A DNA stretch of 64,000 nucleotides from Alphaproteobacteria bacterium (GCA_051715325.1 JBPXJO010000034.1:14033-78032); one strand, 5' to 3'; positions 1-64,000 are shown, numbered from the stretch's first letter. Made by a program: numbers and translations. Notes: generated by a model not told the origin, from the letters alone.

Positions 1-1832
1 CCGATAACGCCAATGTCGCCATCCTGACGTCGAACGATGATGACGGCCTCGACATCATGCGCCACACGATTGCGGCGCAGGTGCTTGCCCGTGCGATCAA
101 AAACCTGTACCCGTCCGCCCGCCTCGCCATCGGCCCGACCATTAAAGACGGCTTCTATTACGACATCGCCTTTGAAGCGCCGATCTCGACCGACGATCTC
201 GAAAAGATCGAAAAAGAGATGCACCGGATCATCAAAGAAGGTCACAAGATCGAAAAGAAAGTCTATTCCCGTGCGGACGCCATCGCCCTCTTCAAAGAGC
301 GCGGCGAAGACTACAAAATGAAGATCATCGAAGACACCCCGAATTCCGATGCCTTCCAGATTTATCATCAAGGCGAAACCTCGTTCATTGACCTCTGCCG
401 TGGTCCGCACTTGCCGTCTTTGGGTAAAATCGGCGCTTTCAAACTGACCAAAGTCGCCGGAGCCTATTGGCGCGGCAACAGCCAGAACGAAATGCTGACC
501 CGTATTTACGGTACAGCATGGCGCACACAGGAAGAGCTTGACCGCTACCTCAAACAAATCGAAGAAGCCGAAAAACGCGATCACCGCAAACTCGGCCGCG
601 AGATGGATCTTTTCCACCTTCAGGAAGAAGCCCAAGGCTCGGTCTTCTGGCACCCGCACGGCTTTACGATCTACAACCAGCTCGAGCGCTACATCCGCGA
701 GAAAATTTACGCCGACGGCTACGTCGAAGTCAAAACCCCGCAGCTGATGCACTCGAAATTCTGGGAAGCGTCAGGCCACTGGGACAAATACCGCGAGAAT
801 ATGTTTGTTGTGCCGGACGTTGTGCCAAACATCGAACTCGATGGCCCTGTCTTCAAAGAAGAACCGAAAGAGTTCATGGCATTGAAACCCATGAACTGCC
901 CGGCGCACGTCCAGATTTTCAAACAGGGAATCAAAAGCTATCGCGACCTGCCGATCCGCATGGCCGAGATGGGCTGCTGCCACCGCAACGAAGCCCACGG
1001 CGCTCTGCACGGTCTGATGCGCGTACGCCAGATGACCCAAGACGATGCGCACATCTTCTGCCGCGAAGACCAAATCGGTGAGGAACTAGAACGTTTTGTC
1101 GCCCTGTTCAAAAATGTCTATGCCGATTTTGGATTCAACGACATTCGCGTAGTACTGGCCACAAGACCGGACAAACGCGCCGGAACCGACGAGATATGGG
1201 ACCGCGCCGAAAAAGTCATGGCCGAAACTCTGAATAATCTGGGAATGGCGTTTGAATACGCCCCAGGGGAAGGTGCCTTCTATGGCCCGAAATACGAATT
1301 CCATCTGCTCGATTCCATTGGCCGCTCATGGCAATGCAGCACCTGCCAGCTCGATTTTGTCATGCCCGAACGCCTTGATGCATCTTATATGGGTGCCGAC
1401 GGCCAGAAATATCGTCCGGTGATGATCCACCGCGCGGTGTTTGGCTCGTTCGAACGCTTTATCGGTATGCTGATCGAAAGCACGGCCGGCAATTTCCCGC
1501 TCTGGCTCGCTCCGGTTCAGCTCGTGATCTCGGGTGTGACCGAAGCCAATAACGACGCCGCTTCCGCCCTCACCGCAAAATTTAAAGCCGAAGGCATCCG
1601 CGCCGAGTTCGATGGGCGCAACGAGAAAATCTCGTACAAAATCCGCGAACACATGAACGCCAAAGTGACCTTTGTCGCCATCATCGGCAACAAGGAACAA
1701 GAAGACGGAACCATCACGATCCGCCGCCTTGGTGTGAACGAGCAGGAAACCTACAAGGTGGACGAATTCATCGCGATGATGAAACAGGAAATCGCCGACC
1801 GCACCCTGCCGCCAAAAGCCAAAGATGCCTGA
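1..1832 (+). CDS. thrS: threonine--tRNA ligase (5' partial, continues upstream of window)
   Basis: The frame is open from position 3 with no stop. The translation has class II aaRS/ThrRS motifs (HRKLGREMDLF, CRGPH, anticodon-binding C-terminal domain). About 610 aa are visible against ~640 aa expected, so the N-terminus is missing. Confidence 0.92.
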   Translation, partial: DNANVAILTSNDDDGLDIMRHTIAAQVLARAIKNLYPSARLAIGPTIKDGFYYDIAFEAPISTDDLEKIEKEMHRIIKEGHKIEKKVYSRADAIALFKERGEDYKMKIIEDTPNSDAFQIYHQGETSFIDLCRGPHLPSLGKIGAFKLTKVAGAYWRGNSQNEMLTRIYGTAWRTQEELDRYLKQIEEAEKRDHRKLGREMDLFHLQEEAQGSVFWHPHGFTIYNQLERYIREKIYADGYVEVKTPQLMHSKFWEASGHWDKYRENMFVVPDVVPNIELDGPVFKEEPKEFMALKPMNCPAHVQIFKQGIKSYRDLPIRMAEMGCCHRNEAHGALHGLMRVRQMTQDDAHIFCREDQIGEELERFVALFKNVYADFGFNDIRVVLATRPDKRAGTDEIWDRAEKVMAETLNNLGMAFEYAPGEGAFYGPKYEFHLLDSIGRSWQCSTCQLDFVMPERLDASYMGADGQKYRPVMIHRAVFGSFERFIGMLIESTAGNFPLWLAPVQLVISGVTEANNDAASALTAKFKAEGIRAEFDGRNEKISYKIREHMNAKVTFVAIIGNKEQEDGTITIRRLGVNEQETYKVDEFIAMMKQEIADRTLPPKAKDA

Positions 1833-3015
1833 TATCGCCATCATTGGCGCTGGACCCGGCGGCCTGATGGCCGCCGAACGTCTTGGAAAACAAGGCTACA
1901 GCGTCACAATCTACGACCACAAACCGAACCCCGCGCGAAAATTCCTGATGGCGGGGCGCGGCGGCCTCAACATCACCCACTCGGAACCACTCGACGTTTT
2001 TCTGGATCGCTACGGCGAAAGCCGCCCGCGCTTGGAACCATCCATTCGCGGCTTTACACCCGACGATATGCGCGCATGGTGCGCAGGACTAGGTGAAGAA
2101 ACTTTCATCGGCTCAAGTGGCCGTGTCTTCCCCAAAAGTTTTAAAGCCTCACCACTTCTGCGGGCTTGGCTCGCCCGCCTCGAAACCTTCGGCGTAAAAT
2201 TTAAACCAAACCATCACTGGAATGGCTGGAACACCCAAAACCAGTTGGTCTTTACATCACCGGAAGGTGAAATGACGGTTACCGCCAATGCAACGATCCT
2301 CGCCCTTGGCGGAGCGTCATGGCCCAAACTCGGATCAAGCGGCGACTGGACAAATCTCCTCGAACAGCGCGGCATAACGATAAGCCCGTTCCGTCCGGCC
2401 AATTGTGGCTTTAAGGTGGAATGGTCAGACATCCTCAAATCCAAATCCGCAGGCGAACCCCTCAAAGCCGTCACCCTCACCCATAACGGCATCGCCCGTC
2501 AGGGCGACATTATGATCGCGGAAAATGGTTTAGAGGGCGGGCTAATCTACGCCTTCTCCAAAGACCTCCGCACCGCTATCGAGAAAAACGGTATCGCCCG
2601 TTTCACGATTGACCTCAAGCCGGATTTTGAAGAAAGCGAGATCACCCGCCGCCTCTCAAAACCCCGTGGACGCGACACCTTGAGCAATATTCTCCGCAAA
2701 CAAATCGGATTACCGCCCGCCTCCATTTCCTTGCTCATGGAAGACCGCACACTCACCGCCAAAAGCGCTGCTGAACTGGCATCTCGTATCAAAGCCCTGC
2801 CGCTTTCAAGCACCGCGCCGTTTTCGTTAGAGCGCGCGATCTCGAGCGCAGGCGGAATTGTCTGGGACGAACTCGACGATAATTTCGCTCTCAAGAAAAT
2901 ACCGAACACCTACGCAATCGGCGAGATGATCGACTGGGAAGCTCCGACCGGCGGCTATCTGCTTCAAGCCACCATCGCCATGGGATTTGATCTTGGAAAT
3001 CGTCTATTCCGCTGA
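1825..3015 (+). CDS. NAD(P)/FAD-dependent oxidoreductase, HI0933/BaiN-like flavoprotein family
   Basis: N-terminal Rossmann motif IAIIGAGPGGLMAAERL. Overall resemblance to uncharacterised HI0933-like flavoproteins. ATG at 1825 overlaps the thrS stop (ATGCCTGA), suggesting coupling. Confidence 0.8.
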   Translation: MPDIAIIGAGPGGLMAAERLGKQGYSVTIYDHKPNPARKFLMAGRGGLNITHSEPLDVFLDRYGESRPRLEPSIRGFTPDDMRAWCAGLGEETFIGSSGRVFPKSFKASPLLRAWLARLETFGVKFKPNHHWNGWNTQNQLVFTSPEGEMTVTANATILALGGASWPKLGSSGDWTNLLEQRGITISPFRPANCGFKVEWSDILKSKSAGEPLKAVTLTHNGIARQGDIMIAENGLEGGLIYAFSKDLRTAIEKNGIARFTIDLKPDFEESEITRRLSKPRGRDTLSNILRKQIGLPPASISLLMEDRTLTAKSAAELASRIKALPLSSTAPFSLERAISSAGGIVWDELDDNFALKKIPNTYAIGEMIDWEAPTGGYLLQATIAMGFDLGNRLFR

Positions 3016-4845
3016 TGCGCGCATCTCATCAAGCTCGAGCCAACGAAGCTCCGACGCCTCGAGTTCAGCCTTCGCCGCGTCCAAACGGCTCGATGCCGTC
3101 ATAAACCGCTCCGCATCCCGCGTGTAAAGATTGGCATCATCCAGCTCTACAGAAAGACGTCCAATCTCCTCCTCAAGCGCCACCATTTTATGAGGCAAAT
3201 TCTCGAGCTCGTACTGAAGTTTATAGGATAATTTTTTAACCGCGACGGGGGCTACTGGCTCCGCCGCGCTACCGGATGCACCACCCGATTTTGCCGAAGA
3301 TTCACTCGCCTCAACCTTTGGCGCATGCCGGATGGCACGGGCTTCGAGATAATCACTATACCCGCCGACATAACCTTCAATCACACCGTCACCTTCAAAG
3401 GCCAGAATACGCGAGACCGTCTGGTCAAGGAAATCACGGTCGTGACTGACAACAATGAGTGTTCCGTTATAGGCGCTCAAGACATCTTCGAGTACATCGA
3501 GCGTATCCATATCAAGGTCATTGGTCGGCTCGTCGAGGATAAGGAATGATTTGGGATTAGCCAGAACCTTGGCCAGCAACAAGCGGTTTTTCTGCCCGCC
3601 TGATAAGGTCGCCACCGGATGACGCGCCGACGCCGGGTCAAACAAAAAGTCTTTGAGATAACCGCAGACATGGCGGGTTTTCCCCATCACCTCGAGATAA
3701 TCCCCACCCGTCGGAATGAGTGTCCGCCACAAGGAATCCTCGGGATTAAGGTCACGGCGGTTCTGGTCAAAATAGGAAAATTCGATTTCCTTGTTGCGTT
3801 TGACTTTACCGGCATCAGGCTCAAGCTCGCCAATCAGCAATTTAAGAAATGTCGATTTCCCCGATCCGTTCTTGCCGAGAATACCAATCCGGTCACCGCG
3901 CAGAATCCGCATCGAAAATCCGTCGAGAATTTTCTTGTCTTCGAAATTCTTATGCACCTTGATAAATTCAGCCACAATTTTGGACGACACGGAAACATCG
4001 GGACTATCGAGCTCGATCTTCGCCATCATCCGGAAGAACGCCGATTTATCAGCCTTCAAGCGATCTCGTTCGGCTTTCATCAGCTCCAAGCGGCGCACGT
4101 TGCGCTTCAAACGCCCGCGCACACCGCGCGATGCCCACTCCTGCTCCATCTCGAGAATTTTCTCGCGGTTTTTAAGCTCGCGCTCTTCCTGTTCAAGGAG
4201 ATTGATCGACCACTCGTCGAAATAAGAGTAACCGCGCGGACACACGCGCAAACTTCCGCGATCGAGCCAGAACACTTTCTGCGAGATATTGGCAAGGAAC
4301 GCGCGGTCGTGGCTCACGCATAAAAATGCCCCACGATAAGACTTAAGATACGTCTCGAGCCAGAGGATCACATCAAGATCAAGATGGTTGGTCGGCTCAT
4401 CGAGCAAAAGAATATCCGGATCTTCAACCAAGGCCCGCGCCAGCGCGGCACGCCGCATCTGCCCGCCCGACAACTGATCCATCCGGTCGGAAAGTGCAAT
4501 ATGAAGCGGCTCGGCCACCATCTCCATCCGGTAGGTAAAGGCATCATGCTGGTTTTCGGCACTTAAGTCTTCAAGGATAAAGTCTTTCACCGTTTGCCCG
4601 GGCTTTGGGGCGACATCCTGTTGCAAATAACCGATAGTGGTTCCGTTCAGAACCCAGCGCTCTCCGGCATCGAGTTCCTTAAGTCCGCGAATGATGTTCA
4701 TGAGCGTGGATTTGCCAGCGCCATTCTTGCCCACGAGGCATGTTTTATCACCTTCTAATATATGGAAGGTCAGATTTTCAAAAATAGGGGCTCCGCCGAA
4801 ACCGACCAGAGCCTCCTGCACACTAAGCAAAACACGGGATACCAT
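3004..4845 (-). CDS. ABC-F family ATPase (two ABC cassettes, Uup/YheS-like, C-terminal coiled coil)
   Basis: Two Walker A motifs (GKNGAGKST, GKNGSGKST), two LSGGQ signatures and a C-terminal coiled-coil. The ORF extends to 4980, but alignment with typical ABC-F N-termini favours ATG at 4845 (MVSRV...) or 4890. Confidence 0.85.
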   Translation of the reverse strand: MVSRVLLSVQEALVGFGGAPIFENLTFHILEGDKTCLVGKNGAGKSTLMNIIRGLKELDAGERWVLNGTTIGYLQQDVAPKPGQTVKDFILEDLSAENQHDAFTYRMEMVAEPLHIALSDRMDQLSGGQMRRAALARALVEDPDILLLDEPTNHLDLDVILWLETYLKSYRGAFLCVSHDRAFLANISQKVFWLDRGSLRVCPRGYSYFDEWSINLLEQEERELKNREKILEMEQEWASRGVRGRLKRNVRRLELMKAERDRLKADKSAFFRMMAKIELDSPDVSVSSKIVAEFIKVHKNFEDKKILDGFSMRILRGDRIGILGKNGSGKSTFLKLLIGELEPDAGKVKRNKEIEFSYFDQNRRDLNPEDSLWRTLIPTGGDYLEVMGKTRHVCGYLKDFLFDPASARHPVATLSGGQKNRLLLAKVLANPKSFLILDEPTNDLDMDTLDVLEDVLSAYNGTLIVVSHDRDFLDQTVSRILAFEGDGVIEGYVGGYSDYLEARAIRHAPKVEASESSAKSGGASGSAAEPVAPVAVKKLSYKLQYELENLPHKMVALEEEIGRLSVELDDANLYTRDAERFMTASSRLDAAKAELEASELRWLELDEMRASAE

Positions 4846-5038
4846 GGCATAGGGAGGTAGCAGATGAACGCCGGCAAGTCCAGTTTTCATGGAAGATGCC
4901 CCCAAAATTCCCATCGGCCTGTTAATTATTCTGTAACAAACTGTGTAAATCTGTCGCAGATTTTTATTTGTTTTTTTCAAAAGACAGGATTATGAGAACC
5001 CCAACTTAACGAAAATATTTTGTAAAAAGGTAATCGAC

Positions 5039-5968
5039 ATGACCCACACAAACCGCACTTTGCTGGAGGATACCCACTACCGTGGCCACAGCGAGTTCTA
5101 CATGACAGCCCGCCACTCGGTTGGCGAAGACGGATCCCACACCATTAAATTTCTGGGCGACGACCCGACCGCCATCCGTAACAGCGACCTGCGCGACCAG
5201 TTTTACGAACACACCCATGTCTACTTGCCTACCCGCGGCGAATTTCAAGACCCATCCAAAAAACACCCGTCCGAAGGTCAATATCTGGTATCAGTTGGCA
5301 CATTGATCTGGGCTTGGCAGCGTGACAAAAATGTTGTTATTCCGGTTCTGGAACGCAACGGCGGCGTCCCGCAAAGCGGAATGTACACCACCCCAAGCGG
5401 ACTGGTCAGCACTAACCCTCTCGAAGCCATGTGGAATGAAACCAACGAAGAACTGGGCCTGATCGTCAACGGCAAAATCGCGATCGTAGAGCCGGTTGAT
5501 GACGACCTTCATTTCGTTCCGAACTGGCAAGCTCACGCCGAAAGAAACAAACAAGTGAATGCCAAACGTGTTGGCGGTGCCTTGGCGGACGTATTTGCAG
5601 CCAATACCCACACCCCTGAAGCGTTCACCGTTCTCAAGGCTACCGAAGAATATTCCCCGATTCCTCTGGACACTGTAACGTTCCAAGGCATTATCGGAAC
5701 ACTCGCTCCGATCAAGGCCATGGTCCATGTTGATGACGCCATGCGCACCATCTCGGTAACCCGTTTGGTTCATATTAGCTTGCCGGAAGATGCCGACATT
5801 CAATTGGTTGATCCGGAATTCGCACCGGCTGACGCACGCAAAGTTGAACTCGCAACCGTCGACCAGATTATCGATACGAACCGCCCGAAAGCGATCGGTC
5901 TCAATGACTATGCAGAGCGTACTATTGCCAACTACAATCTAGTCGGAATTCATCCGTCGATGAAATAA
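5039..5968 (+). CDS. hypothetical protein with a partial Nudix-box-like signature
   Basis: Clean 309-aa ORF with coding-like composition, followed by a rho-independent terminator. The segment NETNEELGL resembles the REUxEExGU half of the Nudix box, but the upstream Gx5E half is absent. No other family recognised. Confidence 0.5.
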   Translation: MTHTNRTLLEDTHYRGHSEFYMTARHSVGEDGSHTIKFLGDDPTAIRNSDLRDQFYEHTHVYLPTRGEFQDPSKKHPSEGQYLVSVGTLIWAWQRDKNVVIPVLERNGGVPQSGMYTTPSGLVSTNPLEAMWNETNEELGLIVNGKIAIVEPVDDDLHFVPNWQAHAERNKQVNAKRVGGALADVFAANTHTPEAFTVLKATEEYSPIPLDTVTFQGIIGTLAPIKAMVHVDDAMRTISVTRLVHISLPEDADIQLVDPEFAPADARKVELATVDQIIDTNRPKAIGLNDYAERTIANYNLVGIHPSMK

Positions 5969-5994
5969 TCCGGACAAAATCTGCATTTAAAAAA

Positions 5995-6025
5995 CAGGGC
6001 TTGAATTCAGGCCCTGTTTTTATTT
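5995..6025 (+). terminator. rho-independent terminator after the 5039..5968 gene
   Basis: Hairpin CAGGGCTTGAATTCAGGCCCTG followed by TTTTTATTT. Confidence 0.5.
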
Positions 6026-6174
6026 GGGCGTTGGCCAGAAAAACCACACGGCCAATCCGACAACAGCCAGAAATACAACCTTGCCGATTATCAATTTGAT
6101 GATAAATTTCTTATCTATATCAGCAGGTTAGCATATTTTTATCCTCAAACAAGAGTAAGGTATGACAAACCCGC

Positions 6175-7020
6175 ATGAATTTGCTAGGGTCCCCCCCTGA
6201 TATGAAGACCGACAGACACACCCCGTTTGAACCCCAGCGCCGAATTGCCGTGCTGACCGCTCAAGGTATTGCCACACAGGGAATATCGGAGGCGATGGGC
6301 TATATGTTTCCGGATGCAACATGTGTGAGGGTGCAACCAAGCCACATACGTCCCCATGCCCTTGAAAATTTCGATATATTGGTTTTACCGGGCATCATTG
6401 ACGAAGACAGCCCTTATCCGGATATTCTGACGCCGCAAAAATCCGGCTTTGTCCGTCAGGCCATCGAGAACGGAATGGTTCTTATGACCTTCTGCGCCGC
6501 GACGTATTATATGCTCGATCGGATCGAATACACCAAACGGAATGGTGAAAAGAAAGAACGGAACGGCTGCGGCCTGATCTCGGGCACAGCGCGTCAAGCG
6601 TTTGCCCATGTGACCCGTATCAAACCCGGAACAACCGAGCAAGACGACTACGTACTGGCCCGCCTTCGTTTACAGGATCAATGGGACATTCATGCTCTCA
6701 ACATCAATGGGCCGGAAATTGTCATTTCCGATCAGGAACGACTCTCCAGCACGCCGTTCATAACCTACGCCGCGACAGGTGGAACCGCAGCTTTACAAAA
6801 AAAAATTGGCAAAGGGCTCATACTGGCTATGGGCATCCATCCGGAACTGACGACCGACCATCCGTTACTACCGCCTCATTTCTCGCATCATGATAACGAA
6901 CGCTGGGTTATCCTCGATCATATTGCCGACCGGATAAACCGCCATAAAGGCTGGAGTCGTCAAGCCCCGATCACTTCCCCGACCGCTTATAGGAATGATA
7001 TGGCCTATGTCGCAGTCTGA
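6175..7020 (+). CDS. hypothetical protein, class I glutamine amidotransferase-like / BPL_N-like fold
   Basis: The motif (FDILVLPGI..., a Cys-containing nucleophile-elbow-like region) resembles GATase1-like/BPL N-terminal-like domains. No catalytic assignment possible. Confidence 0.5.
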   Translation: MNLLGSPPDMKTDRHTPFEPQRRIAVLTAQGIATQGISEAMGYMFPDATCVRVQPSHIRPHALENFDILVLPGIIDEDSPYPDILTPQKSGFVRQAIENGMVLMTFCAATYYMLDRIEYTKRNGEKKERNGCGLISGTARQAFAHVTRIKPGTTEQDDYVLARLRLQDQWDIHALNINGPEIVISDQERLSSTPFITYAATGGTAALQKKIGKGLILAMGIHPELTTDHPLLPPHFSHHDNERWVILDHIADRINRHKGWSRQAPITSPTAYRNDMAYVAV

Positions 7021-7471
7021 TCCGTTTGTTATCCGCCTTCGTCCGCACCATCTTTTGTGTATGCTGACCTATGTCGGCAAAGGCTACAGCGACTTGTTTG
7101 TCGAAAACTTTGACAACCTCGCAGGCCGTATGAGCAAAGCCATGGCCCAAGGCCAATGCTGGATCGAGATTATCAGCGGACCCGATGATGTCTGCGCTCC
7201 GCGCCTGTGCGATCCGTCCGACACCGCCTGCCACTGCCACGATGCGGATATCCGTGAAACCGATCGTCTGGCCTGCATCGACCTTGAAAAAATTCCGCAA
7301 ATCGGACACATAACAGTTGGCCGCAAAATCCAGCTAACGCCCGAGCTGCTCAACGATCTCCGTACCCGCTTTAAAAACGACTCGGTTCGTGCTGCATGCC
7401 GGAACTGCGAATGGTTTGACCTTTGCACCGACATCGCCGCAACCGGTTTTGCCGAAGGAAAACTGAAATGA
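7007..7471 (+). CDS. DUF1284-like protein (HHLLC motif, Cys-rich)
   Basis: [11 protein letters not shown] motif and multiple Cys/His residues typical of DUF1284. The stop TGA overlaps the trmFO ATG (ATGA). Confidence 0.6.
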
Positions 7472-8811
7472 CTACGAACCTGAAACCAATTCACATTATC
7501 GGCGGCGGCATGGCCGGAACCGAAGCCGCATGGCAAGCCGCCAATATGGGCGTTCCCGTAATCCTTCACGAAATGCGACCGCACACCACCACCGACGCCC
7601 ACAAAAGCGATGGACTGGCCGAGCTGGTTTGCTCCAACTCCTTCCGCTCGGATGATAAAGACTACAACGCTGTCGGCCTTCTGCACGAGGAGATGCGGAT
7701 GCTGAACTCTCTTCAGATGCAGGAAGCCGCCAAATGCGCAGTTCCGGCTGGCGGAGCTTTGGCGGTTGACCGCGACCAGTTCTCAAACAACATCACCAAA
7801 ATCATGGACGATCATCCGCTGATTACGGTTGAGCGCGGCGAGATCGCAGGCCTTCCGCCCGAAGATTGGGACTCGGTCATTATCGCAACCGGCCCTCTGA
7901 CCTCTCCTTCCCTCTCCTCGTCCGTCCGCGAGCTGTGCGGAGAAGACTCTCTTGCGTTTTTTGACGCGATAGCCCCGATTGTCTACCGCGAGTCCATCGA
8001 CATGGACAAGGCGTGGTTCCAATCGCGCTATGATAAAGAAGGACCCGCCGGAACCGGAAAAGACTATATCAACTGCGCGATGGACAAAGCGCAATATTTC
8101 GCCTTTGTCGATGCGCTTCTCGCCGCCGAGAAAACCGAGTTCAAGGAATGGGAAAAAAACACGCCCTATTTCGAAGGCTGTATGCCGATTGAAGTCATGG
8201 CCTCCCGCGGGCCGGAAACCCTGCGCTATGGACCGATGAAACCGGTCGGACTCACCAATCCGCACCGCCCTGAAAAGCCCTATGCCGTTGTCCAGCTTCG
8301 TCAGGATAATTCCCTCGGCACTCTTTATAATATTGTCGGCTTCCAGACCAAGATGAAATACGCCGCACAGACCGAAGTATTCAAGACCATCCCCGGTCTC
8401 GAGAATGCCGAGTTTGCAAGATTGGGCGGTATCCACCGCAACACCTTTATCAACTCGCCGCGCGTTCTCAATAACCGCCTCCAGATGAAGGCCGCACCGC
8501 GCCTCCGCTTCGCCGGACAAATCACCGGATGCGAAGGCTATGTGGAATCGGCGGCCGTCGGTTTGATCGCCGGGCGCCTCGCAGCAAGCGAACGTTTGGG
8601 CCGCGAGATGACCATGCCGCCAGCCACAACAGCGCTGGGTGCCATCATTGCCCACATTACAGGCGGCGCCGATGACACCACCTTCCAGCCGATGAATGTG
8701 AATTTCGGATTATTTCCGGAAATCGTGACCAAAGAACGGGGCCGCGAGAAAAAGAAAGTCATGGCCGCCCGAGCGATCAGCGACCTTACCGACTGGATCA
8801 AAACGATTTAA
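7468..8811 (+). CDS. trmFO: methylenetetrahydrofolate--tRNA-(uracil-5-)-methyltransferase TrmFO
   Basis: N-terminal FAD motif [18 protein letters not shown] and the overall TrmFO/Gid architecture. Start at MTTNL. Confidence 0.9.
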
Positions 8812-9547
8812 GCCACACTTTTAGCTCTTTGAATGGAACAGGCTGGATATGAAACGGATCATATCCGGCCTTTTCAATTGTCCCGTAATAAAGATCGGCC
8901 AGTGACCGTGTCGCACGCCAATAGCGGTGGGACAAACGTCCCTCCGGACGAAGCGCACGCCCCTCCTCGCACAATGTCTTAATCGTGTTCACCATCTTTT
9001 CGCTATGAGGAACGATATCCTCGGGAAAAAGATTCGGTAAAATCTTGCGACCCGCTTTCGCATAATACGGCAACGAACGCACCAGCCCCACTATGCCGTA
9101 GTAACGCGACAACGACAGGAGAACATCGTCACTGACGTTGGCTCCCATTACAGAATTTTTTATAATCAGGAGATGCCCCTGCGCTCCATCAAGATAGGCC
9201 CACACATCTTCCATTTTGGAAAATGCCATCTCGTCAAACTCCATTGCCCGTGCATCAAGGATTCTGTCAAAAGACTCGTAACAAAGCCGCCCCCCCGGAA
9301 CCTCCTGAAGCCCGACGAGAACTGGATGCCGCTCGGAATTCTGGCCCTGACAAAGGCCGGACAATTCGTCACGCCACCATTGCAAACGGATATAACCTAA
9401 AGGCGAGGTCGTAACGGTTTCGCGTATATGAGCCAATTCGGAATTAAGGTGGTCCAGCACTTCGCACATCGCGCGCTCTTCGGGCTTCGATATAAAAAGA
9501 GACAGAAAGTGGCGGTCAGGATCGTGCTGGGACAGGTTAAAGTTCAT
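8798..9547 (-). CDS. squalene/phytoene synthase family protein (short alphaproteobacterial type)
   Basis: RLQWWRD motif and the C-terminal YYG...LP..A..GR.YLP pattern of the isoprenoid synthase superfamily, at only 249 aa. Confidence 0.7.
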
Positions 9548-9661
9548 GGGGATAGTAATTTCTATACGGCGGATAATCTTTATGAAATCGTTAATGTGTC
9601 ATGCTAAACTTGTGCAGCATATACAAAGTGAGTCAACCAAAATCATCACATTGGGAATCCT

Positions 9662-11764
9662 ATGTTTAAAATATTGAATAACCTGACCATCCGCACCCGT
9701 ACAACCTTGAGCGTCATGCTCTTTATTTTCACTCTGATCTTTTCGATGTATCAGGCCATCACCAGCATCGGCAGCAATATCGTTTTCGCCGAGCAAGAGA
9801 AAAAAGGAAATGCCTATCAGCGTCCTGTTGCCGAAATGCTCTATAACGCCGGAGCTCTCCGCGCCCTGACCAGCATGGCGGCAGCCGGAATTGATGTCCC
9901 GTCAAAAAGTTACGATAATGTCGTATCCACAATTGACGCCGAAATGGGCAAACTTAAAACCATCAACGATCAAATCGGGACCGATCTGCAGTTTACCGAT
10001 GAAGGGCTTGCAAGTCGCGGTCGTGATAACCTTAAACTCGAAAAAGTCGAAGCCAAATGGAAAGCCTTGGCGGCATCCGGCGCCGCTATGAAGGACGAAG
10101 ATATCGTCTCCTTCATTGCCGATCTTCGCGGCTTGATCGCCCACTCGGGAGACACCTCGAACCTTATTCTCGATCCGGACCTCGACAGCTACTACCTTAT
10201 GGACGTGACCCTTCTGGCTTTGCCTCAAACTCTGGATCGTCTGGCCAACATCGCCTCAGTTATGATTCCGGAACTCGGAAAAGCTAGCGGGTTGAATGAA
10301 GAGCAGAAAATTGAATCCGCAGTGATGGCACGTATGCTCCGCGAAAGCGATATTGACCGCGTTGCCGCCGACATGGATACCTCATTCAAAGAAGACCCGA
10401 ATTTCTATGGAACCAGCGATAGCTATAAAACCGTAGTTGGCCCTTTGCTCGACACCTATCAATCTAAAAACAAAGATATGCAAACCGCTTTGGTGGACAC
10501 CTCCGCAAAAGGTACTTACTCCCAAAAAGCCTTTATCCTCGCATGGACCGATGCCCACGCCTCTGCTTACGCGATGCTGAAATCCAGCTATGATGAATTG
10601 GATAAACTTCTGGACTACCGTATTGCATCCTATGAGGCTCAACAAGACGATGTTCTGATCCAATCGGTTCTAGGCATCATCGTATCATTGGTGTTCTATA
10701 TGATCGTGATCATGTCTCTGTCGCGTCCTTTGAAAGACCTGAATGGGTCTATGGATGCAATCAGCTCGGGCAATCTGGATCTCGAAATTCCGCATACGAC
10801 CTCAAAATCGGAAATCGGAAAAATGGCGCGTGCTCTTGGTGTATTCAAACAAAACGCTCTGAACGTCCGCAAGCTCGAAGCCGACAAAGAGCGCGCGAAA
10901 GCCGAGAACGAACGCGAGCGCCGCGACTCGATGAACCAACTGGCCGATCTGTTTGAAAAACAAATTGGATCGATGTTGCAATCTCTTCTAGGTTCAGCCG
11001 AGAAAACCAGAGAAACCGCCGAGCATATGGCCCTACTCTCCGACCAAGTCTTGGGCGGAAGTACCGAAGTCTATGAATCGGCGAACCTGATTAACCAGAA
11101 CGTCCAGACTGTGGCGGCTGCGACCGAAGAACTCTCTGCCTCATCGCAAGAAATTTCGCGTCAAGTCACCGAGGTAAGCCAGAAATCAAGCTCGGCCTAC
11201 GCCGAAGCCCAGAATGCCTCGCACACAGTGGAAGAGCTGAACGCAATGACCGCATCGATCGGCGAAGTCGTCTCCGCTATTCGCGAGATTGCCGAGCAAA
11301 CCAACCTCCTCGCGTTGAACGCCACTATCGAAGCGGCACGCGCCGGAGAAATGGGAAAAGGCTTTGCGGTTGTGGCCGATGAGGTTAAAAAACTGGCGGT
11401 CCAGACGTCGGCGAAAACAGACGAGATTAAAGAGCGCGTCGAGAAAATCCAAACAGCGGTCGGAAACAGTGTCTCCGCCGTATCGAGCATTATCCGCGAC
11501 GTCGAGCAGATTGACCACGCAACCGCATCGGTAAGCGCCGCCGTAGAAGAGCAATATGCCGCGACCGAGGAAATCGGACGCAACGTCAACATGGTCAGTG
11601 GCGGAACCCAGCAAATGACTGGAACGATTGCCGATGTAAAAGAAAGCTCGATCACCAGCGGACAACGTGCGGCGGATGTCTTGAACGATGCCGAAACCGT
11701 GAGCAAGCAAGTCGAAGCCCTGCGCAAGCAAATCAGCGGTTTCCTCGACAGCATCCGCGAATAA
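9662..11764 (+). CDS. methyl-accepting chemotaxis protein (2 TM, periplasmic sensor, HAMP, MCP signalling domain)
   Basis: Highly conserved MCP tip motif [30 protein letters not shown]. Two hydrophobic segments bracket a ~300-aa periplasmic domain. Confidence 0.88.
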
Positions 11765-11788
11765 CCCGTTTCAACAGAATTCCAGAAA

Positions 11789-11820
11789 GAGCCGGGCACT
11801 CGTCCGGCTCTTTTATTTAT
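11789..11820 (+). terminator. rho-independent terminator after the MCP gene
   Basis: GAGCCGG-loop-CCGGCTC hairpin followed by TTTTATTTAT. Confidence 0.5.
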
Positions 11821-11921
11821 GAGGAACACAGCATATAGGCCGTTATGGCCTTGCTTTTCGCAATGAGTCGTCTTAAGTGGAAGAGACTGATTTGACCCAC
11901 CATCGATCCGGAGAATTTATT

Positions 11922-12545
11922 ATGTCATTTACGCTTCCTGAACTCCCCTACGCCAAAGACGCGCTGGTTCCTTATATGTCTGCCGAGACATTCGAGTTTC
12001 ACCATGGCAAGCACCACTTGGCCTACGTGAACAAAGCGAATGAACTGGCTGCCGGAACTCCGTTTGAGTCCATGAGCCTCGAACAAGCCGCTGTCGCTGC
12101 TAAAAAAGCAGCGAACCAGAAACTCTTCAACCAGATTGGCCAGATTTATAACCACAACCTGTTCTGGGTATCGATGGCCCCGAACGGCGGCGGTAAAAAA
12201 ATGCCGGGGAATTTGGAAAAGAAAATTGCCGAAGATATCGGCGGCTATGACGCCCTGCGCGCGGCCCTGATCGACAAAGGAACCACCCAGTTCGGTTCCG
12301 GTTGGGCATGGCTGGTGCTCGATAACGTCACCGGCAAGCTCGAAGTGCTGAACTCGGCCAACGCTGAAACCCCGCTCACCGATAACAAGACCCCGCTCTT
12401 GACCTGTGACGTCTGGGAACACGCTTATTACATCGATTACCGCAACGCGCGCCCGAAATTCCTCGAGGCCTGGATCGACAACCTCGCCAACTGGGAATAC
12501 GCCGCCGCCATGCTGGAAAAAGGCCCGATCACAATCACCGCCTAG
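11922..12545 (+). CDS. sodB: superoxide dismutase (Fe/Mn family)
   Basis: FEFHHGKHH and DVWEHAYY motifs. Start at MSFTLPELPY. Confidence 0.9.
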   Translation: MSFTLPELPYAKDALVPYMSAETFEFHHGKHHLAYVNKANELAAGTPFESMSLEQAAVAAKKAANQKLFNQIGQIYNHNLFWVSMAPNGGGKKMPGNLEKKIAEDIGGYDALRAALIDKGTTQFGSGWAWLVLDNVTGKLEVLNSANAETPLTDNKTPLLTCDVWEHAYYIDYRNARPKFLEAWIDNLANWEYAAAMLEKGPITITA

Positions 12546-12585
12546 ACTGGCGTCTAATAACTTGCATTAATTTTCATAATTTGAT

Positions 12586-12616
12586 AAACCGCTCCTTTAG
12601 TTCAATGGAGCGGTTT
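12586..12616 (+). terminator. terminator-like hairpin after sodB, ending 6 nt before the ATG of the next ORF
   Basis: AAACCGCTCC-loop-GGAGCGGTTT, a perfect 10-bp stem, followed by ATTGTATG. Confidence 0.4.
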
Positions 12617-12621
12617 ATTGT

Positions 12622-14598
12622 ATGTACAGAACCCAGCAAGACATAGATAACGGGCTCACGGCATCTCACTTTGCCAAAACGATCCGTCGATGGGCGGCTC
12701 GGGAAAACATCGATCACTCCAAAATCGGCGATGCTCTTCTGATCGAAGTTTACAATTACATTCGCGACCATGTCCCTGTCAGAACGCATAGCCGCTCGGG
12801 AAACACCACGCTCATCATCAAGAACAGCTCCAGTGAAGCGGCATTCGCCCTACAGCTCACTCGCCTCGGCGAAGTCTGGAAGCTCAAACCGACGACCAAA
12901 AAAGATCGGGTACGGCGTCAAGGTGTACTCCAGTTCGGTGATGAAATCGGTGACGGAAACAAAACCGACATCAACGATTTGAGAGAATTTAATAGACACA
13001 CCGGTGAAAAAAGCGCCGCTGAAACCGCCGAGTTGATACGCAACATGCTCTACCGGCGCCTCTGCAAATTAAAGCTTGTCCCCGACGATGCGCAAAAAAA
13101 TACAAAACCCGTCGCCACAAGAATTGAAGAGCTGAAAGAGTCGCTTCTGGACGTCACACTTCGCTTGGAAAAACGTCGCCGCGCGCTGGTCGCAGGACGA
13201 TTTGCAGAGCTTTTAAACCCGCACATCGTGGCCACCACCAAAGAAATCGGCTACCCCGCCTCATCCGTAGGCTATAATTGGCTGAACGCCGAAAACAACA
13301 AAACCGCGCACGAACGGCGCATGCAGATCGCCGCCCAAAGTCCGGTGATGACCCATTACTTCGTCAAAATGCCGGACATAACAAAAGCCATCGATAACGG
13401 AAGCTCTGTTCCTACGGCCTTTGCCAAAAGCCTTGGGCACACGGGTCCGTTTGTCAAATCCGCCGTAAAGTTGGCATTAAAACTCGGGAATGAAGATCTT
13501 CCGCCCAACCGGATACTGGATATTCCGGCTCTTATCCGAATTCTGTCCCATGTCAATCCGAACTGGTATCCGAAAAAGCCGCAAGACTGGGATGATCTGG
13601 ACACCTGTCAGAAAACCTTTCATGATTATTTGCGCTTCACGTCAAACAGATCAAATATAAATCCCTTCCTTGAGGAAAGCGGCGGAAACTGGAAAGACTA
13701 CGCCGATCTTATCCGTGCCCACGGTGACATCCGCGATATCAAAGACTGGCTAAAAGCCATGACCGAAAAACTCATCTACCCGCATTTAATCGCCACAGGC
13801 CAAGCCATATCCATGGATGCCTGCGAAAAAATCTTTTCGCCGATTACGCTCATTCAAGGGCGGAAATTTTTTGATATTCTCGCAGCCAGCCATCGTTGGC
13901 ACAAAGAGATTACGACCTTCTCATCCAAGATCGCCTCCATTTCAATCAACGAGGCTGGTAAAGGTGCATTCTCGTGGCCCGCACTCAGAGAGACAATGAC
14001 CGCCCCGAACGGAATAGTTATTGAGCCTCTGACCACACCGCAAGAATTGCGTGAAGAAGGAACGGCGCAAAAACACTGCGTCGATGGCTATTCTTCCAAC
14101 TGCCTCTACTATAACAGCCATATCGTCAGCCTTCGGGCCGCCGGAACGGGCGAGCGTTTGGTCACGGTCGAGCTTAAAGAAGTTTGGCAAAACGCAGCGG
14201 GAAAAAAAGCAGAAAAACCGGAAGGGGTTTATGTCGCCCAGAGCCAAGGGTTCCAGCGACGCCCTCCAGAAGCCAATGAGACGGACGCCACAAACTGGTA
14301 TGTCCGGTCAATCAAACCAGATTGGGATCGGGTTATCGAACATCGGGCAAAAGCCGTCGAGATGAGGAACCGCAACGAAGCGATACTTCAGATCGGATAC
14401 GATTATCTTGAGCCGGATCAACGTGACAAAGCGTTCGAGATTTGCAAAACCTACTTGCCATCGGCGTCCGACCGTAATTCGTCACTGGAACACTGGCTGG
14501 AACGTATGGGAGTTGTCCGCCCTCTGCAATTGGACGGACAGGTTATACCGGTATCAATGCCGCAGCCACACGGCGGCCTTCGGCATTTAGGACATTAA
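12622..14598 (+). CDS. large hypothetical protein (658 aa), no recognised domain
   Basis: Long uninterrupted ORF with coding-like composition. A conserved-looking segment EGTAQKHCVDGYSSNCLYYNSHIVSLR is present. No family assignment could be made from memory. Confidence 0.55.
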   Translation: MYRTQQDIDNGLTASHFAKTIRRWAARENIDHSKIGDALLIEVYNYIRDHVPVRTHSRSGNTTLIIKNSSSEAAFALQLTRLGEVWKLKPTTKKDRVRRQGVLQFGDEIGDGNKTDINDLREFNRHTGEKSAAETAELIRNMLYRRLCKLKLVPDDAQKNTKPVATRIEELKESLLDVTLRLEKRRRALVAGRFAELLNPHIVATTKEIGYPASSVGYNWLNAENNKTAHERRMQIAAQSPVMTHYFVKMPDITKAIDNGSSVPTAFAKSLGHTGPFVKSAVKLALKLGNEDLPPNRILDIPALIRILSHVNPNWYPKKPQDWDDLDTCQKTFHDYLRFTSNRSNINPFLEESGGNWKDYADLIRAHGDIRDIKDWLKAMTEKLIYPHLIATGQAISMDACEKIFSPITLIQGRKFFDILAASHRWHKEITTFSSKIASISINEAGKGAFSWPALRETMTAPNGIVIEPLTTPQELREEGTAQKHCVDGYSSNCLYYNSHIVSLRAAGTGERLVTVELKEVWQNAAGKKAEKPEGVYVAQSQGFQRRPPEANETDATNWYVRSIKPDWDRVIEHRAKAVEMRNRNEAILQIGYDYLEPDQRDKAFEICKTYLPSASDRNSSLEHWLERMGVVRPLQLDGQVIPVSMPQPHGGLRHLGH

Positions 14599-14908
14599 AC
14601 GTGCGGCACGCGGCTGGCGTGTCCATGAGATCAACAGAAAATCCGAGATCAAGATAAACAGCGCGCTTGGACGGCGGCAGAACTGAAAACTGCGCCCCCG
14701 CGCCGATCAAAAGCACATCAATGTGTCCCAGCAACCCTTCAAATTGCGGATCACGCGATCCAATCGCGGGATTGCTCCACGACGAGACGCTTTTCGGCAA
14801 AACCAGAATCGCGCCGGAATAAAGTTGACCGTTGACCTTGAATTGACCGCCCGTATAGGACTGGATCATTTTCTGGTCAGCGGCCATCAATGGGGTAATA
14901 TCAACCAT
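14543..14908 (-). CDS. Mth938-like domain protein
   Basis: About 120-aa protein matching the Mth938/NDUFAF3-like pattern. It sits immediately downstream of secF, as commonly found in alphaproteobacteria. Confidence 0.65.
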   Translation of the reverse strand: MVDITPLMAADQKMIQSYTGGQFKVNGQLYSGAILVLPKSVSSWSNPAIGSRDPQFEGLLGHIDVLLIGAGAQFSVLPPSKRAVYLDLGFSVDLMDTPAACRTFNVLNAEGRRVAAALIPV

Positions 14909-14909
14909 C

Positions 14910-15872
14910 CTAGGCGGTCACTCCGCTGGAAGGATTTTCGGCTTCTTCGCCATCCTTGTGCGACTGGTCCGGGAACGGGAAGTACATCAGCGCGGTCGAA
15001 GCGACATAAATCGACGAGAACGTTCCGATCACAATCCCGAAAATCATCGCATTCGCAAAATCACGGATGACCTCGCCACCGAACACCCACAGGGCAATCA
15101 GCGAGAGCAAGGTTGTGAACGAGGTGTTAAGGGTCCGGATCAAAGTCTGGTTGGTCGACAGGTTGATGATATCGCGCATCGGCATTTTCTTGTATTTGCG
15201 CCGGTTCTCGCGCACACGGTCAAACACGATCACCGTATCGTTGGTTGAATAGCCCGCAACCAGAAGCACTGCCGCCAGCGTACCAAGGTCAAAGTTCATC
15301 CACAGCAACGAGAATAACCCGATCACCGCAACGGTATCGTGAACCAGCGAGAAAATCGCCGCCACACCGTACTGCCATTCGAACCGATACCAGATATAAC
15401 CCATGATCCCGAGAACGGTCAGCGTAAACGCCAGAATACCGGAGGTCTTGAGCTCTTCACCTACTTGTGGCCCGACATACTCGCTACGGCGATATTCGAC
15501 CTTAGCGGTATCGCTCGCAAACTCGGCGTCAAGCGTGGTCTTGATCGTCTCGATCGCCTGCTTCTGGGCATCGGCACCGCCTTCTTGTTCCGGAATACGG
15601 ATCAAAAGACTTTTAGCGTTGCCGAATTCCTGAATCGATATACTGCCAAGCCCGAGAGCATTGAGGTCAGAGCGCATCTTGGCGAGGTCAGGCGTTTCAG
15701 GTGTTCCGACCTCCATCATAATACCACCGGTAAAGTCGATCCCGAAATTAAGTCCCTTCCCGAACAACAAGCCAACCGATCCGAAGATCATAAGGGCTGT
15801 AATGGCAAACGCCATAAAGCGGTAGGACACAAAATCGATCTTGAGATCATCGGCAAATTTAAACAAGGACAT
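14910..15872 (-). CDS. secF: protein translocase subunit SecF
   Basis: SecF N-terminus (FDFVSYRF..., GIDFTGG) and six TM segments. Confidence 0.9.
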   Translation of the reverse strand: MSLFKFADDLKIDFVSYRFMAFAITALMIFGSVGLLFGKGLNFGIDFTGGIMMEVGTPETPDLAKMRSDLNALGLGSISIQEFGNAKSLLIRIPEQEGGADAQKQAIETIKTTLDAEFASDTAKVEYRRSEYVGPQVGEELKTSGILAFTLTVLGIMGYIWYRFEWQYGVAAIFSLVHDTVAVIGLFSLLWMNFDLGTLAAVLLVAGYSTNDTVIVFDRVRENRRKYKKMPMRDIINLSTNQTLIRTLNTSFTTLLSLIALWVFGGEVIRDFANAMIFGIVIGTFSSIYVASTALMYFPFPDQSHKDGEEAENPSSGVTA

Positions 15873-15884
15873 AGAGCGCTCCTC

Positions 15885-17429
15885 TTAGATATTCAGTGTT
15901 TTTGGCTTTTTAATGCGAACCCAGATAATCAGCATCAAACGGGTCAGCATAATCGCCGAGTACATCGAGGTTACAATCCCGATCGCCATGGTCACGGCAA
16001 ACCCTTTAATCGGGCCCGTACCAACGGCATAAAGGATCGCACCGGAGATGAGCGTGGTCAGGTTCGAGTCAACAATCGACGCCATCGCCTTTTCGTATCC
16101 GGTATCAAGAGCCGAGAGAACCGAGCGGCCCCCTTTGATCTCTTCGCGAATACGTTCGAAAATCAGAACGTTGGCATCAACCGCCATCCCCATCGTGAGA
16201 ATGATCCCCGCAATACCCGGCAGCGTCAGTGTCGCCTGAAGCATGGAGAGCAATGCAATGATGAACAGCATATTGATAAAGAGAGCCACGCTGGCAAGCA
16301 CACCGAAAAACCGGTACGACACCACCATAAAGCCGATAATTAACAGGAACGCGGCAAGCGAAGCAAATTTACCGGCTTCAACCGAGTCAGAGCCAAGCGA
16401 CGGACCAACCGAACGTTCTTCAACCACCGTCAAAGAGGTCGGCAAGGCACCGGCCCGCAGCAAGAGTGCAAGGTCGGAAGCTTCCTGAACCGTAAAACTT
16501 CCCGAAATCGTAGCGCTACCACCGCAAATCGGCTCGTTGATGCGCGGCGCGGTAATGATCTCGTTATCGAGAACAACCGCGAATGGCTTTTCAACGTTTT
16601 GAGTGGTCACATCACAGAACTTGCGCGCACCAAGAGCATTCAGTTTGAAGCTCACAATCGGAGCGCCGTCCTGAAAGGTTGGCTGGGCATTAACCAGCAT
16701 ATCACCGGTCAGGAGTGGACGGCGGTTGATCGGCAAGCTATTGCCCTTCTCGCCGCGCATCGGCAAAGTACGCACTCCCGCACCTTCTCCGGTCATGCTG
16801 ACCAGATGGAACGTCAGCTTGGCGGTTTTACCCAAAAGCTGCTTAACCCGTTCGGGGTTATCCATCCCCGGAAGCTGGATCAGAATACGGTCATCCCCCT
16901 GACGCTGGATCACCGGTTCTTTGGTTCCGGTCTCGTTCACACGGCGGGAAACGATCTCGATCGATTGCGACATGGTTTGGTCGGTAATCTTTTTAAGAGC
17001 GGCCGCATCCAGCTCACCATCAACTTCGGTACCGTTATCGGATAGCACCAGCGTTTCATCGGCGCCACGAAGAACTTTGCGCGCTGCATCGGCATCGCTG
17101 GCGTTCAAGAGCTTGATGTGAACACCGTTATCGACAACCGTCACAGCGTCATAGCCGATATTGGCCTTGCGGAGTTCGGTTTTGGATGTGGTGACAATAT
17201 CGTCAAGCCGTTGTTTGACCACGCTGGCAATATCCGCTTCAAGCAAAAGGTGTGAACCACCTTGCAAGTCTAGACCGAGCGACATTGCCTTGGTCGGAAA
17301 CCAGGACGGAAGCGTTTCTTGCCATTCGGTACGCGTTTCTTCGGACACAAAATTGGGAACGGTGTAAGCGATCGACAACAAAATGGTCGTGATCGCAAGA
17401 ACACGTTTCCAGAGGGGAATATACATCAT
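15885..17429 (-). CDS. secD: protein translocase subunit SecD
   Basis: SecD periplasmic domain plus the C-terminal 6-TM SecDF domain (LGLDLQGG motif). Confidence 0.9.
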   Translation of the reverse strand: MMYIPLWKRVLAITTILLSIAYTVPNFVSEETRTEWQETLPSWFPTKAMSLGLDLQGGSHLLLEADIASVVKQRLDDIVTTSKTELRKANIGYDAVTVVDNGVHIKLLNASDADAARKVLRGADETLVLSDNGTEVDGELDAAALKKITDQTMSQSIEIVSRRVNETGTKEPVIQRQGDDRILIQLPGMDNPERVKQLLGKTAKLTFHLVSMTGEGAGVRTLPMRGEKGNSLPINRRPLLTGDMLVNAQPTFQDGAPIVSFKLNALGARKFCDVTTQNVEKPFAVVLDNEIITAPRINEPICGGSATISGSFTVQEASDLALLLRAGALPTSLTVVEERSVGPSLGSDSVEAGKFASLAAFLLIIGFMVVSYRFFGVLASVALFINMLFIIALLSMLQATLTLPGIAGIILTMGMAVDANVLIFERIREEIKGGRSVLSALDTGYEKAMASIVDSNLTTLISGAILYAVGTGPIKGFAVTMAIGIVTSMYSAIMLTRLMLIIWVRIKKPKTLNI

Positions 17430-17881
17430 TTCGAGGATTTATCCTTTTTGGCTTTTTTATCGTCGTTGGCAACTTTACTGGATTGGGACGGAATCGAGTC
17501 TTCGTATTTGCCGATGATGTAAGAACGCATCATCGTCACTTTAACACCGTTACCGAGATCGATCTGGACTTCATGGTCGGAAATCATTTTGTCGATAACC
17601 CCGACAAGACCGCCTTGAGTTACGATTTTGCTCCCAACGCCCATGCTCTGGATCATATTGGCGTGTTCCTTGAAACGGCGCTGCTGCGGGCGGATCAAGA
17701 GCAAATAAAACATCAGGCCGAGCAAAGCGAGCATACCGATATTCATCAGCATGGCTTCACCTTCGGATGGTTGACCGGCTGGAAGCGGAGTCTGGGCCGG
17801 CGTTCCGACGCTGGACGTTGTTGTCGAAGATGTCGAGGCTGGCGCACTTGCGTCCTGAGCCATGGCAGATTGAATAAACAT
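17426..17881 (-). CDS. yajC: preprotein translocase subunit YajC (extended Ser/Thr-rich N-terminus and Lys-rich C-tail)
   Basis: YajC core LLIRPQQRRFKEH...VGSKIVTQGGLVGVI. Overlaps the secD start by 4 nt. Confidence 0.8.
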   Translation of the reverse strand: MFIQSAMAQDASAPASTSSTTTSSVGTPAQTPLPAGQPSEGEAMLMNIGMLALLGLMFYLLLIRPQQRRFKEHANMIQSMGVGSKIVTQGGLVGVIDKMISDHEVQIDLGNGVKVTMMRSYIIGKYEDSIPSQSSKVANDDKKAKKDKSSK

Positions 17882-18047
17882 AGGCAGATCCTTCTGTCTT
17901 GTGGTTAGTAGAGGTTCAAAAATTTAATCTCTATGGAAAGCCAGCCGACTATAATTGCGGGTATGGGAAAAACAAGCCTTGAAACCAATTTTTAGCGGCT
18001 TATGCGGAATTCTTTAAGTAGTTATTTATATCCTGATGAAATATTGG

Positions 18048-18053
18048 TATAAT
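18048..18053 (+). promoter_or_regulatory. candidate sigma70 -10 box (TATAAT) upstream of the 18085 gene
   Basis: TATAAT is 32 nt upstream of the ATG, and AAGAGG (Shine-Dalgarno-like) sits 5 nt before the ATG. Confidence 0.35.
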
Positions 18054-18084
18054 TTAGCGTTCAGTCAGGCAGTAAAGAGGAATT

Positions 18085-19053
18085 ATGTCATACAAAAATC
18101 TCATAAATCGGGAGATTAAAAAGCCGCGAAAAACTCTTGCGGCAGGCTTGGCTCTTTTGATCGGATACCAGATTTTCTCGCCCTCTCCTGCGTTTGCCGA
18201 CAAGAAAAAACAGGAAACCGGAGCCAACGAGCTTCAGCGCGAGTTCGTTCCGACTGAAAAAGGCCAGATTTACGGGAATCTCTTGCGCTTCAATGCTCAA
18301 AAAGGCCAAGGCGGCGATTACGATCTGGATACAAAGTGGCCACTCGAGAACAACCCGCAATGGTACGGCCTTCTCGACCGGATAGATGAAATGACCAAAC
18401 TGGATAAGGTCAAGAATCCGATTGCCCAAAAAGATCCGAATGTCGTTCTTCTGGTAGAAAATAACTCCGATGGTATTTCGGGATCGGATATCTATATATC
18501 GGATCAGGGCTATATCCTGCGCGTTCTGCGTAAACCTGTGGATTTTTTCCACAGCACGCCGAAACGCCTCTACGAGTTTCTGGATTCAGAAATGCAGGTT
18601 TTGGGGGGCGGTTATTCTGCGGAAATCAAGAAAGTCTCCACGTCACAAAATGGCATAGTCGTTGTATTCCTGGGAAACAGTATGCTGAGCAACCCGACAT
18701 GGGTTATCAATGATCCGGACTCGCTGAAAATCTACAAAAAATTTATCAATGACATCATCTCCCCGCCGCCGGGCGTAAGCACCGATCCGGGCGGGCTGAC
18801 CGAAGATGACCGGAATTTTGACGCCATGGGCAGTTTTGTGATGTACCTGAATTATCCGGATGCACCGGCAAAAATAGCGATCTTGAAAAAAACCGGCCTG
18901 ATCCGCTTCACAAAAATCAAACTGGAAGCCACGTACGTCAAGGATGAAGCCAAGTTTTTCCGGATTTTCGAACAACAGGCGATTGATGCCAAAGATATGG
19001 CGGCCGACAGTAAGCGCAAAAGAGAGCTACTGGAACGCGATTCCCAGTTCTAA
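18085..19053 (+). CDS. hypothetical secreted protein (signal peptide), AT-rich gene
   Basis: N-terminal signal sequence ending AFA-DK. The coding region is noticeably AT-richer than its neighbours. No domain recognised. Confidence 0.55.
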   Translation: MSYKNLINREIKKPRKTLAAGLALLIGYQIFSPSPAFADKKKQETGANELQREFVPTEKGQIYGNLLRFNAQKGQGGDYDLDTKWPLENNPQWYGLLDRIDEMTKLDKVKNPIAQKDPNVVLLVENNSDGISGSDIYISDQGYILRVLRKPVDFFHSTPKRLYEFLDSEMQVLGGGYSAEIKKVSTSQNGIVVVFLGNSMLSNPTWVINDPDSLKIYKKFINDIISPPPGVSTDPGGLTEDDRNFDAMGSFVMYLNYPDAPAKIAILKKTGLIRFTKIKLEATYVKDEAKFFRIFEQQAIDAKDMAADSKRKRELLERDSQF

Positions 19054-19059
19054 TCTCTG

Positions 19060-20130
19060 CTAGATACGGATATACCGCGCCGGATCAAGCGCATCTTTGC
19101 CTTTGCGAATTTCAAAGTGAAGCTGCGGCGAAGATACACGGCCGGTTGAACCGACCGTTCCTATGGCCTCCCCGCGCTTAACCGCCGATCCCTTCTTCAC
19201 CAGAATTTTGTCCAGATGGGCGTAAGCGGTGATATATCCATTTCGGTGACGGATCAGGATCAGTTTGCCGTATCCCTCAATTGCATCACCGACATAAGCG
19301 ACCGTCCCGCTTTCAGATGCCCGCACAGGTGTTCCGCGAGCAGCCTTGATATTGATCCCGTCATTATGGAGCCCGTCAGGCTTAACCCCGTATGCCGAGA
19401 GAACTGGTCCCGAGACCGGAGCGATAAACCCGCTCCCGCTCAAAGGAGGAAGCGGAGCGTCTTTAGAAACCTGAGGAGCTGGCGCCGGAACAGGTGCCGG
19501 AACCGGAACAGAAGATACAGTCACAGGATCAGGAGATCGGCCAGCGACAGGCGGCAAAACTTCCGATTGAATGGAAGAAGGCCGCGCAGCCTGTTGAGAA
19601 GCTTGAGCTCCCCTTGCCGCCTGCGTCTGAGGCGGCTCGCCAAACCATGCGGGTTTGGACGATGGGACCGCCACTGGACCGGCGATCCGGTTATCGGCAT
19701 ACGCGGCAGATTTCCCGCTGGTTGCCGGAATACGAAGCTTTTGCCCTGCCGATACTTTATAAGGAGCCGGCAATCGGTTAAGACGCGCCAACTCGGTGGT
19801 CGTTGAATTGAAAAGGCGCGAGATATTATAAAGCGTATCGCCTGAACGAACCTCGTAGCTTCGCGGCGCCGGAATGCGGACGCGTGTTCCGGACGCAATC
19901 GCATAAGGCGGCTTCAAACGGTTAATCTCGAGAAGATCGCGCAAATCGACATCATAGCGCTGGGCCACCGACCAGAGCGTGTCGCCCGAGCGGAATGTGT
20001 GCATCCCGAGACTGGGCGACGAGACATTTAGCCCGTAGCTGTGCACCAAAACCGATTGACCCGATTGCGAACACGCCGCCAGCAAAAGACATCCCGATAC
20101 AGTTGCAAATATAAGAGCCGACTGTCTCAC
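19060..20130 (-). CDS. nlpD: LysM-containing M23 family metallopeptidase (NlpD-like lipoprotein)
   Basis: Lipobox LLAACS, two LysM motifs, a Pro/Ala-rich linker and a C-terminal M23 domain (HLHFEIR). Lies in the surE-pcm-nlpD arrangement. Confidence 0.85.
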   Translation of the reverse strand: MRQSALIFATVSGCLLLAACSQSGQSVLVHSYGLNVSSPSLGMHTFRSGDTLWSVAQRYDVDLRDLLEINRLKPPYAIASGTRVRIPAPRSYEVRSGDTLYNISRLFNSTTTELARLNRLPAPYKVSAGQKLRIPATSGKSAAYADNRIAGPVAVPSSKPAWFGEPPQTQAARGAQASQQAARPSSIQSEVLPPVAGRSPDPVTVSSVPVPAPVPAPAPQVSKDAPLPPLSGSGFIAPVSGPVLSAYGVKPDGLHNDGINIKAARGTPVRASESGTVAYVGDAIEGYGKLILIRHRNGYITAYAHLDKILVKKGSAVKRGEAIGTVGSTGRVSSPQLHFEIRKGKDALDPARYIRI

Positions 20131-20828
20131 GCCGTCAGCTCCTCGATGTCGTCGGACGTATAGGAGTTATTGCGCGGCACATCGGGAAGAAGAGGAACGA
20201 ACCGTACCGGCAAAAGATTTTGTACGGCAAACACATCTTCCGACTCTTTTTTGTAACGCTTCAGAACTTGCGTTTGTCCTTGATCGCCGACCGGAATAAC
20301 CATGATTCCGCCGACTTTCATTTGAGCAAGAAGCGCTACCGGCGGATCGCTGGCGCACGATGCCGTGACGATAATCCGGTCGAACGTCATTTCGCCCGGC
20401 CAACCTTTCATGCCGTCTCCGGCAAGGGTCGTGATATTCCGGAGTTTCATATCATGGAAACGCTGCTCGGCAATCTCGATCAGGGGCTTGTGCCGTTCGA
20501 TGGTGTAAACGCGGCGCGCGAGCTGCGCGAGAACGGCGGCTTGATACCCCGACCCTGTTCCGATCTCGAGAACCGAATGGGACTTATCAAGTTGGAGCTC
20601 CTGAGTCATATACGCAACAATATAAGGCTGGGAAATCGTTTGCCCCAAACCGATCGGTACCGCCTGATCTTCATAGGCATGCATCTGGAACGCGGGGGGA
20701 ATAAACTGATCGCGCGGAGTACGTTCCATTGCGCTCAAGACATCGGTATCCATGATACCGGCTTGCCGGAGATGGATAATCAAACGGATAATGGATGGGT
20801 CAGGCGTCATAGTCGACATCACAGGCAA
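20127..20828 (-). CDS. pcm: protein-L-isoaspartate O-methyltransferase
   Basis: SAM-binding motif VLEIGTGSGYQAAVLA and TISQPY motif. Confidence 0.9.
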   Translation of the reverse strand: MPVMSTMTPDPSIIRLIIHLRQAGIMDTDVLSAMERTPRDQFIPPAFQMHAYEDQAVPIGLGQTISQPYIVAYMTQELQLDKSHSVLEIGTGSGYQAAVLAQLARRVYTIERHKPLIEIAEQRFHDMKLRNITTLAGDGMKGWPGEMTFDRIIVTASCASDPPVALLAQMKVGGIMVIPVGDQGQTQVLKRYKKESEDVFAVQNLLPVRFVPLLPDVPRNNSYTSDDIEELTA

Positions 20829-20936
20829 AAGAAAACGGGCAAGGAAAACAGGCCAAAAAGCCGATTTGGAAATCTACTATCTATATAACGGAAAAGACCG
20901 GACTCGTCCACGGCCAATGTTTGCCATAAATGGAAA

Positions 20937-21719
20937 TTAACGGACCTTCCGCAAGGTATCGTGGCACGTCCAGTTGGTCAGAACCGGCGTAACGGTAATA
21001 TCGCCTCGCGCCAGAAGCGAAACATCATGATCCAGATCGCCATCACGAATTTCGGCATAATTATAACGGATCACCATGGAATCGGTCGCATAAGGATCAA
21101 CTTCGACTCCGGTAAAGATCGGGTGGCGCTGGATCGGCACCCAGCGTATAGCGGACTGGGGCCGGTCTTCCGCCGGAAAATTAACGTTCATCACCACATG
21201 GTCCGGCCAATTCGCATGATCGACCGATTGGCGCAAGGATTGGAACACCGAACCGATATGGCGTCGCGTGACCGAGAAATCGAGACTACGGTTTTCACCG
21301 CGAACCTGCGAGAGCGCAACAGCCGGAATATTGGAAAGACCGGCTTCAAACGCCGCGCCAAACGTTCCGGAATAGGTAATCGCCTGCCCGGCATTATCGC
21401 CATGATTGACGCCCGACAACACGAGATCGGGCTTGCTCCCCGAGAACACATGCCCCAAGCCGAAAATCACGCAATCGGTCGGTGTGCCGTGAACCGCATA
21501 GCGGTCCTCCCCGCGCAAATCGATACGAATATCTTTGCGGTTGCTGATCGCGCGGGCTTGTCCGGAATGTTCCTGAGCCGGAGCCACAACGACAACACGC
21601 CCAAACGTCGCGCGCGCAATTTCTTCAAGAACAGAAAGCCCTTCGGCGTCTATCCCGTCGTCATTGACAAGCAAGACCGACAACTCATTCCAGTTGCGAT
21701 GGGCAAGGCGTACAGGCAT
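20937..21719 (-). CDS. surE: 5'/3'-nucleotidase SurE
   Basis: N-terminal LLVNDDGI motif. Confidence 0.9.
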   Translation of the reverse strand: MPVRLAHRNWNELSVLLVNDDGIDAEGLSVLEEIARATFGRVVVVAPAQEHSGQARAISNRKDIRIDLRGEDRYAVHGTPTDCVIFGLGHVFSGSKPDLVLSGVNHGDNAGQAITYSGTFGAAFEAGLSNIPAVALSQVRGENRSLDFSVTRRHIGSVFQSLRQSVDHANWPDHVVMNVNFPAEDRPQSAIRWVPIQRHPIFTGVEVDPYATDSMVIRYNYAEIRDGDLDHDVSLLARGDITVTPVLTNWTCHDTLRKVR

Positions 21720-21721
21720 GG

Positions 21722-22999
21722 TTAGGCTTTCACGATTTTGGTAATCCCGCCCATATAAGGCTTAAGCGCATCCGGAACCCAGATACCGCCGTCAGTCGGA
21801 TCATAATAATTTTCCATGACCGCTACCAGCGCTCGGCCCACGGCAACGCCGGAACCATTAAGCGTATGAAGGAATTCAGTGTCTTTCGCGCCATTGCGTT
21901 TAAACCGCGCCTTCATGCGGCGAGCCTGAAAATCACCGCAGTTCGAGCAGCTCGAAATCTCGCGGTATTTATCCTGCGACGGCACCCAAACTTCGATGTC
22001 ATAGGTTTTGCGTGATCCGAACCCCATATCTCCCGCGCACAAAACAATCGTACGGAACGGCAGATCAAGTTTTTTAAGGATATTCTCGGCACAATTCGTC
22101 ATGCGCTGATGCTCCTCTTCCGATTTTTCCGGAAGAACAATGCTCACCATCTCGACTTTGTAAAATTGGTGCTGACGGATAATCCCGCGCGTATCTTTAC
22201 CGGCAGAACCGGCTTCCTTGCGGAAACACGGGGTCATCGCGCACATGCGGATCGGCAGATTGCTCTCGTCCAGAATTTCTTCACGCACCATATTGGTCAG
22301 AACCACTTCCGCCGTCGGAATCAACCAGCGTCCGTCGGTGGTTTCGAACTGGTCATCACGGAATTTAGGAAGCTGCGCCGTACCGTACATAACGTCACTT
22401 GTCACCAGAAGCGGCGGATTGATCTCGGTATAGCCATGTTCGCTGGTATGGGTATCAAGCATGAACTGGGCCAATGCGCGTTCGAGACGGGCAATGCCGG
22501 CTTTCTCGATGACAAAGCGCGTACCGGCCACCTTGGCGGCCGTCTCGAAATCCATCATACCGAGGTTTTCACCGATTTCGACATGGTCTTTGGCGGCGTT
22601 TGATCCGACTTTAGGCTGGCTATGACGGCGCAGTTCAACATTATGCTCCTCATCCGGACCGTCCGGAGCATCATCGGCAACCATATTCGGCAGTGCCGAG
22701 AGAACATCATTAAGTTCCGACGCCTTCGCCGCCTCAAAAATCTCGAGCGACATCATTTTTTCTTTGATCGCAGCAACTTCGGCCATCAAATCATCGGCGT
22801 TGCCGCCCTTCCCCTTGATAGCGCCAATTTCTTTGGACGCTTCGTTCCGGCGAGTTTGCAAAGACTGAAGTTGGGTCTGGAGGTCGCGGCGTTCGCCATC
22901 CAGCTTAAGAATAAAGGAGGTCTGGTCAGGCAATCCGCGGCGGGCCCAATTCTGGTCATAAGCGGCTGGATTTTCACGAAGTGCTTTGATGTCGTGCAT
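21722..22999 (-). CDS. serS: serine--tRNA ligase
   Basis: N-terminal coiled-coil arm and class II catalytic core. Confidence 0.93.
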
Positions 23000-23101
23000 A
23001 ATACTAATTCCTATAATGAAAACGTGGACGATAGCTTATATAAAAGACAGGAGAGGTACAAGCCGCGGGATTGGAAAAATCACCCCCGCCCGCCCGAACA
23101 A

Positions 23102-23974
23102 ATGAACCAGACACGCCTGAACATCTTCGATCTTCAACAAGCGGACAGCCCGGTATCGCCGCTTGTCATTGATTCCCCTCATTCGGGAAACATCTATCCG
23201 GACGACTTTGGTTACAGCTGCCCGCTTGCCGAGCTGGTCCATTATGAGGACAGTTATGTGGATTTGCTGGCCCAAGAGGGGGCCGCCAAAGCAGGAGTCC
23301 CGTTTCTAAAGGCCCTCTTCCCCCGCACCTACATTGACCCCAACCGTGCCGAAACGGATATACCCGACCATCTCAAACCGGCGGATTGGCCGCACCCGAC
23401 CCAGCCCACCTTACGAGCTCAAGGCGGGCACGGCCTGATCCGCGAAATTATCGGCGACAGCACACATCTATATAATAGAAAGCTGACCAGCACCGATATT
23501 CATAACAGGATCACATCCTATTACAGACCGTACCACAGCGCCCTAGAAGCCGTTCTCGATCGCGTGCAAAAGCAGTTTGGTAGTTATTACCACCTCAGCC
23601 TTCATTCTATGCCATCAAGCGCCACCAGTCCGTTTTACCTTCCGGGACAACAACCGGAGATAGTTTTAGGCGATCGCGACGGAACAAGCTGTACCATCGC
23701 CTTCCGCAGACAAGTTCAGGACATTTTTCAAAAAATGGGCTACCGCGTTTCCGTGAACACCCCGTACAAAGGCGTGGAAATCACCCGTCGTTATGGCGTT
23801 CCGGCTCTCGGTCGCCACTCACTCCAGATTGAAATCCGCAAGGACCTCTATATGGACGAAAGAAGTTTAGAAAAAACAATAAATTTCAACAGGGTAAAAA
23901 AAGATATTGAGATTTTGATTCAGGAAATTTCGGCAATAACAAAAAATTGGGTCACGCCCTTGGCTGCCGATTAA
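23102..23974 (+). CDS. N-formylglutamate amidohydrolase family protein
   Basis: IDSPHSG and YIDPNR motifs. The ORF track starts at 22622 inside serS antisense, but the first plausible start is the ATG at 23102 (MNQTRL). Confidence 0.75.
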   Translation: MNQTRLNIFDLQQADSPVSPLVIDSPHSGNIYPDDFGYSCPLAELVHYEDSYVDLLAQEGAAKAGVPFLKALFPRTYIDPNRAETDIPDHLKPADWPHPTQPTLRAQGGHGLIREIIGDSTHLYNRKLTSTDIHNRITSYYRPYHSALEAVLDRVQKQFGSYYHLSLHSMPSSATSPFYLPGQQPEIVLGDRDGTSCTIAFRRQVQDIFQKMGYRVSVNTPYKGVEITRRYGVPALGRHSLQIEIRKDLYMDERSLEKTINFNRVKKDIEILIQEISAITKNWVTPLAAD

Positions 23975-23994
23975 ATACGAACCGAGTCGAATTA

Positions 23995-24624
23995 CTAAAT
24001 AACCGGAAAAACCGTATCGAAATTACTTTTTAATTGCGCATCAATATCTTGCATAGTGACGCTGGGTTTGATGATCGAAACCGACGTCACGCCATGCTCG
24101 CGAATGCCGCACGGGACGATTCCGTCAAAATGGCTGAGGTCAGGATTCACATTGATCGAAATACCGTGGAACGTCACCCAGTGGCGGATACGCACACCGA
24201 CCGCCGCGATTTTGTCCTCACCGCCTCTGGAATTTACAACCCAAAGTCCGACCCGCCCTTCACGCCGTTCGGCTCGAATATCAAAAGTCGCTAATGAACG
24301 GATCACCCATTCCTCGAGCTGCCAGACATATTTTTTGATGTCAGGGACACTCTGGCGGGTTTTTAGGTCAAGCATGACATAGGCCACACGCTGCCCGGGG
24401 CCGTGATATGTATATTGCCCGCCCCGACCGGTCTGGAACACCGGAAAGCGGGGATTAAGCAAATCTTCGGACTTGGCGCTGGTTCCGGCGGTATAAAGCG
24501 GCGGATGCTCCAAAAGCCAGACCGCCTCGCCCATCGCCCCGGCGCGAATCCCGTCGACCCGCGTTTCCATCGCGGAAACGGCGTCGGGGTACGGCACAAA
24601 GTCTGGCGATTCAATCCATTCCAT
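23995..24624 (-). CDS. lipB: lipoyl(octanoyl) transferase
   Basis: LipB motifs ([12 protein letters not shown], catalytic Cys in PCGI). Confidence 0.88.
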
Positions 24625-24698
24625 TTCTTTGCTCTAACTCTAATCTTTTCTCCTTGCAACAGCGGATGCATTTTGCTAGAACCTGCGCACCCCAATTC

Positions 24699-24785
24699 GC
24701 GGCCATGGCGGAATTGGTAGACGCGCAACGTTGAGGTCGTTGTGGGCATTAGCCCGTGGAAGTTCGAGTCTTCTTGGCCGCACCA
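24699..24785 (+). tRNA. tRNA-Leu (anticodon GAG)
   Basis: Cloverleaf: acceptor GCGGCCA/TGGCCGC, D-arm GCGGAATTGGTAGACGC, anticodon stem CAACG/CGTTG with loop TTGAGGT, long variable arm, T-arm GGAAGTTCGAGTCTTCT, encoded CCA. Confidence 0.85.
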
Positions 24786-24940
24786 TTTACACAAATCCCC
24801 CCGATTTTGTACTGGAAGCTCTGCAGTTATTGCTGCACGACACCACGCCTTCCCACTTGAAATACTTTTGATTCTCTGGTCTTTTGCCTCGGTAATCAAT
24901 CAACAAACCCAATAATGACCGAACACCAAGGAACCACGCT

Positions 24941-27253
24941 GTGAAAGACACATTGCGCGACGCCGCTCTTGAATACCACCGCCTCCCACGCCCGGGGAAA
25001 ATCTCGATTGTCCCGACCAAACCGATGGCCACCCAGCGTGACCTCTCCTTGGCCTACTCTCCGGGAGTGGCCGCAGCGTGTGAAGAAATTGAAAAAGACC
25101 CTCTGACTGCTCTCGATTACACCTCGCGCGGCAACGTAGTCGCGGTGATTTCGAACGGAACCGCGGTTCTCGGCCTTGGCGCGATTGGCGCTCTCGCCTC
25201 GAAACCGGTGATGGAGGGAAAATCGGTTCTCTTCAAGAAATTCGCCAATATTGATTCGATTGATATCGAGATCAACGAAAACGACCCTAAAAAGCTGATC
25301 GAGATCATTGCCTCGCTCGAACCATCGTTCGGCGGCATCAATTTGGAAGACATCAAGGCTCCGGAATGTTTCGAAGTCGAACGTACCCTGCGCGAACGCA
25401 TGAATATTCCGGTCTTCCACGATGACCAGCACGGCACCGCGATCATTTCGGGGGCCGCCATTCTCAACTGGCTGGAAATCACCGGACGCAAGATTACCGA
25501 TGTAAAACTGGTAGCCTCGGGTGCCGGAGCGGCGGCAATTGCGTGCCTCACCCTCCTCAACAATCTTGGTATGCCGAAAGAAAACATCACCGTTTGCGAC
25601 CGCAACGGGGTGGTTTTCAAAGGCCGCAACGAAGGCATGGACCCTGAGAAGGAAAAATTCGCCGTCGAAACCAAAGACCGCACCTTGGCCGAAGCGATCA
25701 AGGGGGCCAACATTTTCCTCGGCCTCTCCGCCGCCGGAGCCTTGAAACAAAGCATGGTCAAGGATATGGCCGATGCGCCGCTGATTATGGCGCTCGCCAA
25801 CCCGACGCCGGAAATCATGCCGGAAGAAGCTTTGGCCGTGAAACCGGACGCTGTAATTTGTACCGGCCGCTCGGACTTCCCCAATCAGGTGAACAACGTT
25901 CTCTGCTTCCCGTATATTTTCCGTGGAGCCCTCGATGTTGGCGCGACCGCCATCAACGAAGACATGAAAATGGCCTGCGTGCGTGCGATTGCCGCTCTCG
26001 CCCGTAAAGAAGTGACCTCGGAAGTGGCCGCCATTTACGCCGAAGAAACGCTGGAATTCGGGCCAAAATACATGATCCCGAAACCGTTCGATCCGCGCCT
26101 GATTGTCGAACTGCCGATGGCCGTTGCCAAAACCGCAATGGATACCGGTGTGGCCACCCGTCCGATAACGGACTGGGACGCCTACAAGCACCAATTGACC
26201 CAGTATTTTTACCGCACCGACGCGATCATGCGTCCGGTTTTCGCCAAAGCCCAAGCCAATCCGAAAAAGATTGCCTACTGCGAAGGTGAAGAAGAGCGGG
26301 TACTCCGCGCCGTTCAAAGCGTGGTCGACGAAAACCTCGCCCGTCCGCTTTTGGTCGGTCGCCGCTCGGTCGTTGAAAGCCGCCTCAAAAAACTCAATCT
26401 GCGGATGAAGCCGGAAAAGGATTTCGATCTGGTCGATCCTGAAAACGACTCGCGCTACAACGACTACTGGAGCACCTTCCACAAACTGATGGAACGGAAC
26501 GGGGTCTCTCCGGCGCACGCCAGAAACATCGTCCGCACCAACACCACCGTGATCGGCTCCCTGCTCGTCCACAAAGGCGAAGCGGACGGCCTGATTTGCG
26601 GAACTGTGGGACCTTACCGCGAACACCTCAAAACCATCGTTGATGTGATTGGACTTCGCCCGGGTGTTGAAACCGCCGCCGCGATGATGGGCTTGATCCA
26701 TCCGACCCGAGGCCCGATTTTCATCTGCGATACCCACATCAATCCGGACCCGAGCGTCGCCCAGATTTCTGAAATGACCATGCTCGCAGTTGAAGAAATG
26801 CGCCGTTTGGGCATCACCCCGAAAGTCGCCTTGGTATCCCATTCGAACTTTGGCTCACACCGCCATGACAGCGCCTTCAAAATGCGCGATGCCTACTACG
26901 ACATCCGCACAAGAGCGCCGGATCTGGAAATCGACGGGGAAATGCACGCGGATGCGGCTTTGTCCGAGGAAATCCGTAATCTGGTCATGCCGAACTCGAC
27001 CCTCAAGGGAACAGCCAACCTCCTGATTATGCCAACGGTTGATGCCGCGAACATCACCTACAACGCGATCAAGGTCCTGTCCGACTGTATTCCGGTCGGC
27101 CCTCTGCTCCTTGGAGTGGCTCAAACCGCCCACATTCTGACAACCGCGGCCACAACCCGCGGAATTCTGAATGTGACCGCTGTTTCGACCGTCGCCGCCC
27201 AGCTTTTCAGCGAAGGCGATAACGTGTCGTTCCTGCGTGATGACGCCGCTTAA
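24941..27253 (+). CDS. maeB: NADP-dependent malic enzyme (malic enzyme + phosphotransacetylase-like domain)
   Basis: Malic enzyme N-terminal half and PTA-like C-terminal half, about 770 aa. The start is a GTG at 24941. Confidence 0.92.
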   Translation: MKDTLRDAALEYHRLPRPGKISIVPTKPMATQRDLSLAYSPGVAAACEEIEKDPLTALDYTSRGNVVAVISNGTAVLGLGAIGALASKPVMEGKSVLFKKFANIDSIDIEINENDPKKLIEIIASLEPSFGGINLEDIKAPECFEVERTLRERMNIPVFHDDQHGTAIISGAAILNWLEITGRKITDVKLVASGAGAAAIACLTLLNNLGMPKENITVCDRNGVVFKGRNEGMDPEKEKFAVETKDRTLAEAIKGANIFLGLSAAGALKQSMVKDMADAPLIMALANPTPEIMPEEALAVKPDAVICTGRSDFPNQVNNVLCFPYIFRGALDVGATAINEDMKMACVRAIAALARKEVTSEVAAIYAEETLEFGPKYMIPKPFDPRLIVELPMAVAKTAMDTGVATRPITDWDAYKHQLTQYFYRTDAIMRPVFAKAQANPKKIAYCEGEEERVLRAVQSVVDENLARPLLVGRRSVVESRLKKLNLRMKPEKDFDLVDPENDSRYNDYWSTFHKLMERNGVSPAHARNIVRTNTTVIGSLLVHKGEADGLICGTVGPYREHLKTIVDVIGLRPGVETAAAMMGLIHPTRGPIFICDTHINPDPSVAQISEMTMLAVEEMRRLGITPKVALVSHSNFGSHRHDSAFKMRDAYYDIRTRAPDLEIDGEMHADAALSEEIRNLVMPNSTLKGTANLLIMPTVDAANITYNAIKVLSDCIPVGPLLLGVAQTAHILTTAATTRGILNVTAVSTVAAQLFSEGDNVSFLRDDAA

Positions 27254-27347
27254 AAAAGATGCCGGATGAGCTTGGTTTTGCTTGAGATTTAGGTAAATCT
27301 CATTTAAGAGGAACCATACTTAAAACTCTGGCTCAAGGGTCCGGCAC

Positions 27348-28778
27348 ATGAGCGAAAAAGATCTCGATCTCGAAAAAGACCAAATTCCCTCTTCGTCCCC
27401 ACCGGGCGAAGAGGAGGAAACCGATGCAACCGACTTTCTTGGATTGTCGGACGAGACGATTTCGGCCATTTGCGATGGTCTCACCAATGAAGATGGTGAG
27501 AGCGTTCAAAAGCTGCTCGACGACCTCTCGATCAGCGACAAAGCCGAACTGATCGAAAAAGTAACCGCCGAAAACCGCCGCCTGCTCCTCTTCGGATTTG
27601 GCGATTATTTTGACGCCGATGTGATCTCGATCTTGCAGGAAGATGTGCGGACGACCGCGCTCGAATCCATGACACCCGATCACGTCGCCCGTATTCTATC
27701 GGATCTCGACAGTGACGACGCGCTCGACATGATCTCCACTCTGGATGAAGAATTCCAGAAAGACGTGATGCGCAAACTCTCGGCGAAAATCCGGATGGTC
27801 CTCGAAGAAGGTTTGAGCTATCCGGAAGAATCCGCCGGACGTCTGATGCAGCGTGAATTCGTCGCCGTTCCGCAATTCTGGACAGTCGGCAAAACGATTG
27901 ATTATCTGCGCGCAGCCAAAGACACGCTGCCCGATGATTTCTATGACCTCATCGTCATTGATCCGGCGCACCATGTGGTCGGCGAGATTCCGCTGAACCG
28001 CCTCGTCCGCGCCCAGCGTTCGGTCAAAATCGACGACCTGACCTTGGAGGAAGTCCACTCCATTCCGGCCACAATGGACCAGGAAGAAGTGGCCACCGTC
28101 TTTAAGAACGAAAACCTCGCCTCCGCGCCAGTGGTGGACGAAGATGGGCGCCTGATCGGTATTATTACCTACGATGACGTGATCTACGTTATCGACGAAG
28201 AAGCCGAAGAAGACTTGCTGAATCTGGCAGGTGTTAAGGAAGACGACTTGTACCGCACCATCATCTCGACGGTGTCGTCCCGCTCGCGCTGGCTCCTGAT
28301 TAACCTCCTGACTGCGTTTATGGCGGCCTCGGTGATCTCGCTCTTTGACGCGACGATTGAAAAAATCGTGGCGCTAGCGGTTCTGATGCCGATTGTCGCC
28401 GGAATGGGCGGCAATGCGGGAACACAGGCCATGACCGTGGCGGTGCGCGCGATTGCGACCAATGAAATTTCGGGCGCCAACGCGTGGCGTGTTATCGGTA
28501 AAGAAACCGCCGTGGGACTCTTGAACGGCATGATGTTTGCTGTCCTGATCGGCGTGATCGCAGGAATCTGGTTCAAAGACCCGGGGATCGGCGCTGTGAT
28601 TGCAGCCGCAATGAACATCAATTTGATTGTTGCCGGATTTTTCGGCGCCAGCATTCCGGTGCTGCTCGATAAACTGAAAATCGATCCGGCCGTTGCTTCA
28701 TCCGTCTTCCTGACCACCATGACCGATGTGATCGGCTTTTTTGCCTTCCTTGGTCTGGCCACCGTATTTTTACTTTAA
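27348..28778 (+). CDS. mgtE: magnesium transporter MgtE
   Basis: Acidic N-domain, tandem CBS domains and a C-terminal 5-TM MgtE domain (GMGGNAGTQ). Confidence 0.9.
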   Translation: MSEKDLDLEKDQIPSSSPPGEEEETDATDFLGLSDETISAICDGLTNEDGESVQKLLDDLSISDKAELIEKVTAENRRLLLFGFGDYFDADVISILQEDVRTTALESMTPDHVARILSDLDSDDALDMISTLDEEFQKDVMRKLSAKIRMVLEEGLSYPEESAGRLMQREFVAVPQFWTVGKTIDYLRAAKDTLPDDFYDLIVIDPAHHVVGEIPLNRLVRAQRSVKIDDLTLEEVHSIPATMDQEEVATVFKNENLASAPVVDEDGRLIGIITYDDVIYVIDEEAEEDLLNLAGVKEDDLYRTIISTVSSRSRWLLINLLTAFMAASVISLFDATIEKIVALAVLMPIVAGMGGNAGTQAMTVAVRAIATNEISGANAWRVIGKETAVGLLNGMMFAVLIGVIAGIWFKDPGIGAVIAAAMNINLIVAGFFGASIPVLLDKLKIDPAVASSVFLTTMTDVIGFFAFLGLATVFLL

Positions 28779-28798
28779 AGCGAGGAACGTAAACGCCC

Positions 28799-30805
28799 AT
28801 GCCCCGCAATCGCCAATCCTATAATGCTCCACGCCAATCTCTTATCGGTCGCCTGTTCAAATGGTGCATCGTTATGGGCCTTTGGGGTATTTTACTGGTC
28901 GGCTTGGTACTGGCATGGTTTGCCAAAGACTTGCCGGGCCTGATTGAAAACCCGCAGTTCGAACTCAAATCCTCGATCACGGTTCTGGCCAATGACGGAA
29001 CGGTTGTTGCCCGCTATGGCGACATTAAAGAAGGCAATATTTCCGCCGACAATCTCCCCAAGAATGTGGCCAACGCAATTATTGCCACCGAAGATCGCCG
29101 CTTCTACTACCATTTCGGCCTTGACCCGATTGGCCTCGCGCGCGCTGTTTTCGTGAACGTCACCCATAAAGGCGTGCGTCAGGGCGGCTCGACCATCACC
29201 CAGCAGCTTGCCAAGAACCTCTTCCTCTCGCAGGAAAAAACCTACAAGCGGAAAATTCAGGAAGCCCTCCTCGCTGTCTGGCTTGAACATGAACTCTCCA
29301 AAGACGAAATTCTCGCCGCTTACATGAACCGTGTCTATCTCGGGGCCGGAACTTACGGCGTCAAAGCAGCCGCAAAGGTCTATTTCGGCAAGGACGTGAA
29401 CAAGCTGAACCTGCAGGAAGCCGCAACGATTGCAGGTCTCCTCAAAGCGCCGACCCGCTATTCGCCGCTCATCAATCCGAAAGCCGCCAAAGAACGGGCC
29501 GCCGTGGTTCTGGGCGCTATGGAAGATGCCGGATACATTACCGACAAACAGCGCAAGAGTGCTGAAAAACTGACACTAACCAAAACCGGAAAAGGCGCTG
29601 ACGAGAAAACCGAACGTTATTTCTCCGACTGGATCGCCGACACACTGGATGATCTGATCGGCACACCGAACGCCGATGTGATCGTCGAAACCACCATGGA
29701 CCCTGAAGTCCAGCGCGCAACCGGAGCCACCCTCAAAAAGATGATCGACACCGATGGCAAGAAATTGCGCGTCTCGCAAGCGGCTTCCGTTGTCCTTCGC
29801 CCCGATGGCGGCATTATCGCGATTGTCGGCGGGATCGATTACAACGACAGCCAGTTCAACCGCGCGACTCAGGGCCTCCGTCAACCGGGCTCATCGTTCA
29901 AACCGTTCGTCTATCTCGCTGCCATTGAAAAGGGCGCGAATGAAGACACGATCATCGAAGACTCGCGTATCACCGAAGGCAAATACCGCCCGACCAACTT
30001 CGGCAACAAATATTACGGTGAAGTCCGTATGATTGACGCCCTCACTCTCTCGCTCAATACCGTAGCTGTCAAACTCGCCAAAGCTGTTGGCGTTGACAGC
30101 GTCATCAGTGTCGCCCGCAGAGCAGGTATCACCGCTGATCTTGAGCCAAACCTCTCTCTGGCCCTCGGCAGCTCGGAAGTGCCGATGATTGAAATGGCCG
30201 GAGCCTACGCCACAATCAACAGCGGCGGTTACGCCGTGCGCCCGTTCGGTATTCTGCGCGTCAAAGAAAAAGACAGCGGCAAAGTCCTCTATGAATATAA
30301 GCCGGAACCTGCTCCGCGCGTCTTCCGTGCCGAAGATATTCGCGCCCTCGTCAACATGATGATCTCGGTCGTCCAGAACGGAACCGGCCAAGGCGCAAAA
30401 GGCGCATTCTTTGCCGCCGGAAAAACCGGAACAACGCAGGACTATCGCGATGCGTGGTTTGATGGGTTCTCGCAAGATTTTGTTGCTGTGGTCTGGTTCG
30501 GCAATGACGATAACACCTCGATGAAGAACGTCACAGGCGGCAGCCTTGCCGCGCGGGCATGGCGCGATATTATCGCGGCGGCCAAAGCCGACCCGACCCC
30601 GTCCCGATACAATCTGGTCAAAGACAATAGCGGATCGGGCGGCGATTTCTCGTCGATGCTCAATGATCTGGTCTCGACTCCATTTCCGGATTTGACCGGC
30701 GACAACGCCCAAGGCCTTGACCAGCCCTTCAGCCCCGACAACGTAACACCGTATAAACCGTCCGATCCGGGCGACCATGTCGGCTACCGCCGCTTTAACG
30801 ACTAA
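28799..30805 (+). CDS. penicillin-binding protein 1A family (GT51 transglycosylase + transpeptidase)
   Basis: GT51 motifs (EDRRFYYH, GGSTITQQLAKN) and transpeptidase motifs (SSFKP, KTGTT). Confidence 0.85.
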   Translation: MPRNRQSYNAPRQSLIGRLFKWCIVMGLWGILLVGLVLAWFAKDLPGLIENPQFELKSSITVLANDGTVVARYGDIKEGNISADNLPKNVANAIIATEDRRFYYHFGLDPIGLARAVFVNVTHKGVRQGGSTITQQLAKNLFLSQEKTYKRKIQEALLAVWLEHELSKDEILAAYMNRVYLGAGTYGVKAAAKVYFGKDVNKLNLQEAATIAGLLKAPTRYSPLINPKAAKERAAVVLGAMEDAGYITDKQRKSAEKLTLTKTGKGADEKTERYFSDWIADTLDDLIGTPNADVIVETTMDPEVQRATGATLKKMIDTDGKKLRVSQAASVVLRPDGGIIAIVGGIDYNDSQFNRATQGLRQPGSSFKPFVYLAAIEKGANEDTIIEDSRITEGKYRPTNFGNKYYGEVRMIDALTLSLNTVAVKLAKAVGVDSVISVARRAGITADLEPNLSLALGSSEVPMIEMAGAYATINSGGYAVRPFGILRVKEKDSGKVLYEYKPEPAPRVFRAEDIRALVNMMISVVQNGTGQGAKGAFFAAGKTGTTQDYRDAWFDGFSQDFVAVVWFGNDDNTSMKNVTGGSLAARAWRDIIAAAKADPTPSRYNLVKDNSGSGGDFSSMLNDLVSTPFPDLTGDNAQGLDQPFSPDNVTPYKPSDPGDHVGYRRFND

Positions 30806-30845
30806 GAGTTGAGCCGCCTACGCGCGTCTTAACAGCCCATTAACC

Positions 30846-30876
30846 AAAAAAGCGACATACTGTGTCGCTTTTTTGT
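30846..30876 (+). terminator. rho-independent terminator after the PBP gene
   Basis: AGCGACA-loop-TGTCGCT hairpin followed by TTTTTT. Confidence 0.45.
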
Positions 30877-30967
30877 GTCATTACATCCCGCCCCTTGATA
30901 ATATATATGTATATATAGAAAAAGCACATTTATATATAACAATTTGCTCTTTTTGGGAGAAGCATAT

Positions 30968-33034
30968 ATGGAACTTGGATCACTTATAACCTACATCGTA
31001 CTCGGTCTGTCTGCCGGATACCTGATTACGCGCTTTTTTGTCTATGTCCGCTCGGACGAGCTGGCCATCATGGAACAGCGCTTTCTGGGATCGCCGCTCG
31101 ATGCCGGGCGCGTTTTTGCTTCCGAAGGGCAGATTGGCCTTAAAGCCAGTTTTCTTGCTCCGGGTCTTCACTTTGTTCTCTGGCCGATTATGAATGTGGT
31201 CAGCAAACCGAACTTCGTCACAATCGCTTCGGATGAACTCGGAATTATCGAGGCCACCGACGGTGCGGCCCTTCCCGCCGGACGCGTGTTCGCCGATGAT
31301 CCGGCCGGACAAACCCACAACAACTACCAGAACCCTCTGGAGTTTTTGAAGGCTGGCGGTATCCGCGGGAAGCAATTACGCTTCCTGACTAACGGTACGT
31401 TTAAAATCAACCCGTATCTGTTCAAAGTCACCAAGATCAAAAAGACCGTGGTTGACGAGGGTCAGATTGGCTTGATTACCGCGATGGACGGCACCTCGCT
31501 CGAGCCGGGCCAACTGCTTGCCAAAAGCATCGAAGGCCACACCAGCTTCCAGCGCGCCGACCAGTTCCTGAAAAATGGTGGCCAGAAAGGCCCGCAGATC
31601 GACTTCCTTCGTCCCGGAACCTACAACATCAACACCGAGATTTTCAAAGTCGTGGTGGTGGATGCAATCTATATCGGTGAAAACCAGATCGGTATTGTCG
31701 AAGCCCTCGATGGTCTGCCGATGAAAACCACCGACGTTGTGGTGCCATCTCCGGAAGGTCACAACAACTTTCAGGATGGACAGGCTTTCCTGACCAACGG
31801 TGGTCACCGCGGCCCTCAGGAACGTATCCTGACCCCTGGTACCTACTATATCAACCCGTATCTGTTCTCGGTCACAACCCGCGAGCAAACCCGCGTCAAC
31901 AAAGGTGAAGTTGCGGTTTTGATTTCCAACATCGGCAAAGACCCGTCCGAATACAAACCGGATGGCGATGACACCGAACTCTGGGAAAAAGACGCCAAAA
32001 CCCGCCACGTTGTCCCGCACGGTTTCCGTGGTATCCAGAAGGAAGTTCTCGGCCCAGGTGCGTACAACATCAACCCTCTCGCCTACGTCGCGATCATCAT
32101 CCCGACCACCATGCGCTCGCTGGATTGGAGCGGAGAACGGGTCCGCAGCGACGGCAGCGTCGGCATGACCTTCGATCCGTTTCAGGTTGTCTCGCATGAC
32201 GGTTTCCCGATGCAGGTGGAAGTCCGCTGCCAGTACCGTATCTTGCCCGAGAACGCCCCGTATGTGGTACAAAAACTCGGCTCGATCTCGGAACTGGAAA
32301 GCAACGTGATCCACCCGCAGATCGACGGTATCTTCCGTGCGCAGGTCTCGCGTTCTCCGGCAATTGCCTACCAGCAAAACCGCGCCGAAGAACAAGACAT
32401 GGCCGAAAAAGCCGTTCGTGACGACCTCCTGAAATACCGCGTTGATGTGGTGTCGGTGATGATTACCAACATCCACCTGCCGGAAGCCTTGATGAAGACG
32501 ACCCAGCAGAAAAACCTCGCGGAACAGGAAAAGTCGATGTTCGATGCCAAACAGCAAGCCGAACAGCGCCGGATCGAGTTCGAAAAAACCAAAGCCGAAG
32601 CCGATGCTCAGGTGGCGATTATCACCGCCGAAGCCGGTATCAAGGTGGCCCAGCACGAAGCACGTCAAACCGAAGAGCGTGCACGGGGTGACGCCAACCG
32701 GATCCGGATGCTCGCCGAAGCCGAAGCCTCGCAGACCACGCAGGTCGGTGACGCCGAAGCCGGTATTATCAAGGCCAAAGGTGAAGCACAGGCTAAAGCC
32801 TACAACGATCAGGTCAATGCCCTGACCGCTCAAGGGGTAACAATGGTCGAGGTCATCAAGGCGATCTCCTCCGCTGGCCTCAAAATCACGCCGGATGTTC
32901 AAGTCACAGGAGCCACAGGCTCCGGCATGGATGGAGGATTGATGCAGGTTATCCTCTCGCAGCTCGTCAAGGATCAAACCAAATCCATGACCGCAAAACT
33001 CGAGGACACCAGCGGGAAAATCGTGAACGGCTAA
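30968..33034 (+). CDS. flotillin-like SPFH-domain protein with tandemly repeated N-terminal segments
   Basis: N-terminal TM segment, SPFH-start-like LAPGLHF, about 4 tandem repeats of a ~90-aa unit (FL.NGG..G.Q...L.PGTY.INPYLF.V) and a C-terminal flotillin-type Ala/Glu-rich coiled region. Start chosen at MELGSL. Confidence 0.7.
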   Translation: MELGSLITYIVLGLSAGYLITRFFVYVRSDELAIMEQRFLGSPLDAGRVFASEGQIGLKASFLAPGLHFVLWPIMNVVSKPNFVTIASDELGIIEATDGAALPAGRVFADDPAGQTHNNYQNPLEFLKAGGIRGKQLRFLTNGTFKINPYLFKVTKIKKTVVDEGQIGLITAMDGTSLEPGQLLAKSIEGHTSFQRADQFLKNGGQKGPQIDFLRPGTYNINTEIFKVVVVDAIYIGENQIGIVEALDGLPMKTTDVVVPSPEGHNNFQDGQAFLTNGGHRGPQERILTPGTYYINPYLFSVTTREQTRVNKGEVAVLISNIGKDPSEYKPDGDDTELWEKDAKTRHVVPHGFRGIQKEVLGPGAYNINPLAYVAIIIPTTMRSLDWSGERVRSDGSVGMTFDPFQVVSHDGFPMQVEVRCQYRILPENAPYVVQKLGSISELESNVIHPQIDGIFRAQVSRSPAIAYQQNRAEEQDMAEKAVRDDLLKYRVDVVSVMITNIHLPEALMKTTQQKNLAEQEKSMFDAKQQAEQRRIEFEKTKAEADAQVAIITAEAGIKVAQHEARQTEERARGDANRIRMLAEAEASQTTQVGDAEAGIIKAKGEAQAKAYNDQVNALTAQGVTMVEVIKAISSAGLKITPDVQVTGATGSGMDGGLMQVILSQLVKDQTKSMTAKLEDTSGKIVNG

Positions 33035-33049
33035 TCCCGCCCCTCACGC

Positions 33050-33095
33050 AAAAGAATAAAGACGGCCCGAATAACTTCGGGCCGTTTCTTTTTAA
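33050..33095. terminator. bidirectional terminator between the convergent flotillin-like and LysE genes
   Basis: Perfect 10-bp stem ACGGCCCGAA/TTCGGGCCGT with a 4-nt loop, flanked by an A-run upstream and a T-run downstream. Confidence 0.5.
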
Positions 33096-33101
33096 AGGAT
33101 A

Positions 33102-33731
33102 TTATCCGAATAAAACCAGAAGACCGACGACGATCAAAAGCGCACCGGCGAGACGATCAAGCCAATGCCCGATCGCGTATGTCTCGAGATAGGTGCTGGC
33201 GCGCCGTGCAATCAGCGCATAGAAGGTGAGCGTTCCGGTAAACGTCACCATAATGAGAAACGCCGCCAAAGCGACATCGGCCGCTCCGGCGCGGGAGAGA
33301 TCGATAAAGGCCGGAAGAAACGAAATAAAAAACAGCAAATCTTTTGGGTTGGATGCGGTCAAAAGAAAACCGCTACACAGAAGCGGAAAGCGCCGCTCAT
33401 CGGGAATGTCTTGCTGGAACATCCCGCCCCCGCCGTCGCGAAATGATGCCGCAATCGCCATCATCCCGAGATAAAGAAGATACCCCCCGCCGAAACAACT
33501 GAGGAGCATAAACGCCAGATGATATTGGGACACAAGAACCGCAAGGCCGAGCATCGCGAGCATCGCAAAAACAAAATCCGCCAGTACAATTCCGGCAATG
33601 AAAAAGGCGGTGCGGGATAAACTAAGCCGGAGCGAACGGGCCAGCGTAGCAAAAACAGCTGGACCTGGCGACAACCCCAGAATAGCCGTCGCCACGACGA
33701 GGCCTATAATATGCTCGACATTCATAATCAT
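33102..33731 (-). CDS. LysE/RhtB family amino-acid exporter
   Basis: About 200 aa with 6 TM segments and the LysE-type N-terminus. Confidence 0.8.
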   Translation of the reverse strand: MIMNVEHIIGLVVATAILGLSPGPAVFATLARSLRLSLSRTAFFIAGIVLADFVFAMLAMLGLAVLVSQYHLAFMLLSCFGGGYLLYLGMMAIAASFRDGGGGMFQQDIPDERRFPLLCSGFLLTASNPKDLLFFISFLPAFIDLSRAGAADVALAAFLIMVTFTGTLTFYALIARRASTYLETYAIGHWLDRLAGALLIVVGLLVLFG

Positions 33732-33748
33732 GCCGGAAGAGTAGCAAT

Positions 33749-34198
33749 CTAGCTCGCCGGAGTAAACAGCCCTTCGGTCAAGGACGGATAGACACGGCGG
33801 AACGCAGCAAGGCGGTCTTCACCGATAGAATTCCAGTGTTGCTTGAGCTCCAGCAAAGCCGGACTGGCGGCGCAAACATGATAGGTACTGCGCATCAGCG
33901 ATGCATCGACGTGCTCGAGGTAACTCTCGGGAAACGAGAGGCGCGGTGCGCGAAGCCCAAGGTCAACCAGAACACGGGCGACAAACGCATCCCCCATCGC
34001 CATCATATCGGCGACCGATTGGATCGCGACCAGAATTTTAATCTCGTCTTGGGAACACGGGACACTGCGGAGCTGGCGCATAAAGCGGACATAAATATCC
34101 ATTTCCTGACGCAGGTGCGGCGCATCTTCGGGCGGAAACGGCAAAACAATGCGGGTTGAATCCATTCGGTGAGCGGTGGTGTCGTATGAAACGGTCAT
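33749..34198 (-). CDS. hypothetical protein
   Basis: 149-aa ORF, no recognisable domain. Confidence 0.45.
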   Translation of the reverse strand: MTVSYDTTAHRMDSTRIVLPFPPEDAPHLRQEMDIYVRFMRQLRSVPCSQDEIKILVAIQSVADMMAMGDAFVARVLVDLGLRAPRLSFPESYLEHVDASLMRSTYHVCAASPALLELKQHWNSIGEDRLAAFRRVYPSLTEGLFTPAS

Positions 34199-34357
34199 TA
34201 TAACCTCCCTGTTCTCGCGTGTGTCTTAAAGCCAGTGATGTCGCGATAACCTCATCCTTGGGGGATTCGTTTAACGACTCCTTAACAGCAGAGGAAACAA
34301 GGGGTTTACCCCAGATTCAGGTGTGGATAACTTTATGTGCGCCGCCGCAATTGCGGC

Positions 34358-34903
34358 TTAACTGCCGTAAGCGTTAAAAATATCGACGGTTTTGCAAACG
34401 ATCACGATCTCGGAAAGTCCGCTAAACGGATAGGATGCGATCACATTCAGAAGAATGCGGGCCGCCCGTTTGGGCGGAATATCGCGGGACGACGCGCCAA
34501 GCGCCGGAAACATGAGCGAAGACGCGCCGCTGGCTTCGGCCTGATCGAGAATCGATCGGGTGCATTTTTTAAGCAACCGCTCTTCATCGCCGAGGCCATC
34601 ATCCCAGTCAGGGAGAATCGCCAGAAGAAGACGCGGCGCCGAACTCACCGTTTCAGGTATTGCAAACACGTCACCGCGGCGGGGTTTGATAATTGTATCG
34701 AGAATATAGTGATCGAGCCTTTCGCCCGCCCGCTCCAGAATAAGCCCGTTGAGATGCCCCTCCCACGACAGGTTCTCCGGCAGATAGAACACTTGGGTTC
34801 CGCCCGTCGGCTGCTCCATAAAACTACCCAGCACAACGCGCACCCGTGGAACGGCTTTTTCAGGGTTGGATGATGAAGCGTGGTCTGATACGCTTGGGCA
34901 CAT
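34358..34903 (-). CDS. macro-domain-like protein with degenerate active-site motifs
   Basis: Collinear with YmdB-type macro domains (LMFPALGAS.. matches VAFPAISTG..; IVIVCKTVD matches VYFVCYDEE). However the GDIT / NAAN / GGGV motifs are replaced (LGSF / LPEN / WEGH). Start uncertain (34903 or 34972). Confidence 0.5.
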   Translation of the reverse strand: MCPSVSDHASSSNPEKAVPRVRVVLGSFMEQPTGGTQVFYLPENLSWEGHLNGLILERAGERLDHYILDTIIKPRRGDVFAIPETVSSAPRLLLAILPDWDDGLGDEERLLKKCTRSILDQAEASGASSLMFPALGASSRDIPPKRAARILLNVIASYPFSGLSEIVIVCKTVDIFNAYGS

Positions 34904-36713
34904 GGGACGACTACTCAAAATAACGTTACTGGGTTCGGCAGCTTGGCTGGCACTCGCGCTCCAACCGGTCACAGCCGATGGTCTGGCGATGGTGGGCGAC
35001 GCGAAAATGCCGTCTGACTTTACCCATTTTGACTACGCAAATCCAGAGGCCCCCAAAGGCGGGACGTTTCGCCGCGCCATGTTCGGTACATTTGATACCG
35101 TCAATCCGTTCTCGCTCAAGGGAAAATCGGCCCAAGGGCTCAATCTGGTCTACGACCGTCTGATGGCTCGTTCGTGGGACGAACCCTTTACCATGTACCC
35201 TCTGATTGCCGAATCATTTGATATTCCGCCAGACCGTTCCGCTATCACCTTTCACCTCAACCCCAAAGCCACCTTTAGTGACGGCTCGCCGATCACCGCC
35301 GCCGATGTTAATTTTTCTTTCCGGATTCTCAAAGACAATGGCCGTCCGAATATGCGCAACGTCTATAAGCTGGTGAAATCGGTCAAACAGCCGGACGCGC
35401 ATACGATCCGCTTTGATCTTGGCTCCGGTTACGACCGCGAAACCGTGATGATTCTGACGATGATGCCGGTACTCTCGAAAGCATGGTGGGAAAAACGGGA
35501 CTTTAATAAAACGCTGCTCGAGCCGCCGCTCGGCAGCGGCCCCTACACCATCGCGCGGATTGATCCGGGCCGCAGGATTGTCTTCGCGCGCAATCCCGAC
35601 TACTGGGCCAAAGACCTTCCTGTAAACAAAGGACAATATAATTTTGACAAAGTCGTGATGGATTATTTCCGCGACCAGACCTCGGCTTTCGAGGCTTTTA
35701 AAGCCGGAGATATTGATGTCTGGCAGGACACCGATCCGGGGCGCTGGGCTTCGGAATATAATTTCCCTGCGGTACAAAGCAAAATGGTGGCCAAAGATGA
35801 AATCCGTCACCAGCGTGTCGAGCGGATGTGGGGATTTATTTTCAACACGCGCCGCCCGCCCTTTGACGACCGGAATGTCCGCAGGGCGTTATCGATGATG
35901 GTGGATTACGACTGGATCAACCGGAATATTTTCTATGGCCAGTACGCAACCACGACCAGTTACTTTCCCAATTCGGAGCTCGCCGCCACCGGAGAGCCGG
36001 AAGCACTCGAGAACCCGCTTCTTGATCCGTTCCGCAGCCAATTACCAAGCGATGTATTTGGTCCGGCATGGACCGCGCCGCCAAGCGGGAATATGCTGGC
36101 GCTACGCGCAAACCAGATCAAAGCCGACACTCTTTTAAAAGACGCTGGATGGATCATCAGCAACGGCAAACGTGTGAACGCGAAGACCGGTCAGGCCATG
36201 ACCTTCGAAATTTTGCTCGGCTACGCCGAAGACGAGAAACTCGCAATCACTTACAAGAAAGCGCTCGAGCGCCTTGGCGTCACAGTGAACATTCGCACGC
36301 TCGATGCGGCCGCGTTTCAGGACCGTCTGAGCGGATATGACTACGACATGGTTCTTCATTTCTGGCAGAACACCCTCTCGCCCGGAACCGAGCAAGCCTT
36401 GTACTGGGGATGTCAGGCCGCCAAGGAAAATGGACGGTTTAATTATGCCGGCGTTTGCCATCCGGCGATCGAAAAAATCATTACCGCCATTCCGAACGCC
36501 CAAACCAGGGAAGAAATGGTCGCCGACACGCGGGCACTCGACCGGATTCTGACTTGGGAAAGTTATGCGGTCCCATTGTTTTACAGCAACCATGATTCTC
36601 TGGCCTACTGGAACTCGTTCCGCCATCCGGAAACCCCCGCCCTTTATGGAAATATTATGGAAAGCTGGTGGGCTGCCGGTAGCAACATCCCGTCCTCACG
36701 GCAACCGGATTGA
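34902..36713 (+). CDS. ABC transporter substrate-binding protein, family 5 (peptide/oligopeptide type), orphan
   Basis: Signal peptide MGRLLKITLLGSAAWLALA and SBP_bac_5-like length and features. No permease or ATPase genes adjacent. Confidence 0.8.
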   Translation: MGRLLKITLLGSAAWLALALQPVTADGLAMVGDAKMPSDFTHFDYANPEAPKGGTFRRAMFGTFDTVNPFSLKGKSAQGLNLVYDRLMARSWDEPFTMYPLIAESFDIPPDRSAITFHLNPKATFSDGSPITAADVNFSFRILKDNGRPNMRNVYKLVKSVKQPDAHTIRFDLGSGYDRETVMILTMMPVLSKAWWEKRDFNKTLLEPPLGSGPYTIARIDPGRRIVFARNPDYWAKDLPVNKGQYNFDKVVMDYFRDQTSAFEAFKAGDIDVWQDTDPGRWASEYNFPAVQSKMVAKDEIRHQRVERMWGFIFNTRRPPFDDRNVRRALSMMVDYDWINRNIFYGQYATTTSYFPNSELAATGEPEALENPLLDPFRSQLPSDVFGPAWTAPPSGNMLALRANQIKADTLLKDAGWIISNGKRVNAKTGQAMTFEILLGYAEDEKLAITYKKALERLGVTVNIRTLDAAAFQDRLSGYDYDMVLHFWQNTLSPGTEQALYWGCQAAKENGRFNYAGVCHPAIEKIITAIPNAQTREEMVADTRALDRILTWESYAVPLFYSNHDSLAYWNSFRHPETPALYGNIMESWWAAGSNIPSSRQPD

Positions 36714-36793
36714 AGACTTTAACCTATTGAGAAAATCACGAACTCCTGTTACGGTAACACAACTGGAATCACTAACCCTTTCAAGGTCATAAT

Positions 36794-37318
36794 ATGACAA
36801 AAATCAAGCTCTATGCTCTGTCTTGCACCGCAGTTTTGGCTCTCACAGCCTGTAGCACCGAGATGAAAAAAGAATTCGACGAAAATGGGCGTTACTGGCA
36901 GCGCGTCGACACCACCGACGCAATTTACCAACGCGGCCCGAAAGCCCAGCAAGTGCTCTTCCAGGATCTCGCCAATTGCACCGCGATTGTGAACGAGATG
37001 GAACGTATGGGCGCAATTAAAGAAGCCGTTCCGGCTGAAACCTACGACAAAAACGCCAACCGTATTCTCCCTGAAACCCCTGAGGCCCGCCTCGGCAACT
37101 GGGACACTCCGGAACGCGATGGATATATGCGTACCGAAATGTACGACTTCCATGATTTTGAAGGCTGCATGACCTATAAAGGTTGGGAACGCGTTAAATA
37201 CGTCAACTACAAAACCGACGAACGCGCACGCGACACTTACCTCGACACGATCGGCTACGAGAAATACCGCACCAAAGTGTACGAAAACACACCGAAAGCC
37301 CGTGCGTTCAACCAATAA
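36794..37318 (+). CDS. hypothetical lipoprotein
   Basis: Lipobox LALTACS. No recognised domain. Confidence 0.55.
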   Translation: MTKIKLYALSCTAVLALTACSTEMKKEFDENGRYWQRVDTTDAIYQRGPKAQQVLFQDLANCTAIVNEMERMGAIKEAVPAETYDKNANRILPETPEARLGNWDTPERDGYMRTEMYDFHDFEGCMTYKGWERVKYVNYKTDERARDTYLDTIGYEKYRTKVYENTPKARAFNQ

Positions 37319-37323
37319 GAATG

Positions 37324-37348
37324 AAAGCCCCCGATCGGGGGCTTTTTT
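37324..37348 (+). terminator. rho-independent terminator after the lipoprotein gene
   Basis: AGCCCCC-GATC-GGGGGCT hairpin followed by TTTTTT. Confidence 0.6.
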
Positions 37349-37420
37349 CATGGGACAATCACCTGTCATTCTGAGGGAGGAATACGACCGAAGAATCTCC
37401 CAATCCTAAATACGAACAAC

Positions 37421-38386
37421 TCAGGAATCCGTCTCGAACTTGAGTTTGACAGCGGCCTCGGCCACCGTATCAACAGCAAGCCCGCCCATAAGCGAACGAT
37501 CGACAGTTTTAGCGTCAAAACCTTCGTAACCGGTCAGTTCATCAGGAGTTTCAGCCGTAGTCACATAATCGGTTTTGGAACCAAACGGGCCGTAAATTTC
37601 GGAATATGTTGGTCCGAACAGACCAAGCGTTGGCACGCCGGCCGCCGCAGCGCCATGCATAAGCCCCGAGTCATTGCCGATGTAAAACGAGCAACGCGCC
37701 AGACACGCCACAGCTTCAGCCGGAGAGCCCTTGGCAATCACATCAATAGCGGCCTCTTCGGGAATAGAGCGCAGCAGTTTAAGCGCATCCTCTTCCTCAC
37801 CAGGAGCCGAGAACACGGCAACGCGCCACCCGTAAAACGGTGCTTCACGATCACGCAGGATTTTAACCAGATCGATAAAATGCTCCACCGGCCACGTCTT
37901 GCCAATCCAGTTGGCGGTCGGCCCGATCCCGAGAACGGGCGCTCCATCCGGAATAACGTCGCGGGCCTTCCGCTCCATGGCGGCGGTCAACCAAACATGG
38001 GCTGGTGGCGGCTGATGAAGACCGATCACCATGGCATTTTGAATCGCTTTATGAAGCCCTTGATCGATATGGGGGCCAAAAATATAACGGGCGTCCGCCC
38101 GAATGAGGCGGGAAACTGCCGAGTTACGAAGATCGACAACAATATCCCAGCGCGTTTTGGACACATCGCGCCAAAGATCGATCCAGTGTTTTTTCCATTT
38201 CTGTTTCTTGAGGGCAATAATCCGCTCGAGATTGGGAACCCCCTCATAAAGGCTTGATACCAGCGGCCCGCACACAACTGTGACCCGCGAATCGGGATAT
38301 TGGGTCAACAAATAGTTCAAAATACCGTTCGATAAAATGGCATCGCCGACACGCGTTGAGGTAATAAAGAGGATTTTTTCAGACAT
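37421..38386 (-). CDS. glycosyltransferase family 9 (ADP-heptose:LPS heptosyltransferase-like)
   Basis: GT9 N-terminus KILFITSTRVGDAIL. Start chosen at MSEKILFI. Confidence 0.8.
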   Translation of the reverse strand: MSEKILFITSTRVGDAILSNGILNYLLTQYPDSRVTVVCGPLVSSLYEGVPNLERIIALKKQKWKKHWIDLWRDVSKTRWDIVVDLRNSAVSRLIRADARYIFGPHIDQGLHKAIQNAMVIGLHQPPPAHVWLTAAMERKARDVIPDGAPVLGIGPTANWIGKTWPVEHFIDLVKILRDREAPFYGWRVAVFSAPGEEEDALKLLRSIPEEAAIDVIAKGSPAEAVACLARCSFYIGNDSGLMHGAAAAGVPTLGLFGPTYSEIYGPFGSKTDYVTTAETPDELTGYEGFDAKTVDRSLMGGLAVDTVAEAAVKLKFETDS

Positions 38387-38484
38387 TTCAGCAAGATACC
38401 CGTATTTCACCTTGGGTCAAAGCCCTAAAATCGACACTGGACAAGGACGATAATATTGATTATAAACTCCCCACCGAAACGGAT

Positions 38485-38560
38485 GCCTAAGTAGCTCAGT
38501 CGGTAGAGCAAGCGACTGAAAATCGCTGTGTCGCTGGTTCGATTCCGGCCTTAGGCACCA
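38485..38560 (+). tRNA. tRNA-Phe (anticodon GAA)
   Basis: GCCTAAGTAGCTCAGTCGGTAGAGCAAGCGACTGAAAATCGCTGTGTCGCTGGTTCGATTCCGGCCTTAGGCACCA. The anticodon loop CTGAAAA gives GAA. CCA is encoded. Confidence 0.88.
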
Positions 38561-38702
38561 CTTTTTCCCCGTATAAAAGACTACTTCCCGTGGATATTCA
38601 GATATTCCTGATGGGACACGCCGAAGAGACCGAGGATACCCCCGAGCCCGCTCGCAACGCGTTTGGAGCCGACAATAAGCCCGCGCCAACGCGTAATCGG
38701 AC

Positions 38703-39512
38703 TCAAGAGAATTTGCGCGCCGCCCAATCCGATCCGCGCCAGCGCATTTCCAAACGCCATCCGCATCGCGGTGACACGCGGATGAAGGAGGAGCAAACTC
38801 TGGGCCTCCCCGCTGCCGCTCCGGAAACCTCTCCGGACAATCCACGAATACGGCTCATCGGCACATGCTCGAACAAACGCGCCTCGGGACACCACTGGAT
38901 GGTAAACCCCGCCTGAACCACACGCAAAAAATAATGAAGGTCACTCGATCCGGTGAACTGGAACGATGAATCAAAAGTCGGCCCGATATGATCGAGAACT
39001 TTGCGCACCACCAGAGTGTTGTTGGTGTATGCCTTAGAGAGCTTATGCCCGCGCGGATAAGATTGGTGTTTTTCAAAAACGCCGCTGGCCTTGGCCCAAA
39101 CGGGAGCGCCTTCCGGCAGCACAGCATCGACAGGACCGGTAATGACATCCGCGGACGTCGCGCGCCACATCGTCATCATCGCATCAAGCCACCCGTCAGG
39201 GGCTTCCTCGTCATCATCGACAAAGATCAAAGCATCCGCATCGTGTGTTTCGATCACACTGCGGTTCCGCGCCGCCGGAATACCGCGCACCGGTTCATCC
39301 GAAAGGCGCACATCAAATGCCGGAAACTGCGTCCGCAAAGCCGCGATCACTTTGGGATTCTCGCCACTCAGATCATTATCGGTCACATGAACATACCATG
39401 AGAAGTCCGCCGCGTTGGCTTCGGAGATCGTTTGCCGCGCCAGACTCGCAAGCAAGAGCCGCAGCCCTTCAGGGCGGTTACAGGTAATCACACCGATAGA
39501 GAGAATCCGCAT
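38703..39512 (-). CDS. glycosyltransferase family 2, apparently frameshifted near its 3' end (continuation readable in ORF 38581..38895)
   Basis: GT2 N-terminus ILSIGVITCNRPEGL and a DDD motif. After ...FEHVPMSRI the frame degenerates, while the overlapping frame reads a plausible GT2 C-terminal membrane tail. Confidence 0.6.
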   Translation of the reverse strand: MRILSIGVITCNRPEGLRLLLASLARQTISEANAADFSWYVHVTDNDLSGENPKVIAALRTQFPAFDVRLSDEPVRGIPAARNRSVIETHDADALIFVDDDEEAPDGWLDAMMTMWRATSADVITGPVDAVLPEGAPVWAKASGVFEKHQSYPRGHKLSKAYTNNTLVVRKVLDHIGPTFDSSFQFTGSSDLHYFLRVVQAGFTIQWCPEARLFEHVPMSRIRGLSGEVSGAAAGRPRVCSSFIRVSPRCGWRLEMRWRGSDWAARKFS

Positions 39513-39526
39513 CCCCCGCCTCCCGC

Positions 39527-40573
39527 TTACGCCGCTCCGGTCGCACCGGATTTGGCTTTCTCGGCAAGATAGGTTTCCCACGCCCACGCGGAGATAATCA
39601 TCTCTTTAAGTCCGAGTTCGGCCTTCCACAAAAGTTCGCGTTCGGCCAGTCCGGCATCGCCGTAAATCTTCGGCACATCGCCGCTGCGGCGTCCGCCCAT
39701 ATCGTACGGAAGTTTAACGCCGGTCTCGCGCTCGAACGCGGTGATAACTTCAAGGATCGTATACCCGTTTCCGGTTCCGATATTATAGACATTGAACGAT
39801 ACATCGTTCGCCTTCTCGTCCATGAAACGAAGCGCCTGAATATGCGCTTTGGCGAGATCAACCACATGAATATAATCGCGCATCGCCGTGCCGTCCGGCG
39901 TATCGTAATCCTGCCCGAAAACCGTCATTTTTGCGCGCTTGCCGATAGCGGTCTGGGTAATCACCGGAAAGAGATTCTGCGGCGCGCCAATCGGAAGCTC
40001 GCCGATTTTTCCCGACGCGTGCGCCCCGACCGGATTGAAATAACGGAGCGAGATCACCTTGAGCTGCGGATTGGCCTTCGCCACATCTTTAAGAATATGC
40101 TCCGCCATAATCTTGGTCTCGCCGTACGGGGACGCTGCCGCCTTAACCTCTTCGCTCTCGCGCACCGGAAGATGGCTGACCTCGCCATAAACCGTACAGC
40201 TCGACGAGAACACGAAATTAACCGCGCGACCGTCAAACGCCCGAAGCAGGTTAATCAGGCCGTGAATATTATTGTGGTAGTAGCTAAGCGGCTGCTCGAC
40301 CGACTGCCCGACCGCTTTGAAAGCGGCAAAATGGATGACATCCTGAATATCGCTGTTCGCGGCAACAAAATCCCGCACAGCCACTTCGTCACGGAGATCA
40401 ATTTGAGCGACCGTAAGACTGCGCCCCGATAGTTCTTCAAGCTGGGTGATGATAAACGGGCTGGAATTGGAAAAATTATCAAGGATGACCGGCTCGTATC
40501 CGGCCCCGATCAACTCCAGAACCGTGTGCGATCCGATATATCCCGCGCCGCCCGTGACCAGTACTTTTTTCAT
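39527..40573 (-). CDS. galE: UDP-glucose 4-epimerase
   Basis: VLVTGGAGYIGSH Rossmann motif and YxxxK present. Confidence 0.9.
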   Translation of the reverse strand: MKKVLVTGGAGYIGSHTVLELIGAGYEPVILDNFSNSSPFIITQLEELSGRSLTVAQIDLRDEVAVRDFVAANSDIQDVIHFAAFKAVGQSVEQPLSYYHNNIHGLINLLRAFDGRAVNFVFSSSCTVYGEVSHLPVRESEEVKAAASPYGETKIMAEHILKDVAKANPQLKVISLRYFNPVGAHASGKIGELPIGAPQNLFPVITQTAIGKRAKMTVFGQDYDTPDGTAMRDYIHVVDLAKAHIQALRFMDEKANDVSFNVYNIGTGNGYTILEVITAFERETGVKLPYDMGGRRSGDVPKIYGDAGLAERELLWKAELGLKEMIISAWAWETYLAEKAKSGATGAA

Positions 40574-40804
40574 ACAAAACATCCTCGGTTAAACTCTTGC
40601 CTTCCGTGTTAATCAATCGGGCCGCATAAGAAAAGGATAATTTCTGCGCCTTTGTCGATTTTATCATTACCCCGGATTTTGATTATGGGAATCATATCTA
40701 ATTCCGGAATCATGAAACAAAAATAGATAAAACTTTATGTAATTAAATATCGCTGATTACAACCTGATTTCATTCAATAATTCTTATCGAATGCTTTACC
40801 TGAA

Positions 40805-42442
40805 TTGGATAAAATTGTCCGCATGTCGACTGACTCGTCACTTAAACTTTCGCGCGACCGTTTTCTCGCTTTTGCTTTTGCCGCATCGGATATGCTGGTG
40901 GAGGTGGATTCACTTGGCACAATCAAATTCTTGGCCGGGGCAGTAACAGCTGTCACTGGTTACGAAGACGATGAACTGGTCGGGCAAAGCTTCTACACGC
41001 TGTTTGCCGACGAAGATCAGGAAATGATCCGCACCACCGCGCGCAATTCGAAAGCCAAATCGAAACAAGGCCCATTCTTGCTCAAGGTTCAAAACCGCGA
41101 CCGCGAAATTGCGCCAAAGAATATATTCCTCTCGGGAATGTCTTTGACCGAAGACGGGCCGATTTATTTTACGATTTCTCAAGCCGACGCCCTGCTCAGC
41201 TACATCGAGTTTAACCGCTCCAGCAACTTGCAGAAAATTCCGGGGATTGATGATTTTGAAACCCTCCTCCGCAGCCGTATTCCGGAACTGGTGGCCGGCA
41301 AAAAGAATGTCGATGTACAAGTCTTGCAGCTCGCGGGCATGAAAAACGCCAACGGCAAGCTCGATGCCAACAGCTGGGATGGTTTGACCGCCGCTATTGC
41401 CCAGCTCGTCATGGAATCGTCGATTGGAGGCGACACCGCCGTAAAAGTCGATGACGAAAAATATCTTCTCGTCAAAGACGCGCACGACTCCGATTCAAAA
41501 ATTCAAGAAAAAATCAAAGAGATTGCCCGCCGCTACAACATTGAAGACGCGATTGACGTTCAGTCGAAAACGATGGAAGGCGACCTGAACGCCCTCTCGG
41601 CCCGCGAGGCCTCGCGCGCCATCCTTTATACCATCAAGAAAATGGAAAAAGGAGGATTGGATGCCGTGGGTGATGATTTGCAAAGTTCCTTCTCGTCCTT
41701 CCTCGAAGAAAACACCATCAAGATCAGCAATCTGAAACGGATTTTCTCGCATCAGGATTTCAACCTGCACTTCCAGCCGATTTTCGACATGAAAACCCGC
41801 AAGGTTTCTCACCATGAAGTTCTGGTGCGTTTCAACGACCCATCGACTACGTTTGAAATGATTACGATGGGCGAGGATATCGGGATTGCGCCGGACATGG
41901 ACTTGTCCATCTGCCGTAAAGCGCTTAAATACTCGGACCAGAACCGCAAGAAAAAGATCGGCAAGATTGCCGTGAACCTCTCGGGCAGTTCGATCCAGAA
42001 TGATAAATTCGTGACCAAACTGATCTCGGCTCTCGATGAATATCCGGATGCGGCAAAAAATCTGATGTTCGAGATCACCGAGTCGAGCGAGATCAAAGAC
42101 CTTGATAAAGTCGACGCCTACATCCAGAAGCTGAGGGCCAAAGGGTATCCGGTTTGTCTGGACGACTTCGGCGCGGGAGCAGCCTCGTTCCAGTATCTCC
42201 ACAAACTCAAAGTCGATGGCATCAAAATCGACGGTTCCTATGTCCGCAACATCACAACCAACGGGCGCGATTCGACGATGGTCAAAAACATGACCCAGAT
42301 GTGCCATGAAATGGGCGTATATGTCGTTGCAGAAATGATCGAAACGCAAGAACAAATGGACCTGCTCTCCTCGATCGGCGTTGACAAAGGTCAGGGCTGG
42401 CTCTTTGGTAAAGCCGCGCCAGAAGTTTTGCCTCTCGAATAA
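40805..42442 (+). CDS. EAL-domain c-di-GMP phosphodiesterase with N-terminal PAS-like sensor
   Basis: EAL motifs (EVLVR, DDFGAG, KIDGSYV). No GGDEF domain. Confidence 0.85.
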   Translation: MDKIVRMSTDSSLKLSRDRFLAFAFAASDMLVEVDSLGTIKFLAGAVTAVTGYEDDELVGQSFYTLFADEDQEMIRTTARNSKAKSKQGPFLLKVQNRDREIAPKNIFLSGMSLTEDGPIYFTISQADALLSYIEFNRSSNLQKIPGIDDFETLLRSRIPELVAGKKNVDVQVLQLAGMKNANGKLDANSWDGLTAAIAQLVMESSIGGDTAVKVDDEKYLLVKDAHDSDSKIQEKIKEIARRYNIEDAIDVQSKTMEGDLNALSAREASRAILYTIKKMEKGGLDAVGDDLQSSFSSFLEENTIKISNLKRIFSHQDFNLHFQPIFDMKTRKVSHHEVLVRFNDPSTTFEMITMGEDIGIAPDMDLSICRKALKYSDQNRKKKIGKIAVNLSGSSIQNDKFVTKLISALDEYPDAAKNLMFEITESSEIKDLDKVDAYIQKLRAKGYPVCLDDFGAGAASFQYLHKLKVDGIKIDGSYVRNITTNGRDSTMVKNMTQMCHEMGVYVVAEMIETQEQMDLLSSIGVDKGQGWLFGKAAPEVLPLE

Positions 42443-42454
42443 AGACCAGGAACG

Positions 42455-43204
42455 ATGCCGGACACTCTCATCCCCCACAATCACTTTGTCACCGACAATA
42501 GTCGCGGTTTCATTTCGGTCACCGGCCCCGACGCGCATAATTTCCTTCAGAATATTATCAGCAACGATCTGGACAAATTGGGATTTGTAACATCCCTTCA
42601 CGCCTGCCTGCTTTCGCCGCAAGGAAAGTTCCTCCACGATTTTTATGTGACCGAATGCGACGAAGGATATTTGCTCGACTGTGAAGGCAATGAACGGGCA
42701 AGCGATCTGCACCGCCGTCTGAGCCTTTATAAACTTCGTGCAAACGTAACAATCACACTGGAACCGCACCACCCGTCCTACATCTGGAGCGACGGCACCC
42801 GCCATCCATCTCCACCCGAGAACGGCACCGAAACCGACCGCAGCACATGGGACATCGCCCGTATTCGCCACGGGATCCCCGATGGCTCACGCGATGCCGA
42901 GATTGGTTTTTCAACGTTAGCGGAGCTCAATCTCGATGTCGGTCCCGTCTCCTACACCAAAGGATGTTACGTCGGGCAAGAACTGGTCGCCCGTATGCAC
43001 AACCGCAATCTCGGTAAAAAACATCTGGTTCCCGCAGAATTCCGCTCGGGAAACCCTCCGGAACGGGGATTTGATATCGAATCCTATGGACAAATGCGCT
43101 CGTCTTGCGGCAATGTCGGCCTGATACTGATGACCAACGACACCGAACGCGAACGACGGGAAAACCAAAGCGATGACTCGCCGATATATCTTCTGGGACT
43201 GTGA
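42455..43204 (+). CDS. ygfZ: YgfZ/GcvT-like folate-binding protein
   Basis: Hallmark KGCYVGQE motif. Confidence 0.8.
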   Translation: MPDTLIPHNHFVTDNSRGFISVTGPDAHNFLQNIISNDLDKLGFVTSLHACLLSPQGKFLHDFYVTECDEGYLLDCEGNERASDLHRRLSLYKLRANVTITLEPHHPSYIWSDGTRHPSPPENGTETDRSTWDIARIRHGIPDGSRDAEIGFSTLAELNLDVGPVSYTKGCYVGQELVARMHNRNLGKKHLVPAEFRSGNPPERGFDIESYGQMRSSCGNVGLILMTNDTERERRENQSDDSPIYLLGL

Positions 43205-43829
43205 CAGCACCCTCCTCGACAATTCCGAACTGCACTGGCAGAAACACCTTGCGGTGACGGCAAAATACGGCCTCACTCTCGCCCCTTCCTACCGCGAAGC
43301 CTTCTATCACAATAACGGCGAGCAAAACTGGCGGATGATGAACAAAGAATTGGGATTTGATGTCGAGATGACCACTTATCTCAAGGAAATCGACGATTGG
43401 TATCACGCCAAAATTCTCGAGATTCCCCTCCGCCCGGGCGTCCAGACCGCGCTCGATGTTTTTAAAGATCGCGGCGCCCTTCAATGTGTCGTGACCAACG
43501 CCCGTACCGCTTCGGTCCTGCCGATGCTGACCAACAAAGGCCTGATGCCCTACTTCGCCTTTGCCCTATGCAAAGAAGACTACCCCAACCGCAAACCCGA
43601 TCCGGCCCCGTACCTGACCGCCCATGCCCGCATGGAAAGCGTGACAGGAAGTGCGGTCAATAAATCCGAATGCATCGCGATTGAAGATGACCCTTACGGC
43701 GTGACCTCGGCAGCTGCAGCCGGACTTCCGGTTATTCACCGACGCCTGACCGACGCCACACCGCCGGCCCCCGAAGCCATAGCTTCGGTCTACAATGAAG
43801 ACGATTTTCTCAAAGTCCTGCTGGCCTGA
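43173..43829 (+). CDS. HAD-superfamily hydrolase
   Basis: HAD motif I (FWDCDSTLLD) and motif III-like region. Overlaps the ygfZ 3' end by 32 nt. Confidence 0.75.
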   Translation: MTRRYIFWDCDSTLLDNSELHWQKHLAVTAKYGLTLAPSYREAFYHNNGEQNWRMMNKELGFDVEMTTYLKEIDDWYHAKILEIPLRPGVQTALDVFKDRGALQCVVTNARTASVLPMLTNKGLMPYFAFALCKEDYPNRKPDPAPYLTAHARMESVTGSAVNKSECIAIEDDPYGVTSAAAAGLPVIHRRLTDATPPAPEAIASVYNEDDFLKVLLA

Positions 43830-46502
43830 TTAAGCCGCGCTTTTGATTTTTTGTGTTTGCCGCTGGCGAATAGCCGCCTGCGCCGCCGCTAGCCGCGCAA
43901 TCGGGACACGGAACGCCGAGCAGGACACATAATCAAGTCCGGTACGCTCGCAGAAATCAATCGACGATGGATCACCGCCATGCTCACCGCAAATCCCGAT
44001 CTTGATATCGGGACGGGTGGCGCGTCCACGCTCGCAGGCAATCTCGATAAGCTGCCCGACACCTTCCTGATCGATCGAGACAAACGGATCTTTCGCAAAA
44101 ATCCCCTTGGTCACATAATCAGGGAGGAAATTTCCGGCATCGTCGCGGCTCATCCCGAGCGTAGTCTGCGTCAGGTCATTGGTTCCGAAACTAAAGAACG
44201 CGGCATCCTTGGCAATATCCGCCGCCATCAAGGCCGCACGCGGCAACTCGATCATCGTGCCGACCACATAAGGAAGAACGTTCCCACCGCGCACATAAAT
44301 GCGCGCTGCGACGTCATCAATCACGGCCTTAAGACGCGACAATTCGGCCCGCGTCGCAATGAGCGGAATCATAATTTCGGGCACGACATCGCTTTTGAGC
44401 GCCGCATCGAAAATCGCGACGGCCTGCATCTCGTATATTTCAGGATAGGTAATACCGAGACGGCAGCCGCGATGCCCGAGCATCGGGTTGGCCTCATGAA
44501 GCTCGGACAAACGGCGTTCAACCGCAGATTCCGCGATACCCGCTGCTTTCGAGAACGCGGCAATATCGCTCGCGCTCTGCGGCAAAAACTCATGAAGCGG
44601 CGGATCGAGCAACCGGATCGTAACCGGAAGCCCCTTCATGATCTGGAATAAATCCTGAAAATCCGCCCGCTGAGCCGGAAGAAGCTTATCAAGCGCACTG
44701 CGGCGCTGCTCTTCGGTCGCGGCGAAAATCATCTCGCGCACATTTTGAATCCGCTCGGGATCAAAGAACATATGTTCGGTCCGGCACAGGCCAATTCCTT
44801 CCGCACCGAAATCACGCGCGGCTTTGGCATCCATCGGCGTTTCGACATTGGCGCGCACCTTCATACGCCGCGCCGCATCCGCCCATCCCATCACGGTCGC
44901 AAAATCGCCCGAGACATTGGGTTTAAGCATCGGAACCGCGCCGCGCATCACTTCGCCCTTGGCTCCATCAATCGTAATCACATCACCTTCGGCAATCGTC
45001 ACATCACCCGCGCGGAAAACTTTTTGCGCCATATCGATATGAATCGTTCCAGCACCAGCCACACACGGGCGGCCCATACCGCGCGCAACCACCGCCGCGT
45101 GCGACGTCATCCCGCCGCGGGTCGTGAGAATGGCTTTCGCCGCGTGCATCCCGTGAATATCTTCAGGCGACGTTTCAGCGCGCACCAGAATAACCTCGTC
45201 TCCGGCTTTGGCCCGCTCTTCGGCCTCATCAGCAGAAAAAACCACCTTGCCCGACGCAGCCCCCGGCGAGGCCGGAAGACCGCGCGCAATCACATCGCGC
45301 GGGGCTTTAGGATCAAGCATCGGATGAAGGAGTTGATCGAGGGTCGAAGCATCGATTTTCATCAAAGCCTCTTCCGTGGTAATCAGTTTCTCGCCGACCA
45401 TATCAACCGCGATTTTGAGCGCAGCCTGAGCGGTGCGTTTTCCATTGCGGGTCTGGAGCATATAAAGCTTGCCCTTTTGCACCGTAAACTCGATGTCCTG
45501 CATATCCTTGTAATGGCCTTCCAGAGTCTTGCGCACATCGCGAAGCTGGAAATACACCTCGGGCATCAACTCTTCCATCGAAGAATGACCGGAATTCTGG
45601 TTGCGCCGCGCTTGGGACGAAAGCGGCTGCGGCGTGCGGATACCGGCCACCACATCCTCGCCTTGCGCATTGACCAGATATTCGCCGTAAAAATAATTCT
45701 CGCCGGTGGACGGATCGCGAGTAAAAGCGACACCGGTCGCGCAATCATCCCCCATATTGCCGAACACCATCGCCTGCACGTTGACGGCGGTTCCCCAATC
45801 CTCGGGGATCGAATGGATTTTGCGGTACGTAACGGCACGCGGAGTCATCCACGATGTAAACACCGTACCGATGGCATCCCACAATTGCTCCTGCGGGTCT
45901 TGCGGGAACGGGCGCCCCAACTCGCGTTGCACGAGGTCTTTATATTCCGCAACAATCTTTTTCCAGCCATCGGCGGTCACATCGGTGTCGCTTTCCCATC
46001 CGCTCTCGTGCTTATGGTCATCAAGGATGGATTCAAATTCATCATGGGAGACGCCAAGAACAACATCACCATACATCTGGATAAAACGGCGATAACTATC
46101 CCACGCAAACCGCTCGTCTTTGGACTGGGTAGCAAGACCATAAACTGTTTGATCGTTAAGACCAAGGTTGAGGATCGTATCCATCATCCCGGGCATCGAC
46201 ACCCGAGCGCCCGAACGCACCGAAACGAGAAGCGGATTAAGGCGGTCTCCAAATTGCGCGCCGACACTGGCTTCGATCTGGGCCATCGCCTGCATTGCCT
46301 GAAGCATCAGCTCGGACGGATAGGATTTACCGTTTTGATAGAAATAGGTGCACACGTCGGTGGTAATGGTAAACCCGGGAGGAACAGGCAAACCAATGGC
46401 GGACATTTCGGCGAGGTTTGCGCCTTTACCGCCGAGGAGATTTTTCATCTCCGCGCGTCCTTCGCTTTTGCCCGAACCAAAACTGTAAACCCATTTCGTC
46501 AT
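43830..46502 (-). CDS. ppdK: pyruvate, phosphate dikinase
   Basis: N-terminal ATP-grasp, central phosphohistidine domain (GGMTSHAAVVARGMG) and a PEP-utilising C-terminal domain. Start at MTKWVYSF. Confidence 0.93.
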   Translation of the reverse strand: MTKWVYSFGSGKSEGRAEMKNLLGGKGANLAEMSAIGLPVPPGFTITTDVCTYFYQNGKSYPSELMLQAMQAMAQIEASVGAQFGDRLNPLLVSVRSGARVSMPGMMDTILNLGLNDQTVYGLATQSKDERFAWDSYRRFIQMYGDVVLGVSHDEFESILDDHKHESGWESDTDVTADGWKKIVAEYKDLVQRELGRPFPQDPQEQLWDAIGTVFTSWMTPRAVTYRKIHSIPEDWGTAVNVQAMVFGNMGDDCATGVAFTRDPSTGENYFYGEYLVNAQGEDVVAGIRTPQPLSSQARRNQNSGHSSMEELMPEVYFQLRDVRKTLEGHYKDMQDIEFTVQKGKLYMLQTRNGKRTAQAALKIAVDMVGEKLITTEEALMKIDASTLDQLLHPMLDPKAPRDVIARGLPASPGAASGKVVFSADEAEERAKAGDEVILVRAETSPEDIHGMHAAKAILTTRGGMTSHAAVVARGMGRPCVAGAGTIHIDMAQKVFRAGDVTIAEGDVITIDGAKGEVMRGAVPMLKPNVSGDFATVMGWADAARRMKVRANVETPMDAKAARDFGAEGIGLCRTEHMFFDPERIQNVREMIFAATEEQRRSALDKLLPAQRADFQDLFQIMKGLPVTIRLLDPPLHEFLPQSASDIAAFSKAAGIAESAVERRLSELHEANPMLGHRGCRLGITYPEIYEMQAVAIFDAALKSDVVPEIMIPLIATRAELSRLKAVIDDVAARIYVRGGNVLPYVVGTMIELPRAALMAADIAKDAAFFSFGTNDLTQTTLGMSRDDAGNFLPDYVTKGIFAKDPFVSIDQEGVGQLIEIACERGRATRPDIKIGICGEHGGDPSSIDFCERTGLDYVSCSAFRVPIARLAAAQAAIRQRQTQKIKSAA

Positions 46503-46558
46503 GATGCGCCTCCGCTTACCGTGAACGTGAACAAAACAAACTTGTATGGACAAGTGCC

Positions 46559-47095
46559 CTATTCTAAGGACTTCAAGAGCATCAGGCAAATACGGTCATC
46601 AATCGGGCGCACTTCGCCCACAGAAATTGGCTCGCGCTCGAAGACCGCGCCAAACCCGTCGGGGACATAGCCGCACTGGACATAAAGCCGCTGGGCTGGG
46701 CCAAAATCACCGCCAACCCCGACCCCGAGACCGATTTCAGTGGCGCCGTGCTCACGGGCCAGCTTTTCGCACGCTGCAATCAAGGCTTGCGCCACACCAT
46801 TCCGGCGAAACTCGGGAAGTACATAAAGATCTTGAAATTCAGGGATCGACAGGCGGCGAAACAGCGTATAACGCGGAAAATAGTTCAAATGGACATAGCC
46901 GCAAATCACCCCGTTCCGGCGGGCGATCAGGACATGGCGCTTGCCGTCATTCTGCTCGGTAAACGCCGTCTCGAAATAATCGCTCTCCAGCACATGGGAA
47001 CCGGCAGCCGCATGCAGCAGCGGAATATCTTCAGCAAGCATCAAAGCAATATCAAGGGAGGGTAAATCAGGCATATTCACGAATAGTGCGGCCAA
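46559..47095 (-). CDS. GNAT family N-acetyltransferase
   Basis: Acetyl-CoA binding motif (RRNGVAQALI...). Confidence 0.75.
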   Translation of the reverse strand: MAALFVNMPDLPSLDIALMLAEDIPLLHAAAGSHVLESDYFETAFTEQNDGKRHVLIARRNGVICGYVHLNYFPRYTLFRRLSIPEFQDLYVLPEFRRNGVAQALIAACEKLAREHGATEIGLGVGVGGDFGPAQRLYVQCGYVPDGFGAVFEREPISVGEVRPIDDRICLMLLKSLE

Positions 47096-47267
47096 TAGCG
47101 GCCGTTACAGCATCATCCATTTTGCCTTTTTCGGTATAGAGCGCTCCGATAGCGGCTGGAGCCTGTGGCTGAGATGCCGGAACCGCCTCCCCGTAAAACG
47201 GGCGGCGGGCAATTCGGCTAAGGGCATCCTTATCAGGGCCCAAACGAAGAACGGGGGCAATTTGCAT
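47067..47267 (-). CDS. small hypothetical protein (66 aa), doubtful
   Basis: Short ORF between sucB and the GNAT gene. No supporting motif. Confidence 0.25.
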   Translation of the reverse strand: MQIAPVLRLGPDKDALSRIARRPFYGEAVPASQPQAPAAIGALYTEKGKMDDAVTAAIGRTIREYA

Positions 47268-47310
47268 GCCCCCATCCTACTCAATTCACGTTCAAAAAGC
47301 CCGAAAAAAA

Positions 47311-48513
47311 TTAGACTTCCAAAATGAGGCGCTGCGGATCTTCCAGAGCTTCCTTGATACGAACGAGGAAGGTCACAGCCTCGCGGCCATCAATGATACG
47401 GTGATCATAAGACAGAGCCACATACATCATCGGACGGGCTTTGATTTCGCCGTTTGGCATCACCATCGGGCGCATCTGGGTTTTATGCATCCCGAGAATA
47501 GCCACTTGAGGCGGGTTGATGATCGGGGTCGACATCAGCGAGCCGAACACGCCGCCATTGGTAATGGTAAAGGTACCGCCGGACATTTCGTCCACGGTGA
47601 TTTTACCATCGCGCGCACGGGTTCCGAGCGAAGCGATATCTTTTTCGATCTGGGCCATGGATTTGGCATCGCAGTCTTTCACGACCGGAACCACGAGACC
47701 TTGCGGGGTGCTCACAGCAACCGAGATGTCATAGAAGTTTTTGTAAATAATGTCATCGCCGTTGATCTCGGCATTGACTGCCGGAATCTCGCGAAGCGCA
47801 TTCACCGCCGCTTTAACGAAGAACGACATGAAACCGAGCTTGACGCCATGTTTCTTTTCGAACTGGTCTTTGTAGGCATTACGCATATCGATGACCGCGG
47901 TCATGTCGATTTCGTTGAAGGTGGTGAGCATCGCCGCCGTGTTCTGGGCTTCTTTCAGACGCTCGGCAATTTTTTGGCGCAGGCGGGTCATTTTCACGCG
48001 CTCTTCGCGTGGGCCAATCGCGCGCGGCATTACCGGAGCGGCCGGTTTCGGCGCAGCCACCGGAGCCGGAGCCGCCTTTGGAGCTTCCATATGGGCGATC
48101 ACATCACCCTTGGTGATGCGTCCGTCTTTCCCGCTTCCGGCAATCGCCGCCGGATTGAGGTTATTGTCCCCGACCATTTTCTGAACCGAAGGAGCCAGCT
48201 TCTCGGCAGGGGCGGCAGCAGCCGCAGGAGCCGGAGCGGCTTTCGGAGCCGAGTCATTTGCTTTCGCCGGAGCAGCAGCACCGGCTGAAATTTCACCGAG
48301 CACAGCACCAACACCAACGGTTGATCCTTCGCCGAATGTAATCTTGGCAATTACGCCAGCTGCCGGAGCATTGACTTCCAAAGTCACTTTATCGGTTTCG
48401 AGCTCGCAAATCGGCTCGTCAGCGGTAACAGCTTCGCCTTCTTTTTTCAGCCACTTGGAGACAGTAGCTTCCGTTACGGATTCACCCAGCGTTGGCACAA
48501 GGATTTGGGTCAT
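47311..48513 (-). CDS. sucB: dihydrolipoyllysine-residue succinyltransferase (E2 of 2-oxoglutarate dehydrogenase)
   Basis: Lipoyl domain (ETDKV), Ala/Pro linker and a catalytic domain with DHR..DG. Confidence 0.92.
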
Positions 48514-48636
48514 GATCGGTCAATGTCCTGATTCGAGATTTGAAAAATTTAATACCCTGAACATTCACCGTTCAGGGTAAAAAATCAAGGGGTTCGCCCT
48601 AAAAATTCAGCAGAAATGCCTGAAATATGACAAAAA

Positions 48637-49746
48637 TCAGTTAGGGGCGCGTTCTTTGATCCTCGTCCCGACCGCGCTCGCCAGATCATTGACCGCCATC
48701 GGCTTGATATGGGAAGCCTGATCGATATTGAAAATCATGTAACGAAGCGTCGCATCATGGCGCGGCGCTTTGAGGTAAGGACGGGACAGCGCGAACAAAT
48801 CCCCACCGGCGCGGACAGTATCAAACGCCGCCGGATCGGTCACGCAAACCAAAGGCACAACGCGGATTGAGCCCTTCCCGTTCACGGTATCAGGCATCGT
48901 AAAAGCAGGAAGAGTGTATTTGACTTCCGGTTTCCCTTTGAACATATCGCTGCGAACCTGACGGGCAGAGGCATTGAAATGAAGCATGACGGGGTGGCGC
49001 TCCCCATGGAGAAGGTCATCAGCAAGAGCGATAAAGCGTGCAAAAGTTCCGGCATTAAACGAGCCGCGTCCCGAACATTGCGGGCCGTCAGATGGCTTGG
49101 AGTGACGGATGAGGAATTTGCGCCAAGCTGTTGCCGTATCACCATGAATAATTTGCGCATCCTTGAGGCGTTCAGGCGAAAGGCGTTTCATAATCCGGAA
49201 CAGATCCGCTGGAGTTTTCGCGGTAAAGCGCTCGCGGTCGGCAAGGTCGGCATTGGTGAGACGGATTTTTCCTTCTTCGTCGCGAATGACCAAAGACGGT
49301 TTAAACTCGCGCTGCCCCGAGGCTGAATTAAAGAAAGCTTCGCGCGCATTGCGGTGGAGGGTGTTCAGAAATATGACGGGCCCCTTGGAATAATCTTTAT
49401 CATCCGGAGATGGATCGCTCCCCTCTTCGGCGCGAAGATCACTGATACACCCATTCGCGTGGGCCGCTCCGTTCGCTTTTTTGAAATGGTTGCGGACTTG
49501 AATATTGTTCCCGCCTTGCGTGTAGGCATCGATATGGATCATACCCGCAACTTCGCAGTCGGGACAGACAATATGACCTTTATGAACATCGGGATTATAA
49601 AAGATGGCGGATTGATCGAGGACGCCCGAGCGCGGGCGTTCGGCTTCGAGAACAACGACCTCACCGCTCCGCTGGTCAATAACATGGCGGTATTTGACAC
49701 CGGAAAATTTGTCTTTGCGTTCACGCTTTGCAGCTTGTTGCGGCAT
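48637..49746 (-). CDS. hypothetical protein with CxxC...H...H...C cluster
   Basis: 369-aa ORF co-directional with and directly downstream of the pilin gene. Contains HIVCPDCEVAGMIH ... HFKKANGAAHANGC. No family recognised. Confidence 0.5.
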   Translation of the reverse strand: MPQQAAKRERKDKFSGVKYRHVIDQRSGEVVVLEAERPRSGVLDQSAIFYNPDVHKGHIVCPDCEVAGMIHIDAYTQGGNNIQVRNHFKKANGAAHANGCISDLRAEEGSDPSPDDKDYSKGPVIFLNTLHRNAREAFFNSASGQREFKPSLVIRDEEGKIRLTNADLADRERFTAKTPADLFRIMKRLSPERLKDAQIIHGDTATAWRKFLIRHSKPSDGPQCSGRGSFNAGTFARFIALADDLLHGERHPVMLHFNASARQVRSDMFKGKPEVKYTLPAFTMPDTVNGKGSIRVVPLVCVTDPAAFDTVRAGGDLFALSRPYLKAPRHDATLRYMIFNIDQASHIKPMAVNDLASAVGTRIKERAPN

Positions 49747-49851
49747 ACCTGCCCCCGCCCCTTAGACTTGAAAAAAACATTATGAGTCTTGTTGGAATAG
49801 AATACAAGCATATTTGACATAATATTACAAGATATATTACAAACTATTCAG

Positions 49852-49881
49852 ATAAAAAAGAACCCCGCACGCGGCGGGGTT
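49852..49881 (-). terminator. rho-independent terminator of the pilin gene (minus strand)
   Basis: AACCCCGC/GCGGGGTT stem, followed on the minus strand by CTTTTTTATC. Confidence 0.5.
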
Positions 49882-49905
49882 CTCTCGAATTCTATAAAAT
49901 CGTGA

Positions 49906-50691
49906 CTACTGGACCTTGGAGAAAACACCGCAAACAACGGCAGTGTTAACTTCTCGGTAGGCACTAGCAGCTGTAGTACCAAGGGTACAGTCAGCAGCAC
50001 CACCAGCAGCAGTACCGATCGCACGAACGCTACCGGTGTTTGGCATACCATCATCCACCTTACGGTCGATCGCAGCAGCTTGAACTGGCTGGAACGGAAC
50101 AGTCGTACCGGCAGCAACAGCACCAGCCGTATTAGCAGCCACTACATAATGGCCAGCTTGAAGTCCACCAGCAGCACCGGCGAAAGCGGTTGCAGCGACA
50201 ACGCCGTTGCTATAACCGAAGTTCCATACACCGCCGAGAGGGGTAGATGGGTGAGAGATGGTAGCTCCGAGAGCGGTGGCACCCGGGTTAACACCCCCGA
50301 GGAAACCGGCAGCACCGAGGTGAACGAAAGCGACACCAGCTTCTTGAGCAGCCGTAGCAGCAGCACCTGGATTGTTAGCCGTACCGGTTTGAACGAAACC
50401 GTCACCGTTACCAGCAACAGCACACATCGTTGCAGCCACACAGTTTGGCAGACGGGTGGTTGGGGTCTGGATATCGCCTGGCATTCCGCCGTACTTGTCA
50501 CGGAAACCGCTAAGACCGGATTCAACAGCTTTAACTTGAGCAACTGTCGAAGAAACACGAGCGTTGTTGATCAGTTCTTGGCCTTTCAGAATACCACCGA
50601 TCAGAAGACCGATAATAATCATCACGATCGCCAATTCCACGAGAGTGAAACCGCTCTCGGACTGACGTGTTTTGAGTGAAGTTTGTGTCAT
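49906..50691 (-). CDS. type IV pilin / pseudopilin with prepilin-type N-terminal domain, unusually long and Gly/Ala/Thr-rich
   Basis: Class III signal G|FTLVELAIVMIIIGLLIGG. C-terminal Cys pairs. RBS GGAG 8 nt upstream of the ATG (MTQTSLK). Confidence 0.8.
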   Translation of the reverse strand: MTQTSLKTRQSESGFTLVELAIVMIIIGLLIGGILKGQELINNARVSSTVAQVKAVESGLSGFRDKYGGMPGDIQTPTTRLPNCVAATMCAVAGNGDGFVQTGTANNPGAAATAAQEAGVAFVHLGAAGFLGGVNPGATALGATISHPSTPLGGVWNFGYSNGVVAATAFAGAAGGLQAGHYVVAANTAGAVAAGTTVPFQPVQAAAIDRKVDDGMPNTGSVRAIGTAAGGAADCTLGTTAASAYREVNTAVVCGVFSKVQ

Positions 50692-50902
50692 TGAGAACTC
50701 CATATAGATTGATGACATTTATAGATACCCCCCGCGACGAACGCCGCTTTGCAGTGACTCACGTCGAAGGCTCCAACAGTATATACAAAAATAGCCAGAA
50801 GACTATCCCGCATGTGTCAGAATGACCTATTTTTTATTAAAAAAGAGTAACTATACGGAACGTACATCCTCAATTTGTCAGAGTGAGAAGGTATTATATA
50901 AA

Positions 50903-51997
50903 CTAACCGGATATTTTTCTGGAATTCCGGTATTCGGATGGCGATTGGCCGACAATATCCTTGAAAACCCGATTGAACGTCGGCACCGAATTAAACCCGA
51001 CCTCTTCGGCGACCAGCGAAATCTGGGCATCCGTCTGCTCCAGAAGCTGAAGAGAATCCTGTACGCGTCTCTCATTGATAATTTGCGGCAAGCTTTTACC
51101 GTAAGCGAGACTTACTATACGGGAGACTCGGGTTTCGGAAACACCGAGCTCGCGCGCCAGAGCTGTTCGGGAAAAATTACCTTCCTGATAGATTTTCTCG
51201 AGATCAAACAAGCTTTGAAGTTTATCGGCCAATCCTTTGTCTTCATTGGAAACTTCAATTGCCGGCTCTTTTTTGTCCAACCGGACGGAAGGCGGGTAAA
51301 TGCGAAAAAGAGACGTCGACGCCAGATAAACCATCCCGCAACCGAGAATATCGCGCACCAGCAAAAAACTGATTCCGTCAATAGCTCCGGAGACGTGAAA
51401 CAAGCCCAGAGAAATTAACGCAAGGTTAATAACAATGAGCGAAATGATAAGCCAATAACGTTCACCTTTGGCCTCACGCTCCTGCCGCAAAAGATTAAGC
51501 GTATCACGCCCGAGCCAGACCGACATCAGCGACAAGGTTCCAAGAAGCGCACCCACGATCCCCATAAATTGCGAACGTTCACCGACATTACACACTGCCG
51601 CCACCGAACAATCCTGATCACCTAGAAAAGCACCCCCGCCCCACCCCAAAAGGAGGCCGAACAGCAAAACCGGAATATTGATCCAGAACAGCGCGCGCGG
51701 AAGAACGCCAAGATCGGCAATCTGCATAATCAGGAGAACCGATAGCGCCGGAATCATCATCCAGATCGCATCACGAACAATAATATGGGCGTAAAAGTTC
51801 GATACGAAACGAGTCGACGCGAAATCAAGGGCAAAGGAAACCAGCAAAAATCCGAAACACAGAACCGGAACAATCACATGTCGCCAATGTCCGGCCCGAA
51901 ACAGGATATAAACAATGACCGCCACACACTGTGTTAGCCCGATGATCGAAAAGAGATCAGAAAAAGACAAGGTCGTATTGGCCAGGGACAGGTTCAT
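50903..51997 (-). CDS. AraC-family transcriptional regulator with N-terminal polytopic membrane domain
   Basis: About 230 aa with 6-7 hydrophobic helices, followed by a C-terminal AraC HTH pair (...GFNSVPTFNRVFKDIVGQSPSEYR). Confidence 0.75.
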   Translation of the reverse strand: MNLSLANTTLSFSDLFSIIGLTQCVAVIVYILFRAGHWRHVIVPVLCFGFLLVSFALDFASTRFVSNFYAHIIVRDAIWMMIPALSVLLIMQIADLGVLPRALFWINIPVLLFGLLLGWGGGAFLGDQDCSVAAVCNVGERSQFMGIVGALLGTLSLMSVWLGRDTLNLLRQEREAKGERYWLIISLIVINLALISLGLFHVSGAIDGISFLLVRDILGCGMVYLASTSLFRIYPPSVRLDKKEPAIEVSNEDKGLADKLQSLFDLEKIYQEGNFSRTALARELGVSETRVSRIVSLAYGKSLPQIINERRVQDSLQLLEQTDAQISLVAEEVGFNSVPTFNRVFKDIVGQSPSEYRNSRKISG

Positions 51998-52728
51998 AAA
52001 CCCTTACATAGTTCATCCTGCTTCTTTTGCACAGGACTTAATATGGTATTACAGAGATAATCGACCATAAAATTGACCTCGGTCGGGTCCATGCCGACCG
52101 TATCATTTTTCAGCATCTCGACAATCATACCGTACGCCATATCTTTCTCGCCCATTTCGGATGCGACAATCGCCTTCATCTGAAGCGGCCAAGCCGGCAT
52201 TCCCGGGCGATAGGTCTCCGCAAGCTCATCCGCAAGCTCTAGTGCCAGCTTGTCATTTTTAAGTTTGTGCTTAGCCAGAAACACAGCCTGCCCGAGCCAG
52301 CGCCATTTATCCTTTTCGGGATACTTTCCGACTTTCCGGAGATACTCGATCACCGGATAGAGCTGCTCGGGGTTTTGGGTCGAACCGAAATAATAACCGG
52401 CCAGCCACGGCGCGTATTCGGACTCGGAATTGAGTTGGTCCGTCATCATCAGCCATTTGCCCACGTTATCATAGTTGTAATCTTTGAGGGCGTGATCGCG
52501 TCCGGTCTCATTACCAAACGCCTGAAGGGCCAAAACACTAGTCCTATAGCCGACTTCGCGATCACCCAGAAAAGCAGCCGCCACCGCCACAGGGCTCGGG
52601 GGCTCGGGAACATTAGCCCAGTTCGGATGCTCGCGAGAAGAATACGTCCAAAGAGCTAATTGTGCGGAAAACGCAACGGCAAACACCAGAACCGGACGAG
52701 ATAACCAGAAAAACGTGGATTGGGCCAT
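51994..52728 (-). CDS. hypothetical protein with N-terminal signal anchor
   Basis: 244-aa ORF overlapping the downstream AraC gene start by 4 nt. No domain recognised. Confidence 0.45.
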   Translation of the reverse strand: MAQSTFFWLSRPVLVFAVAFSAQLALWTYSSREHPNWANVPEPPSPVAVAAAFLGDREVGYRTSVLALQAFGNETGRDHALKDYNYDNVGKWLMMTDQLNSESEYAPWLAGYYFGSTQNPEQLYPVIEYLRKVGKYPEKDKWRWLGQAVFLAKHKLKNDKLALELADELAETYRPGMPAWPLQMKAIVASEMGEKDMAYGMIVEMLKNDTVGMDPTEVNFMVDYLCNTILSPVQKKQDELCKGL

Positions 52729-52746
52729 AGCGATCCCCCCTCCCCG

Positions 52747-53517
52747 CTAAAACTGCTTGCGGCGCAGATCAATAATTGTAGCTGACAAAACGAGCGTCAG
52801 AAAGACGCCGGCCTGCACCACAACAAAGATCCAATCTTGCAAGCGTGGGCCGCCATAAATCAGCCATGAAGTTTGCGCCATCAAATCAAAACGCGGAATA
52901 ATGAGAGAAACAACTTTGGTCACACCGACAACCAGCTTCATGCCGTCCGTGGTCGCCATCGCCGGATGCAAGGCAATCGACAAGAACCCGCCCATCAGCC
53001 GCGAGAGAACATAAAAACCGAGCGTCCCGAGACCAGCCGTCACCGGAGACGTTAACACCATGGAAAAAAAGAACGCCATATTGCAGACAATAACAAATTC
53101 AAACGTTACGCCAAGGCTCCACAGAGCAACCCCGTCTTGCTCGCCATAATGCATGGACAAAAGACCGAGGATCAGCGAAAGAAACGCGCCGCAAATCAAT
53201 CCCAAAAATGTAAAGCCTGCAGCAAGAGAGAGAACAAATCCCCCGCGCGAAACCGGACGGGTCAGCAGGAACTCGATGTCACGGGAATCGTAGGAGCGCC
53301 TTACAAAAAAGACGACAAACAATGATAATCCGATCAAGGCCAGAATGCGCAGACCACCCGCCATATAGGCCACAACAAATTGATCTTGCTCGATCGACGC
53401 CGCAGAGCCGGAGAAAAAGGAAAGACAGGCTCCAAGGACAAAAATGGCGAGGAGACCCCACACCATTTTGTCACGAAGCGCCGCTTTGAGAACGTAGCGT
53501 ATAACGTGTAAGGACAT
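52747..53517 (-). CDS. ABC-2 type transporter permease
   Basis: About 256 aa with 6 TM segments and an ABC-2 (NosY/GldF-like) pattern. Confidence 0.7.
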   Translation of the reverse strand: MSLHVIRYVLKAALRDKMVWGLLAIFVLGACLSFFSGSAASIEQDQFVVAYMAGGLRILALIGLSLFVVFFVRRSYDSRDIEFLLTRPVSRGGFVLSLAAGFTFLGLICGAFLSLILGLLSMHYGEQDGVALWSLGVTFEFVIVCNMAFFFSMVLTSPVTAGLGTLGFYVLSRLMGGFLSIALHPAMATTDGMKLVVGVTKVVSLIIPRFDLMAQTSWLIYGGPRLQDWIFVVVQAGVFLTLVLSATIIDLRRKQF

Positions 53518-53533
53518 CAGACCCTACCGGAAA

Positions 53534-55594
53534 TTAAAGTTTTTCCGGACGACGGTCTTGGCTGAATGTCTTGTACAACTCACGGTCCGTATTATGGATG
53601 CTGTCATTGGCATCATTCAGGATAGTCGCTTTCAGGAAAATCACCAATTCGGATTTTCTTATATTGCCACCCTGATTGCGGAAAAGTCCGCCCAAAATCG
53701 GGATCTCGCCAGCAACCGGAACGCCTTCGCGGTTAGATGTCGACGAGTCTTGCAACAGACCGCCCATAACCATCAGTTGACCGGAACGCATATCGACCAC
53801 CGAGTCAACTTCCTGAACGTTCACAACCGGAATCGGGGACTCGATTGTACCGCCCGATGCAAACGTAACCGACGGATCGTTCACATATTCGGAAATTTTC
53901 GTCACAGTCGGACGCAACTGCATCGCAATGGTGCGTTTATCAAGGTTGATCGAAGGAAGAACGTTAATCAGGACACCTTCCGGAACGGTTTTGATTTCCG
54001 AATCAACATCGGTACTGACGTTGGTGTTGGTTCCATCCGACGTCGTGTCACGCTGGACTTTCAATTCGAAATAAACCTGGTTACGCGCAACGTTCAGCAC
54101 AGCCGATTGGTTATTGATAACGGTCAAACGCGGGCTAGCCAGTGCATGGACTGTCCCAAAGCGCGAGATTGCATCAACAAGAGAGGTAATGCTATCGCCA
54201 CTTACGCTAAACGATATTGCGTTGCTCGATGCGACACCGAAAGCCGGCTTGGCAAAGTTTGCAGACAAACCGATATCGCCAAATGTTTTCAGGAAGTCCC
54301 AGTTGATACCGGTCGCGTATTCATCCGAAAGCGAAACTTCGAGAACTTTTGCTTCGATCAGAACCTGAGCCGTCGACGAGCGTTTCAGTTCGTCAAGATA
54401 CTCGGTTACTTTTTTGTGCAAGCGTTCGTTCGCATAAACCGAGATCAGGCCGGCTTGCTTGTTGATCGAATAGCTCGGAGTAAAGGTAACCGAGTTTTGT
54501 CCGGTTGAGCCGCCCGACAAGCTGGTTGGCAGCGACTCGATACGAAGAGTCGGCGGCTGGTTGGTGACAGGCGCGGTTGGAGCTCCCTCGCTGATGCTGA
54601 CCGGAGCTGGCTGAGCCGATGAAGGCACGGCAGCAGGAGCCGAAGACGGAACCGGCGGCAATGTTGCGTCGGATGGAGGGGTAGCCGTCGCTGTCGCAGA
54701 TGCATCCACGGTCGCCGGCGGGGTCGATGGAACAGAAACAGGGGAGGAAACGTAAACCTCTTCGCCGGCTTGCGGAGTAACCGAAGCCGCGCCCGAAGCC
54801 CCGCCCTCGCCGATAGCGGCCGCATCAATTGGCGGAACCGGAGGAGTGACCGGAGCAGGTGTGCTCACAGCAATTTGCGGATCATCCGACGTTTTCAGGT
54901 AGCTGCCCGAAGCATTCGAATCGAGGATTTGTTTCAGGTTGACATCCAGCTCACCCCAGAAGTCGGCGGTCGAGTCGCTCGAAACCTGGAACTGGGAACC
55001 ACCTTTAACGCCGCCGCTTTCGCCGCCGCTGCTGGCAACGCTCACGTCGGTTTTCATCGAGCTGGTGTTCTTACGGACAAAGCTCAGGTAATCGATTTTA
55101 TAGTTTTTGGTATAAGGGGTATCGAGTTCGATACGCAGGGTGTTTTCATCAAATTTGTAACGAAGACCGGCGATCTCGCAAATGCGGTCGATAACGACAT
55201 CCATCGGCTTGTTGCGTGCGGTGAAAATGATCGAGCCTTGAATACGTGGATCAAGCTCGATATCGAAATCGGATTGTTTAGCCATCTCGAACAGAGCTTC
55301 ACGCAGAGGAATGCTCTGGTTAATCGCGATCGAAACGAGCGGCATTGGAGGAAGTTTCTGGACATCGTCGGCGACGTATGGCTGCAGATCAGGCACGCCC
55401 TCCGCTACCGGAGCATCCCCGAGGCCAGCTTCACGCGGCGACATCATATCGCGGAAATCCTGAAACTCGCTATTGGTCGAGCGGTCCATTTTCGTGTGGT
55501 TATTCGCCAGATCACAACCGGTGGCCGGAAGGAAGACGGTCAGCGCAACGAGGCTGGTTACCGTGCTCTTGAGACAAAAGGGTTTCAGCGCCAT
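53534..55594 (-). CDS. secretin (PilQ/GspD family), lipobox-containing
   Basis: C-terminal secretin domain (GEIPILGGLFRNQ...LVIFLKATIL), N0/N1-like domains, a Ser/Pro/Thr/Ala-rich linker and an N-terminal lipobox LPATGC. Confidence 0.88.
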   Translation of the reverse strand: MALKPFCLKSTVTSLVALTVFLPATGCDLANNHTKMDRSTNSEFQDFRDMMSPREAGLGDAPVAEGVPDLQPYVADDVQKLPPMPLVSIAINQSIPLREALFEMAKQSDFDIELDPRIQGSIIFTARNKPMDVVIDRICEIAGLRYKFDENTLRIELDTPYTKNYKIDYLSFVRKNTSSMKTDVSVASSGGESGGVKGGSQFQVSSDSTADFWGELDVNLKQILDSNASGSYLKTSDDPQIAVSTPAPVTPPVPPIDAAAIGEGGASGAASVTPQAGEEVYVSSPVSVPSTPPATVDASATATATPPSDATLPPVPSSAPAAVPSSAQPAPVSISEGAPTAPVTNQPPTLRIESLPTSLSGGSTGQNSVTFTPSYSINKQAGLISVYANERLHKKVTEYLDELKRSSTAQVLIEAKVLEVSLSDEYATGINWDFLKTFGDIGLSANFAKPAFGVASSNAISFSVSGDSITSLVDAISRFGTVHALASPRLTVINNQSAVLNVARNQVYFELKVQRDTTSDGTNTNVSTDVDSEIKTVPEGVLINVLPSINLDKRTIAMQLRPTVTKISEYVNDPSVTFASGGTIESPIPVVNVQEVDSVVDMRSGQLMVMGGLLQDSSTSNREGVPVAGEIPILGGLFRNQGGNIRKSELVIFLKATILNDANDSIHNTDRELYKTFSQDRRPEKL

Positions 55595-55718
55595 GGTATA
55601 AAAACTCTTCTAGAAAATAAGGTTGTGGTGGGACCGCTGCACGATAGAAAAATGCAACAACGGAACTGATTCTACCTCAATTTTCAGAGAATTACTATAG
55701 CAAGCCGATAAAGAAAAT

Positions 55719-56846
55719 TTATTCGGACATTACGAGCAGCGACGTGTCCATGGACGAGAGCCCTGAACCACCTGCCCCAAGCTTGACTTGCTGCATTTTA
55801 ATTTTCATATCGCCAGGGACATCGCACTGCGCAATAGCCGTCTCTTCGGTGATAACGCCCGATAAATAAAGCGCGAGCAACGACTGGTCGAACGACGCCA
55901 TACCGATATTCTGGTTTGCCTCCATCACATCGCGGATCTTGGAAATCTTGCCTTCCAGAATAAGCTCTTTCACGAGCCCCTGATTGAGCATCACCTCGAG
56001 CGCCACCGTCATACTATTATTGATGGTCGGCACAAGGCGCTGGGAAATGATCCCGCGCAGGTTGGTCGACAGGTTAAGCCGGATCTGCTGGTGCATATCC
56101 TCACTAAACAAGTTCACAATCCGTTCAATGGCTTGGTACGAATTGTTCGTGTGAATGGTTGCCAAACACAAATGTCCGGTTTCGGCAGCGGTAAGGGCCT
56201 GCTCCATCACATCACGGTCACGAATCTCGCCAACCAGAATAACATCGGGACGTTGGCGAAGAGCGTTTTTGAGCGCAATCGCGTAATTCTCTGTATCTAC
56301 ACCGATTTCCCGTTGTGTCACGACGCAGCTTTTGTGCTCGTGATAATATTCGATCGGGTCTTCGATAGTAATGATATGCCCTTGCGTGTGGGAATTCCGG
56401 TAATCGATCATCGACGCCAGAGTGGTCGATTTCCCCGAACCGGTCATACCGGTCACAAGGATCAACCCGCGCTTGAGCATCGAAAGCTGCTTCATGATCG
56501 GCGGCAATCGCAATTCATCAAACGTTGGAATCCGCGAGATAATACGTCGGATCACAAGCGCAGGATTTTGACGCTGCTGAAGGATATTCACGCGGAAACG
56601 TCCATGGCTGCCCATATCGATCGCCGTGTTCAGTTCCATTTTCATTTCAAAATCGCGGCGCTGGCGCGTGGTCAAAATGGTGGAAAGAATATCATTCATC
56701 ATGGTCGTATCGAGCACTTGAGAAGATACAGCCACCAGACGATCATCGACACGCAGAGTAGGAGGAACGCCAACCGTCATATAGAGATCGGTAGCATTCT
56801 GCCGATCCATTTGCAGCAACAGGGAATAAATCAGCGGTTCGCTCAA
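55719..56846 (-). CDS. pilU: PilT-family retraction ATPase (PilU-like paralogue)
   Basis: Walker A GMTGSGKSTT and PilT-family Asp/His boxes. Overlaps the upstream pilT stop by 4 nt. Confidence 0.85.
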   Translation of the reverse strand: MSEPLIYSLLLQMDRQNATDLYMTVGVPPTLRVDDRLVAVSSQVLDTTMMNDILSTILTTRQRRDFEMKMELNTAIDMGSHGRFRVNILQQRQNPALVIRRIISRIPTFDELRLPPIMKQLSMLKRGLILVTGMTGSGKSTTLASMIDYRNSHTQGHIITIEDPIEYYHEHKSCVVTQREIGVDTENYAIALKNALRQRPDVILVGEIRDRDVMEQALTAAETGHLCLATIHTNNSYQAIERIVNLFSEDMHQQIRLNLSTNLRGIISQRLVPTINNSMTVALEVMLNQGLVKELILEGKISKIRDVMEANQNIGMASFDQSLLALYLSGVITEETAIAQCDVPGDMKIKMQQVKLGAGGSGLSSMDTSLLVMSE

Positions 56847-57985
56847 AACGAGTATCCTTCTTCAGAGCCGGCAGCCGACGCATCCGGTTCAGCGGAGCGG
56901 CCTGGAGCCGATTTTTTGGATGTGGAGGAAGTTTCATGCTCACTCCCGCCTTCATCAGTAGCTTTCATCAATGCGGCGCGTGCCTCTTCCTCGTCAATAA
57001 TCCCCTGATCGAGCAAGCTGTTCACGGAATCTTCCATGGTCACCATGCCGTAACGCGATCCGGTCTGGATCATCGAATACATTTGCGGAATCTGGTTTTC
57101 ACGAATGAGGTTACGAACCGCGTTGGTTCCAACCAGAACCTCGAAGGCGGCCACACGGCCTTCCCCGCCCTTACGACGCAGGAGCGACTGGGCGACAACC
57201 CCTTGAAGCGAGCTTGACAGCATCGCACGGATCATTTCCTTATCGCCGGTCGGGAACACGTCGATAATACGGTCGATGGTTTTGGCGGCCGAGCTCGAGT
57301 GAAGGGTTCCGAATACCAAGTGACCGGTTTCAGCAGCGGTCAAAGCCAGAGAAATCGTTTCGTGGTCACGCATCTCCCCCACCAGAATAACGTCAGGGTC
57401 TTCACGGAGAGCGGATTTCAGCGCGCGCGAGAAGCTTTGCGTATCGTTTCCAAGTTCGCGGTGGTTGACCAGCGCTTTTTTGGATGTATGGAAGAATTCA
57501 ACCGGATCCTCAACGGTCAAGATGTGTTTCGGCATCGTCTCGTTAATATGGTTGATCATCGAGGCCAGCGTTGTCGATTTACCCGAACCGGTCGGACCGG
57601 TCACAAGGACGATCCCTTTTTCAAGTTCGGCAAAGCGGCGCATGATCGGCGGAAGATCAAGCTCTTCCATCGATGGAATAACAGACGGAATGGTACGGAA
57701 CACGGCCGCCGCCCCGTTACGGTTGGTGAAAGCGTTCACACGGAAACGGGCTTTCTCGCCAAAAGAAATAGCAAAGTCGAGCTCGAGATTCTTTTCATAC
57801 TCGGCGCGCTGATCGTCAGTCATGATCGAATAGAGCATACCGCGAATGCTCTCATTGCTGAGCGCTTCGGATTTAAGGCGTTTCAACTGGCCATACACAC
57901 GAACAATCGGAGGATTGTTAGCGCTCAAATGCAAATCCGACGCTTTGTTCTGCATCACGAATGCAAGTAGTTGAGTAATATCCAT
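56843..57985 (-). CDS. pilT: twitching motility ATPase PilT (with Ser/Glu-rich C-terminal extension)
   Basis: Walker A GPTGSGKSTT and the strongly PilT-like motif HLVFGTLHSSSAAKTIDRIIDVFP. Confidence 0.9.
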   Translation of the reverse strand: MDITQLLAFVMQNKASDLHLSANNPPIVRVYGQLKRLKSEALSNESIRGMLYSIMTDDQRAEYEKNLELDFAISFGEKARFRVNAFTNRNGAAAVFRTIPSVIPSMEELDLPPIMRRFAELEKGIVLVTGPTGSGKSTTLASMINHINETMPKHILTVEDPVEFFHTSKKALVNHRELGNDTQSFSRALKSALREDPDVILVGEMRDHETISLALTAAETGHLVFGTLHSSSAAKTIDRIIDVFPTGDKEMIRAMLSSSLQGVVAQSLLRRKGGEGRVAAFEVLVGTNAVRNLIRENQIPQMYSMIQTGSRYGMVTMEDSVNSLLDQGIIDEEEARAALMKATDEGGSEHETSSTSKKSAPGRSAEPDASAAGSEEGYSF

Positions 57986-58086
57986 AACGGTCCTCCAGAG
58001 GTTTTAAACCCGCACACTATTTTTACTGACAAATTACAAACGGAAGGTAAATATTTGGCGACTTTCCATCGGGCCTGAAAATATTT

Positions 58087-58596
58087 TTAGACCAGACTCA
58101 AGACTACCATTCCCCCCAACGATAATAAACCCATAACAACCAGAGAACGGGGCACTTTTTGCGGCTCGCGCACAACCGAAACCCCTAGGGCAACGACAAA
58201 AGGAATAAGAAAAGCGAAGACAAGAGACACGGCGAACCGCCCGTCAAGGCAAAAGAAAATCGCCGCCGTCAGCCCCGAGATCAACTCCAGAAGAGGATAA
58301 ATCGCACTGATCGGATTACGACAATATCGGCACTTGCCGCGAAGACCGATCCACGACAGAACCGGAACGAGGTCCATAAAGCCAAGCTGATGATCGCAAT
58401 TCGGGCAACGGGATCGGGCCGCCCCGCCCTGCCGTTCATCGCTTCGGGTAAATTGATTGACGATCCAGCTTTCACCGCGCAAAGCCCGGTAAGATATCGC
58501 CGAGGCAAAACTGCCCATCGACGCCCCGATCCAGAAGAACCAGAAGGACAGCAGCGCCAGACCTAAAGCGTCCACCGGTAGTGTCGACTGAAACAT
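58087..58596 (-). CDS. prepilin peptidase homolog, N-terminal Cys-tetrad domain only (A24 aspartyl-protease motifs absent)
   Basis: PilD-like N-terminus with CPNC...CRYC. The protein ends after about 3 TM helices at 169 aa. No GGGDVKL-type motif. Downstream DNA is the AT-rich pilT promoter, not a peptidase remnant. Confidence 0.65.
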   Translation of the reverse strand: MFQSTLPVDALGLALLSFWFFWIGASMGSFASAISYRALRGESWIVNQFTRSDERQGGAARSRCPNCDHQLGFMDLVPVLSWIGLRGKCRYCRNPISAIYPLLELISGLTAAIFFCLDGRFAVSLVFAFLIPFVVALGVSVVREPQKVPRSLVVMGLLSLGGMVVLSLV

Positions 58597-58620
58597 AAAT
58601 ACCCTACAAACCCGCGGCGA

Positions 58621-60426
58621 CTAGTTTCCGCGAAGGCGGGTCAGGCGATCATAGATCATATCGCGCGACACCGCACTGGCCCCGCTCGAAGTAGCGTCCA
58701 CTTCAAGGGATTTCTCGTAAAAATCAACGGCGCGCGCGTAGTTACCCGCCTTTTCGGAGATAACCGCCAAATTGAAATAATGCTGGGCATTATTCGGCTC
58801 CATCGACGACGCCAGAGAAAGGTAACGATAAGCATCCTCAAGATTGCCGGTGTTGGCATAAGCTACACCAAGCTGCGCGGCAATTGCAGGATTGTCCGGA
58901 TAACGGGCACGAAGGCTAAGCAATTTTTCAAGAGCGACGGCCGGCATTTGCTTGGTCACAAGACCGCTTAAATTCACGACCGCTTCGGCGTTATTCGGAT
59001 TGATCGCCAACAGCTCTTCATAAGTAGAAATCGCGCGATCATTTTCGCCGAGCTTCTGGAAGAGGACGGCGCGCCCCATCAAAACGCGAGGCTCGCGGGG
59101 GTTAAGCGAATAAAGCTCGTCATACATCTGGCGTGCCGCATCATAACGGGCCAACTTCAGCGCGCGATTAGCCGAAACGATCTTGGATTCCAGACTGGTG
59201 GTTTCAATCACAACCTTCTGGTTCATCGAGGACGAGGAATGGGATGGCGATTTAGGTGGCTTCGGCTTCGTTTTCGAATTCGAATTCACGATAATCAGGC
59301 TCTCGGTTTTTCCACGCTTGGGGTCCATAGACGGAGCCGGAAGACGGGACATGATATCACCCGGGGGCGCATCAAAATATTTGGTCGCTTGCTCTTTCTC
59401 TTCGGCAATTTTCATGTCGGCTGCATTTTCGGCCGGAGTGGCCGAACCGTCGGCAGGACCAGAATCAGACACGTTTACTTTGGTCGGATCAACACCCTCA
59501 TCATTAAGAAGGGTCGGACCTTTATCTTCAATAGGCTTAGGCTTGAAAATTTTGGCATTTTCAACTTTTGGAGTCGAAACCACCGGAGCATCGGCTTGAG
59601 GCGGCGCGGCCACCGTTTCGGTTGGTGGAGGCAAAACAGCATCGGACGGCGGAACAGCGGGAGCCGTATCGGCAGGAACAGGAGCAACCGCCTGATCCAC
59701 AGGTGGAGGAACATCATTCGCAGCAATCGGCTGAACAACGTCAGGCGACGGCACAGCAACATCCGCAGGAGTCAACGGAGGAACAGCGGCAGGAGCCGGA
59801 GCATCCGGCGATGGAGCGACATTGGCCTCCACTACAGGAGCGGGAGCCGGAGTTGGAGTTGGAACCGAACCGGAATTGGAGCTCGCATCGGCGATCGGCT
59901 CGGGCTGCGGTGGCATATCAGCTCCGTCAAGCGGCGATGGCGCCGCACCGGTGCCAGCCGAATTCACATCATCCGGAGAAGGCGCAGGAACCGGAGCCGC
60001 ACCTGAATCGGTTGGTGCAGTCGTGGCCGCAACCTCGCCCATCTGGAACGACGGCAAAGTTACATCTTCACCGGCAACACTGCCGGTCAGATTATGTTTT
60101 ATTTTTTCGATAGCGGCAGGATCGCTGAGGTAAAAATACCCCCCTGCTCCGGCAACAGCCAGAAACGCAACAGCCGCGAGCAAACCGGTCGAGGATGATT
60201 TTTTCGGACGCTTGGTCTCGTTCTGGGGAGCGGCAAAAATTCCGTCTTCATCCGAACCGTCATCCAGATCATTAAATCCGGACAAATCATCGGAAGCTGA
60301 ATAGGGTGCGTCGACGATATCGCCATCGGCGGCATCCCGGTTACGGCGTTCGGGCGCGGTCTCGTCGGTCGAGGAATACAAATTCTCGAATTCGTTCGGA
60401 TCGTTAGTGTTGTCGTTGTTAGCCAT
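58621..60426 (-). CDS. TPR-repeat protein with acidic N-terminus, single TM and Pro/Ala-rich linker
   Basis: C-terminal ~250 aa are TPR repeats. Mid-region is PAPAPV-type low complexity. One TM (LLAAVAFLAVAGAGGYFYL). Confidence 0.75.
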   Translation of the reverse strand: MANNDNTNDPNEFENLYSSTDETAPERRNRDAADGDIVDAPYSASDDLSGFNDLDDGSDEDGIFAAPQNETKRPKKSSSTGLLAAVAFLAVAGAGGYFYLSDPAAIEKIKHNLTGSVAGEDVTLPSFQMGEVAATTAPTDSGAAPVPAPSPDDVNSAGTGAAPSPLDGADMPPQPEPIADASSNSGSVPTPTPAPAPVVEANVAPSPDAPAPAAVPPLTPADVAVPSPDVVQPIAANDVPPPVDQAVAPVPADTAPAVPPSDAVLPPPTETVAAPPQADAPVVSTPKVENAKIFKPKPIEDKGPTLLNDEGVDPTKVNVSDSGPADGSATPAENAADMKIAEEKEQATKYFDAPPGDIMSRLPAPSMDPKRGKTESLIIVNSNSKTKPKPPKSPSHSSSSMNQKVVIETTSLESKIVSANRALKLARYDAARQMYDELYSLNPREPRVLMGRAVLFQKLGENDRAISTYEELLAINPNNAEAVVNLSGLVTKQMPAVALEKLLSLRARYPDNPAIAAQLGVAYANTGNLEDAYRYLSLASSMEPNNAQHYFNLAVISEKAGNYARAVDFYEKSLEVDATSSGASAVSRDMIYDRLTRLRGN

Positions 60427-60506
60427 ATCAGATCACCCGGACGGATAAATGGAACAGAAAGAAAAGCGTTCGGGCAGAACACCCGAAGCGCCTTATTGTA
60501 TCGTAT

Positions 60507-61268
60507 TTACGCTGCTTTGCCTAGAAGCATTGATTCGGCGTTGATAATTTTTAGAAAGGCCTTCTCGAGCGTCTCTTGGGCCGTTTGGGTCTTCATCCCT
60601 TCGGTAGTCCCGAGATATGGCGTATCCCCTTGGTGCACAACCATTACGCGATCGCAAATCTCGTCCATGTCCGAGAGGATGTGACTGCTAAGAAGCACCG
60701 TCCGGCCCTGTGTTTTAAGATCAAGGAACATTCCTTTAACCAAGGCGCGAGCCAGAGGATCAAGTCCGCTCATCGGCTCGTCAAAAATCAGGATTTGGCA
60801 TCCGGTCAAAACCGTCGCAATCAATCCGAGCTTCTGGCGCATTCCTTTCGAGTAAGTCTGAACCCGACGAGGCAAAACATCAGGATCAAGCGCTAACAGA
60901 TTGCAAAACCGCTTCTTTTCATCATTCGATACGCCCCGCCCATAAAGGGAGGCCGCGAAATCGATAAACTCACCGCCAGTCAAGAACCACGGCGGATCAA
61001 ACCGCTCCGGCAAATAGGATATATCGTAGCGGGCAGCGGCATTCTGGGTCGATCGACCAAACACATCAACCGTACCGGACATCGGATCCTTTAAGCCGAG
61101 AATGGTTTTAACCAATGTAGTCTTGCCGGCCCCGTTCAGCCCGATCAGACCAAACGTCTCTCCGGCTGTAACATTCAGATGAACACCATGAAGAACCTCA
61201 CGCGCACCATAACCGGCGCGCAGGTCGTTCACATGAATCGCGCTAGGGTTTGGGACAACGTCGCTCAC
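60507..61268 (-). CDS. ABC transporter ATP-binding protein
   Basis: Walker A GLNGAGKTT, signature MSGLDP and Walker B ILIFDEP. The GTG start at 61268 overlaps the upstream stop (GTGA). The track's longer ORF, with a start at 61370, lies inside the upstream gene. Confidence 0.85.
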   Translation of the reverse strand: MSDVVPNPSAIHVNDLRAGYGAREVLHGVHLNVTAGETFGLIGLNGAGKTTLVKTILGLKDPMSGTVDVFGRSTQNAAARYDISYLPERFDPPWFLTGGEFIDFAASLYGRGVSNDEKKRFCNLLALDPDVLPRRVQTYSKGMRQKLGLIATVLTGCQILIFDEPMSGLDPLARALVKGMFLDLKTQGRTVLLSSHILSDMDEICDRVMVVHQGDTPYLGTTEGMKTQTAQETLEKAFLKIINAESMLLGKAA

Positions 61269-61918
61269 GACTGGGTACGTCCGGGCAAGAAAATCTTGCT
61301 GTCGATATTGAAACGCTGGTTCGGGCGCAAACGGATCGGATAAATCTGGGCCGTAACCTGATCGTACCATTTCAACTCGATAAAGTCCTTATACACCTTG
61401 ATATCGACCACTTCCGCCGGAATAGCGTCCGGAGTGATGCGGGTTCCGTTCATATAAACGACCCAGTCATTTTCTTTATTGTACAAGATACCGGCCAACG
61501 ACACTTCGCGCAGGGAATGCGGCGGACGGTAGTTCGGATCATTCGGATCACCCGAGTCCTTGAGGTCCTGCATGGTCGGAACGCGGGTGTTGAAACCAAC
61601 GCGCGCTTCGCGAAGAAGAGCATATTGCGATGTGGTAAAGAACAGCGATGGCACTTGGGAGCGAGAATAAACCTGCTTCTTGTACTTGGCCTTGATCTCT
61701 TTCTCGATACTCTGGAGGATTTTGACTTCCGGAGGGAGCTGATCCTGAGACAGACCGGACACCGAGTCAATCGTTCCGAAAATTGGTTTGGCTGGGGCTT
61801 CAGCAGGAGGCGGCGTCCCTACAGGCGGAGCCACGGATGCATCTTGCGCCGAACCCGCCAGCGGAAAAAATGACACCGCCGCAAGGGACAGGACAAACGG
61901 AAGAGAACGAGCGGTCAT
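61265..61918 (-). CDS. secreted protein, PilP-like by position and architecture
   Basis: Signal peptide, Pro-rich segment, then a ~140-aa domain. Sits between the PilO-like gene and downstream genes. Assignment is positional and low confidence. Confidence 0.45.
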   Translation of the reverse strand: MTARSLPFVLSLAAVSFFPLAGSAQDASVAPPVGTPPPAEAPAKPIFGTIDSVSGLSQDQLPPEVKILQSIEKEIKAKYKKQVYSRSQVPSLFFTTSQYALLREARVGFNTRVPTMQDLKDSGDPNDPNYRPPHSLREVSLAGILYNKENDWVVYMNGTRITPDAIPAEVVDIKVYKDFIELKWYDQVTAQIYPIRLRPNQRFNIDSKIFLPGRTQS

Positions 61919-61919
61919 G

Positions 61920-62564
61920 TTATTTTCCTCCCGCAGCAGGTGCTGAGCTGTTGCTAGATGTCATAGTGCGCCAATCGAACTGGAAATCCCCTCTAATCAA
62001 AGGAACAGGCTTGCCCGAACCGATCTGGCGAAGCATGGCTGCGTTAAGCGCTTCCGCGCGCTCGAGACTGACTTTGGTAATATCGACACTCCCCGGGAAA
62101 CGTTCTTGCATAAACTTGACCAGAGAATAAACATCCACGTCATCAAGACTTTCGATATCGACAGTTCCACGGCTCTTGACGACGATCTGGCTGGCTTGAT
62201 CTGCCATATCGTTTGGCACAACCGCACCAGCGTCAAACTTGAGCTTGGCCTTGAGGATACCGACTCGGGTCGAAAGCTTGGAAAAGTTTTCGATTGCGGT
62301 CGCACGATCCTGGTCATTAAAGAAACCGCGAGCTTCGAGGTCCTTGAATGTCCGTAGCTGGCTCTGAAGAAGCACAAACTCTTCTTTCATGCGCGCCACT
62401 TCATCATATTTGGCCTGTACAGCCGATTTGGTCGTAGCCAATTGCTGCTCAACCTGCTCGCGCTCGGGGATCACGTAATCATAAACGACGTACCCGGCTC
62501 CGCCCGCGAACGCGAGCAGCGCGAGAATGAAATAGACAACTTTGTTGGAAAGTCCCTTAACCAT
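61920..62564 (-). CDS. PilO/PilN-type bitopic pilus alignment protein (PilO-like)
   Basis: Short cytoplasmic N-terminus, one TM, a coiled-coil, then a periplasmic domain of about 130 aa. Confidence 0.45.
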   Translation of the reverse strand: MVKGLSNKVVYFILALLAFAGGAGYVVYDYVIPEREQVEQQLATTKSAVQAKYDEVARMKEEFVLLQSQLRTFKDLEARGFFNDQDRATAIENFSKLSTRVGILKAKLKFDAGAVVPNDMADQASQIVVKSRGTVDIESLDDVDVYSLVKFMQERFPGSVDITKVSLERAEALNAAMLRQIGSGKPVPLIRGDFQFDWRTMTSSNSSAPAAGGK

Positions 62565-64000
62565 TTTTAGCCACTCTCTTCACGACGATTTCGGCATGAT
62601 ACCGGTCGTCCGATTTACGTTGGGTCGCTGTGTACCCGAATTCGCTTTCAGCCACACCGCGGAAACTCAAATCCTGAAGCGGCTTGCTCACAGCAGCCAC
62701 GTAACCGGAATCTTTCATTTTCTCGTTCAGGCGACCGACCAGCTTGTCGATTTCCTCATTCCCCTCTTTGGGTTTGATCGATCCGGCAAAACTGACATAA
62801 AGGGTGATATGGGTATTACGGTCGGCAACAACAGGATCCGTTGATTTAGACTTGATTGGCTCGAGGCCCTCATTGACGAATTCGAATTTATCGAGACGTA
62901 TCGTTTCGAGCTCGCGCGAGATCATATCAAGCAAATACAACGGATCAACCTTGGCCAGATTGATTGAATCGCTGATAGCCAAAGATCCTTTAACCAGAGG
63001 AACATCGATCCCCATCTTTTGCTTACGGATCAACTCTTCCTGATAGATATTCTCGATCTTTTGTTTCTGGATCATGGCGACTTCAAGATTAACCGAGGCG
63101 CGGTACATTTTAAGGGCCTCATCTGCCGCCATCCCCAACGCGCCGCACGCGGCAACCGCACCGACAAGCATAACAACCTGAGCCACCAAGCGCGGCTGCT
63201 GGAGTGTCTGGATATCGCGAGAGGCCAGCGGTAAATCAATAACCAGTTTACTGCCAACCCATCCGGCGTGCAGGACTTCGGAGAAATGCTCATCGGCATC
63301 AGAAGTCAACTTCAGACCAAGATGTTTGGCCGCCTCGGCAACCTTAAGGACCATATAATTGCATGGTGCATAGATCATGCTCTCAAGAGCTTCGGTATAG
63401 GTCGGGTCACCGACCACCAGAATATCCAACCCGTCTTCCGGCGTATAACCGAAACGCGCCAGATAACTCAAAGTCGCTTGAAGTTCTTGCGAAACATCGG
63501 CCGCCCACACCCCTGGGTTTTCCGGGGAAGGTTCGACCACCGGAGTAACACGGGTCAAAGCCAACTCGCCATCCCGCACAACGATCTGGCGAAGACCACC
63601 GCCGCGATGCTGGGAAATCAGGATAGACCAGCGCGCCGTACCGACACCGAAGGATTTCTGGGCAATCTTTTTAACCAGCATATCGACCATGCCGGTCGAT
63701 TCAACCGGCAACAACCCGTAACCGGAAATCTGGACATCGGTATTCTGGAGAGCGAGCATCACACGGCCAAATGACTCGGTCGACGGAACAGCCGCAAAGA
63801 GATACAAATCACCTTTATTGGTTGTCTCTTTGGCTCCTTTGGCTGAAGCGCCACCACCAGCGGCCTTGAGCGCTTTAGTTCCCTCTTTAAGGACCATTGC
63901 AGCGCGCATCGAGAAATTCGGAAAAGCCACATTAAGGCGACGCTGGACGATATTTACCCGGTCGAACATGGTAATAACCGGAACCTTTTCCTTACGGTAA
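62557..64000 (-). CDS. PilM-like protein fused to a PilN-like TM+periplasmic module (5' partial, continues beyond window)
   Basis: The frame stays open to the window edge. About 250 aa of cytoplasmic domain, then a TM (LVAQVVMLVGAVAACGALGMAA), then about 190 aa of coiled-coil/periplasmic region. Confidence 0.45.
   Translation of the reverse strand, partial: YRKEKVPVITMFDRVNIVQRRLNVAFPNFSMRAAMVLKEGTKALKAAGGGASAKGAKETTNKGDLYLFAAVPSTESFGRVMLALQNTDVQISGYGLLPVESTGMVDMLVKKIAQKSFGVGTARWSILISQHRGGGLRQIVVRDGELALTRVTPVVEPSPENPGVWAADVSQELQATLSYLARFGYTPEDGLDILVVGDPTYTEALESMIYAPCNYMVLKVAEAAKHLGLKLTSDADEHFSEVLHAGWVGSKLVIDLPLASRDIQTLQQPRLVAQVVMLVGAVAACGALGMAADEALKMYRASVNLEVAMIQKQKIENIYQEELIRKQKMGIDVPLVKGSLAISDSINLAKVDPLYLLDMISRELETIRLDKFEFVNEGLEPIKSKSTDPVVADRNTHITLYVSFAGSIKPKEGNEEIDKLVGRLNEKMKDSGYVAAVSKPLQDLSFRGVAESEFGYTATQRKSDDRYHAEIVVKRVAKNG

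Follow-up and report, generated by a model that had tools for sequence, protein, structure and literature searches.

What does a gene cluster encode that contains most parts of a type IV pilus machine in an unusual order, and apparently lacks both the ATPase that extends the fibre and the platform on which it works? This question is raised by a train of minus-strand genes at the end of a 64-kb stretch of alphaproteobacterial DNA (the window), which the initial annotation described as a non-canonically organised type IV pilus-like locus. Most of an operon of approximately 18 kb lies in this region; its first two genes, encoding the ATPase and the platform, are located beyond base 64000. We consider it probable that a Micavibrio-like predatory alphaproteobacterium builds a complete and retractile pilus machine of type IVa/MSHA-like kind from this operon. 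The subtype assignment is approximate, since none of the ATPase, the platform and the secretin reaches the NCBIfam equivalog cutoff of PilB, PilC, GspE, GspF or MshL.

Extent and gene content of the operon

The minus-strand train of open reading frames is unbroken from the window end to 49906, which bears out the single-strand cluster initially described; gene P follows, and after it a terminator-like hairpin (48579-48553). In gene order, the features are:

Gene A, beyond window base 64000, read in contig L001, same strand: PilB/MshE-type ATPase, 628 aa
Gene B, beyond window base 64000, read in contig L001, same strand: PilC/GspF platform, 368 aa
Gene C, 62557-64000, minus strand: PilM-PilN fusion-like inner-membrane scaffold protein by predicted fold, 552 aa
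Gene D, 61920-62564, minus strand: 214-aa bitopic protein, candidate PilO/GspM by position
Gene E, 61265-61918, minus strand: 217-aa periplasmic protein with a predicted PilP/GspC/GspB-type HR (secretin-binding) β-domain
Gene F, 60507-61268, minus strand: ABC-2/DrrA-type ABC transporter ATPase, 253 aa
Gene G, 58621-60426, minus strand: membrane-anchored protein, long Pro/Ala-rich linker, TPR repeats at the C-terminus
Gene H, 58087-58596, minus strand: 169-aa PilD remnant, A24 N-terminal four-Cys domain without the aspartyl-peptidase domain
Gene I, 56843-57985, minus strand: PilT retraction ATPase
Gene J, 55719-56846, minus strand: second PilT-family ATPase, PilU-like
Gene K, 53534-55594, minus strand: outer-membrane secretin, MshL-like lipoprotein
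Gene L, 52747-53517, minus strand: ABC-2 family permease, six membrane helices
Gene M, 51994-52728, minus strand: conserved 244-aa protein, always after the permease
Gene N, 50903-51997, minus strand: polytopic membrane protein, AraC-type HTH at its C-terminus
Gene O, 49906-50718, minus strand: major pilin candidate
Gene P, 48637-49746, minus strand: 369-aa open reading frame

Start/stop overlaps of the kind already pointed out in the initial annotation are present at M/N (ATGA) and E/F (GTGA), with a further 4-nt overlap at I/J (TTGA) and one of 8 nt at C/D; together with the short gaps, they argue for operonic coupling of the genes. HMM searches upheld the labels ABC ATPase, TPR protein, PilT, PilU-like ATPase, secretin, ABC-2 permease, AraC regulator and pilin, as well as the restriction of the 169-aa PilD-related protein to the A24_N_bact domain. 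The non-canonical order also stands when Pseudomonas is taken as the standard example: the ABC ATPase, TPR, PilD and PilT/PilU genes are located between the PilP-like gene and the secretin gene, and the ABC-2 permease gene follows the secretin. Gene P has no match in Pfam, NCBIfam, PADLOC or the PDB sequences, and its membership of the pilus system is uncertain.

Contig L001, which shares 99.24% identity with window positions 52563-64000, carries the locus across the window edge. Base 64000 aligns with L001 base 10216, and gene C occupies positions 10001-11659 of that contig, so that the window end cuts off its first approximately 72 codons; the full product has 552 aa (100% identical to protein P0001) rather than the 470 aa given initially. 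Immediately upstream of gene C, on the same strand, L001 contains the ATPase and platform genes. The reported absence of PilB and PilC is thus literally correct for the window and wrong for the locus, an artefact of the window edge.

Motor, scaffold, secretin and pilin

The ATPase matches T2SSE with 403 bits and scores 519 bits with PilB (TIGR02538) and 497 bits with GspE (cutoff 630); its N-terminus carries an MshEN domain (PF05157, 43 bits) and a c-di-GMP motif (NF053729, 64 bits, cutoff 38). The platform protein has a T2SSF domain and reaches 305 bits with GspF (cutoff 424) versus 260 bits with PilC. With these domains, a PilB/MshE-type hexameric ATPase would drive pilin polymerisation on a PilC/GspF platform, and the N-terminal motif suggests that extension may be under c-di-GMP control. 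Genes I and J exceed the TIGR01420 cutoff of 319 bits with 478 and 419.5 bits, respectively, and the translation of gene I contains the motif AVRNLIRE. Given this family membership, the fibre would be retracted by PilT (gene I) and perhaps also by its PilU-like paralogue J.

As for the proteins that would connect such a motor to the outer membrane, neither Pfam and NCBIfam nor a PDB sequence-profile search matched C, D or E to any T4P family. By HMM, the PilM/N-like, PilO-like and PilP-like labels of the initial annotation therefore fail for all three literally; fold comparison, however, rescues two of them, C and E. The AF2 model of gene C (pLDDT 82.4) comprises an actin-like fold (residues 1-330), a membrane helix (343-361), a coiled coil and a C-terminal αββ-αββ domain. 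Its best Foldseek matches are PilM of P. aeruginosa (5eou, E=1.7e-10) and of M. xanthus (3jc8_Ma), followed by FtsA and the GspL cytoplasmic domain, PilM being matched better than GspL (E 1e-10 vs 4e-06). The model, its PilM matches and the single membrane helix support a reading of gene C as a PilM-PilN fusion-like protein.

Gene D encodes one N-terminal membrane helix (9-27) followed by a coiled coil. A profile search returned coiled-coil matches only, Pfam matched none of 41 family members, and comparison with the gene C family by hhalign gave a probability of 1.4%. The family is nevertheless large (976 representatives at E≤1e-3), and in the genome comparison gene D directly follows gene C in every case. 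The predicted β-domain of gene E superposes best on T2SS GspB and also on the HR domain of GspC, with modest Z, which supports a third scaffold protein of the secretin-binding HR fold found in GspB, PilP and GspC. We propose that C, with its PilM-like predicted fold, D, a putative PilO analogue by position, and E, whose fold match is of modest Z, would link the inner-membrane motor to secretin K. The latter scores 111 bits with Secretin (PF00263), 218.4 bits with MshL (TIGR02519, cutoff 250.2), 106 bits with GspD (cutoff 351) and 83 bits with PilQ (cutoff 284), and its lipobox followed by CDLANN is kept in 57 of 68 orthologues. Sequence features thus indicate a lipoprotein secretin for which MshL is the best-scoring model, though below the MshL equivalog cutoff.

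Gene O probably starts with the ATG at 50691, which makes the precursor 261 aa long, the length also annotated in L088. An N_methyl match (27 bits, cutoff 21) identifies a class III signal peptide (G-1, F+1, E+5) with cleavage at SESG|FTLVEL, leaving a Gly/Ala-rich mature part of approximately 247 aa; the N-terminal approximately 60 aa resemble GspG (29 bits, cutoff 89). No other pilin-like N-terminus occurs in the window, and in L042, L045 and L084, too, a pilin gene lies downstream of gene M. The fibre would accordingly be built from a long Gly/Ala-rich pilin. The membrane protein N, with HTH_18 at residues 280-358 (71 bits) and about six hydrophobic segments, probably regulates expression of the pilin or of the operon. 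Neither a minor pilin nor another A24 peptidase is encoded in the 64-kb window, and the machine as read depends on genes outside it for prepilin peptidase and minor pilins.

Several of these scores would also fit a type II secretion system (T2SS), in which a pseudopilus would act as a piston for the export of hydrolytic enzymes by the predator: the platform prefers GspF over PilC, the ATPase scores almost equally with GspE and PilB, and GspG is the best model for the pilin's first 60 aa. In addition, gene C shares the single-polypeptide design of GspL, with an actin-like (PilM-like) domain in the cytoplasm, one membrane helix and a ferredoxin-like domain in the periplasm. The genome paper of the cultured relative M. 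aeruginosavorus ARL-13 itself reads the system as a T2SS without GspC, G, H and K (PMC3189940). However, the secretin scores far higher with MshL than with GspD, every Gsp equivalog cutoff is missed (GspD 106/351, GspE 497/630, GspF 305/424), and no GspH-K pseudopilin genes occur within the operon. The mature pilin, moreover, is much longer than GspG (approximately 140 aa), whose model is matched over its N-terminal 62 positions only. Two PilT/PilU-family retraction ATPases are kept inside the operon in all genomes compared, whereas we know of no canonical T2SS with retraction ATPases. The retraction ATPases, the resemblance of the secretin to MshL and the length of the pilin set this locus apart from the T2SS, and we regard a secretion system as an unlikely reading and a retractile pilus as the preferred one.

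The shortened PilD and the accessory genes

Within this pilus machine, the enzyme expected to process the pilin is incomplete. Gene H matches A24_N_bact (84 bits) but not Peptidase_A24, and when it is aligned with full-length orthologues, neither catalytic Asp motif is found in it. Of 77 related genomes, 45 keep these motifs intact; in the other 32, which make up the whole surrounding clade, they are dead or absent. The peptidase domain of PilD has been lost at least twice, and the leftover N-domain is under purifying selection (ω approximately 0.14, dS 0.25 between close species). As the operon's PilD lacks its aspartyl-peptidase half, leader cleavage must come from another A24 peptidase encoded elsewhere; in ARL-13, a second A24 peptidase, GMV_531, is located beside an flp pilin. 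The four-Cys N-domain protein H probably keeps an N-methyltransferase or structural role.

Loss of the catalytic domain throughout a clade, with no second prepilin peptidase in the window, could alternatively mark a system that is decaying in this lineage, the operon being a non-functional relic. Against such decay, all other genes are intact across dozens of species of the same clade, and close pairs give ω values of 0.01-0.16 for D, E, F, G, H, K and L, including the truncated gene itself. The gene is shortened cleanly and in frame, the next gene starts 101 bp downstream, and the pilin retains its canonical G|FTLVE site. A relic operon thus appears highly improbable, and we retain the reading of a working pilus machine.

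The ABC transporter genes are a second unusual component. Gene F, which begins with GTG and has 253 aa in L001 as well, scores 79 bits with ABC_tran; its best NCBIfam model is DrrA (147 bits), with GldA at 121 bits, both far under cutoff. Gene L matches ABC2_membrane_2 (31.4 bits, cutoff 27.2), has six helices by hydropathy and follows secretin K in every genome compared; both F and L are kept within the operon across genomes. The neighbouring gene M has no match in Pfam, NCBIfam or PADLOC, a PDB profile search returned the TPR protein LapB alone (E~1.4), and two Cys residues (C226 and C241) are invariant. By analogy with M. xanthus PilGHI, the split ABC-2 exporter, consisting of ATPase F and permease L, and its neighbour M may be integral accessory parts of the machine. 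Gene G has a membrane helix at 82-100, and several TPR Pfam families match its residues 419-578; its PilW, Tgl and GltE NCBIfam matches are weak and under cutoff, and its length ranges from 248 to 714 aa across genomes.

Relation to known systems, conservation and possible role

The V. cholerae MSHA locus (mshIJKLMNEGF/mshBACDOPQ) shares with this operon the MshEN domain and MshE-type c-di-GMP motif of the extension ATPase, a lipoprotein secretin for which MshL is the best model, and a TPR protein in the assembly operon (MshN there, G here). In MSHA, MshI is a single PilM/PilN-like protein, followed by the small MshJ and MshK. However, secretin K stays under the MshL equivalog cutoff (218 vs 250 bits), no MSHA, PilN or PilO HMM recognises C, D or E, and the gene order differs. 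PilT and PilU lie within the operon here and elsewhere in Vibrio, and the ABC transporter and gene M are present here, with no MshM-type ATPase seen. With the T4aP system of P. aeruginosa (pilMNOPQ, pilBCD, pilA, pilTU), the operon has its functional inventory in common: extension ATPase and platform, proteins with a predicted PilM-like and a predicted HR domain, secretin, PilT and PilU, class III signal pilin and PilD N-domain. In contrast to that system, PilM and PilN are probably fused here, the scaffold consists of sequence orphans, PilD lacks its peptidase domain in this lineage, and a single operon contains everything, including an embedded ABC transporter.

With M. xanthus, the likeness is one of gene content and suggests an analogous arrangement: one T4aP machinery cluster in which an ABC ATPase and a membrane component are also encoded. 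Two later papers (PMC3724824, PMC6060248), citing Wu et al. 1998, state that PilGHI is needed for pilus formation. The M. xanthus pilGHI genes are contiguous, whereas five genes, the secretin gene among them, separate F from L here. In M. xanthus, PilM, N, O and P are individual proteins that HMMs recognise, and PilD is catalytic. The unusual parts of the operon are therefore its built-in split ABC transporter, for which PilGHI is a precedent, its HMM-invisible scaffold proteins and its shortened pilin-processing enzyme.

A synteny comparison covered 80 genomes at species level that carry the labels Micavibrio, Pseudobdellovibrionaceae or Alphaproteobacteria; the order of the 13 genes A-M is the same in about 70 of them, and all tested genes are under purifying selection (ω 0.01-0.23). 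The operon is a layout common to Micavibrio-like predators and not a one-off. By annotation and gene sizes, rather than aligned sequence, it matches GMV_1544-GMV_1530 of ARL-13, genes that the 2011 paper does not present as one locus (PMC3189940). These ARL-13 genes are expressed, with attack/attachment values of 34.5/196.5 for the pilin and 0.1/18.5 for the secretin (PMC3189940, Additional file 4). The shift is not specific, since expression of housekeeping genes increases during attachment as well in the same data set (PMC3189940). Taxonomy and these RNA-seq data point to prey attachment or close contact in epibiotic predation as the likely role.

Taken jointly, these features might define a distinct type IV filament sub-type, with a scaffold of three families unseen by HMMs, an obligatory split ABC-2 exporter with M, and a PilD four-Cys domain that is independent of the peptidase; we put this forward tentatively, as a proposal that may well prove too broad. 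If true, the PilD N-domain would act without the peptidase, by N-methylation in trans or structurally, which would account for the peptidase half having been lost repeatedly, and cleavage would have been handed to another A24 enzyme, such as a Tad-type peptidase.

Extent and conservation of the operon

The single-strand gene train described in the initial annotation consists of unbroken long ORFs from the window end to 49906 (-), after which a further ORF of 369 aa (48637-49746, -) and then sucB follow. Spacing is tight: -8 between C (PilM-PilN fusion-like) and D (a 214-aa bitopic protein in the PilO position), +1 between D and E (a 217-aa periplasmic protein with a predicted HR domain), and -4 both between I (PilT) and J (PilU-like) and between M (a 244-aa orphan) and N (an AraC membrane regulator). 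Given a GTG start at 61268, E and the ABC ATPase F share the 4-nt overlap GTGA, and the ATGA/GTGA overlaps reported earlier are thus real at E/F and M/N. The widest gaps lie ahead of the pilin gene (184 bp, 50719-50902) and behind it (159 bp).

C is truncated by the window end. A homology search returned homologues of about 550 aa, including the full-length P0001 (552 aa), which is 100% identical to C across the part inside the window and through which the neighbourhood contigs were obtained. One of these contigs, L001, aligns with window positions 52563-64000 at 99.24% identity, the alignment reaching exactly base 64000, and it carries directly upstream of C, on the same strand, genes for a 628-aa ATPase and a 368-aa T2SSF platform protein. 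The apparent absence of PilB and PilC, claimed from the window, is therefore a window-edge artefact. The order is pilB/mshE, pilC, C, D, E, ABC ATPase, TPR protein, pilD remnant, pilT, pilU-like, secretin, ABC-2 permease, M, araC and pilin. The operon is real, complete and clade-wide, and is not a pilus machine without its motor. Its core logic is ordinary; unusual are the putative sequence-orphan analogues of PilMN/O/P, the split ABC transporter together with M, and a PilD whose peptidase half has been lost repeatedly.

In a pattern scan limited to a single genome for each species, 177 genomes had a relative of C; the best 80 are without exception MAGs, and their labels are Micavibrio, Pseudobdellovibrionaceae (the family in which NCBI places Micavibrio) or Alphaproteobacteria. 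By tblastn with all operon proteins, the order from pilB to M is the same in about 70 of these best 80 genomes, the exceptions being mainly short contigs, and the pilin gene also lies 3' of M at loci that extend far enough. Between close species pairs, dN/dS (ω) is 0.01-0.23 for seven genes (D, E, F, the TPR protein G, the PilD remnant H, the secretin K and the ABC-2 permease L), and on these values the reading as a relic, decaying operon was rejected. One full operon was found on a contig labelled as an Alcanivorax sp. MAG, a gammaproteobacterium (L033, JBQDYD010000004.1), while all remaining contig labels are Micavibrio-like or unclassified Alphaproteobacteria, Rhodospirillales or Pseudomonadota; the Alcanivorax label probably stems from a mistake in binning or labelling, not from horizontal transfer.

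In the cultured Micavibrio aeruginosavorus strain ARL-13, annotation and gene lengths indicate that GMV_1544-GMV_1530 reproduces the operon gene for gene:

ARL-13 counterpart of the operon (locus tag, annotation, gene length)
GMV_1544, ATPase, 1929 nt
GMV_1543, T2SS-F, 1221 nt
GMV_1542, hypothetical, 1767 nt
GMV_1541, hypothetical, 645 nt
GMV_1540, hypothetical, 693 nt
GMV_1539, ABC transporter, 699 nt
GMV_1538, TPR, 1590 nt
GMV_1537, leader peptidase, 825 nt
GMV_1536, PilT, 1191 nt
GMV_1535, twitching-motility family, 1095 nt
GMV_1534, secretin, 1881 nt
GMV_1533, membrane protein, 771 nt
GMV_1532, hypothetical, 765 nt
GMV_1531, AraC, 1071 nt
GMV_1530, prepilin, 744 nt

The ARL-13 paper mentions only "multiple dispersed pil genes" and a T2SS without GspC, G, H and K (PMC3189940). 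The operon is thus already present in published genomes, undescribed as a unit.

Scaffold proteins and the type of machine

HMM searches upheld most component labels (ABC_tran, TPR, A24_N_bact, ABC2_membrane_2, AraC HTH, N_methyl pilin and secretin). Many TPR families match the C-terminal third of G (601 aa), A24_N_bact is the only match of H (169 aa), and I and J are both PilT/PilU-family ATPases above the TIGR01420 cutoff. Hydropathy gives one membrane helix for the TPR protein, about six for the AraC protein and six for the permease, and the secretin lipobox followed by CDLANN is kept in 57 of 68 orthologues. Orthologues of G (window 58621-60426, -) range from 248 to 714 aa between species because the Pro/Ala-rich linker that joins the membrane anchor to the TPR domain is hypervariable.

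The labels PilMN-, PilO- and PilP-like fared differently. No Pfam or NCBIfam model matches C (552 aa), D (214 aa) or E (217 aa), the Pfam scan having taken in every member of their family alignments of 41-43 sequences; a search of PDB sequences with the family profiles gave nothing relevant, and C, D, E and M as single proteins had no match in Pfam, NCBIfam or PADLOC. The family-wide Pfam scan and the profile search of PDB sequences were equally fruitless for M. Read literally, the lack of HMM homologues for the three scaffold proteins is the outcome that the initial annotation named as refuting it, but predicted structure alters the picture for C and E. The model of C (pLDDT 82.4) comprises an actin-like domain (1-330), a membrane helix (343-361), a long coiled coil and a C-terminal αββ-αββ domain, and the layout of this last domain agrees with that of the periplasmic domains of PilN, PilO, GspL and GspM. 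With the N-terminal domain, Foldseek retrieved Pseudomonas aeruginosa PilM (E 1.7e-10) and the PilM chain of the Myxococcus xanthus T4aP machine model, followed by FtsA and then the GspL cytoplasmic domain. E contains a confidently modelled 8-strand β-domain (138-211, pLDDT above 93), for which Foldseek gave no significant match; the best fold match of E is GspB. D, invariably 3' of C, shows a membrane helix at its N-terminus as well as a coiled coil; only these two features were aligned (probability 1.4%) when its family was compared with that of C by hhalign for a PilN/PilO-type relationship. The D family is large, with at least 150 matches listed, down to E~1e-32, in a profile search of 1.84 billion representatives. 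On the basis of their models, we regard C and E as sequence-orphan analogues of PilMN and PilP, and D as a merely putative one of PilO.

Several components are intermediate between T4P and T2SS families. The L001 ATPase matches T2SSE (403 bits), contains MshEN and carries the MshE-type c-di-GMP motif NF053729 (64 bits against a cutoff of 38), with scores of 519 bits for PilB and 497 bits for GspE that are both under the equivalog cutoffs. A T2SS-type secretion piston would be in line with the fold match of E and with the platform and the pilin N-terminus, both of which lean to Gsp models (GspF 305 bits against PilC 260 bits for the platform); however, it is counter-indicated by four observations, namely that two PilT-family ATPases are fixed inside the operon, that MshL (218 bits) fits the secretin better than GspD does (106 bits), that the mature pilin has about 247 aa, and that GspH-K genes are absent. 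They speak for a retractile, MSHA-like pilus. Since none of the equivalog cutoffs of PilB, PilC, MshL and GspD/E/F is reached, we class this pilus as a variant instead of assigning it to the MSHA or canonical T4aP families.

PilD remnant and split ABC transporter

Examples of the PilD series in gene H, observed across contigs L001-L087, are:

58087-58596 (-), H in the window
L006:15113-15940, H counterpart in contig L006
L007:15739-16605, H counterpart in contig L007

Most related genomes encode a PilD of 250-281 aa with the Asp motifs VID[FL]EH and GLGDVKF and a Peptidase_A24 match. In a neighbour-joining tree built from C proteins, PilD is altered throughout the clade to which the window belongs, and it takes either of two forms: full-length with both Asp motifs replaced and no A24 match (7 genomes), or short (125-207 aa, mostly 152-176 aa), ending about 50 residues past the N-domain. 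JAKQEE01, JAVEVE01 and CAYNRY01 are examples of genomes from the clade with dead or short PilD. A further short-form clade is nested within active-PilD clades, so there were at least two independent losses of the peptidase half. The short genes are cleanly truncated and some 100 bp separate them from the next gene, the CxxC...CxxC motif is invariant, and ω of the short gene is 0.14 at dS 0.25, similar to active PilDs (0.09-0.12), which together mark the remnant as a functional protein. The forms make up an evolutionary series that runs from active full-length PilD through the full-length form with replaced motifs to the N-domain-only form. A zinc-dependent N-methyltransferase activity is attributed to the N-terminal part of PilD. 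In the simplest reading, H would serve solely as a methyltransferase or have a structural role, and cleavage would be provided in trans. The 64-kb window holds no further A24 peptidase; ARL-13 has a second, Tad-type one adjoining the flp pilin gene (PMC3189940).

F, a DrrA/ABC-2-type ATPase, and its ABC-2 permease L are parted by five genes in every genome, and L is invariably followed by M, which has two invariant cysteines. A precedent for an ABC transporter within a pilus cluster is M. xanthus PilGHI, where piliation depends on all three components (Wu et al. 1998, cited in PMC3724824 and in PMC6060248). Membership of the gliding-motility transporter GldA/GldF was rejected (with GldA, F reaches 121 bits where the cutoff is 403, and NCBIfam gave no match for the permease). 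The transporter most likely serves as an accessory that helps to handle pilin or secretin in the envelope.

Flanking genes and a candidate role in predation

Features outside the core operon are as follows:

L001:2981-4363 (-), EAL-domain gene
L001:6124-6558 (-), conserved 144-150-aa gene, about 3.7-4.1 kb past the window end
48579-48553, terminator-like hairpin with an 11-bp stem
24699-24782 (+), tRNA gene
38485-38557 (+), tRNA gene
12622-14598 (+), gene for a 658-aa protein with a PcfJ-like domain

The 144-150-aa gene, also present in contigs L005, L006 and L007, is divergent from pilB/mshE in many genomes and has no Pfam or NCBIfam match; it is a possible operon regulator or accessory factor. 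The EAL-domain gene, which may encode a c-di-GMP phosphodiesterase, is situated some 2.5 kb upstream of the ATPase with the c-di-GMP-binding motif and recurs in L005 and L007. The ARL-13 counterpart of its neighbourhood, GMV_739-745, lies elsewhere in the genome and includes three prepilin-type genes, possibly encoding minor pilins. The hairpin follows P, the 369-aa ORF downstream of the pilin gene. P is a possible member of the pilus system and has no match in Pfam, NCBIfam, PADLOC or PDB sequences. A promoter/terminator scan gave no excess over shuffled expectation, and a sigma-54 promoter candidate upstream of the pilin gene was discarded by eye on its spacing, which does not match the consensus. 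The tRNA genes are the sole Rfam matches in the window at the gathering threshold, and Rfam indicated no riboswitch near the operon. The PcfJ-like gene sits among housekeeping genes (thrS, secD, malic enzyme, a PBP1-type enzyme and ppdK); its family is usually found on conjugative elements.

Micavibrio-like bacteria are obligate predators proposed as living antibiotics, and to our knowledge their prey attachment is not understood. The operon is the only complete retractile-pilus machine found at this locus and is kept across the fetched Micavibrio-like genomes. In the ARL-13 RNA-seq data, the expression indices in the attack/attachment phases are 34.5/196.5 for the pilin, 0.1/18.5 for the secretin and 0.9/7.8 for PilT (PMC3189940, Additional file 4). 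The conserved operon and the pilin index at attachment make this machine a concrete candidate for a prey-attachment device. The result also bears on annotation: everywhere, three conserved components go under "hypothetical", and in the published genome paper the locus was taken for an incomplete T2SS. That PilD has repeatedly lost its peptidase half and kept its N-domain under purifying selection amounts to a natural experiment, by which the two activities of prepilin peptidases could be told apart.
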